A stretch of 50,100 nt of DNA, filler included, from Sphacelaria rigidula (lineage: Eukaryota), in assembly GCA_964200075.2 (NCBI GenBank). It is 3 parts of 3 records of this genome, joined end to end, with 100 filler letters (N's around TTAATTAATTAA, not from the genome) between each part and the next. Parts side by side here need not be neighbours in the genome. Positions count along the whole stretch, not along the records: positions 1 to 16,640 come from CAXNAA020001294.1; 2 more parts are not named here. One strand, written 5' to 3'. Both the position numbers and the translations under genes were made by a program. This document shows positions 1 to 50,100 of the stretch, in pieces; the first letter of the stretch is position 1; each line of letters opens with the position of its first letter. The notes under the pieces were generated by a model. The model made no database searches and was not told where the DNA came from. It saw only the letters and a list, made by a program, of their open reading frames with translations.

Positions 1-162
1 CCTTTTTTTTATTTGTGGGAAAAAAAAAAAGGACAACAAAAAATAATCGAAAAAAAAAAACGGATTTAAAATATTGCACCCCCCCCCCCCCCCCCCCCAA
101 GAATGCAAAAATGATGATTAAACACAAAGGCTGCCGGTCGCCACGCACAGCAATGCCCTTGC

Positions 163-241
163 CTGCACGCAGAAGGTTTGGAAAGTCCCACTCATGTTCT
201 TCGATCCCGACAGAGACCATACCAGCTCCGACGGCAGAGAT
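163..241 (-). CDS. TPRKB: TPRKB exon 3
   Basis: Acceptor GCACAG|, encodes SLPSELVWSLSGSKNMSGTFQTFCVQ, probable donor CAG|GCAAGG (GC type). Confidence 0.8.
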
Positions 242-3200
242 CTGTGCAGGGGTTCGGACACCGAAGCAGGCAGGCGGACAAGTTTGCTTTGCGAACTTTG
301 AGTACTACACATCAGACTGTTATATGAAGCATGGCCACGTGATACAGGGTACGTGTACTAATTCGAGCACCGTTCGGGTGAGCAAAGATGAACTCTTCTG
401 CCAGCCTGCACGTGACGTCTGTCTATTCCTACAGGGTTCAGATCTCACATCGAAATTATGCATATACATGTATATATATATATATATGCGTCTACCATGT
501 CGTTCTGCTCGACTTCTCCTGCTCCTCCTTTTTCTTCAGCGAGTGTTTCACTTTTTGTTTTTCTTGGGTACGTCTATCATGTCACTATCATGAGACCACG
601 GGTGGATCCCTGGGGGGCAGTTAAAGTGCGACAATCAATGATCTCAATCAAATCAAAATATTCACTCATCCCTGTTCAGGCACTCGTTTTTTTTTGTGCT
701 CTCCACTGATTCCGTAGACACAATCCATTGTTACGCTTGAAATGGACTTTTGGAACATACCATAAGTTGACATCTGGCCCGTGCAAACCATGCCCGCGGA
801 TATAGTCTTACATGCGCCATGTTCGTTACCGCTGAGGATGACCCCTTGAACCGTACAGGTGAATTAATGATGGCAAAATAGGTGAGCCAGTTTCCCTGTA
901 GCACTGGATGTACGATACCTTCAAGCTACCTGCCAGCTACTTTTTTTTTTCTTCTTTTGCCTCGGACGGTAAGTAAATGTTGTTCGATTGGTGCTTGTTT
1001 GAATATGTTGTACGAGTATAGTGTTGTTTTTACTTTTTCCTTTCTTTCATGGAAAGGACCGCCCGAACGGAGGAGAAATCAGTCGACGATTCTTGACGTG
1101 AAGATAAACGTAAGCAGGCCGGGGGAGGCTATTTCAGGCAAAATCGTGTGCAACGTTTTAAATTCAGCGTGATGTTACCGCAAAAAACAATGTTTTCGTG
1201 AGATTAAGAGTGGAGGATACGATTGAGAGTGAAGAGTGGTCAATCAGTGAATGAATCGTTTCAGTTCCGAAATGCCCCTTCACAAGGCTCGATTTGCTTT
1301 CTGCAGTAGCTTGCCACTGAGGCACTTGATATCCATGAGAAGGATATTGACATGTGGCTGTAAGCACACGGCAGTGATGAAGGCAAAGATGAGCACACAT
1401 GGAATGAAATATTGGGTAAGTTAAACCGGATGATCAAAGCCACTCTCAATCCGTGCTCTACTGTCATTCTCATAAAAACGTTGTTAAACGTCCACTCTCC
1501 GGTCCCATCCGTTTGCTTGAGGCACCATTGTATACAGCAGCAGCAGCAGCAGCAACAACAACAACAACAACAACAAAAAACAACGTTTCTACAGGGTCAT
1601 GCAGAACAACCTTGTGGGGTGTATAGCAGTTTTGTCACAGTTCGAGACAAGCAACACAGGGCCGAGCACACAAAAATAATGCAAGTCCGGTGTAGGTGGG
1701 GGGGGGTAGGGAATGGTATCTATACGATTCGGCTTTATTATAGAGCAATTTCTTCCCGTACAACTACCGAAGAACTTTGCTACAGTAACATCGGATCATT
1801 CGTCCACCCCGATTTTGTCCTCCCAACTGTAGTTTCCGCGATTTTGACTGGTAGGAGCCGGTGATTAATTCACACAGCCAGCGTTACATACCTGACAGCG
1901 TAAGTGTGACTTACCTATCGGAAGCCTCAACTACCCCAGTTCGTCTCCAACCTAGCCATTGTTGATATGACTTGATTTCAGTGTGAACACCGATATTCGG
2001 ATCCGTAGTGCGGCTGACAGTCCCGACTGTTTCCAAGCAAGCGTGCTTCCAACGCGTTTTTATTTTTTAAAAGGCACTTACGGCGCCAATTTGAGATCTG
2101 CCAGCTCACACATTATCTGGGGCATCCTTCGCACCTCCCTTGCCCGAGGGTTCTCGGTATGCCTTGGGTTGGGGTTGGGGTTAGGGTTAGGGTTAGGGTT
2201 AGGGTTGAAGTGTGGAAACCGTGGGATAATCTGGAGACGGCTTTGGGGTAAACCCCTCCTCAACTAGAGAGATGCCGACGGATTTGCTCACTGTGCGGCA
2301 TGTGCGCATGAACTTGCCTCGTCTTCATTTTACCGCTCTTTTCCTTCTCCACTGCCATTGTAGCAGCCACTCTCAGCTGAAAAACGCTCAGCACTAGCCC
2401 TGCGAGGAGCGGTCACGTCATAGAGCAGCCGAACATGGGGAAATACATGCATGAAATACCGATGTACCACACTATACTGACATTGTTACAGCACAGTAGT
2501 ACTGTACCGCACATGTGTTCACTTGCTGGTGTTTCTCCTAGCGCGAGCATAAGTGTCATTGTGACCTACAGCGCGAAACGATCGTAAGCAAGCGTGACTC
2601 TTGGAAATGCACACAGTTGCAGTTTTCACCCTGCTTGATCATAGACCACTTTCCACACACACCACGACGCACAAGGCTAGTGGCGTCCCTAGAAAGGCCA
2701 TGAGCTTGCCCGTTCAACGCGTCATAGATTGTCGCTCAAGTTTGCTGGCGACAATTCTATTTGTGGATTTATTGCGGCTGCCAAAGTGTGTAATGCGTGA
2801 AATTCACAACATATCGTTGGAAAAATTCAAGCTGAAGATCATTCGCATGTGGTCGAGTGCTCGTATCTTGGATTGAGTACAGAATTCAAAAAAGCAGACG
2901 AGACCTGTGTTCGCAGGACCAATATTTGCCCGTTACACAACGCATGGCACGCATGGAGTCGACGGCATCGTCAAAATGGCCGTAACTTCACCAGTCCATC
3001 GCGATCCAGCACCGAGACATATCTCGTAATTGTCTGAATCAATCCGACGAATTTCGCTGGCTTCGCTTTCCCCAACCGTCTTGCTTTGTGCTATTTTACT
3101 ACATGAAGAAATGAGGCGGAGAGTTGTCAGCCCTAGCCTCAAAGCCACACATTCGGGCAGGTAAGGGGGTGCGGAATGATCGGATCGTTTCGGCTGGGGT

Positions 3201-3330
3201 ATTGAGAACAACGCAAATATGTTGTTACTATTTTGATACAGTCAGAGCCTGTGACCACGGAAGGGGTCCGCATCAGATGCCCAGTGCGAATGTACCGCGC
3301 AGATATCGGAACGGTTCTTGATGTGAAGAC

Positions 3331-3377
<47 letters not shown>

Positions 3378-6300
3378 GTCAGTTAAAGCGCCACAATTAA
3401 ATCAATCAGCGAAAAAACGTAGAAATATATTCCAGCAGCAACAAAGACAGGGGGGACACCAATCAATGAAGGATATGACGCAGGCGCACGCGCACGAAAA
3501 ACGACAAGATCTCGCCAAAAACAGAAAACAAAGGCGCCATTCCGCACTATGCAACAACAATTCCATACACACAACGCGAGAACACGCGTCCCGGTTAACA
3601 CGTCGAAGGACTTCCGCCAAACAGTAAACAAAGCCAACATGCTTGCACTATGCCACACGACACAACCGACCGAGGACACACCGCAACAATAGGATTAGGA
3701 TAGCGCGTCCTGGTCAACACGCTCTGCCGAAAGACCTGATGGCGCATCCAGGCTCGGGTTTGGTAACGCTCGAGTGACCCGAAGGGCTGCCAGGTTTGTA
3801 GTGAGTATCTGGCGTTCCTAAACCTTCTGAAGAGCTGCAAGAGACGTGGGTGCCGGCCGGGCGATCCGTGGTGGCATTGTTTCCAATTTGAGATCCGCAG
3901 CAGGTGGGCTTGAGGCTTTTGTACTGTGATCGCAAGGTGAAATACCTCAACCGTAACAGGCTCGTGTTTAATTCAATATCTACGGCAAATTTCGTCTGAG
4001 AACGCAAAATCGATTTTCGCCTGCAGCAGGAGACCATAGCTGCTCAAAAGACAAGAAGGATAGCTCACGAAATCATCTTGCCTACAGAAATGCATCAAGT
4101 GGCGAGAGGATCGCACTCGTGGGCTGAGATCAGCTTTTGGGAATCGATCGAACAAGGGGTGACCCGTCGGTATAAGAAAGATCTTAACAGGATCGGACTC
4201 ATTTGCGGCAGGTTCAGCGTTATACTATCGTCTGAAAACACAACACCACTGTTCGTGATACTATAGATTGCTCTGCTTTGCATCGCGCTTCCAATTTTCT
4301 TTCCCTTTGTTATAGGTTACTTCTTGTGCATGAAAAAATAAATATTGTTGAAATGTGCATTTTTGACCCTTCTCAATCAGTCTTCGCCCGAAAAGAGGGC
4401 CAGGCGGATGTTGACACCTTGGAATGACTTGCTGCGCTCGTTGAGACGGTTCTAGAGTACCTTTGCGTTTTCCGTAGGTCACAGCTTTGTTCTTAACCAA
4501 ACTTGCGTTTTCAAAAACAAACGGTCAACTTATAAAAAAAACAGGGTGAAATCTGCCATTTTTCTGATAACTTGACCGTTTGTTATTGAAAATGCAAGTT
4601 TGGTCAAAAGCAAAACTGCGACTTGCGGGAAACGCAAAGGTGTTCTCGAACGGTCTCAACGAGCACAGCGAGTCATTCCAAGGTGTCAGCATCCACCTGG
4701 CTCTATTTTCGGACGAAAAACGATGGAGAAGGGTCAAAAATGTACTTTTCGGTAAGATTTGTTCTTTTATACATAAGAAGTAGCATTTTATGATGGAAAA
4801 GGAGCATAATCGGCATACAAGTAGAAACACGGGAAGAAACACTCAAAATTCATGAAGTATAAATCCACTGAAGCTCTCGCGTCTGTGCACTTCTATATGA
4901 AACCACAAACATACCCGCCCGCCGTCGGGACTGCTGAATACGGTTGATGAAGTTCGTCTCCATGGCTACCAACTCTCCAACACTACAGACAGTAGTATAA
5001 TAGTCGTGCAGTCAAGTGTATGTGTTGGCGCTGTGGTGCTGGGGTGTGTGCTCGACGGGGGAAAGTCTTCACTGATTGGTTCCTCGCAAGCTACTTTTCG
5101 TGTGACAGAATGCTGTTTGTTTGACGACAACGCATTCGCTGTAGGAAGAGGGCCTGCCGTGGTTGCGGGGAAAATATGTACTGCGTATCGAAGCAACAGT
5201 CTCTTCGCTCCTACACTGTACAAAAAACATACCCGCCCGCCGTCGGGACTTCGATGTAGGAAGAGGGCCGGCCGTGGTTGTGGGAAAAACGCAAAAAGTA
5301 TATCCACCTACATCGGGGGAAATAAGAATCCACCCACACCTTTTACTATAACCGATCCCGCGTCGTTTTTATTCAATTCTGGAGCGCACGTTTTTTTAAT
5401 CTCAGGCCCGTTACGGATATTCGCGCACAAAGCAAAGCCTTCACGTGTACCGTAGTGCAGGCAGTAGCCAGTGGTCATCTCCTCTGCATCTGCATCCACT
5501 GCCAAGGCAGTAGTACAAGGTTACAAGTACAGGCTACAGTTGTGCCGTGTTTGCGAAGCACAGCCTATACTTGAAATGTCATACTGTTAGCAAAATCCAC
5601 GGCCTGTACTTGTGAATACTCATGCGCCCTGCTGCAACACCCTGGCACTGCACTGTACTACTACTGTTACAGTATACCGTAAAGTCTACATCGTACTGTT
5701 TGTATTGTGCCCATCATCTCGAGAAAAAAATATCATCCACGGCACCACCGGATGATGAAAGATCCAAGTGGGTGTTTTCCGTCGTGCTTCACAGTGACTC
5801 GTGCTGGCTGGACTTCGATATTCCGTCGGTCCTCTTTGTGTCTGTCGTTTTTTTCGTTTCGTCTTTTACGTGCTCACCGTTTCCCTTGAATTGTGCGATC
5901 ACTTTTAATCGACGTTCAGGGTCATGTGAATGGGGGTTGCCCATTTTGAATGCGGTTGATGAAGTTCATCCCCATGGCAAGCAACTCTCCGGTTCAAAAA
6001 AGTCCTAGACAGATGTTGGACTTCTGTATAGTGTACGCAGTACACTTCTATTCATGTAGTCTACCGTCGGTTCTAAAAAGTTCTAGTAACACTGTTGGAC
6101 TTCGGTATTGTATTCAGTGTGTTACTCTGTACTATCTATGATACTGTACTGCATTGTACCGTCAAAGTTCTCTTTAAAAAAAAAGGTTTTTGTCACAGAT
6201 TTTCCGTCACAAGAAATCAAGGTGACATGAGAAAAGACCCAAGACAACACCATTTTTCGTGCTGAAAATTGAAATGCCGCAGGAGACGACAGCTGCTCAA

Positions 6301-9300
6301 AAGACACTGGAGAGATTACGAAGTGATCGGAAATGGTTGGCGATATTTTGATATACAACTGATGAAAAAGAGTGAGATGTCCAGGACACCCAGCCCAAGT
6401 TCCCGCCACAAGCGATGAGCGCTGGAGCGCACCACGCACACAGTCGATTCGTCGGCCTTCTGCTAAGTTGTGGCAACCCACACCGGGAGTAGGCTGAGTT
6501 GTGATGCGGTATCCTAATCCAACGGAGAAGGACCGCCTGGCTGAAATGTAACGCAATACCATTTTGTCAGGAGAGAGGTTCAAGCCCACTTCCTTGAGTA
6601 GGTGCAGCCGCTTTGTGGGTTGTCGGGAAGTCGTGCCCAATATAACTTCCTTGTTGACTAGGTCGAAGTCCAAGATGGTAAGTCGTAGAGTGTTGAGCAA
6701 AAATGTTGATAGATTGTTTATTACTGTATTTAATGTAGTTTTCTACGAACCAACACAGTTGAACTCCAACGCGTACTCGTAGTCCACAACCAGAGGAGCA
6801 GAGGGAAGAGATGGGATGGGGAGGAGTGAAGAGGGCGGGGGAACGAAGAGGCATCATCTTTGTTCCACCTCGTCGACCCTTCTTGCCCTTCTATCGTACC
6901 TCATTCCAAACTTGTGATTGCATTCTCGCACAATCCCATACCGTAGATTTTGAACACACTTGCAGTCCACAACCAGAGGAGCAGAGGGAAGAGATGGGAT
7001 GGAGAGGAGTGAAGAGGGCGGGGGAACGAAGAGGCATGATCTTCGTTTCACCCCCTCGACCCTTCTAGCCCTTCTACCGTACCTCATTCCGAACTTGTGA
7101 TTCCATCCTCGCACAATCCCATATCGTAGATTTTGAACACACATCCCCCCTGATGCAACACCCAAAATTTGTATGTTTTTGCTGTACTTTTAGAATCACT
7201 GCAAGACTTCCCGACCTGCCAACCCTGAACACATGTATTTTCTTGCGACATTACTTTACTTTCATACACAAGCGCACTCAAATCACTCTGAAGCTGGAGC
7301 TACACTTTGCGTTCCCTGCAAATTCTACAACTCCATCCCTGTATTACGGACAACGGTTATTCAAGCTACTTTCAGCTCGATTCCTACTCACACACGCTTT
7401 CCTTCATTTGATTTGAACTTGCCATATCCTGAACAAAAACGCCTCCGAATGCTTGGCTCACCACATCAGCCCCTTCTGTGAACCTAAATTGTATCTCCTG
7501 TATGTGAATCACACTTGTGAGAACCCAACATACCTTATAGTTCTGTCCAAAAACCTTTTATTGGCTCTATTAATGGGAACTCCAGGCCAATGTCTGCTGG
7601 TAAATGGTCCCTTGATCCACGTCCTGTTGTCTGAGATGAGCTGCATGGATAGATCGCAGATCATCCCCACCTCATCTAACAACCACAGCTACTCTTCTAT
7701 CCACTTCCACTCTGTCTGTCAAGCTCATTCGAGCATTGTCCTGTTGACTTAACGCTACCGACGTAGCTTAACTGGCAAGAGCACTTTGCGTTTCGCTTGC
7801 GTTTCGCTTGCGTTTCGCTTGCGTTTCGCAGAGAGAGTAAGGGTTCAAATCCCTTCGTCGGTCTTCTATCGTATACGACCCTCATGTACAGATAAATTTG
7901 GTGAACAAACTTATGCCAAGCGCGAAAATTCTGCGTGAGTCTCAATATTTTCACTCAACCCTCATTCTTCATCACTCAAACTCACAAACATGGAAGACAA
8001 GAAACTGAAAGAACATAGATTCATTCGCTTGCTATACTTACTGAATATATCACACCCCAGCATCCGTTCCCTTACTTCTATTGCTGCCTGTGTGCAATCA
8101 ACACACTAAAACCAACCGTCAATTTCCATATTAAAACAGAGAAAACATTTCAACCAAGAAGTCAGACAACCCTCGTTCTCTCCGAGCCGCTCTTCTTCTT
8201 CTCGTGCCATTAAACCGAATTGTACCGACGTCAACTCACCCCAATCATCTACAGTCCTGTGATATCTTGTCCTCATGGCCCGATGATCCTCGATGGTCTC
8301 CTTCATTCCTGCAGGCTACAGCGTGTGCGCAAAGTATTTCGACGTCCTCCGTTGTACACGGTGGTGCCAGCACCAATCCGTCACTTGGTTCCGAGAAGCC
8401 TTCAAGTTTTCCACAAGAAGGTGAATATTGTACCGCTTCCTAAGGTTCAACATCCTCAAGGTATGCGGGCGACTTTGTAGCTCCGCATTCTCCTGGACGC
8501 CCATAACCCGAGCCAAGTGCCAACCTGCTTTCTGCATTCGGTAGTAAATGTAGCAGTCGACAATTTGTGGGTCATGAGCGTGAGGGCCAGCATCAACATC
8601 TTCTCGAGGCTCATATCCTCTTGCCACAAACATTTTTCTCCTTTCACGAACCTCCGCTCGTTTTGCCAAATTAACACGATATTTTCGGTACTTGGAATTA
8701 TCTCGTTTATCCGTTTTCAGGTTTTCCATCCAATGTGCCAGAATAACTCTACCTTGTGGCTTCACATCCCCCTCATGTTCCTTCCCACCGTGGGTTTTCC
8801 AAATTCTCCCAGTATATTAAATATTGTACTGACTGTGTTCCTCCCAGACTTCGGGATAGTCGATGACTCACGATTTTGGTGGGCATCATCCGATATGTAT
8901 CCAGCTGCACTGACACATCATCCATCGTCATGTGTAAAGGTGGAGACAGCTCCGAGTACTGATTCAGCACATACTGACTTGATGGACGGCGGAAACGATT
9001 TCGGTGGTTCGGGATTATTCTTTGAGTTCAAACATTATTTGCACCTCAACACGGAGACTCGGGAGCTCATAACCAATCCAGGCTCATTCTTCCTTGTTTC
9101 CAGGACCAGTAGCTTTTATCTTACCAATTCTGCCTTTTCTGAGATGCCTGGGCCCACCACCAAGATTTTGTACGGTCCTGTCCAGGAGGAGTAGTCGTTT
9201 CCCTTTCTCGTACCGTGGACAAATACCCAGTCGCCTACTTTCCAGGTTGAACGCCCGTTCAGAGTTTCTTCCAACGGTTCATTATTCGACACGTGTTTGG

Positions 9301-12300
9301 ATTTTATCGAATAGTCTTCCTGCTGCACCAGATCATATGCGTTGATTTGACGATCTTTCATCAACTGTAAATGCTTAAGTTGATCTGCCTTTGACCCTTG
9401 GTGTCCGGACACACCTCTTCTTTCTAGGATGGCCATGGGTAACCGAGGATACCTTCCGATATGCACTTCATTGAGCGCCAGCCCTATTCCTCTACTTGCA
9501 TTATTGTTGTGTGCAGTAATTGCGCGTAACAAGAATTTGTCTCACTTTTTTCTGGTCATCTTCCACCAAATCCGACAAAATCCGACACAACGTGTGGTTC
9601 AATCGCTCTACTATCCCATTGGTTTGTGGGTGATACACTCTCGTGTATCGTTTCACGGCTCTCAACATGTCACAGACAATATTTGCTACTTTTGCGGTGA
9701 ATTCCGTTCCTGGATCCGGCAGTAACGTGTGAGAATATGCCCACCTCGGTACGTGTTCATGCCTTAAAATCGCAGCACAACCTTCTACGGTTTTCTCTTA
9801 TATAGTAAACGCGTAAGCTTCCGCATGCCTTCTGAACAAGTCGACCATCAGTAAGATATAGGTGTTTTCCTTGATTCGTTTCTGACAACGTGTGTGTTGT
9901 GTTGTCGTCCCAGCTATTATAGACACCGGTCTACTCCTTTTGGTATATGTGGACGCACCAGCCGGGGTCATGTAGGAGGAAGGTCAATACAGGAGTTTTT
10001 TTTCTTCTTTGTTCGCTTTAGTTCTTCACCTTCCTTCTGCGGTGCTTGCCTTTTGTTTTTTATCGCAAGAGGGTTTCAGCACTTCTTTTCTCTCGTCGAC
10101 CATTCAGTCGAATTTTGTGTACCCACGACGTAGTCGCTCTCCACTGTTGGGCACTGTGTGAGAAAAAATCCAAAATTGCTCCGAGATTCGAACCCACGAC
10201 CCAACCGTCAAAAGGTGTCGAGGTTACCAACTGACCCACCGGGGCGACCGGCATCAATGGACCCGATAAATCAAACGAGACCGTCTGTCCTGGCTGACTC
10301 GGCAGAGGTTAGGAGACCAGAGGCCATCAAACCGTATGTCTCCGGTTTATTCCGTGCTTGACGGAAGCAGCGCTTAACCAGAATTTGACACTGTCCTTCG
10401 TCTCAATCCACCAATAGCATCATTTCAACAGGGATAACGTAATACCCTCCCCCAAATGAATAGCTCCTTTGTGAGTTTGATCCGTTACCCAAGGTCTCAA
10501 TAACAGTGCCATGTACGTTCGTGTTAGCTTTTCTCCCAAATCTCTCGAATTGCCCAGGATATCGGTGCACTTGAGCGGGCATCCGCGTCCGGTGCTTCGC
10601 CCACAAAATACTCCCATCCGACAGTTCAAAAAGTGTTCAATCTTCTTCAACCATTTTTTGTCAAGTCGGGTAGGTTAATTCGTACAGGGACACCTTTTTC
10701 TCCATCTTTTGTCAGTACCATCACTTGTTTTTTCAAATATTTACAGGAGATATACCTGCTGTATTCTAGCCCAGTCTGTTGCCGATTTCTGGCACAACTG
10801 TTCTCCAAAATGACAAGCTTCCCCAGTTTCCAGCGAGGGTGGTATCGTTGCTGACTACACCGTACTACTGCCTACTTCTACGGGATTGGAATCGATCACC
10901 GACACGGATCTGTGCTTTCGTGTCTGCAGTAATCTTCTCCCTACTTCCGTGATTTGGCATACATCCAACATTGGACCTTGGTCCCACTATCCTTTGACCA
11001 TATTCGTGATCTGGGGGAATATTGAAGGAGAACCATCCGGTACCGCGTACGAATACTTCTCCTTTTTTTCCCTAGCAGACCCTCTTGTCTTGCATCTACT
11101 CCTTTCTTTTTGTAACTCGACCCGCCTTTGGTCTGCTTCCTCGTTGGTTGTGAGAGGCACTGTACTGACATTTTTCTCAACATTTTTCAAACCCGATTCA
11201 GGATCTAGCTCATTCAAATTTGAATCGTGGGCACCCACTACAGATGCTACGTGTCCCTCGCTGGACGGGTTTTGAAAATACTCGGCCGAACTCCACCAGC
11301 CCCGATGAAATAGACATACATGTCTTCCGGGTACGTAATTTGGGCCTCGAATTGATCGTCATCATTTAGCGGCTGTGGCAAATGAGACAAAATAGCGGCA
11401 TTCGCGTTCACACGTCCTGGCTTGTACTTAATTTCGTAAGTGTGCGCACTTAGGAAGTCGTGCTAGCGCTGAACTCGCGGAACCGTTTCTGCAAGGCTCA
11501 TTAAATTTCGCACCGGTTGGTGATCAATATAAATCTCGAATAGCACATCATAGAAAAGCGGCCTATTCTTTTCGATGACCCACATAATGGCTGCTGCTTC
11601 TAATTCGGACACACTCCAGTTTCTTCCGTTGGGAAGTGTTCCTCTGCTTAAAAACACAAGGGAACGAGCCGTACTATCTTCTTGACGTTGTTCAACCACC
11701 GCGCTCAGACTATCCAAAGATGCATCCTTGGTAAGCATATACGGTCGTTTTCCCGAAGCCGCGCCTTCGTAATCAGGAAACGCTAGAAAATTCGCACCTG
11801 TCAGTGATGATAACATTCCCCTGACAATGGATCCATGCTGTTGGATCGACTGAATGCGAACCCCCATCCGTAGCAACTGCTCTAGAGCTCTGATTCGCGC
11901 AGCTATCCGTGGAATAAATTGACGATAGTATCCCAAATCTCCCAACAACAATCTCAGCTGGGATACATCAGACATCAGACATCAGACATTAGACGGCATT
12001 GGCATTTCGCGTAAAGCCTGTACTTTCTCCTGGTCCGGGAAAAAATTATCAGCGAAGATGTGGTGTCCTAAACAATTAGTTTCTCTCGCCCCTACATGTG
12101 TCTTTTTCGGTGCCAACTTACGGTTGTACTTGGTCAGTCACTGAATAAGACCTTCCAAGTTCTCTACATGCTATTTCCCAGTTCCACTGAAAGTACAAAC
12201 ATTGTCAATTCAAGGCGACAACGTTTCAGACCATCACATATACGCGCCATAGTAGACTGGAACCAACTTGGGCTTTCACTACATCCCACCGGCATGGCCA

Positions 12301-14502
12301 ACCATTCGTACAGACCACTCTGCGTGCAGATCGTGTATAACCACCTTAAAGTAGCCGGATGTGATTTCTGAACACAAAAATATTTTGGCTCCCCCCAATT
12401 CATGTAGGAGTTCCTCAATTATTGGAAGGGGTAACACAGGAATTATCGTACTTTCATCAAGTTTCTTGTAGTTACATGTAATCCGAATGAATCCATCCGC
12501 TTTGTTCACGATCACCAGCGGGCGACTTCAGTCAGAATACGATCTCCTTAGAAGGCCTGGCCAGCATGCGGTCGATTTCCACTTGTACTTTCTTTTGTAC
12601 TGCCGGGCTATGACGATGCGGGCGCTGCTTTACTGGCCTGGTTCCCGGCTACAACTCAATTTTCAACGGGTCCACCGGGCAACACCCTAAATCCATCTTG
12701 TCCTTGGAAAATCGGTGCGAATACTTGGACAAGATTTCACCCAAGTCCTCGATGTCTTCCACTGTCCAATGTGCGCGTTCCAGACCAAACTTTGTTATCC
12801 ACATATGCGTGGGGAGTTTCTCCCACAAATTCTTGGATGCTTCTTGTTGCGCAACGTTCAAGCCCGCCAAGACCGGTGGGTGTTCTAAATCCTGGTCTAC
12901 CGTGGGTACTTCCTCAGGCTTCAGATCAGTTGTTTTCGAGATCTTAACGTCCCCCAAGGAGCATGGTACCAAAGGTGCTCCAGCAAAACCTAGAGGGGTG
13001 TTTGGGGTCAACACCTGTCCCTCTAAACCGGTATAACAGAGGGGAAATACCCGATTCTCCAGCTTCTACAATGATTTCTCATGGAGACCAGTCTGAATCC
13101 AGTGTCACGTGGAACGAGCCACTCTCGATGGGCGTTCCATCCATGTTGAATAATTAAACTGGTACCCAAGATAACGTATAAGGTCGTACCCTATCGATCG
13201 ATCCGTTGTGAACCACTACAATCTGGGCTTCTCCTGATTCCAGTTCAACAAAACCGACTATATTGCGAACGCTTTTCGCAAACAAACGGTCAACAGAGTC
13301 AATGTCATTTTCCTCTAAAGCCGTGATTGTTTCACCTTCTATCGTGGCCGCCCCGATATCAACCATTTTTCCCACACCTGGTACTGAACGAAAGCGGACG
13401 TTGACCGCATCTTGGACGCCGAGCAGACAGTGTCCAGGACGCCAAGCAGACGGTGTCCACCGAAGTGGAGAAGGCGAGAGCGCGTTTGGCTTCATTAGAA
13501 ACCCAGCAACGACACCTCCACCAGTCGGCGGCGGTGGAGGAGGCGGCGGTTCGAGAAGCGCGCAAACAGCGCGAATCGACCCCTGCCGAGTTTCTCACCA
13601 AAGCCGAGGTACTGCCGAAACGACTTGACTCTCTCGGCCTAGAACAACAGCAAAGGGATACCCGTTCCGCCGCTGCGGCTCCCAGGGAACGTGTTGTAGG
13701 TCTGCATATTGAACGCCGCCCGGTTGTACGTACAACTCCGGTGCAGCCGCACCAGTACCCAAGGCAAGATCAGTCGGGTGCCGAGGTTACCTTGGAAGAT
13801 TACCGAATGTTGCGCGGAACGTGCCCTGCGGACATCTCGTTATCCGAATAGCACGGCTACCATAAGTTCCTTTCTCATCTGGGGGCAGCAGGTGCCATGG
13901 CACCATCTTTTTTCTGACGGTCGCGTTTTGTTGGATTTTGCAAGTGCGACTGCCTGTGTACATGATGAAAGCTGGGTCGCTTGGAGTCAGTTATGGACGG
14001 ACTTGCGCAGAAAAGTAGGTCCTGCATGAAATCAGACTAACCTATACCCTCGCACAGATTCATGCTGTCGATATCCACCGCCTATCGTGGATTTCGAAAC
14101 AGGATCTGTTGCCAAAGCACAACTGTAGTGCCACGCATAATGGCATCTCAACTCGCCGCCATTCTCCGGGAGCTCACTTCTAACTGTTAACACGTACTGA
14201 TTATCCTTCACTCGTTGTACTGCACATGTCGCCGCTGCCGAAGCATGTGTACTACCAGTATTCGCTACGATCTTGGTCATGCGTTACGGTATGTATCACT
14301 GGGACGCTCTGCACTTACAGTCAGTCGTGTGGTGCCTACAGGCACCATGTTGTCGTGCTCGTAGTCACTAGGGCCCACCTGCATCGATCAGTGCGACCGT
14401 ATTCAAGTGCTTGCTCTTGAGCCAGGTGGCGTTCGTAACGTCCTTGAACAGCGCGAGCGTCAAACTAATTTCGGGATAACCATCGATAGCAAATGTTTCC
14501 AT
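163..14502 (-). CDS. TPRKB: CGI-121/TPRKB (EKC/KEOPS complex subunit), 5' three exons; gene continues beyond the left edge of the window
   Basis: Exons 14502-14379, 2399-2318 and 241-163 splice in frame (phases 1, 2, 0) to METFAIDGYPEISLTLALFKDVTNATWLKSKHLNTVALIDA-GLVLSVFQLRVAATMAVEKEKSGKMKTR-SLPSELVWSLSGSKNMSGTFQTFCVQ. This matches the CGI-121 pattern LFxxVxN...ALIDA...SxFQLxxA...GKMKTRxLxSELVxxLSxSxNI. All acceptors are CAG; donors are GT, GC, GC. Confidence 0.88.
1186..1485. mobile_element. ~300-bp non-autonomous TIR element (MITE family A)
   Basis: Termini AACAAtGTTTTCGTGAGA ... TCTCAtaAAAACGTTGTT; homologous copies at 15377-15676, 24118-24878 and 48418-48712. Confidence 0.75.
1535..1576. 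repeat. (CAG)n(CAA)n microsatellite, intronic
   Basis: Direct reading. Confidence 0.95.
2040..2207 (+). repeat. Dispersed repeat ending in telomere-like (TTAGGG/TTGGGG)n
   Basis: ...CCCTTGCCCGAGGGTTCTCGGTATGCCTTGGGTTGGGGTTGGGGTTAGGGTTAGGG...; homologous copy at ~37485-37627. Confidence 0.7.
2318..2399 (-). CDS. TPRKB: TPRKB exon 2
   Basis: Acceptor CTCGCAG|, encodes GLVLSVFQLRVAATMAVEKEKSGKMKTR, donor AG|GCAAGT (GC type). Not in the ORF track. Confidence 0.85.
3332..3376. repeat. (CAA)n microsatellite
   Basis: Direct reading. Confidence 0.95.
4319..4781. mobile_element. Foldback/palindromic element (~460-bp imperfect inverted repeat)
   Basis: ACTTCTTgTGcATgAAAA...TTTTTGACCCTTCTC mirrored by GAGAAGGGTCAAAAA...TTTTATaCAtAAGAAGT; centre near 4545. 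Confidence 0.8.
6778..7152 (-). mobile_element. Candidate PPT and 3' LTR start of the Gypsy element, with a 183-bp tandem duplication
   Basis: The minus strand reads CAGGGGGGA (PPT-like), then TGTGTGTTCAAAATC from 7143. Unit 7143-6961 ends in ...GGACTGCA and is repeated at 6960-6778 with about 15 mismatches by eye. The true LTR end is uncertain (AATAAA ~6720; CA ends at ~6704 and ~6191). Confidence 0.6.
7757..7863 (+). tRNA. tRNA-like cloverleaf (pseudo-tRNA) with 4x11-nt repeat in the anticodon arm; isotype not assignable
   Basis: Acceptor stem ACCGACG/CGTCGGT; D-arm GCTT-AACTGGCAA-GAGC; anticodon stem CTTTG/CAGAG; variable loop AGAGT; T-arm AAGGG-TTCAAAT-CCCTT. It is 74 nt when (TTGCGTTTCGC)x4 is collapsed to one copy. 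Confidence 0.7.
8300..13385 (-). mobile_element. Degenerate Ty3/Gypsy (chromovirus-like) LTR retrotransposon pol: RT - RNase H - integrase - chromodomain
   Basis: RT: VNKADGFIRITCNYKKLDESTIIPVLPLPIIEELLHELGGAKIF, GLYEWLAMPVGCSESPSWFQ (~12700-12000). RNase H: LGYYRQFIP...LTKDASL...NWSVSELEAAAIMW...IYIDHQP (11975-11400). Integrase: PGQTVSFDLSGPL, TYILLMVDLF, WTGPYKIL (~10550-9100). Chromodomain: KIVSHR...VQYLIYWENLENPRWE (~8880-8770). Many stops and frameshifts. Confidence 0.92.
9891..10250 (-). mobile_element. tRNA-derived SINE inserted in the Gypsy integrase
   Basis: Minus-strand head GGTCGCCCCGGTGGGTCAGTTGG (A box) ... GGTTCGAATC (B box), ~350-bp body, CA-rich tail; several copies in the window. 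Confidence 0.85.
13390..13900 (+). pseudogene. Possible gag-like coiled-coil fragment in opposite orientation to pol
   Basis: Coding-like helical ORF (STEVEKARARLASLETQQRHLHQSAAVEEAAVREARKQRE...) abutting the truncated 5' end of pol; no diagnostic motif. Confidence 0.3.
14379..14502 (-). CDS. TPRKB: TPRKB exon 1
   Basis: ATG at 14502; 41 codons + 1 nt; donor GCAG|GTGGG. Confidence 0.85.
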
Positions 14503-15010
14503 CAAATCCACGGTGCTGGGTCGGCCTTGTATTGTCGGGCGTACGTCCCCAACGCCTACCCCTAGCTGTCGTTTCTTGTTGCAGGCTGCTTCTCGCCAGC
14601 CCAACATGCGGCGGAACTGATTGAAACGTCTGTATTTTGACGAAGCCATACGAACAATTTGACGAACCGGCACAGCGGTGTATCTTCCTTGGACTCTGCT
14701 GCCATACCCCATGTCCCCTCGCATTGTCTGCTAGCTTGTTGGTTGCTTCATTGTTTTTGGTCCGTCCCGTTGCCGTTTATTGGCCTGCCCACTTTACTCT
14801 GTCATGCAGGGTACTCAGGCCAGTCAGTCCAACAGATTGTGATGCGCCAGTGTTGACAAGTGAAAAGCGCCAGCCTTGAGCTCAACACTACGTGCTCCGG
14901 TGATAAGTCCCGTAGGGGAATAGGAGCACGCCTTTTCGTCAAGGCCACCAACGGTCGAGTCGGTCATTTGCAGCGGCAGTATAACAACCTGCAGCACACG
15001 CTTTGGTATC

Positions 15011-15145
15011 ATGGCAGATGAGCAACCGGCCCTCATGAACAGGGAGGTTCGGGATGTAAAAAATGTTCCGCGTGCAGAGGAGCTGGTGAAGAATAACGTG
15101 GGGTCAACGGTTAGAGATAACTCAAGATTCAACGTCGTCACGCAG
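15011..15145 (+). CDS. Candidate first coding exon of an unknown gene divergent from TPRKB
   Basis: ATCATGG start, MADEQPALMNREVRDVKNVPRAEELVKNNVGSTVRDNSRFNVVTQ, donor CAG|GTGGGA; downstream exons not securely identified. Confidence 0.35.
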
Positions 15146-15376
15146 GTGGGAAGGGGCATGCATGACACGTACCACGAGTATGATATCGTTTACGTGTTTA
15201 CATCGTACCTCTTGGTGTGGAGGTATTGTCATTTTGTCCGCGAAAGAGTGGACGGTGAAGGATTTGCATAAAAAACAACCGTCGACAACGGACGAGTATC
15301 TATAATAATAGTAGCATTCATGCAAAAGGGTCCCTCTCGGACGGTTGATGTATATACAAATACTATTATTGCAGTT

Positions 15377-15676
15377 AACAACATTTTCGTGAGATCGGGA
15401 GTAGAGGATACACGAATGAGAGTGAAAAGCGGTCAATTAGTATATGAATCGTTTCAGTTCCGAAAAGTCCCTCCACGAGGCCCAGTATGCTTTCTGTAGT
15501 AACTGACCACTGAGGCCCTTGATATCCCTGAGCAGGATATCGACGTGTAGCTGTAAGCACACGCCAGTGATGGAGGGAGAGAAAAACACGCACAAATGAA
15601 CGATGGCTACGTTAAGGAGAACGATCAAAACCGCTCTCAATCAGCGCTCTACTCTCAATCTCACGAAAACGCTGTT
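15377..15676. mobile_element. MITE family A copy
   Basis: Colinear similarity to 1186-1485; TIR TTTTCGTGAGAT/ATCTCACGAAAA. Confidence 0.8.
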
Positions 15677-15714
15677 AGTTGTACTACGACACCCCGTTGA
15701 AGAATGCAAGGTTG

Positions 15715-16200
15715 CGTTCTGTAGGGTACGGGTTTCTGTATACCCGGGGTATTTTGCCGGGTATTTACTGTACCCGACAGTTCTGTAACTTCTGTAAGAC
15801 TTTCATAGCGGTACCTGATAGTTCTGTCAACTCTTTGAGACTTTCATACCCTTACCGGATGGTTCTGTAATCTCTGTAAGACTCCCAAATCGTTAACGGG
15901 GGGCACGGGTACGCTCTTGATAAGATACCCGATTGCGGGCACGGGTTTCCATGCGACCCACATACCCGACAGTTTCTGTGAGTTCTGTAAGCCTCCCATA
16001 CCCTTTCCCGACAGGTCTGTGAGTTCTGTAAGACTTTCATCCAGTACTGGTACCCGACAGTTCTGTGAGCTCTGTAAACCTCCTACATCTCTACCGGGGG
16101 TTAGGGTATACCGCTACAGATATACCCGATCGCAGGTATGAGCACAGGTGTATACCTTGGGGAGGCACGGATATAGATAGGTTCAATCCAAACACAACCT
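15715..16200. repeat. Dispersed repeat built from TACCCGACAGTTCTGTGAGTTCTGTAAGAC-like subunits
   Basis: Multiple internal subunits; related copy at ~20830-21160 ending in the same AACACAACC motif. Confidence 0.75.
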
Positions 16201-16264
16201 CTTGACCTGAACATGTACCTCCGATCGATCAACCCACCCAACTCCTTCATTCAAAACTGCACAC

Positions 16265-16367
16265 TGTGACGGTTTAAGAGACTATCAACTACACTACTGA
16301 TCAGTCAGCGCGTGGGCGACGCGCTGACTGATCAGTAGTGTAGTTGATAGTCTCTTAAACCGTCACA
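16265..16367. mobile_element. Near-perfect 103-bp hairpin element with TGT...ACA ends
   Basis: TGTGACGGTTTAAGAGACTATCAACTACACTACTGATCAGTCAGCGCGT-GGGCG-reverse complement; second copy at 24591-24665. Confidence 0.85.
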
Positions 16368-16640
16368 AAAGTTAGTCGTGGGTTCAATTCCTGTCACTTT
16401 CACTCCGAGGAGGGCGACTCCCCTTGCCAGCGCTCTATCGACCGCCATCATGAGTCTGTAGTGGTGTCTCTTCTCACCGTAACCTTGAGTTTCTCGTCGC
16501 TCCCACTCATTTCCAGAGTTTGTGCTCTGGGGACCCTGGCAGTCAACTCCAAACATAGCCACCAGGCTATATCCCACCCTTTTTTCTTTTTGGGCCAATT
16601 TTTTACTGAGGTTTTCTCTCCTTGGGGCCAATCTTTTACC

Positions 16641-16740
16641 NNNNNNNNNNNNNNNNNNNNNNNNNNNNNNNNNNNNNNNNNNNNTTAATTAATTAANNNN
16701 NNNNNNNNNNNNNNNNNNNNNNNNNNNNNNNNNNNNNNNN
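16641..16740. other. Assembly gap with TTAATTAATTAA linker
   Basis: 100-nt N run with central linker, identical in design to 33378-33477. Confidence 0.97.
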
Positions 16741-17179
16741 CAGACGCCAGACACGTCATTCCTGACCAGCCTCATTGGTCGTTCTGGAGGCCCGGTCCCA
16801 AAAGGGTTAATTCGTTATCTATCTCGAGATATGGCGCACATAAATTTCCACACTAAAATCAGTATATTACGAGCAGAGGCACTAGATGACCTAAATCTGG
16901 ATATCGCGTCTCCGTTTTTGAGAGTTGTGATATGAAATTTGGTATGGAGAACCGCTAGTGCATACTGGAATAAAAAACACAGATTTTTATTTTATTTTAT
17001 TTTCATCTTCTTTCGTGTTTAGGGGGGAGTTTTGAGGGGAAATAAACATTGCTCTTGGGCCTTATCTCAATTCTTCAGCTCAATTTTTAGAATTGTGATT
17101 TGAAACTTGGCATGGAGAACGACAGAGGTATGCCGAGTAAAAAAAAAAATGAGCCTTCATTTATTTTTTTATTTTTTAA

Positions 17180-17277
17180 CCCTTAGACCGCGAGATTAGT
17201 CTTCTGTTGAATCGGCATCAACTTCAAGTGAAACAAAGTATTCATGATCCAGCAAGACTAATCTCGCGGTCTAACGG
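17180..17277. mobile_element. piggyBac-type MITE
   Basis: TTAA|CCcTTAGACCGCGAGATTAGTCTT...AAGACTAATCTCGCGGTCTAAcGG|TTAA: TTAA TSD with CC...GG termini. Confidence 0.75.
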
Positions 17278-17639
17278 TTAAGAGAGGTTCGGGCGTTCTC
17301 GTAAAAAAATGGTCGCTACCATACTTGAACGCCCTCAATCAGTGGAAAGTAAAGCAAAAAACCAACCTCGCCTATTGTTCTTGGTTCATCATGACCTAGC
17401 GAGGTCCTGCACAAAGTTTCAACCCACAAACACCAAACGTGGGCCGATAAACGGCCTGCAAAATACTGTTCCGAAGTTTCGCCGGCCCGGTTTTTCAAAG
17501 GTAGATTCGATTTTTTTTTCTTGGAGTTGGAGAGTGAAATTTGGTATGGACAATCAACAGGGCATAAAGAAAAGCTGTCTGTGAGGTCCCGATTTTTTTT
17601 TTTCATGAGTCAAGGGTAAAAATCAGTTTCGGGGTTTTA

Positions 17640-18218
17640 GTAGGCGAGGAAGACAACGGGCAGATATATGGGGGGTTGAGAGAGGGGATAGGGATGGAAA
17701 CATGTCTGCATGCCCCAATGGACGCGACGAAAAATATGAAATTGCGATTTCGGGTGGGGGACCTGGACTTGCCAGAAAGAAGAAAGAAATATATCAGTGG
17801 TCGAGAGGAGGAGGAAGTACATGCACAGATTTGCAACTGTGGCAAAGCAATAGAGAGCAGAAGTCATATAGTAGCAGAATGTGAACTATGCAAGGAGCAA
17901 CGGGACGTTCTAGAGGGGGAAATGCGGGACGAGAACGAAGATGGCATGAAATCGTTTGGTGCATTAGACAGTACGAAGAAAACGATGGCCATACTAGGAG
18001 ATAGATGGTACCAGTGACGGCGAAACAGACGGGGATGAGATACGTAAAAGGTTTTTGTGTGATGTATGGAAGGAATGTAATGAGCACCTAAATGTTGGAG
18101 GTGTCTCTTGTGGGAGTAGGAACGGTGTTCCGTCTCGAAAGGGATGCGCGGTCAATGGTCAAACGACCAAGGCAAGCAACGAATGAGGACGCCTCCCTCC
18201 CCCAACATCCCCCCAACC
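17640..18218 (+). mobile_element. 5'-truncated LINE 3' end (C-terminal Cys/His zinc-knuckle region) with C-rich tail
   Basis: KLRFRVGDLDLPERR...CNCGKAIESRSHIVAECELC...MAILGDRW, resembling the CxC..E..H...C motif at the end of LINE ORF2; copies at 31970-32300, 43622-43950 and 37935-38010. Confidence 0.7.
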
Positions 18219-19563
18219 CACTCGTACTATATCTGGTGCTTATAGGCCTTGTTCGTGTTCACAGCGGTTTTTCTTCCTTAGCAATCCATTCAGAGTTGGA
18301 GGAGGGGCGACCTTGTGCACACCAGAAAACCCGCCCATCTGTGCTGTCGTTGCCCCTATGTCGATGTTTTTTCCCTTAACCATCTGACGCATGATCATCG
18401 GATATCTTGAAAATTTGAACAGATTCGCCCCAACCGAGGATATCGTGCTCAGCTTATGAACGCCGTGCTTATTATAGTTCAATCAGGAATAGTGAACTCG
18501 AGAGGTTGATGCATGTTGTTGGCTTGGGGTACGTGTCACGTCTCCGCATGTGTTGCTCTGGGGTCGCTGCGTATGGTCCTCTCCGAGATATTTTTTCTCG
18601 GACAACTCGAACACCGGTTTTCGAAAGTCTAAAAACCCTTGGAACGAACCAGGAACACACAAAGACAAAGAAACAGGATCGATCATCTTTTTTTTCCTCT
18701 CTCGGGGGGGTGGGGGGGGGGGGGGGGGGGGGTATCGCAGGGATGAATCATATGGCACCGAGTTCATGGGTACGGGTTGTTATGAAATAATTAGACTGAC
18801 ATCAGCGTTTTTTCGTTGTTTTCCATGATCCCTCTCGCATTTTCGCTGGATACACGTGCCCTTCTCAATTACTATCTACCGCAGAGAGGTCAACATGAGA
18901 GCCCTGTTTGGTTATTTGTTGTCCGGGCTTGGTCCGGGCTTTATTTACCTCCGTTGGCTTGTTCCATCCCGGGACAGTAGCAGGAGAGCTGGAAAAACCA
19001 TGTACAGTCAGGATCGATAATATCTTTCATAAGCACCATGTCAGGAAGCAAACGAAGCGCACTGTAAACCTCAAGGAAAGGGAGCGACGTTCTTGCATAC
19101 CGAATCGCATACCCAAGAGAAACACATCATTACGTTAGCTGTCCGATGTTCCGTGTGTAGAGTGGTTGCTTGTCTCCAGCGTTGAACCTCAATACCATTC
19201 AGTCGCGATACCGACTGTGTCTGTATCGCACGGAGGTTCGCCAGCGTTGGCCAGCCAGGTGACACACCGTATTTTTGATGTCTGTACGGCACCGATCAAC
19301 GCGAGCCCTCCAGAAGAACAGCACGACAGCCTACAAAAGGGAGCCTGCAGCATGGATGTGTTGATGCGCGTACGGTCCTTTTCGTTATGTTCCGCCCGAG
19401 CAGCAGGAAACAATACACGACGATGGAGCTATCTCGAGTCATGTCCCGAATCCAAGGCTGTGCAGGATTCAGCAGCAAGCCAAGCGCAAATGGAGACTGC
19501 AACCATACCGCGGGCACGGCCACAGCCAAAGCCAAGATTGGGTACACTATCCCGTATACCAAT

Positions 19564-19733
19564 CACACCTTGGACAACATATGGTCAATGGTTGCAATAG
19601 ACAAGAAACGTACTGCATAGAGTATAGGCCTATTGCGACTATTGTCGACCGGCAATAGTTGCAATAGGCCTATACTTTATGCAGTGCACTTCTCGTCTTT
19701 TGCATCTATTGACCATCTATTGTCCGAGGTGTG
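19564..19733. mobile_element. Hairpin MITE family B (CACACCTTGGACAA...TTGTCCgAGGTGTG)
   Basis: Full-length imperfect palindrome; related copies at ~25093-25233, 28972-29080 and 41618-41750. Confidence 0.75.
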
Positions 19734-19734
19734 G

Positions 19735-19915
19735 TATATTTTGGCGCACCAGCCGGGGTCACGCGGGAGGAAGGCCGACGCAGGAGCTTTTTCTTTTTTG
19801 TTTCTTTGAGGCCTCCACCTTCCTTCTGCGGTGCTTCCCTTTATTTTTGTCCCGAGAGGGGTGCAGCGGTTCCTTTTTCCCTCGTCGACCATGAAGTCTA
19901 ATTTTACTTCTCTGC
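19735..19915 (-). mobile_element. SINE body fragment
   Basis: CGCACCAGCCGGGGTCAC...CCCTCGTCGACCAT matches the SINE at 9891-10250. Confidence 0.7.
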
Positions 19916-20829
19916 AAAAATGTGCGAGGATACTCTTGTAGAAGAGCGACAAAAACTAGTATGTCTGCCGATGTTGGGCGAGGAGCCAACGTTGCCTATG
20001 GTGAAGCAAGACTTGGCGGCTCGTGCTTGGTGCGAACGTGCGAGCTGCAAATATTAGCAACGAAAGGCGTAGAAGCATCGGTCATCACCGTAAATACAAA
20101 TAACTTCCCGTGAGTGGGGATTCGGTTGATGTGACAAAAAAAAAGTCGATAACGTGTACTTGACTTATCGGGGGTGTACTCATGATCTTGCATATGCCGT
20201 AGTCATATATGTATATATATATATCTATATGTGATCACTGACCTCGCACCTTTACGAAGCCGGGACGGAGCACGCCGGGTTTTCGCCGAACTAGGCTCGC
20301 AATCAATCACCAAGCGCGAGGGGGAGCACTGTGATGTGTTCGGCGAGTCGCGTTGAGCGTGCGCTTTATCCTGCTAAGATTGTTCCGCTCGAAGCGTGCT
20401 GATTATCTTGCATTTGGATAACCGCCTCCAATGAGTTGCTTCGTTTTCTAGTATCGCTACTTCCAGAGACAGCCACGGGTTCCATACTTCCTCATGGATG
20501 TCTCATCATTTACATACTACCTAGTATGATCATCCCCTTCGCGCGGAGGTGAGGTTTTCCCTCTCCGCACAGCATGATCTAGCTCGACCACTATCATGGT
20601 TACTGCAAAAAAAAAACGCAAGCGCGCGCAAAAAAAGAACGGTAACCTGGTTGCCTAGCTTACCCAGCGAGTGGCATGTTTTTACAGCGTCATTGTCAAC
20701 CGACGCCAACCCCACAAGGGGTCCGCCCCTACGAAGCCGGGACTGAGCACGCCGGATTTCCGCTAGACCAGGCTGACGCTTGACTTATGGCGGGGGGGAG
20801 AGGGCATTCCAAGGTTGTGTTATGTGGGG

Positions 20830-21160
20830 TACGATTTTTTTGTATAGCCTGTGGTATTTTCCTCGGGTTTTGCTCGTACCCCACATTTCTATGAGTTCTG
20901 TATGTCTCTCATACTGGTACCCGACTGCTCTGTAAAATATTTTCATAATTTTTACTCGTACCCGGGGTACGGGTATATAGACCCTTGTAGAAGTACCCGG
21001 TTGCGGGTAAGGGTTGCTGTTCCACCTCTATCACGTGACCCGACACGTTCTGCAAGTGCTGTAGGACTCTCACACCAGTACCGATTGTTCTGTAGGTTCT
21101 GTGTGAAATCTCACACCCTGACGAACGTACCCGTACCCTAACGAACACAACCTTGGAATA
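20830..21160. repeat. Second copy of the GTTCTGT/TACCCG subunit repeat
   Basis: Similar to 15715-16200. Confidence 0.65.
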
Positions 21161-21766
21161 TTCCACGAGTGGCTCTACAGTAGGGGTGCTCGTTTTTTTT
21201 CTGAGGCTATGCATTGTCGGACCCTATGGATAACAAACATCTAGACCTCAATGTGCAGCCTCAGAAAACTTTTGGACTGAACAGTGCATCCCTGCCGTAG
21301 CATCCAAGTGGACTTGAAAGTTTCCTTCTTCTGCCTTCCCTCCTGCTTCCCGGAATTATGGTCATACTCTTACATTGCGGAGGAGTATTGATACAGTGTT
21401 TCCTTTTTATATACCTTGGGTAGTGTGACCACGGCTTGATCTGTCGGGGATCAGTTTTAGGTGCGACAATTAATCAATCTTGTGGCGGCGATTGTTACGT
21501 GTACGACATGGAATAAATCAAATGGATCAAAGTAAACTAATGAATCGAAAGCAATTGAAATCAAGTCTTGTTACGATGTTGTTTTTCACCTGGGAATAAA
21601 TGGAACATTTTTTTCTTCATTTATTCTCCTATTGTTTTTGCACTCTTGTTTTCATACTTCCGCCAATATCGCGATTCGTATTTCACGATTCGTATTTTCA
21701 AACCCTTTTGGCACTGGCAATGGAGAATTGTGGTTCTCGAGGTGCTGTCTTTTAAAGGACATAAAA

Positions 21767-22175
21767 CAGCCGATCATCGAAATCGAGGATGGAGCCTTTC
21801 ATTAAGGATGATGACCCGGAAAAGTAAAATCTTCGCATCTACACCAATTCTTCGGGATACGATTCCTTTCCTTCTTCTACTGGTAGCTATTGACAACTAC
21901 TAGACGCCACGCAAATTTGGATTCCGATAGCCGAAATTTGAGGGTCCTAGGTGAAAAATAAAATTTTGTGGCTAAATTCCCAATAACTGTTTTGTCACCT
22001 AGGTCCACTAAATTTTCGTCATCCGAATCCAATGCATAATAGTAGTTGTCAGTAGCTACCAGCAGGTCAAGAAATGGAACCATACTTTGAAGAAATGGTG
22101 TGGGTGCGAATATTTTAATTTCCCGGGCTATCATCGTCAATGAAAAGCGCCATCCTCAATTTCGATGATCGGCTG
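21767..22175. mobile_element. Foldback MITE family C (CAGCCGATCATCGAAAT...ATTTCGATGATCGGCTG)
   Basis: ~410-bp imperfect palindrome; copies at 32322-32760, partial at 33478-33546, and core within 26750-27175. Confidence 0.85.
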
Positions 22176-24161
22176 TATATGGTTTGAGTTGTTCACAGTT
22201 TTCACGCAAAACTATTAGCCCGAGGCGTGTTTTTAAGTCCTGCACAAAAATGTGCCCAAGCACAGCACGGAACTCATCGTGTAGAAACTAGAGGTGTGGT
22301 GCCGATTTTTGTTTGTATAGACTTCAGGCACGCAAGCGCTAATTTTGTCTTGTGTGCACAAAGTTGAACACACTTGACCCGTTGCTCGCCCTCATTGGAC
22401 AAAACCAATCAACCGCACCCCGGTGACGTTTTTGGTGCGCGCATGACGTGTGCTGGTGGATTCTCCCATGTTCACATGTTAATGCGCGACAATGAACCCT
22501 TTTGGAACCCATTGACGAGTTTTGTTTTTGTGAAATGGCATATGATTTTCAGTCATTTTCAAGTCAAAATTATGCCGATTCACGAAAACAAAAAGCGTCC
22601 ATGGGCTCCAAAAGGATCAATCCACCAATAGGTGAACCAATCGTCATTTACTCATTTATTCAATCAATCAACCACCGAATCAAATCAATCAACCAACTAA
22701 GTACACGGAACGGGCACTCCAGTATAGTACAGTAGTGTACCCTGTTCACGTGGTTATGAAGAAATGTGTTGATTTTTTGTCATCCTGCTTCTGTTCTCCT
22801 CTGCCCCGCGTTCCGTTACCGCTGGATATCCCATATTAAAATCAGGGGCAATGATCTGGGTCTCGCGGTAATTCCCTTCGACTGGAGCAGCCGCCAAATG
22901 TGGGAGGACTACGCGCTATCTTACGCATGAGAAATTATAACCATTTTATTTTGTTTTTGAAAAGCAAGAAAACAACAGTATTTATGTATGCTTGTAGACA
23001 TACGTACATATATACGTACATCACCTACCTACATACCTACATATATAGAGGGGCATGTAGGTGGGCGCTATTTTTTCTTCCTGTGCTTACCAGAGCGATT
23101 GATTTCGTTTTATTGGGCCATGTCCATCGTTTTTACCGCTTGAAAGTTTCGGTTATAGGTGATGGATGAGTGCGCAAAAGAAGTGACATCTATCTTTTTG
23201 TTCCTCACTTTTTCTCTGCCAGAGTGAAATTGAAATGTACGGGAGTGATTGTCTGCCGTCTCAAGATTGCCCGTAGGCGAGCCGGGCTGGTATCATACGG
23301 ACGTGGTGTATTGGTTGGTTCCATGAATATGTGCTTCAACTATTCGTTCCCTGTTGTAATGTGTAAGATGGCCGCGTTTCTGCTGTATGTATGGACGCGT
23401 GCGCCAACGCGTAGTTTGAGTTCTGCGGGTGAGATCCTGAACCGGCGTGACTGTCGTGTCTGTAAATTGATGACACCCTAGAGGATATGTGGTCGAGAGT
23501 TGCAATAGCAAAAATAAAATGTGCATTTCGTGAAGTATTACCTGTTGCACCTGCCACACAAAAATCGTTTCTCTCTCTCTCTCTCTCTCTCTCTTCATTT
23601 TTTTTCAAGAGGTGTCATGTCTGTCTGTTCGCTTGCCGAGTGGAGGGCGTTCGCGGCTCTCTCCTCCTTGACACTCCCCAGATCGTTGTATGATATAGCG
23701 AGGACGACAGCAGTAGAATGTCTTTGGCGGGCGTGTGTTTGTTCATCATCTAGTATACTGTTGTAACCATAGTTTTATGGAGCATGACAATACCGGTGTA
23801 TGTAAACAAATTGTGGACGAACGAAACAAGTGTTCGACTACGGCATATACATGATGGTCCCTCAGACCGTTTCTCATGTTTTCTTATTTTTTATTTGGAA
23901 TTTTCAGTGTTGGGACATTCGATCCAGTTTTCCGGCCCCCAAGCAGCGGATATCGCCATCATGAGTCTTGGACACTTTGCGTTACCCCACCGAGAAGAGT
24001 CTAGCCCACTTTTTCAATTCGCTTGGCTCCGAGTTTTGGAGAATGACCTCGAAACAAAAATCCAACCGGACACGAAATAATGTGAGCACGACATGGAAAT
24101 ATTGAAAAATCACCACAAACAACGTTTTCGTGAGATGGAGAGTAGCGCGCTGACTGAGATG

Positions 24162-24530
24162 AGTGTGTGTGTGTCGTACCATCTATTCTGGACGCCGGTC
24201 TTCACCGTCCGATTCATGTGGGCGTACCGGTCGGGATCACACAGGAGGAAAGTCCACACATGAGTTTTTTCTTTTTTTCTTTATTATTTGTTTTTTAGTA
24301 TTCCATCTTCCTTCTGCAGTTCTTGCCTTTTATTCTTGATCGCGAGAGGGGTTCAGCAGTTTTTTTTCCCTCGTCGACAGTCAAGTCGAATTTTGTGTAC
24401 CCGCGACGTCGTCGCTCTCCACTGTTGAGCAAGGTGCGAGAAAAAAATCCCAGGTTGCTCTAAGATTTGAACCCACGACCCAGCTATTGGATGGTCTCAA
24501 GGTTACCAACTGAGCCACCGGGCCGACCGG
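24162..24530 (-). mobile_element. tRNA-derived SINE inserted in MITE family A
   Basis: Same head, body and (CA)n tail as 9891-10250. Confidence 0.85.
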
Positions 24531-24590
24531 TCTCATAATGAACTGAATCATTCGCCCTTTAACTCAGCCAATTTTTCATTCCGTGTGTGC

Positions 24591-24665
24591 TGTGACGGTT
24601 TAGACTACTGACCAGTCAGCGCTGACTGGTCAGTAGTCTAATTGGTTGTCTCTTAAACCGTCACA
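24591..24665. mobile_element. TGT...ACA hairpin element with 4-bp TSD (GTGC)
   Basis: GTGC|TGTGACGGTTTA...TAAACCGTCACA|GTGC; the empty site is visible in the MITE-A copy at ~48500 (TTCCGTGTGTGCTTTT). Confidence 0.85.
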
Positions 24666-25416
24666 GTGCTTTCCTTCGCCTCTATCACTGACGACGTGTG
24701 TTTACAGCTACACGTCGATATCCTACTCAAGGATATCAAGGGCCTGAGTGGCAAGCTACGACGGAAAGCATATCGGGCCTCGTGGGGGGGCGTTTCGGAA
24801 CTGAAACGATCCATGAAATAATTGATCGCTCTTCACTGTCAATTGTACCCTCTACTCTCAATCTCACGAAATGATTGCTTACAGAAACCTGCCTGTGGAC
24901 ACCGTTTTTTTCATGTCCAGTTGGATTCGTGTTCAGAAGACATTCTCGAAACCTCGGAGCCGAGCGAAACGGGAAAGTGGGCCAGGCTCCTCTCGGTGGG
25001 GTGATAAAGAGTGTCCCAGGCATATTATGTGATGGTGATATTCCCTGTTTGGGGGCCTAGAGTGGAATCAGTGTCCCAAAACAAAAAAATCCACACACTC
25101 TGGACGGTATAATGCACGGTCAAAAGGTGTACTGCGTACAGTACCGACTATTGCGCCTACTATTGCAACAGGCAATAGATTCTATACAGTACGCAGCATA
25201 TTTTTTTGACAATTGAATCTGTGCGCAGGGTGTCGAAAAATCCGAAAACGAAAAAACAGTGGATCCTGAAAAAGGAGTCGATCTCAAAAATGAGGTTCAA
25301 GTGGCATATTGTTTTTTCGGAGATGACGCGAACCAGTAACATGGAGCGAAATCATCTTTCGCCCCAAAACTCTACAGCAGTAAATCATCAGTTGTGGCTA
25401 AATGCATCGAACGACT

Positions 25417-25790
25417 GCGGTGTACACGCGTGTCGATGACGATACCACCAGAGAGAGAAGCAACGACAGAGAGGAAGCTCCTCGCCCGTGTCCTTTGGGT
25501 CCCCTCGCTGGGCGATTACCAATCGCTCGAGAGACTGGCATCATCGATGTTACTAGCATGTGCACAATTTTCCATGTGCCAGGACAACAACGAGCTGCGG
25601 AGAGATTTCGTCTCTTCTTGGCTGTCGACCTGACCAATGCGAATATCGATTTCTCTCTGCCTCTCTTTTTGGACAGGACGCGCCTCTGTGCGTTGAAAAA
25701 TAGGGCAATGTTCCCGTCACCGCTACAACTAACTGTTGTTCTCTGTCACCCACATGCCAGCAAGGACGGTGCGCTGCGGCAAAAATAACA
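25417..25790 (+). repeat. ~370-bp dispersed repeat
   Basis: Inverted homolog at ~49295-49692 (GGTGTACACGCGTGTC ... CCCGTCACCGCTAC). Confidence 0.8.
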
Positions 25791-26425
25791 TATCAACCAA
25801 TTTGAATTTGTGGGGTGCTATTCATTGTTGATATATTGTACCCGACATGACATATCTGACCATCATGGCGCCCGACCACAAGAGCCTGCCACAGCCAGTT
25901 GGTGTGTGTGTGTCTTTTGTTGCTCTACTCTACTGACTCACGTCTGCAGAGAGTCTGCCGAAAGGTCACACGCGGTAACAACATGTTACGATGTACCCAA
26001 ATTCGGAGCAGCAGCTGTGGAAACAAAACAGTTCGGTTTTCGAAACCACATCCACATAATTGAAATGGCTCTTGTTACCCGAGGGAAAGTGTCCGCTTTG
26101 GGTCCGGGCAAACGCTCGAAGATATGGTCGAACAGCACTACCAAACTTTGCTGGCATTGATATCCACCAATCAGTCCAGTACCGAACACAAGTCGCCAGT
26201 TTGACGTCCTCATTAGGAAGCAACGGGCATAAGACTGTGTGCAGGTAGGAAAATGGGGATTTTCATACATGAGAAACTTTGTGTTCCTCCGTAGGCGTTA
26301 CATGCACTACCAAAAACTCTGTCGCCCTTCTTGCATACCTGCTTGGGGGGTAAAAAGTGGATCAAACATCCCAGAAGTGAACAATCCGTGGGCCAAAAAT
26401 CTGTGTGCCATAACATCAGGCACAA

Positions 26426-27353
26426 GGCCGCTTCTCTTGACAAACAACAAAAATATGGAAAAACTGCATTTCAGGAGCTTTTGCGTCGTTTTGCACCCTA
26501 AGAGAGGGCTAGATGGACTTTGACACCTAGAATAATGCATTGCTGTACTCGTTGAGAGCCAGTTCCAGCACAACACCTGTGCGTTCTCCTGGTTGCTGCA
26601 GTTTTCTTCTCGGTCAAACTTGCATTTCTGTCGGAGATCAGTTGGGTCCAGAGAAACGGCCGAAGTTATTCTGGACTTGACTGATCTCCGAGAAAAAATG
26701 AGCGGTGTCCGAGAAAAATGCAAGTTTGGTCAAAAACAAAGTAACACTGGATTTTACAAACTGGGGATGGATTTTTTATTGAGGATGAGAACCCGGAGAA
26801 TTAAAGTCTTCGTCGTATCCTCACCAAATCTTCGAAATATAGTTCCACACCTTCACCTACTGGTATCTATTGACAACTACTCCACGCCATATAAATTTGA
26901 ATCCTGGTAACCGTCATGTTGGGAACCTAGGTGAAGAAACAATTTAGGGGAATTTGGATGATGCGATCAGATCGCCGAAATTCCCCAAACTTATTTTTTT
27001 ACCTAGAACCCTAACATTTCGGCTGTCGAAATCCAAACTTTTGTGTGTAGTAGTTGTCAATAGCTATCAGCAAGTGAAGAAATGGAACCATATTTCGAAG
27101 ATTTGGAGTGGATACAAAGATTTCAATTCTCCGGGTTTCTCATCCTCAAAATCCCCAATTTGTAAAATCCCGTGTTAAATGCGGCCACCGGAAAAATGCA
27201 CGGGTGTGCTGGAACTGTCTCAACGAGCACAGCAAAAATTTTTCAAGGTGTCAGAGTCCGCCTGGCTCTCTTTTAGGGCCTGAAACGACGCAGAAGCTCC
27301 AAAAAGGTCGTTTGCCAGTTTTTTTGTTTGTCTGTTCGCCATGAGAAGCGGCC
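26426..27353. mobile_element. ~930-bp composite foldback element
   Basis: GGCCGCTTCTC...GAGAAGCGGCC outer arms resemble 4319-4781; the inner palindrome (26750-27175) resembles family C. Confidence 0.75.
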
Positions 27354-29179
27354 CGACATCTTCTATTTTTTGTCCCACCCCAAGGGTCTGCTGCTCTCGG
27401 GGAGGAAATATCTGGACATGTAGGTCCCAAGATCGAAAGTTTGAGTTTTCGAGATGGCGGGGGAAACCCAGCCTGTTCTCCGCAAGTTTACAGCCGAGGT
27501 GTTGGCGGATGCATTCAGCTGGTGGTGTGTATACAGATCCTTGTCATGGAGACCGCCGAGATGGCGCACACGCCACCCCCCGCAAGCTCGTCTTCCATCT
27601 TCACAGCTCCCTCTAGTAGCGAAGGCCCCGATGGATATTATGGATGGAGCATCCGCTGCCCCACTCGTCGGCAAGGCGTGAGATAATATTGCTGCAAGCT
27701 GGGCCAGCTTAGAAGCGGCTAAAAGTTACTCACACCACAGCGCCCCCAGTTTCCCGAACGAACCCTATGCAACCATATCACTGTGAAGTGCAGACCAATC
27801 CGGTAACACACGGCACCACCGCTGAATGAAGAAAAAAAATGAAAAACGATGTACTGCATACTATATGATCTTAACGACGGACGAAAAAAAGATAATCTGT
27901 CGGGATTCGTACTCATGACCTTGATAATAATTGGAGTCTCCCGTCACTTGAATTAGCTCCAGGGGTGCAGCAGCGTCACGCAAAGCTTTTCACGCACGGC
28001 CCAATTCGACGACTTTTGAGCTGACATTTCCTGAAGACCCTCTGCACCCAAGGAAATGATACATACCGTGACCAGCTGCAGATTCTCATTTTCCCCCTGG
28101 ACTTATGACATTATCTTGTTTTCGCTGAAGTTTCAAATCTTCATCACTTCCTTCTTTTTTTTTCTTTGCTGCTCACGGGATGTTCTTCATGTCGATCATA
28201 AAATCTGCTGTCAAAATTTCAGCGTTCAACTCCTAATATCACGCCGTGCGTCGCCCGAGCGAGAAAACCACCCATTGTTGGCTGGTCCAGCTCGTACTTT
28301 GGCTGCTACAGGCTGTCACTACCGTGCGCTCGTGCGCATACATTTGGCATCCAAGGCCATCAGGACAGAGCGGGCAAAGAGCAGAAGCAATATACGGACG
28401 TCGCAAAGCCACGAGAGTTTCCGTTTCTTGTCACTATTTTTTTTAATATATTCTTCAACAATGATTAACAGAAAAGACCACAAAAAATCACGACAAAATT
28501 CGAAACATTGCCCAACAGGAGGGGGGGGTGGCTACGTCTCCAGAAACTTTCTCCCGGCAGACCCTTACCCATCCACCAAAAAATTGATCATCCAATTGGC
28601 GTGAGCAGCAGAGGCTGGTCATGAAGTTTGGCAGCTTGCAGTTATGAAGTAGGGGAAAACTGTCCGGCCAGTTTTTTTATCGGTCTGCAAGAGTCGGCGG
28701 AGGAATCTGATTGATCAAACTTCAGTATCTCGATCGATGGATGATATCATCCTTAGACATGATGTCATCTTCAGGGGGAGGGGCGCTTGACCAAGGATGT
28801 CGTCACTCGGGGGAGGTTTATGACTTGAAATTCAGGTTTTGTAGACCTCGAGAAAATTTCTGGGACCGCTTTTTCCCAGTTGCTTGGCCGCAGGAACAAG
28901 AAGCACAGTACCCACCCATACGCATGAGACATGATATACTTTTCCAAGAGTCAGACGAATGATGATAAGTCCACACCTTCAACAATAATATATGATCAAT
29001 AGTTGCAATAGACAAGAAATGCACTGCGTAGAGTAGAGCTATTTTGCGACTATCGTCGGCAATACGTTGTCCAAGGTGTGGATTTGTCTGAAGATTATTT
29101 GCTTTCAAGGGTACTTGATTCGTGCCGTACGAATCAAGCCTTGGGCTTCGTGTTCAGTGTTGCATCCATCCTATACCAA

Positions 29180-29215
29180 AAAGTGTAGACTGGCGTCCAG
29201 AATAGATGGAATGGC

Positions 29216-29272
<57 letters not shown>

Positions 29273-29285
29273 CAGCACACGCACC
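29180..29285 (+). repeat. SINE 3' end with expanded (CA)n microsatellite tail
   Basis: GTGTAGACTGGCGTCCAGAATAGATGGAATGGCAA then (CA)n; matches the SINE 3' end at ~45140-45175. Confidence 0.8.
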
Positions 29286-30121
29286 GCACGTACGGGCACC
29301 CGAGGCACGTGGAATGGCGCGAAAATTGCAAAGATACATTCTTGATCCGCGATCAACTTCTTCCTCTCTTTCGAGAGCAATCATGCCACAGAAGAAATAA
29401 TAGATTTGGGTGGTTCGAACCGGCGACGAATCATGCGATCCTTGCACTTTCATCAACCGCCACGACATAGAGACGGGCAACACGGTTCCAATACACGAAG
29501 TGACCGAAGAAACCAAGCGCCTGAAGACGTGATTTACAGTTGTTCGCAGCAAACCATACGTGATCACACACATGAAGCGGACAGGCAGACCCGTTCTTTT
29601 CAAAACGACGAAGAGACACGTACGTCAGGAACGAAACGGAGGAAAACATAGCAGGACAGTCAGTACTACTATACCCCTCACACGAAACGAGAGACGCACA
29701 TACAACAGCTGTCCTAAAAAAGACAAGAGCTACATACAGCACTACAATAGATTGATACCACTTTCAGAGCGAAACGAAGGCGACGCTTATATACTGTAGG
29801 TTGCACTTTGTAGTCTTTTTCGTGAAACACACCGAAACATCGCGTAGATACGAAGAAAACGAGCACTCATCCCCAAAATCACTACAACAGTACAGCACAG
29901 TACTACACCCCACTCGGTTTGCACATACGACGGACGCCACAGGCCGCGAGGAACTTCTAGTCGTATCTAAGCGGCCAATCGGATTCCCCCTACTCGTACC
30001 CGAAAGCAACGAAACATTAATCAACATCATCGAGACTGCACCAACTAGCATCTCTCTCGACCGGCTTCTCCTCCACCATCCCCACCCCGCTACCCTTTCC
30101 TACACCGCTCCGTGACCGTAC

Positions 30122-31414
30122 ATCAACACCCCCCGCTCGCCCACCACCTCCCACGAGATCCACCGCTGGGTTTCCAGCGGGAGGAGCAGGGATGTTCGCG
30201 GGTGGCGGGGGCGGGTTTAATTCTACGACCTTAGCGCCCTCCCTCTTGTCCGCGCACTTCGAATCGGCCGCATGGAACACGCGATCAGAGGGTTCCCGGG
30301 TTGAAGCCGGAGGTGCTGGCAGGTTAGTGTTGTTGAGGGGTTCGGGGTTGGGGTCGCGGGTACGTTTCGGGGACGAGCTGCCCGCGTTTCGACTCCTGCG
30401 AGCGCTGAGTTCGTTTTTTCTTTGCGGTGATACGGTGTCTGCTGAAGCCCCCGTTCTCTTAGTGGAGGTGACCTGTGCGTTCATGTCGTGGTGGAATGTG
30501 TGACGTTGGTGATCCGCGGGTGAAGTGATGAGGAAAGGGGGAGGAGTAGTACTCAGGGGGAAGTGTTTCGTGCTTCCCAAAGGCTGAACAAAGCTGCTGA
30601 AAATACTGAACCTAGATTCACGACGCTCGTCGTCATGTCGGTCGTGGATTGAGGTTTGCATCATTGGCCTTCTTTCATTTAGTTTTGATTAGATTGTCGC
30701 ACATTTACCGGTCCTGCAGGGATCCGGCCATTGTCACATGATGGACGTACCCGAGACAAAACAATAACTGAAACACCCTGCGTCCTCGATATGACTAGGT
30801 CGCGGGAGGATGCGGGGCAACTGACAAATCACAGGCAATGAGGAGGACTATCTTGTAGAAGAGGGGGACACGTTAGCACAGGCAGGAAAAGAGCACAGTG
30901 CACTCTTCATGTGTTCGGTCGGGCACACGATGCAGCTGCAGAAACAGGTTACCCCGAATGCGAAATTTCGAACGACTGTCACGTGAATGCGTGCCGCGGT
31001 ACACACGACGTAACGAGTCGAGTCATTCCCGATGGCCAAGTGGCTGAGGCCACCTTCTATGGAAACAAATAAACAAGCAAGCAAACGAAATGGTCGAAAG
31101 AGCGTATTTTGGTCCCATATCATCATTCTCCGCGTGAAAAGACGGCCAGGTGGATAAACGCCACCTCGAAGTACACTTCATCCGCATACACACCCGCCCG
31201 CGCGGGTTTTAGGGTATTTAATCGTAGAATATGAAATGCTCACCTCCGAAATGTGGTTACTCTTACTGTCGTCCACAGCCAAACCACCGTGCCGCGGTCC
31301 AACCATGCCTCGAATGGAGACGGCCTGATGCGACGTTTCTGGTGGCGTTCCGACCGAGTCTGACGCTCTGATCTTCGCTGCCGCCCCCGCAGTGGCCGCC
31401 GCTGTTGCCTCTTG
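30122..31414 (-). CDS. Two candidate phase-0 exons (31414-31244, 30472-30122) of an unknown low-complexity protein; possibly part of a decayed multi-exon gene spanning ~27900-36300
   Basis: TTATAG|QEATAAATAG...KSNHISE|GTGAGC (57 codons) and GCACAG|VTSTKRTG...GGRAGGVD|GTACGG (117 codons); both open with canonical splice sites; no family recognised. Confidence 0.5.
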
Positions 31415-31969
31415 CTATAAGAACGAGTGCGAAGTAACCATTTGATTTCAGCCGGGGGGGGGGGGGGGGGGGGGGAAAGGGTAGAGCAGGGTATTCATTG
31501 ATTTGATTAATAGATTAATTGATTGACATGCTTTGGAATAAGAGCGGGGACTCCGGTAGGCAGGTTAAAATAACAATCGCGCATGGTGAATCAACGGTCA
31601 CGATATGAGGAAGGGGGGAACGGAGCAATGCGATGACACTTTGATGTCTTTCGTCTGAATTCTGTGACTGCGAGTTGTCTATGTCAGTCGATATCTGCCA
31701 GTGCAAAGATTTTTGTCATTGCCTTCATGTCAGGTGTGGGTTACGTTTCTCCGCATAAGAATTCCGACAGCTTTGCATTCAAGGGCTTTGATTGAACCAG
31801 GTTGCGTTGTTTTGTACTCTTCTGGTCGTGCGCAGAAATGTAATTTTAGTCGCAAGGAGTGTGTACACATGCAACACATGCAGCGGCTTGCCTGTTGTTG
31901 CCTTTCCGTAACAACGCTGGGAAACTCATTTATCTCACCATCATGATGCAGACGAGCGCTCTCGACCAG

Positions 31970-32300
31970 GGGGGGGGGAGGGGGCGTACTCATTCGTTGC
32001 TTGCCTTAGCCATTGGACGATCGACCACGCGTCTCTTTCGAGACGGAGAACCGCTCCTGCTCCTAATAGAGACACCTCCAACAGTTGGGCGCTCATTATT
32101 TGTTTCCCGTACATTACACAAGAACCTCTTATTCATCTTATCCCTTTCCTGTTTCGCTGTCTGTGGCCACCATCTACTTCCTAGTGTAGCGATAGTTTTC
32201 TCGCTACTATTTACCTATCGTGCCAAACAATGTCATGCCACCTTCGTTTGCTGCCCACATTTCCCCCTCTATAAGGTCTCGTTCCTTGTATACTTCACGC
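31970..32300 (-). mobile_element. LINE 3' end copy with C-rich tail
   Basis: Reverse-complement homolog of 17870-18210. Confidence 0.7.
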
Positions 32301-32321
32301 CAAGCAAGAGACGATAACAAA

Positions 32322-32760
32322 CAGCCGATAATCGAAATTGAGGACGAAGCTTTTCATTGAGAATGAGAACCCGGAGGATTAAAAACTTCGTATCCACACC
32401 AAATATTCGAAATACGGTGTCATTCCTTCACCTTTTGGTAGCAATTGAAAAGTACTACACGTCATACATATTCGGAGTTCGATAACCGAAATGTTGGGGT
32501 CCTAGGTGAAAAACCAATTTCGGGGAATTTCGGCGATTCGATCGGATCACTTCAATTTCCCGAAACTGTTTCTTTATCTAGGACCTGATATTCCGGTTAT
32601 CGAAATCAAAGTTTGCAGGGCGATAAGCAGTTGTCAATAGCTATCGGTAGGTGAAGGAATGGAACTATATTCCGAAGATTTGGTGTGGATACAAAGATTT
32701 TAATCGTCCGGGTTCTCATCCTCAAAGAAAAGCTCCATCCTCAATTTCGATGATCGGCTG
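32322..32760. mobile_element. Foldback MITE family C copy
   Basis: CAGCCGATaATCGAAATTGAGGA...TCCTCAATTTCGATGATCGGCTG. Confidence 0.85.
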
Positions 32761-33377
32761 GTAACACTGATTTCATCCTCTCACGTTGATCATTTAGAGA
32801 CCGGACCTCAGAACAACCCAGCAGCTTGTGAGAAGTTGAACGTTCTGGTTTGTGAATTCCCAGTATCTAGTCGCTGGGTATCAAGGTGGGGGAACCGCTG
32901 AGGAAAACATAATGTAAGTATGTATGTATGTATGTATGTATGTACGTATGCATGCATGCTAGAAAACTGGGCCTATCAGATCCCGAAGCGCCATGATTCT
33001 GCACTTTTTTGATTGCCGATGGACAACGGATGTAGAAATCTGCCGTGCAAATGCCGTTCATCAGAAATAAGCTTGAACTACTCCTCTGGACCGAATCATG
33101 TGACGATTGGGCAACACGTGCACGTACAGGAATTTGAAGAACCGAAACAGGAAAACATACGCCCCATTCGTACTATTGCTACCACACAGCCATCTCTTGA
33201 GAGCATGCCTACTGACCCAACAATAACCGAGTACGGTGTCTTGATCTTTGCCGCCGGTGGGGAGAAACTCAGGAGGCGCGTGCGCACGCGGGGGGGGGGG
33301 GGGGGGGATTAATTTTTTGTTTTCTTTTTTCTTTTGACCCTTCACCCGCCATCCCTTTGGAAAGGGGGCACCCTTTC

Positions 33378-33477
33378 NNNNNNNNNNNNNNNNNNNNNNN
33401 NNNNNNNNNNNNNNNNNNNNNTTAATTAATTAANNNNNNNNNNNNNNNNNNNNNNNNNNNNNNNNNNNNNNNNNNNN
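33378..33477. other. Assembly gap with TTAATTAATTAA linker
   Basis: N run with central linker. Confidence 0.97.
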
Positions 33478-36400
33478 CGAAGATTTTAATCCTCCGGGTT
33501 CTCATCCTCAATCAAAAGCACCATCCTCAACATAGATGATTGGCTGTTTAAGAGTGACAACAACAACTTGAACCACAAGTATATCGTACTTCGAATGTTG
33601 CCTTTTGTATACCAGGCTGTGGGAGTGTCCTGATGTCGGTGTTCGCTGTATTCCCCGGGAGTTGAGGCTGGAAGTAAAAATCTGACGTTACATATGCATT
33701 TACTACCACTACCCGTACTGCTGTGCAATGTACTGTAATACCTTCCATACTGCACATCCCCCACTATTATTATACCGAGAATACTCTTCTGGCTATGGGT
33801 CTGAACTCAACAGGACAAATGTGGCATTATAACAAAGTATAACAAATATTGCTAGCGGATTCTAGAAGGCGTTTCTCCAAATAAAGTCCTTGGGTCGTGA
33901 GCCACACGAACCCGTCTTCACATCCGGCTTCGACTCGTGAAGGAAGTAAAACCAGCAGTACAAGGAGCTTCCACCCTACCATCAGCAATACAACTCTGAT
34001 TCAACACAAGGCTGAATCAGGCGCCGTGTCCCTTCAACCGAAATTGCACCTACCTTGTGTCTCTGTGTCCCTTCTGAGGGGGGCATAAACCTCGAAGAGA
34101 AGTAAACCAAAGTAGTAGCTCGGAGCTTGGTACCCAAGGACAGCCGGTGTATGATCTGTTCAGCGGCTAAACAGCACCACCTCTCACTACTACCGTGCGG
34201 AAGCAATACAGTCAGCACATGCCCGAGCTTGCAGCTACGACGAAAGTCTATTCAAAGAATACGGAAGGATTCTTCGCTATTGGTGAGTCGACAGCAATGA
34301 ATACATCCTCCTTTCGCGTGTTCGAGCTGCCTTTGTCAACACCAAACGTGAAAGAAAGTAACGTATACTATAATCCATTACTTGAGCTTCTAGACAGACT
34401 CACCCACCCAACGCGCCATTCGTGTCCTGTAGTGACTATACCGTCGAACCTGTTGCCGTCTCGTACGAGCTTCAGATCGAATGGACGTGGGTAACAGTGT
34501 GGTAAATGTCATGGACATTGTTGATGAGCAGTAGGTTGAGGTGTCACATGGTCGGCTCATTACTCTGAGGAAGGCGCGTTGATATTTCCGTATAGTTTCC
34601 AAGTTTCGGTGCATGTAGGTTGTTTAGACCGCCTGAACAGAGACCCCGATGTCACAGCTTCCTGCCCCATACTACCCAGAATTGAGATACTTTCTGCATT
34701 CCATTACTTCACCTTTGTCGTCTGTACAGATTCCACTCGACAATTATGGTCCCCACCGTTTGACTGTAGAACTGATTTTTTTGTGTTGAACAATAACCGT
34801 CTGTATTATTTTGCCCATCTGTACTGGTACTGGGACATTATTCTGGATTGAAACTCAACTTGTGTACCAGGTACAGTTCACTACTACTGTACTGTGCTGC
34901 TGTTCTGTAGTTCACCGCCCTGTCGTCATTCATCGTTCATAACGTACCACAGCGCACCACAGGACACATTTGAGGAAATGGGCCCGTGACTTAACCCCCA
35001 TGGACTCGCCACTCATTTCGGCAGATGAGGAGGATCCATGACCCCTCACGTATTGAAAGTGTCAACTACAACGTTATTAGTATAGCGCTGTACGTTTGGT
35101 GTAAAGTTGCATTAGGGGCAGGTGCATCCACTTCTCGGTCAGCACTCATCACCTCTTCAACCAATGAAGCATCCCGGTGTGCCTGCCAGCCGCAAAAAAG
35201 ACGTGATGGCTTTCTGTTCCTCGCTATACCATACTGGTGCTGTGCGCTGTGGCAGTTGCGCGGGGAACGCTTTTGACGACACCCGACAATTACCTTGGAA
35301 TTTACATGGCTTCTCGTGAAAAATTGTGGTGGGTGAGTAACTGAAGTTAGCCTCTAGAGTCTCTGATGCCATGACGAACTATCGGCTGCCCATGGCGTCG
35401 AAAAAGTAGTCCACCGCCAAGGGTCCACCAAAAGAACGGGCCTAACCTTGTATCACAGGCTGCGGGGGTATTTTAGGGTACATAATGTGTCATACACGAA
35501 ACCCACGGTCACGAATGTCGCACACGATCGATCCGCGAAACCTTGTTATTCCTTCAAATATTTCCGCTAGCAGGTGCGTGGTGGGGATGAAATCGGTGAT
35601 GAACTAGCGCATTATTTTCATGGTGCCCACTGCAGCTGACTCGTGCTGCGTCAACGCTTTTACGACTGCCAAATATGACGAACGTCAAAGTGCCGAGGTG
35701 CACAGTCACAGGAGTCACCCCCTGAAGCACCGCACACATATTACCCAGTCTGAACTGCTGTCCTGTGGTGTACTGTTCTTCACTGTGGGGAGGTCCAACA
35801 CTAAGTGAAGGGTGTGGCACGTGTACATGAACGCCGTTGGGCCCTAGTCCGTGCTTGAATAGTACATGAATTATACTACTGTTATGTACTACTGTGGTGG
35901 TGACTTTGTTAACCTGGTTTTCGGTGGTGCTCGACCGGTCACAAAAGCACCAGGCGGAGTATCAAGCGCCTAGCGATCAAGAACGGGCGATTGTCATGTA
36001 TTTGTCCGTGAAAAAAAAGCGTCCGGCATCAAGTATCTTGTCCCTCAGAAGAAGGACCAGGTGCTCGTCCCTGTCTTCCCCCTCCCGTATGCCTTCAAAG
36101 TCTCCCCCGTTTATGTAAGGCGGGTTTAGAGGACGTGACTTCGGCCGCTTGTCATACTGGAAAGAAGTCACTGAGAGAAGTCGTTTCGGTCAATTTTCAG
36201 AAACGTTTTCAGTACCCGTCCTTGTACGGCCATCCTTCATCAAGGAAGTACCCCGAACTAACGGAACGCGAGATTTTGCCAAATATCTCGAAGAAAAGTC
36301 AATTTTCGGAGATTTGACTGCCTGGAGAGTGACGTCCCATCACACACTCCTAGCAATTATGTGTAGTCCAGTCAGGGCAAGTGTAGCTATGCATTGCATG

Positions 36401-37289
36401 TTGTATGTACACAACCGTGACAACATGACCGTAGGAACGATAACCACTAGAACAGTACAGGGCTTTTTTGCGAGCATTACTACTAAAAAATAGCACTTGT
36501 CGCCCCTTCTGACTGATTTTCACCCGAGTCTGTTACGTACGACTCGAACCGTACTGCTGCACACTGCATAGGGTACGACACTACCTCACCGAGCGGCGGT
36601 CGGCTGAAGTGAGGGTTGGTATGCCTGGTCACACCATGCCAGCAGCTTCTGTGCGCGTGTGTGTCATTCCATCCATTTTGTACCTTCACGTTATTATTCA
36701 CGTGTTGTTTCACCGCGGGTGGCATGAACACAAAATGCAAATGATACATCACCACCGCCCGCACGGAGGTTGGACGATTGCCTAGGGTGTAGAAACCCAC
36801 AGGATTCTTTCATGAGGCTAGGGGGTGGTGTTTTGAAAGCTGACACACTTAAAACGTCCGAGACTAGTCGTCTGCCCGACATTTTCCAAATCTACAAGAA
36901 AAGGCCTCAATTTGGGTAAGAATAATGTTATGAAAAACGGCGGTGACGGGTCGCTTCGACACCCCCCGTTTCTGAGAAAGAAAAGAGCATCAAGAGGGGA
37001 AAAATACATCGAATTTTTCTCCCCGTTCTGTTCCATCGCTCTCGCTGTATTTTGTCGTATTCGCAGCCTCAGAATAGGCGCTCGAAATCGAGCGAAACGC
37101 GGATAGGATACGAGGATACTCGTTCGTATTGCTCGTTGAGGACGTACGTAAGCGAAGCGACCGAGCGCGCACCTCCACAGGTGTCGAAAAGGCATCGTCG
37201 CACTAGGAAGAGCAGCACGGTCGGCAGCAGCGGGAACATTGTAGTAGGGGCAACAGCAGGACGAAGAAGACAAGGAGCAAGGCCAAAAC

Positions 37290-37345
37290 ATGTCGGGAAA
37301 CATCAACATTTCGGGCCTCGAGCCGATCGATGACCCCGAGTATCG
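37290..37345 (+). CDS. EIF5: eIF5 exon 1
   Basis: AAAACATG start; [19 protein letters not shown]; donor CG|GTGAGT. Confidence 0.9.
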
Positions 37346-40300
37346 GTGAGTGGTTGAACCATGTTGTGCTAACAGTAGAGTTTGCCGGCGTTGGGCTACA
37401 GAGTATCATGGTTAAGATAGATTTGAGTGTGTACAACGAGGCTCGGAATTTTAGCAAAGCGACAGTCTTGTGTCCTGTGTGCTCCCGCGTGCGCAAAACG
37501 TTTCGTCTAAACTCGCTTCACAGGCGCCGATTTGAGGTATTAAGGCCGCACTTTGCCTAGGGAATGTATGAACCGCCCTTGCTCCAGGTTTCTCGGTATG
37601 CCCTTGGTTGGGGTCAGGGTTGAGGGTAGCGATACTCACATGATTGTGTCAGCGTCGACATTTGTGGCCCAATACGCGTAAAGTAGCCTTCCTGGTGAAG
37701 CCCGCAATCACTCGTGCTCTCACGATTCACTTTTGTGGGCCATGATCCACTAGTATTCCTGCTGTAGGTGTTTGAATCTAGTTGGATTCTCGCCATGAAA
37801 AAAACAAAACAAGGAGGAGTACGAGAATTCTGGACTCGGGTGAAACAGTCATGAGAGTCCGTTCATCCCAACCCGCAGCCGACGACAATTGAACGTGTTC
37901 GGCACATCCTATACCTTTCCCTCCCCACCTCTTCTCGAAAGGGATGCGTGGTCAATGGTCAAACGACTGAAGCGAGCAACAAGTGAGCACCCCTTCCCCT
38001 CCCCCCGCCCTTCCGTCACGTTCTTTATTTAGCAAAAGTGCTCTTGTAGGGTTGTATCGTTGTGTACTGCCCGTGATGACGACAGAAATGGTTTCGCGTC
38101 CGTCTGACCCTCGCATCGTGTCTGCCGCGCAAGATTTGATCGATCACTCGTGTGTTTTGCTTTCGGAGGATTGAACAAATTAGACGTGCACCGCCTTTAC
38201 CTAATGTGGATCACTGTATCCTCTATCGTCATTCGGTGGCCGAGCAGGTACAAAATGCCGCGCGTAATCGGAAAGGTGGAGGGTAAGGGTAATGGCATCA
38301 AAACCGTCATCTTTAACGTGACCGACTTGTCCATGGCCCTCAAGCGTGACCCCGGGGAGGTCTGCAAGTTCTTCGGCACCGAGCTTGGTGCTCAGGTCAG
38401 TCTCCGTTACCCAGTACTGACATTGGGGGTGGGCTCTTATGTGGTGCGTCTTCAGTTCCACATTCCCTTGACCCAAGATGCCGTGATTCACGAATCCATA
38501 TCATGTTGTAACTGATGTTTGTGTTTGTGTGCTGTCATCCCATCTATGCTTGACGCCGGTCAACGCCTTTCGGTACGTGAGCACCCCGGCCAGGGGAACC
38601 AACACAGGAGTAGTTTTTCTTCTGTAGATCTCCATCTGACTTCTGCGGTGCTTGCCCTCATTTTTTATCGCGAGAGGGGTTCAACGATCCCCTTTCCACG
38701 TCGATCATCACCTCGATTTTATTGTACCCACGACATGATCGCTCTCCACTGTTGAGCAATGTATGAAGAAAAATCCCAGATGATTGCTCGGAGATTTGAA
38801 CCCACAATCCAACCGTCAGGAGGCTTCGAGGTTACCAACTGACGCACCGGGGCGACCTATGTACTGTTGCTGTACACATTTCCACTCGCTCCGACTACCT
38901 GGCTGTCGAGCCATATTTATTCTCCCGGCTGCCGTGGGTTGTTTGAACACATGAAAAGAGTACGTGGAACTGTACGGTCGTCGCTGCCCACTCCGTTGAC
39001 GGCTACCATTGCTGCACGGGGAGGGTTTGCGAAACAGATGTGGTACCGGGTACGATTCCTCCCCATCCCGTTGCGGCGGTGAAGTTGAAAAATGATGAAC
39101 GGAACGGGGCGGTGAAGAGGATGACGACTCTGGGACAGCGTCTCTCGCTGCGAAACTTTGAACTTGGTGTAGTAGCCTCGGTTAGACCCTATATATACAG
39201 GCGTTATCTCCGGAAATATGCGTTCAACGCGGGGTTGAAGTGAGGTCTCCTCACTACCCTTTCCCTTGTGTTTTTGTCTTCGACCCTTTTTCCCGGCGTT
39301 TCTGGACCAGACGCGTTACAACGAAGAGGACGAGCGTGCGATTGTGAACGGTGCTCACACAAACGCCATTCTGCAGCAGCTGGTGCACAAGTATGTTGAG
39401 CTCTTCGTGCTCTGCCCCAACTGTCGTCTTCCTGAGAGCAGTGAGTTGACGTGTGTTCTTGCTGGGGGCACGTACTTTGCTGCATCGACAGAGTATACCG
39501 CTGGCCTTCGACATACACTCGTGATGGCTGGATACGAGAAGTCCCCGCGTGCATTTCGCGTCCGTTGGTATGTCGTACGCCATATCCTAGCCATCCAACG
39601 GTTGAAGTGCCCAAGGCTGTCCGTCCCGGGAAAAGCCCTCACATTCCCCCCGGGGCTTGGTACATTGAACTAAAGCATTGCCATAGCGGCGCGCCCGTGG
39701 GCTAGGTGCGTGAGACGTTCTCACACGCCGTGTCACACGCGCTATTCATTGCTTGCACGATGACCGCTCATGGTGGTCTCCATGTCACCCACTAAGTGTA
39801 CACTCCGTATTGTACTCATCACGACACGACATGTGGGTTGCAATCGCGGCAGGTCCGACTTTCCTGTTCCCATTTAAGCGTCGTCCCTTCAACAGAGCAT
39901 CATTCCCCCCCTCCCCCCTGCCCCCTCTAGGCCACCGGGGGTTGGGGTTAGGGTCAGGGTTATGGTTAGGACTATGGCATGCATGACTATGAGTACACCC
40001 ACTAGGCCACCGGTACAACTTGGGTGCCGAAATGTTTGATTCTATTTTGTCCATAGCGATCAGCTTTCTCTTCGCATTCGGCACGTCATGAAACACCGTG
40101 GAGCGCGTGAGATTGGGTGAGTCCGGTTCTGTTCGGTGGAAGGAGTGCAGCGAAATAATTGCCGCAGATATGATTTTTTTCGATATTTCTTGTTGAAGCG
40201 GTGATTTCACGTACATCCGGCATGTCGCGAAGCACATATATTGTGTTCATTGGCGAGATACGTTGATCTGTTCGTCCTCCCGACAGCTCGAAAAGCGTAG

Positions 40301-43300
40301 ACTGATGAAGAGCCACTGCGTTCTCTTGTGAGGAGCTAATTTACTCGAAATCTTATACGTTCGCCCTTGATAATTGGACAAAAGAGCTGCCACATGGAGA
40401 AAAGTAAGCCTTCCATTTCCCACATCGACATTTTGTATCGAATTGCTTCAGAGTACAAGATCAAGGGAGGAGCCATTTTCCACAAGTGCTATGCTTGCGG
40501 AGCGAAGGAGATGGTGGATATGTCACACAAGGTGAGCTGACACCCGTTGTTGAATTCACAGGAACGCGCTCTATGCTGTAGAATCTGGTGTACACCACAG
40601 TCGTGACGGGGGGTGTCGGTGACCTTGTGGTGTATCCTTTACAACGTATGAGTCGTTTCGAAAACGCTACATTTGCTTCTTCTCGTCATGCCACGACCTA
40701 GTCTTGAACGTGGATGTGCGACTGCCGGTCTTGACGTTGGTGTTTGTCTGCGTGTATTTGCACGCGAGACGAGTAGAATTCTCGTCCTTGGTCGTTGCCC
40801 CACCAAAACTTGACCATTTGTGCAGTCGTCAACGCATCGGACCCTCTCGGTTTTTTTTTTATCCTGGTCGCCATGGACAGCTGTGTACCTTCATCGTCAA
40901 TTCCGCCAAGAAGTCTAAGAAGGACAAGGAAAAGGAGAAGAACTCTAAGGACAAGAAGCGTGAGAAGAAGGTATGATTTGTCAAGTTGATGAAGCGCGGT
41001 ACATGTTCATTCGTTTTCCTCAGTGATGTCACAGTGATGATTTTTACTACAATGCGTCGTCGAGGTGGATTTGTTCTTCGTTATTTCACCAACTAGCCTT
41101 GACTGACCCTGAAACGTGGGGTGTGTGTATCGGTTCACCATGATCGAGTCATCATGTGGATACGGTGTGCTGTATCTGATTGGTAAATGGCGGCGACAGT
41201 TTGCCGCTAATGCGCTCATTGTAGGTACCATGAAATCATTATCCACTGCATGATTAATGTAAAAGAAGATCAGTTTTCCTGGAGCGCAACCACCGATATG
41301 TAGGCGATGCATCGGTGCGATTTTGTCATGAATATATCTCGACATTGTATTCGATTTCCACCGATACACGGTCGTACAAGAGGTTGGCAGGATGCGAGGA
41401 TGATATTTTCTCTCACTAGATTCAGCGAATGTACGTTCTTTCGTGTACTACTCTTGATACAGGTACACGGCTATGATGAAGCCCTGTTCGGACACCAAAT
41501 TGTCAACGTGACACCCTTCATGGGCTGGGTTTATGCTTGTGATGGTGATTGGAAAACAGTGAAGGATTCGGTTGCGATTTTTTTCGATACGAGAACGTGA
41601 ATTTGTGGTGGGTTTGCGCACCCTGGACAAAATATTATAGTAAAAAAATGTACTGCGTACAGTATAGAATCCAGTGTCTGAAGCAATGGGCACAATAGTC
41701 GATACTGTACGCGGTGCGCTTTTTGGCTGTATTCGTTTGTCCAAGGACTGTAGGTATATAGGCTGTCAGCGGCCGACCAATTTGAACTCATTCTTGTGCC
41801 GTGGTTGTTGATGCTCTGTTGTTGTCCCAACACGGATGACATTCGTTGAAAGGAAGACAAGAATGCTCATCTGCCCCGTCACATTAGTTACGGACGGGTC
41901 AAAGAATGACGCACATTTCCCGGATTCGTGTCCATGTGCGTTCTTGCAATCTCAATGTTGAACCTAATCGTTCGGCGTTTTTTCGTGTTTTTTTCGTGTC
42001 TGTCGATGTCCTTATTGATGGAAATCAGGACAAGAAGAAGGACGACGATGGTGACGACGCCAACGATTCTCCCAAGGAAAAAGAGAAGAAAGAGAAGAAG
42101 AAGAAGGTGATACCTTACTGTTGAGTATTTTCTGTCTCTTTCCCCGCTGCACCTTGCCCCCCCCCCCCCCCCCCAGTTCCTCGTCCCCCCGTCCCTCCTC
42201 CCGGAATATAATTGGGCGGCCTCCGCAGTGCAGTCATGCGCATGCTTTGCGTAGGCATTGGTCCAAACGGGCGCAATGTAATTTGAGCGTGAAAACCGTG
42301 CCCTATAAACTCGAGTCCGACAGCGTTGGTGATGCTTCGTCACTGAGTTCTTGCCTTCCGCTGCGCAAAGTAGTGGCCAGATGAAGGCTGATTGGGAATG
42401 CTTTGTCCCACCTCTTTTTGGGGGGTTGGTGATGAAGCGGAAGTTAAACAAGAGTCAAACAGAATCTTCTTCGACTAGCAGCGGGTGGAGGTGCCTGGAG
42501 AATTATGTCTTCCTATCGCCCGCCGGGCACAGGCTGGCCGATTTATTCCATGCGGTCGCGGTAGCTGTCCATAATGTGAAGGAAATCGTGGGTATCATCT
42601 CCATACTGTCTCATCGTCAACTACGCTTGTGACTACCGGTTGGCTGTAGACAGTACTGAAAAAGGTTTGCGCTTTACTCGTTTTTGCTGTTTGGGGTCGG
42701 GCGGGGGCTGGGGTACACGGCAAACGGCGCTTGCAGGACAAGAAGAAGCGTGACAAAGAAAACGGAGCGAGCGTGGACAACGGCGATAACAAGGAGGATA
42801 CCAAGTGAGCTTGAACATAGTCGCGAAGGAAATATCGGATGATCTTTCACTCGCAGTGATGATATTTTTTCACCTACTCCGAGCAACGTTATTACCCTGG
42901 TGCCATTGGGCTGGTGACCAGTAGTCTCCATATTTGATGAATTGTGATGAAGTAACGTGAGATCCAGCAGGTTACTCTAGGAGATACGGGGGGACCCCCT
43001 AAGTGCTGTACGTAGCGAGGGAAGGTTAGTCAGAAGTAGCCTCGGAATTAATGACGAACGCGTAATCTACTCTTATCTCGTCGAGAGAGATGGCGGGGTA
43101 TATTCGGCGCGCGTGTGACGTTGGTTTTTCGACTGCAGGGTTTTTTTCTTCTTTAATGCTGTTCTGTGCATGTTTTTAATCACGTATCACAAGGGCGAAC
43201 GCGAAACCTTACCTGCTCTGTTTTTTTCATATTATTCTCATATCTCATGTGTTCGGTTTCTTTTCTGTTTTTTTTGTATGTATTCCTCTCGACTGCCCCG

Positions 43301-43621
43301 TCCGCGCAGCGAATTTGGAGACGTGGTGGCCACGTCACAGAGCCTCGAAGTCGAGGACGCTCAAGCATTCGAAGATTCTGTGGCAGCTATTCGCCGCCAC
43401 ATGGATGATGGCACCTCCGACGAGCTCTTATTCGAGGTGAGACGTGGAAGAAGGAGATGGGGTAAGGAAAAGGAGGGGGGCGGGGGGGGGGGGGGGGTAC
43501 TCATTTTTTCCTTGCCTGGGTCTTTTGACCATCGCCCAGCCCTCCATTTTTAACGGGGGCATGGTTCTACCTCNNNNNNNNNNGCAAACACACGTGGTGG
43601 GCGTGGCGCGGGGGTGTGCGT

Positions 43622-43685
<64 letters not shown>

Positions 43686-46160
43686 CGTACTCATTTTTTG
43701 CTTGCCTTGGTCATTTGACCACTGACCACGCATCACTTTTGACACGGAGCATCGTTCCTACTCCTAATAGAGGCACCTCCAACATTCTGGCGCCCATGAC
43801 GTTCCTTCCGTAGCTCAAGTTTCTTCCATACACAACACAAGAACTTCTTAGACATCTTATCCCCGTCCTGTTTCGCCGTCTCTGGCGACCATCTATCTCC
43901 TAGTATAGCCATCGTTTTCTCCCTCCAGTCTAACGCATCAAACGGTTTCATGCCAAAGAGGGGGGGGGGTGCATGATCTCGGCATGCCATGGTTCTGTGA
44001 CCTTGAACCTCGTATCACTATGAAGCCGGGACGGAGCACGCAGATTTTTGGTCGAAGCAGGCCACAAAGTGTGTGTGTGGGGGGGAGGATGAGTTAGAGG
44101 AGGAAAGAGAGAAATTGTGTCCGTGTACTGAGTATTCCAGAGTTTTTCCTGGAGAAAGTAAAAGAGCAAAGGTCGTCCGGCCTGTAATAAAAGCATCTCA
44201 CCCACCTTCCATCAAGGCGATTGGGGCGTGGGCGGTGAGTTGATGAGGTGAACGTCCCCCGCAAATTCGTGAGAATTCCTGATCGATGTGAGTTGTCGCG
44301 AGCCGCTTGGCATCTCGCCTACTCCGCTACGGGGAAACATGATGTGATGTTGATTACACTGGTGGTCGCAGCAGGGTGATCGGATGCATACGCGTCCACG
44401 ACACATCCCACGAATACACCGCTGAAATATCCAAGATGGCGGTAGCTCACGGCGAATGATTATGGTTCCCCTGTTTTTTTCCCTGCATCGAATTCGTCTC
44501 TTGTTACGTTTTTCCGTGACTGGTTCGTCGAAAATGATGGCCCAATTTACCCTCGGACTCATCCTCGTGTTATTGCTTTTTTTGTATTTGCTGCAGGAGA
44601 TTCGCACGGCCCAGACTTTCGCCGCCTTCCCTGTACACTACCGCACGTACCTTTACGTGGTGGCAGCCTTTGCCGAGGCGGACAAGGTAACGATGGAGGA
44701 CATCGTCTCCAGGGCGGGCATGTTCAAGCTGCTCGAGATTCGCCCGGAGGACGACCAGAGGCACATTATCGGCGCCTTTGAACTGCTGTGCGCGGTGAGC
44801 TTCTCGTATATTCCACAGCGATTTTGATTCGTCATGGGCCGGTCGCCCCGGTGGTGCAATTGGTGATCTCCGGAGTGATGTAAGATTTTGTTTTTTCCGG
44901 AGCGACCTGGTATTTTTCCTTACACTCTGCTTAGCCATGGAGAGCGACTATGTCGTGGGTTCACAAAATTCGAGTCAACGGCCGACGAGGAGAAAGGACT
45001 GCTAACCTTTCGCGATGAAAAAAAAAACGAGCACCGCAAAAGGAGCGTAGGCTACTACAAACAAATGAAAATAAAGAGCCCTTGTGTTGACCTTCCCCGT
45101 GTGTGAACCCGGCTGATGTGCCCACATATCCCGAAAGGTGTAGAATGGCGCCCAGAATAGATGGGACGGCAGCACACGAGACCCGTTCGTTGTTTCCCGT
45201 GATGGTATGCATGGAATCGGCGCATGTGCTGTACTGTGAGTGGGATGTGTTGCGTTGATGCTTACTGTGCTTCCGAAAGGGTGGGAAAAGTTCACTCGGG
45301 AATCTACGTCAAACCACTCGTATTTACTTTTTTTTGTGTGAATGTTTTTCTCCCTTTGTACTTGGACGCAGATCCACCGTCCCTGCCTGTTGAGCTTCTT
45401 CCCCATCATCCTGAAGCATTTGTACGACGCCGATGTGGTGGACGAAGATGTACTCCTCGCGTGGGCCGCCGAGGTTGAGCCGTCCGAGACCTTCACGTCG
45501 TCCGCCCTCAGCGTGGACCAGTTCGCCGAGCTGCACAAGAAGGCTGAGCCCTTCGTGGTGTGGCTACAGCAGGCTGACGAAGAAGATGAAGAGGAAGATG
45601 AGGTGGGTTCGTGGAAAGAGTGACTTTCACGAAAGTTTGCCGTGAGAAGAAAATATGGTGTAGTGGGTTGACGGAAGAACTTGATCACGAACCTGGAGCG
45701 AGCGCAACCTGAACATGAAACCAACTTCGTCAAGGGTCGATCACAAGCCACTCTCCTTTTTTGTATTATTGTGGTGAATCCCAGCAGTTACAGTCACCCC
45801 TAACAGATTCCGCTGCATTCCGTTCCTGGGGGATCGGGTTGGGTTCACATTTGTGTTGACTACTGAGTCCCATAAGCGGGATAACCATCTGGGTACCTCC
45901 TGCTCGTTGTGACGGTCATATGCTGGATGTCACGAGGTCTGCCCTCTAACATGGCTGATGCTGCTCGAGTAGCCTATGAGGGCGGCATACATCGTCCTGA
46001 GCCTACGCTGTGCTGCTTGGATGCAGATCAGGTCCAACGTAACCCGCGACGCAAATCCTTCTCTAACGTTCCGTCCCTGGATCGTCGCTCTTGTATTCCT
46101 CGCCTCCGGTTGTTTGTCGTCCATCACTTTTCCATTTCTTCGCAGGATGACAGCTCGTAA
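37290..46160 (+). CDS. EIF5: Eukaryotic translation initiation factor 5 (eIF5), 11 coding exons, 406 aa
   Basis: Exons 37290-37345, 38248-38395, 39311-39440, 40452-40531, 40881-40970, 42029-42106, 42737-42804, 43310-43436, 44597-44794, 45372-45602, 46146-46160; all GT-AG, in frame, 1221 nt total. Motifs: DPEYRYKMP (GAP Arg), [31 protein letters not shown]...CYACG zinc ribbon, Lys-rich linker, W2 AA-boxes [18 protein letters not shown] and [14 protein letters not shown]. Confidence 0.95.
37485..37627 (+). repeat. Second copy of the telomere-repeat-tailed element
   Basis: GGCGCCgATTTGAG...CCCTTGCtCCAGGTTTCTCGGTATGCCCTTGGTTGGGGTCAGGGTTGAGGG. Confidence 0.65.
38248..38395 (+). CDS. EIF5: eIF5 exon 2
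   Basis: [49 protein letters not shown]. Confidence 0.95.
38518..38857 (-). mobile_element. tRNA-derived SINE (eIF5 intron 2)
   Basis: Same family as 9891-10250. Confidence 0.85.
39311..39440 (+). CDS. EIF5: eIF5 exon 3
   Basis: [43 protein letters not shown]. Confidence 0.95.
40452..40531 (+). CDS. EIF5: eIF5 exon 4
   Basis: [27 protein letters not shown]; not in the ORF track. Confidence 0.92.
40881..42804 (+). CDS. EIF5: eIF5 exons 5-7 (40881-40970, 42029-42106, 42737-42804), Lys/Asp/Glu-rich linker
   Basis: [20 protein letters not shown]...; [49 protein letters not shown]. Confidence 0.85.
43310..43436 (+). CDS. EIF5: eIF5 exon 8
   Basis: [42 protein letters not shown]. Confidence 0.88.
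43622..43950 (-). mobile_element. LINE 3' end copy with ~60-nt poly(C) tail (eIF5 intron 8)
   Basis: [32 protein letters not shown] homologous to 17940-18060, followed by a long C run on the minus strand. Confidence 0.75.
44597..44794 (+). CDS. EIF5: eIF5 exon 9
   Basis: [25 protein letters not shown]...[13 protein letters not shown]. Confidence 0.9.
44839..45180 (+). mobile_element. tRNA-derived SINE (eIF5 intron 9)
   Basis: GGTCGCCCCGGTGG head (partly deleted), conserved body, CCAGAATAGATGGGACGGCAGCACAC tail. Confidence 0.8.
45372..45602 (+). CDS. EIF5: eIF5 exon 10 (W2 domain AA-boxes)
   Basis: [31 protein letters not shown]...[20 protein letters not shown]. Confidence 0.93.
46146..46160 (+). 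CDS. EIF5: eIF5 terminal coding exon (DDSS*)
   Basis: Strong polypyrimidine acceptor CACTTTTCCATTTCTTCGCAG|GATGACAGCTCGTAA; the alternative is read-through to TGA at 45623. Confidence 0.65.
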   Translation, partial: DDSS

Positions 46161-48417
46161 CCGCCTGATCGTCAATCAGCAGCTGATGTTTCTGCCTCCG
46201 TATCTCATGTCTTTCTTCAGACCCTTTTCTTCGACTTTTTGTTCAGCCTCGTGGATGTTTTTTGCGGTTTTGCTATTCCGCACAGAACAAGATCGAAACC
46301 GGCACAGTCTTGGATGCGATCTTCGTTGAAAGAAGAAGGTCGATAATGCGTCGATTCACCTGTACCGATTTTGGCTGTTTGCGTCGCGTGACGGAAGGTG
46401 TCTGTCTCCCTGATGTGTTTTCCGTGCTCTTTTTGTATCGGTTCCGTCCGGAAGGCTTGGCGTTGCGACACGAGGCGTTCCGAGTTTTCCACGCATACCG
46501 TGGTCTTGGAATTTGATGCTTTTTCTTTGCCCAGAGATTGGAACACCCTCGCCTTGAACTCTGGTCTGTTTGGTTTGTTGCGGTTGGGTATCTTGGAGTA
46601 GGCGGGAGAAGTATCATGTGATGGTCTCGAGGGGGTATTTTTTGTTGTGTTGCAATAGCTTTTGCTACGCGGTACGCGCGGTGTATCCTCCGTCTCTTGT
46701 GTTCGTGCGTGCAGCATCCACACAATACCGGGTCAGCATCGCATGTGAGGATGGTATTTCCCGTGTGCGCACCGTGCACGGTGAAAATCTGGAGCCCAAC
46801 GATTTTTTCTTGGGGAGAGTGTTGGTCGAAGGACACACGACGTCGTGGGTGCCACGTCGCGTTTTGCTAATGCATAGGTGAATCCGACATATGCCGAAAG
46901 GTGTGCCTTGCGCCGAGTGTTGGTGCTGCGTGAGTAACGGTCGATCGTTGATTTCCGTTGGCGATCGTTGCTCTTGTTTTCTGATGATTACGTTCGTCGA
47001 TAGTGTACTTGTCTCCTGTAAGAGAGAATTTTCTCTCCAAGACTAAAAATTCATCTGGATGGGTAATTTTATGGTCCATCATGACATAAAATTGTGAACT
47101 ACCATCTCCTCATCTGACCGGATCCGGAGAAGGGGCTCTCGCAGCTTCTGACGGCCGTTGCGAGGATATCGAATACGTTCGATTCATCGAAGCTTCTCGT
47201 GCCTGTCTTGTCGAAAGTCAGTGCAGGGAAACGTGTCAAATCTTCCCCGCTTCTCGTACCCTCTTCGAAAATTATCCCTATCAACCCTTGACAGAAAAAA
47301 CCTGATTAGGCCAGCGCTAGAACATATATGAAAATAAACGGCAAGTATTTGAGACCGTATCTCGTGTGAGGTAAGGGCGAGTAATGGCTTACGCAGTCAG
47401 ACATTGGACGAAACAACCGGTCCCACGCCCACTGGTGTACATCACATGAGCTGCACATCACGGATTACAGATCGCTACCCACCATATTGTACACGCCAGC
47501 AGCAGCTCAGTCATGGCCAGAGGTATCTTATTCCTCTTTGCGTGCCGAAAAAACTCTCCACGGGTTTTGCCCTATGCGGCGCTTTGAACGCGAGGCCCGG
47601 GGCAGTCTTCGATCATATGCTGGGTGTCGCCGCAGTTGTGACACGCCCGAGGGAACGACGCTCGCGACCTCTGCCGCGCTACATCGCCCCTGATGTGTAC
47701 TATCGATTCATGTGTTGTGTATGGAACAAATCAGAAACATCCCCTCCCCACTTGGTGGGAATCTCGGTGGGAGGGTCGTTGCTCGCGCGTGGGTACAAGT
47801 GGAGAGCGTTGACCTGAACGTTGCCCTGTACTCTGACCACGTGTTCAGTAGTGCCCAAGCACGCCCCGTCTGAAATGGGGGAAGGAGAGGAATCAAAAGG
47901 TGTGTTGAACAGGTTCTCAAACACTCCACACATACAACGGTCAAAATTTCAAAATTTCCTCGTCGTGAATGTGTACAGTCATGTTGTGTGAAGTGCGCGC
48001 CAGGAAACAGGAACACATCCACACATTTACTGGGGGGAGCGGTTGTACCCACACACGACTAGGGGAACGGTTCACGGGGAAGTATACGAGAACATGTTAT
48101 CAAGGACAGTGATTTCCCTGTCCTCCCGCCAGGGATGAAAGAAGGAAGGCAGATATTTTGCAAGTATGTAACACTTGCAAGGAAACAAATCAGTTTATCT
48201 ATGAAATTCCCCGTTTTCCAACCTGCGAACCGTCTAATGCCCGTCGCTTTCTATTACTGCAAGAACCTTGACGTGTCAATTCCTATTCTATTTTGTACCG
48301 ACTGCGGTATCCCCATGTCAGGAAAGTTCGATTTTGCTTTTTTACAATAACTTCGCACGTATGAACGGGCCCAAAGTGGCCACTTCCCTCAAGACGTCAA
48401 GAGTCATACTGATCATT

Positions 48418-48712
48418 GCAACATGGTTTTCGTGAGATTAAGGGTCGGGTGCGGAATGAGATTAGCTTTGATCATTCGCTTTAACTTGGCCAACTTTTCA
48501 TTCCGTGTGTGCTTTTCGTCATCTCATCATTGTCATGTGCTTACAGCTACACGTTGATATCCTACTCAGAGGTATCGAGGGCCTCAGTGGCAAGCTACTA
48601 CAGAGAGGATATTGGGCCTGGTGGAGGTGCATTTCGGAACTGAAACGGCTTTTTCACTTCTTGACCGCTCGTCACTCTCAATCGTATCTCTCAATTTCAC
48701 GAAAATCTTGTT
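48418..48712. mobile_element. MITE family A copy (reverse orientation)
   Basis: Reverse-complement homolog of 1186-1485. Confidence 0.8.
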
Positions 48713-48779
48713 TTATGTAGTTGTAAGAAGTCAACTATTTGATTTTTACAGAGATTGCGACATTTGATACATGTTGGTA

Positions 48780-49125
48780 CGCCGGGCGGCCTCTATGCAG
48801 ACACCAGCCAGTCCAGTAGAGCGACGAAAGCTAGCTATGATCGGGTTCGCCTGCCGTACTGCCGCCAGCGTTGCTTGAAAGCCACAAGACCTTTGAGGTT
48901 GGCGGTTGATGGCGTGGGTGTCAAATGCAAGGACAAGTGGTTGATCATAGAACACCCTTGTTCTTCGTGGGTTCATACGTCGCCCCAGCTGGTGATGCTT
49001 GACCTCGTCACATCCGAATTACTTCTTGAAAGCTACTGTACCGAGGTGTTCACGCAGCCAGCGCGTGCTCCAGATTGCAGCATGGACGCTCCCCTCTGCA
49101 CCACGCTCGCAACGATTAGATCACT
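48780..49125 (-). mobile_element. Possible degenerate non-LTR retrotransposon RT fragment (CRE-like)
   Basis: One frame reads GAEGSVHAA...TVAFKK*F...FYDQPLVLAF...AVRQANPIIASF, resembling GAE.IVHA / VDFKNAF / GVRQGDPL..F in the right order and spacing. Confidence 0.4.
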
Positions 49126-49294
49126 GCCATAGGCGTCTTTTTTCACTCCGCATATCAAGGTCTCCACAAGTATTTGATGTCTCATACACCCCCACCCCCC
49201 AACTGGCGCCTCGCACGCTCTTGTCGTTGGACACCCAGAGGGACGCTCACACATATGTCGGGTAAAATCAACGATGAATAACACTCCCCAATGT

Positions 49295-49692
49295 CAAACA
49301 GGACATATCTATCTGTTGTTTTCGTCGCACCACCGCCCTTGCTGGCATGTGTGTGGCAGAGAACAGTAGTAGCGGTGACGGGAACATTACGCTATTTTTT
49401 CGACGTGTTTCTCAGCGCACAGAGGCGCGGCCTCTCCAAAAAGAAAGGCAGAGAAAAATCGATCTTCGCGTTGGTGAGTTCGACAGGCAATCATAAGGAG
49501 AGAAGAAATCTCTCCGCAGCTCGATGTTCCGGCACATGGAAAATTGAGTACATGCTGGTCACATCGATGATGCCAGGCTCTCGAGGGTTTCGTGATCGCC
49601 GGGCGAGGACACACAAAGGACAGGGGCGAGAATCTTCCTCTTTCGTTGCTTCTCTCTCTGGTGATATCGTCATTGACACGCGTGTACACCGT
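49295..49692 (-). repeat. Inverted homolog of the 25417-25790 repeat
   Basis: Colinear similarity. Confidence 0.8.
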
Positions 49693-50000
49693 ATTCATTA
49701 GGTGAATCTAGCCACAGCTGCTTAACTGCTGCTGCGGACATGTGGGGAAAATGGATTCGCCCGGTCGTGAGTGTTTAGCGTCATCCCTGCAAAAAAGAAG
49801 TGCCACTACAACCTCATTTTTGAGGATCCGCTCATAACTGTTTTTATTTGCAAAACTACTCCGGGGAAAATGTGAATCTTCGAACTGTGGATCGAACCCC
49901 ATTTGAATATTCGACCGCAATTTCTTCGATCATTTATTTACTACTGGGTCGGAGGAATACATGTCCGATCCTGGATGGATTTCTTTCCTCTCTACAACGT

Positions 50001-50100
50001 GGTCGCCCCGGTGGCTCAGCTGGTAACCTCGAAACCTTCTGACGGTTGGGTCGTGGGGTCAATTCCCGGAGCGATCTGAGATTTTTTCTCACACCATGCC
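50001..50100 (+). mobile_element. tRNA-derived SINE head (runs off the window)
   Basis: GGTCGCCCCGGTGGCTCAGCTGGTAACCTCGAAACCTTCTGACGGTTGGGTCGTGGGGTCAATTCCCGGAGCG. Confidence 0.85.

Follow-up and report, generated by a model that had tools for sequence, protein, structure and literature searches.

A tRNA-derived sequence with a repeat-filled anticodon arm beside a decayed Ty3/Gypsy element of Sphacelaria rigidula

A 50,100-nucleotide stretch of DNA from Sphacelaria rigidula (assembly GCA_964200075.2; three parts of three records joined with filler, hereafter the window) carries at positions 7757–7863 a tRNA-derived sequence that belongs to the Rfam family RF00005 over the full length of the model. 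In its present form the sequence is no working tRNA: a fourfold duplication of an 11-nt unit occupies the anticodon arm, so that no fixed anticodon or isotype is left. With a confidence somewhat above even, we interpret it as a passenger relic in transposable element-derived sequence, a kind of arrangement that is already known. In this interpretation, either a copy of a tRNA gene or a retroposon of tRNA origin would have lodged in the terminal non-coding part of a retroelement or in a repeat nested within that part. The embedded piece would then have been copied along with the retroelement or the nested repeat. The 11-nt array would have expanded subsequently by slippage. The stretch that holds the tRNA-derived sequence putatively forms the last exon of a spliced RNA read from the minus strand, and it seems to be repeated to a moderate degree.

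Table 1 Features of the window around the tRNA-derived sequence (positions of the whole window)
Feature	Position	Strand	Basis
tRNA-derived sequence; acceptor, D and T arms complete, anticodon arm disrupted	7757..7863	+	Rfam RF00005; ARAGORN only with intron allowed
A-box-like motif TAGCTTAACTGG	7764..7775	+	Sequence reading; aligns to D arm of tRNA model
Perfect tandem repeat, 11-nt unit TTGCGTTTCGC x 4.0, occupying the anticodon arm	7786..7829	.	TRF; self-repeat search, family D2
B-box-like motif GGTTCAAATCC, about 66 nt past the A box	7842..7852	+	Sequence reading; aligns to T arm
Raised summed contig depth in X9, two 400-nt bins	7208..8009	.	Bounds are bin edges
Putative last exon of spliced minus-strand RNA, tRNA-like piece in antisense	7008..8531	-	Contigs with 0 mismatches, X1, X3, X7
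Skipped part, putative 4846-nt GT..AG intron holding RT, RNase H, integrase and chromodomain-like region	8532..13377	-	
Upstream exon part joined to 8531	13378..13792	-	Contigs with 0 mismatches, to 13681 (X1, X3) or 13792 (X7)
Chromodomain-like region (8979-8782) and pol C-terminal extension (to 8430)	8430..8979	-	tblastn P0016, P0033, P0101, P0105, P0153
Integrase fragments	9077..9797	-	Pfam rve_3 and MLVIN_C, both weak; tblastn
SINE copy of an abundant tRNA-derived family, inside the integrase region	9892..10251	-	Self-BLAST, head alignment
RT and RNase H of the decayed Ty3/Gypsy pol, adjoining regions included	10759..13339	-	tblastn, Pfam

Body and anticodon arm

The first-pass annotation had described a complete tRNA-like body, and the Rfam search bore this out: RF00005 aligned over model positions 1–71 of 71 with 45.2 bits (gathering score 29, E 1.6e-6), and the acceptor, D and T arms as well as the A and B boxes are intact. 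This was the sole gathering-level match in the window and the only tRNA among the 13 Rfam matches at E ≤ 5 across its whole length. Read from the sequence, the acceptor stem joins ACCGACG (7757–7763) and CGTCGGT (7856–7862) in seven Watson–Crick pairs, the D stem joins GCTT and GAGC with one G-U pair, and the T stem joins AAGGG (7839–7843) and CCCTT (7851–7855) around the loop TTCAAAT. The stem pairs are intact throughout (21 of 21, two of them G-U), and the invariant loop letters are retained.

All four stems had been said to pair. Pairing stands for the acceptor, D and T stems; the 5-bp anticodon stem, in contrast, forms only with 31–33 nt of the repeat at 7786–7829 looped out. TRF describes this repeat with a period of 11, 4.0 copies, 100% matches and a score of 88, and the Rfam alignment counts 46 nt in the anticodon arm as insertion. 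A 7-base loop on a 5-bp stem that would give a single isotype was not found in 7757–7863. In its default mode, ARAGORN returned no tRNA over the window. With introns allowed, it returned Glu(ttc) with a 31-nt 'intron' built of repeat copies, in a model that requires an additional base between the D stem and the anticodon stem. The call moves with the number of repeat copies: Lys(ttt) for one copy, Ala(cgc) for two, Arg(tcg) for three and Glu(ttc) with intron for four.

The ARAGORN model with an intron matches exactly what would be expected of a functional intron-containing gene, e.g. a tRNA-Glu(UUC) gene with a 31-nt intron at the canonical position 37/38, since it provides U33 and a purine at 37; the Rfam score above the gathering score also agrees with such a gene. 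We nevertheless consider this reading very improbable, as the supposed intron consists merely of extra copies of the anticodon-arm repeat, the call shifts with copy number, the additional base between the D and anticodon stems is needed and no T-run lies nearby. Moreover, the A1-U72 pair and a D arm of such type are unusual for a cytosolic tRNA-Glu. A Pol III terminator, i.e. a run of at least four T, is expected close to the 3′ end of a tRNA gene; the first T4 run after the tRNA-like piece is located 85 nt downstream (7948–7951).

The genomic letters directly 3′ of the sequence are TTC and not CCA, which indicates that the piece did not descend from a mature tRNA. In the MFE structure of the 107 nt the acceptor stem is retained, yet no cloverleaf results because the repeat folds into a long hairpin by itself (z -2.67, matched by 3 of 200 shuffles). 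In agreement with the first-pass annotation, no clear TSD, tail or SINE body was found around the tRNA-like piece. Seven 7-mers are common to its flanks against a mean of 2.7, which is not above chance (fraction 0.052), and an A-rich patch with 12–13 A per 20 nt beyond the piece (7984–8013) is accompanied by no clear TSD.

Neighbouring Ty3/Gypsy element

The pol of the neighbouring retroelement, putatively a Ty3/Gypsy element of the chromodomain (chromovirus) type, was located on the minus strand by Pfam and tblastn, so that the cloverleaf is antisense to it, as had been proposed, at a distance of about 450–570 nt past the pol end. A tblastn search with residues 167–1015 of the relative P0003 yielded four pieces in three frames within the RT–RNase H region, in which Pfam recognised RT_RNaseH (8.6e-18) and RVT_1 (6e-05). 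Downstream, the 9000–9499 bin received 136 of the 188 tblastn pieces, which derived from the 150 listed of the 195 integrase-end relatives found. A Pfam Chromo match in the relative P0153 is weak (E 0.0046, 17.3 bits with the cut-off at 25.1) and maps partly to 8979–8782; the Pfam search for a chromodomain in the window fragment 8776–9027 gave no match. RVT_1, RT_RNaseH, rve_3 and MLVIN_C follow one another on minus-strand fragments as RT–RH–IN, the domain order of Ty3/Gypsy elements, and the relatives are collinear. The first-pass annotation had placed the end of pol at about 8300, which holds roughly: family homology reaches 8430 and the open frame 8319.

The pol is heavily decayed, with at least three frame changes, several in-frame stops and one SINE insertion. 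Paralogous pol contigs differ from the window copy by about 18% (57 of 324, 58 of 316 and 61 of 345 letters). The closest pol relatives in the protein database are only 51–62% identical, and hence the host's own pol copies seem to be absent from it. Intact stems next to such a pol, a contrast to which attention had been drawn, could result from selection that acts on the tRNA body or from a more recent origin.

An LTR pair with PBS and PPT, characteristic of Ty3/Gypsy elements, was not found. Searches at three sensitivities detected no LTR pair within the window, and a comparison of 6000–8800 with 12900–16600 at word size 7 revealed no similarity (best E 0.61). A PPT and LTR had been assigned to about 7150, where the minus strand has no polypurine run; PPT-like runs occur only at 8190–8203 and 8633–8645. 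The assignment of 7150–8300 to the Gypsy element could likewise not be upheld by such marks, as no LTR pair, PPT at 7150 or PBS delimits it. Neither did the suggestion of a private RT primer find support: the 3′ end of the cloverleaf with CCA added, searched on both strands with up to three mismatches, matched only the cloverleaf itself in the window; one or more matches also turned up for 27 of 100 shuffled sequences. No gag frame of the element is open. A protease near the splice donor was considered and dropped; the only matches, to the N-terminal part of P0003, have E values of 0.18–0.23, and no location is claimed. A strong negative GC skew runs unbroken from 13000 down to 7001.

Joined contigs and putative splicing

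Contigs were taken from three runs of the organism (X1, X3 and X7, from two studies) and from one metagenome run (X9). The RNA nature of runs X1–X8 is a guess and not a recorded property; parts uncovered in the organism runs, e.g. 6406–6806 and 14827–15227, were left out of the evidence. Position 8531 is joined directly to 13378 without mismatch in contigs of all three organism runs. The metagenome run is contiguous at both junctions. Read on the minus strand, the part missing from the joined contigs is bounded by GT..AG, with a placement that is free by three letters, and because of these ends the joined form is taken as minus-strand. Provided that the joined contigs are RNA, the spliced transcript would lack pol, and its last exon would probably contain the cloverleaf in antisense orientation. 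With the runs only guessed to be RNA, the join might also stem from a DNA deletion allele in place of splicing.

The putative transcript resembles the spliced, gag-only subgenomic RNAs described for Ty1/Copia elements (EVD shGAG, BARE and Drosophila copia), in which a long intron removes the pol enzymes (PMC5580714, PMC3735527) and an upstream part is joined to the 3′ terminal part (PMC5580714). Unlike those, the element in our case is Ty3/Gypsy, the copy is decayed, it has no open gag frame and its RNA is inferred from the contigs.

As a separate observation, the loss of all pol enzymes from a Ty3/Gypsy transcript through a GT..AG intron would perhaps be of wider interest. Such splicing is described as a Ty1/Copia strategy, and the Arabidopsis study reports no conserved splicing in Ty3/Gypsy (PMC5580714).

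Second copy, contig depth and relatives

One contig of run X3 represents a diverged second copy of 7577–7844 (21 mismatches, 27 gap letters) with a depth of 6.6 against 26–42 for the exact contigs. In it, 180 nt of left flank run on into the 5′ part of the tRNA-like piece, and the array is shorter; the 3′ half is not covered. As far as the sequences go, a diverged copy with the same left flank speaks against a one-off insertion at the locus. In X9, the two bins around the tRNA-like piece have summed contig depths of 2388 and 2456, of the same order as the pol core, as compared with 32–54 over 6406–7207 and about 29–39 for exact single contigs. Between the pol core and this block, the values are 168 (8010–8410) and then 326.5 (to 8811). 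The summed depths are not copy numbers and may include other organisms; they suggest, weakly, that moderately repeated sequence surrounds the tRNA-like piece. The low depth over 8010–8811 would be expected of a variable terminal region and equally of host DNA or a separate repeat.

These data bear on the possibility that 7757–7863 represents a tRNA gene or pseudogene of the host, lying in ordinary DNA of the host, older than and unconnected with the retroelement, and that 7150–8300 lies outside the element. The missing LTR, TSD and PPT at 7150, the X9 depth near single-copy over 8010–8811 and 6406–7207, the derivation from a gene instead of a mature CCA-tailed tRNA and the patchwork of repeats that makes up the window are all in accord with it. 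A host gene, however, would not readily account for a diverged second copy with the same 180 nt of left flank and the tRNA-like 5′ part, for the raised depth over 7208–8009, for a pol homology and open frame that extend to 8430–8319 with the same transcript continuing through the cloverleaf, or for the unbroken GC skew from 13000 to 7001. We therefore regard this explanation as improbable.

Searches for further relatives yielded little. A metagenome scan for an A box, a variable gap and a B box retrieved three stretches, all of them ordinary tRNA genes in clusters (Ala, Asp and Ile). None of the three has a flank in common with the window, the sole BLAST match being a 23-nt piece elsewhere; all that follows from the stretches is that ordinary tRNAs of several isotypes have these boxes. 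In the viral contig collection, neither the RNase H fragment nor the four-sequence alignment A1 found relatives, and the 24-nt T-arm/acceptor stretch had no exact match. A protein search with the minus-strand frame through the cloverleaf (7700–7954, 85 aa) returned no candidate; such a search needs a frame that is open in other, database-listed copies. The literature search on brown-alga SINEs or tRNA-like repeats found nothing on point.

An acceptor stem that starts with A and a T loop of the type TTCAAAT are common in organelle- and bacterial-type tRNAs, and both boxes are shared with the ordinary clustered tRNAs of the metagenome. The piece could thus be a fragment of organelle DNA, carrying a plastid or mitochondrial tRNA gene, that has moved to the nucleus. 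This origin is hardly to be expected, given that the flanking frames 7417–7752(+), 7069–7416(+) and 7700–7954(-) contain no Pfam family and that the metagenome matches have no flank in common with the window.

Comparison with known elements

The first-pass annotation had seen a novelty in an LTR element with its own tRNA-like gene; LTRs of this kind have already been published as Helenus (TRIMp3; Kojima 2024, PMC10886601). Like Helenus, the window combines LTR-retrotransposon sequence with a piece of tRNA origin in which the A and B boxes are conserved, and as in most Helenus families the predicted tRNA is without consistent isotype and unlikely to be functional (PMC10886601). Helenus elements are non-coding and non-autonomous, measure 311–1263 bp, carry a tRNA-like part in each of two LTRs and possess PBS and PPT; they were reported for fungi, animals and a single plant, and brown algae or their relatives are not among the reported hosts (PMC10886601). 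In contrast, the window has one tRNA-like copy in antisense beside an autonomous-type pol. A tRNA-like part inside both of two LTRs was not found, as there is one match in the window and no direct repeat pair. Of the Helenus features PBS, PPT and 4–5 bp TSD, the window offers no PBS to the cloverleaf and only the two PPT-like runs given above; a solo LTR is conceivable.

A Pol III-type internal promoter within LTR-retrotransposon sequence is also a property of the Cassandra TRIMs (PMC10886601). These are non-autonomous plant elements with a 5S rRNA-derived part in two LTRs (PMC10886601), unlike the tRNA-derived piece described here, and the Rfam search gave no 5S match in the window. A tRNA-like head with A and B boxes is shared with tRNA-derived SINEs (SINE2), which this genome plainly mobilises. 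The piece differs from SINE2 elements by the lack of a clear tail or TSD, and from a SINE2 5′ head by a second copy that extends 180 nt upstream of the tRNA start. Lastly, the high-scoring body, disabled anticodon arm and missing CCA are those of ordinary tRNA pseudogenes, or of tRNA genes with microsatellite or intron insertions. Unlike such pseudogenes, there seems to be more than one diverged copy with a common flank, in putatively transcribed sequence derived from a transposable element.

For LTRs with tRNA-like pieces, insertion of a tRNA-derived SINE into the LTR is the proposed origin in the account of Helenus (PMC10886601). We infer a comparable passenger history here, as well as any residual Pol III promoter activity that the boxes may have. 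The position within the terminal part of the element rests on transcript continuity and coarse depth, because no LTR pair, TSD, tail or boundary is defined.

The tRNA-like piece might instead be an integral, selected Pol III unit in the terminal region or LTR of an autonomous Gypsy family, comparable to Cassandra and Helenus, and serve as promoter, antisense regulator, chromatin boundary or primer source. Stems and boxes that are intact beside a decayed pol, the left flank kept in the diverged X3 copy, the X9 depth over 7208–8009 in the order of the pol core, the co-transcription with the upstream part of the element suggested by the joined contigs and the precedent of LTRs with Pol III-type sequences (PMC10886601) would all be expected of such a unit. 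We hold it to be unlikely, since the window copy has no LTR pair and no PBS complementary to the cloverleaf 3′ end, the repeat replaces the anticodon arm, no terminator occurs within 85 nt, the one other copy comes without its 3′ half and the protein search found no translated paralogue. In addition, the autonomous partners of such TRIMs are expected to use Pol II promoters (PMC10886601).

The most far-reaching version, an autonomous chromodomain Gypsy family of a brown-alga-like host with a conserved antisense Pol III unit in its 3′ region or LTR and a pol-less spliced RNA, is rather improbable. In such a family, selection would keep the tRNA body and leave the anticodon arm free to vary, and the spliced RNA would have the unit in its last exon. 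If true, Helenus/Cassandra-type elements would have an autonomous counterpart in this family, and a Gypsy element would show Copia-style expression. Should the family keep the cloverleaf, the class of LTRs with Pol III inserts (Cassandra, Helenus, Ajax) would extend to autonomous Gypsy elements and to stramenopile algae, and a natural case would be available for the role of tRNA-shaped DNA in a retrotransposon, be it as promoter, boundary or silencing target. The preferred reading as a passenger relic is, as it stands, mainly a point of annotation: predictors and Rfam call a tRNA where a disabled, transposable element-associated relic should be flagged, and not a gene.

Other repeats of the window

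A likeness between the 3′ flank of the cloverleaf and the 183-bp tandem units at 6775–7142 was rejected, as its scores of 24 and 19 were reached by 5 and 72 of 300 shuffles, respectively. The SINE nested in the integrase region is, judged by its head sequence, unrelated to the cloverleaf; the two are unlike apart from a generic B box, as the first-pass annotation had also found. This SINE copy has a very high summed contig depth, and self-BLAST located further copies of the family at 24163–24530, 38520–38857, 44898–45187, 19732–19905 and 50001–50100.

A tRNA-derived sequence with a disabled anticodon arm

A match to the full Rfam tRNA model (positions 1-71 of 71) lies at 7757-7863 on the plus strand. 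It scores 45.2 bits (E 1.6e-6) against a gathering score of 29, a likeness to tRNA far above chance. No other Rfam match in the 50.1-kb window reaches gathering level, and among the 13 matches at E<=5 it is the single tRNA. Read from the sequence, the acceptor stem (ACCGACG/CGTCGGT) has seven Watson-Crick pairs, the D stem four pairs, one of them G-U, and the T stem (AAGGG/CCCTT, loop TTCAAAT) five; over the cloverleaf, 21 of 21 stem pairs are intact. The first-pass annotation had described a tRNA-like cloverleaf with A and B boxes at this site, and the stems and the letters of both boxes agree with it.

The Rfam model skips 46 nt of the anticodon region, which contain a perfect tandem array. 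ARAGORN in default mode found no tRNA in the window; when introns were permitted, it reported tRNA-Glu(ttc) interrupted at the canonical position by an intron of 31 nt. A functional intron-bearing tRNA is nevertheless very improbable in our assessment: this "intron" consists only of more copies of the array repeat, and the model inserts a surplus base between the D stem and the anticodon stem. The tRNA call was also repeated on versions of the window sliced by script to hold different numbers of repeat units. One unit gave Lys(ttt), two Ala(cgc), three Arg(tcg), and four or five Glu(ttc) with an intron; without any unit there was no call. Because the call changes with the unit number, neither the anticodon nor the isotype of the cloverleaf is stable. 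Folded at minimum free energy (z -2.67), the 107 nt keep the acceptor stem and do not form a cloverleaf, since the array makes a long hairpin. The letters after the 3' end are TTC, not CCA, and the first run of four T lies 85 nt downstream. The sequence is thus really tRNA-derived, a tRNA body whose anticodon arm is disabled and which is disabled as a tRNA. An origin as an organelle-derived fragment seems hardly credible.

Features of the window
Feature	Position	Strand	Remark
A box	7764-7775		read from sequence
B box	7842-7852		read from sequence
Tandem array TTGCGTTTCGC x 4.0	7786-7829		100% matches; inside the Rfam-skipped anticodon region
~360-bp SINE copy	9892-10251	-	nested in Gypsy integrase region
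~360-bp SINE copy	24163-24530	-	
~360-bp SINE copy	38520-38857	-	
~360-bp SINE copy	44898-45187	+	
~360-bp SINE copy	19732-19905		
~360-bp SINE copy	50001-50100	+	
Second very abundant ~300-bp repeat	15377-15677		
Second very abundant ~300-bp repeat	1186-1486		
Second very abundant ~300-bp repeat	48420-48712		
Second very abundant ~300-bp repeat	24666-24871		
Match of P0003 (1015-residue pol relative)	13339 down to 10759	-	four pieces, three frames
Putative exon joined in contigs	13378-13792	-	
Putative exon joined in contigs	8531-7008	-	
Skipped part, 4846 nt	8532-13377	-	CT start, AC end on plus (GT..AG on minus)

Other copies and relation to repeats

A ~360-bp repeat that occurs six times in the window, complete or in part, and has very high contig depth is a tRNA-derived SINE family; the Rfam tRNA model made no call on it even at E<=5. 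Its tRNA-like head (GGTCGCCCCGGTGGCTCAGTTGG...GGGTTCAAATC...) has the A box TGGCTCAGTTGG, the B box GGTTCAAATC and a T-run behind it. Membership of the cloverleaf in this family was rejected, as the heads share the B box alone, and neither a tail nor a significant TSD was found beside the cloverleaf; on both points the annotation had read the sequence correctly.

The stretch occurs in nine public runs, eight of them from one organism (A). Contigs of X1, X3 and X7 (three of the eight organism-A runs, from two studies) and of X9, an "algae metagenome" run, were compared with 4000-16000 at 80% likeness. One X3 contig (record 11; 288 nt, depth 6.6) aligns to 7577-7844, from which it differs by 21 mismatches and 27 gap letters. 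It comprises 180 nt of left flank and, joined to them, 88 nt from the 5' end of the tRNA-like piece, in which the array is shorter, and so is a diverged second copy with its flank kept. This retention of flank and tRNA-like 5' part disfavours a one-off insertion at the locus, and the shared 180 nt disfavour a SINE with the head as its 5' end. That the cloverleaf is a host tRNA pseudogene unrelated to the element is unlikely in our view.

The summed contig depth in X9 was 2388 over 7208-7608 and 2456 over 7609-8009, 32-54 over 6406-7207, 168 and 326.5 in two bins of 8010-8811, and roughly 365-2900 over the pol core, SINE-bearing bins aside; exact single contigs had depths of about 29-39. As summed depths are not copy numbers, these values hint only weakly at a moderately repeated block of ~0.8 kb that includes the cloverleaf. 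The metagenome scan yielded three matches, all of them unrelated ordinary tRNAs. The viral collection yielded no relatives, and the protein collection none of the translated frame through the cloverleaf. At 6775-7142, just past 7008 where the organism-A exact-match contigs end, a 183-bp unit stands twice in tandem (92% identity); a suspected likeness of the cloverleaf's 3' flank to these units is not significant.

The neighbouring Ty3/Gypsy pol

Minus-strand fragments of a Ty3/Gypsy pol (RVT_1, RT_RNaseH, rve_3 and the integrase C-terminal domain) place the cloverleaf antisense to pol, as had been proposed. The closest named relative is a brown algal protein (P0001, 62% identity), and the RT/RNase H frame contains several stops. 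A chromodomain is weakly supported: of the 195 integrase-end relatives found, 150 listed were mapped on the window, and among these several run on through a chromodomain-like stretch (8979-8782); the Pfam Chromo match of one relative (P0153) is weak (E 0.0046), and the fragment in the window itself has no Pfam match. Another relative, P0033, matches to its own last residue at 8430 in a frame open to 8319, near the pol end estimated before and about 450-570 nt from the cloverleaf.

A PPT and LTR at ~7150, as annotated, were not recovered: minus-strand polypurine runs of at least 11 lie at 8190-8203 and 8633-8645, and no LTR pair was detected by self-BLAST of 5000-16000 against the window, by repeat search of the window or by comparison of 6000-8800 with 12900-16600 at word size 7 (best E 0.61). 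The suggested private primer also found no counterpart, as the cloverleaf 3' end plus CCA, searched in the window on both strands with up to 3 mismatches, matches the cloverleaf alone.

Joined contigs

In 3/3 organism-A runs compared, 8531 is joined directly to 13378 (records 4, 12 and 16; 0 mismatches), each contig covering 7800/7815-8531 before continuing at 13378; X9 contigs (records 24 and 29) are unbroken across both junctions. The minus-strand junction letters are CAG/GTGTGG at the donor and TGCAG/A at the acceptor. CTG is common to both sides, so that the junction can be placed in four ways, and a canonical placement on either strand would arise by chance in roughly a few per cent of cases by our own estimate. 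In the same kind of run, exact-match contigs inside the skipped part are of low depth (4.2 for X7 record 17), against 26-33 for the joined contigs.

We read the joined contigs as putative spliced minus-strand RNA, whose intron would hold RT, RNase H, integrase and the chromodomain-like part and whose last exon (8531 to at least 7008) would hold the cloverleaf in antisense; the "RNA" label of the runs is a guess, and a DNA deletion allele is therefore a possible alternative. Whether by splicing or deletion, the cloverleaf flank persists joined to what lies upstream of pol. Open frames in the joined transcript are not long: even with no start required, the longest one to span the junction has 155 codons. 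One frame crosses the junction and stays open as it enters the pol C-terminal frame.

The skipping of 8532-13377 suggests that a Ty3/Gypsy element makes a spliced RNA lacking pol. Such splicing would be similar to that behind the gag-only subgenomic RNAs of Ty1/Copia elements; pol-less splicing is described for Ty1/Copia, and conserved splicing of this sort was not found among Arabidopsis Ty3/Gypsy elements (PMC5580714).

Origin of the cloverleaf

The cloverleaf lies in TE-derived, apparently transcribed sequence beside a decayed Gypsy pol, and we lean towards regarding it as a passenger relic in retroelement-derived sequence. A copied tRNA gene, or a retroposon derived from tRNA, may have become lodged in the terminal non-coding region of the retroelement or in a repeat within that region, and been copied at least once together with its flank; the anticodon arm would later have expanded by slippage, and today the relic would be transcribed solely in antisense, as cargo of a Pol II RNA. 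Certain LTR elements, yeast Ty3 among them, target tRNA genes; Ty3 inserts upstream, and since pol here lies downstream of the cloverleaf, such targeting fits poorly.

The annotation had instead proposed that the Gypsy family may carry its own Pol III unit, serving as private RT primer, antisense regulator or chromatin insulator; such a unit would be under selection. One point keeps this explanation in play: all stem pairs are intact while pol has frameshifts and stops, and paralogous pol contigs are ~18% different from this copy (records 5, 19 and 28). The contrast may also mean a younger age, however, and does not tell selection from youth; we regard this explanation as doubtful, if somewhat less so than the pseudogene.

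Helenus elements are defined as TRIMs, 311-1263 bp long, in which each of the two LTRs contains a tRNA-like part; they have a PBS, a PPT and a TSD of 4-5 bp and occur in fungi, animals and one plant (PMC10886601). Most cannot encode a functional tRNA, and they probably originated by SINE insertion into an LTR (PMC10886601). The cloverleaf resembles Helenus in its likely origin and in having no consistent isotype. Structurally it does not match that group, because there is one copy here, no LTR pair, and an autonomous-type pol adjoining. Cassandra carries 5S and not tRNA (PMC10886601).

Further features of the window

In the organism-A runs the summed depth of the ~300-bp repeat is about 38000-40600, and its contigs contain numerous inverted and internal-deletion joints. 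A hairpin at 4452-4650 is long and almost perfect, and summed depth is raised around it (bin 4401-4801). Both of its strands match several microRNA precursor models of plants, with scores that fall far short of the gathering scores (e.g. 58 vs 195 bits), and it looks like a MITE-type palindrome. The N runs at 16641-16740 and 33378-33477 (paired 44-N blocks 12 bases apart) and 43574-43583 (10 N) are masked or gap stretches. Open frames at 38108-38512(+) and 39239-39670(+) each match part of Pfam eIF-5_eIF-2B (2.4e-10; 1.4e-08) and are probably one host gene split by a SINE-holding intron, one SINE copy lying between these two pieces of the eIF5/eIF2-beta-domain gene.
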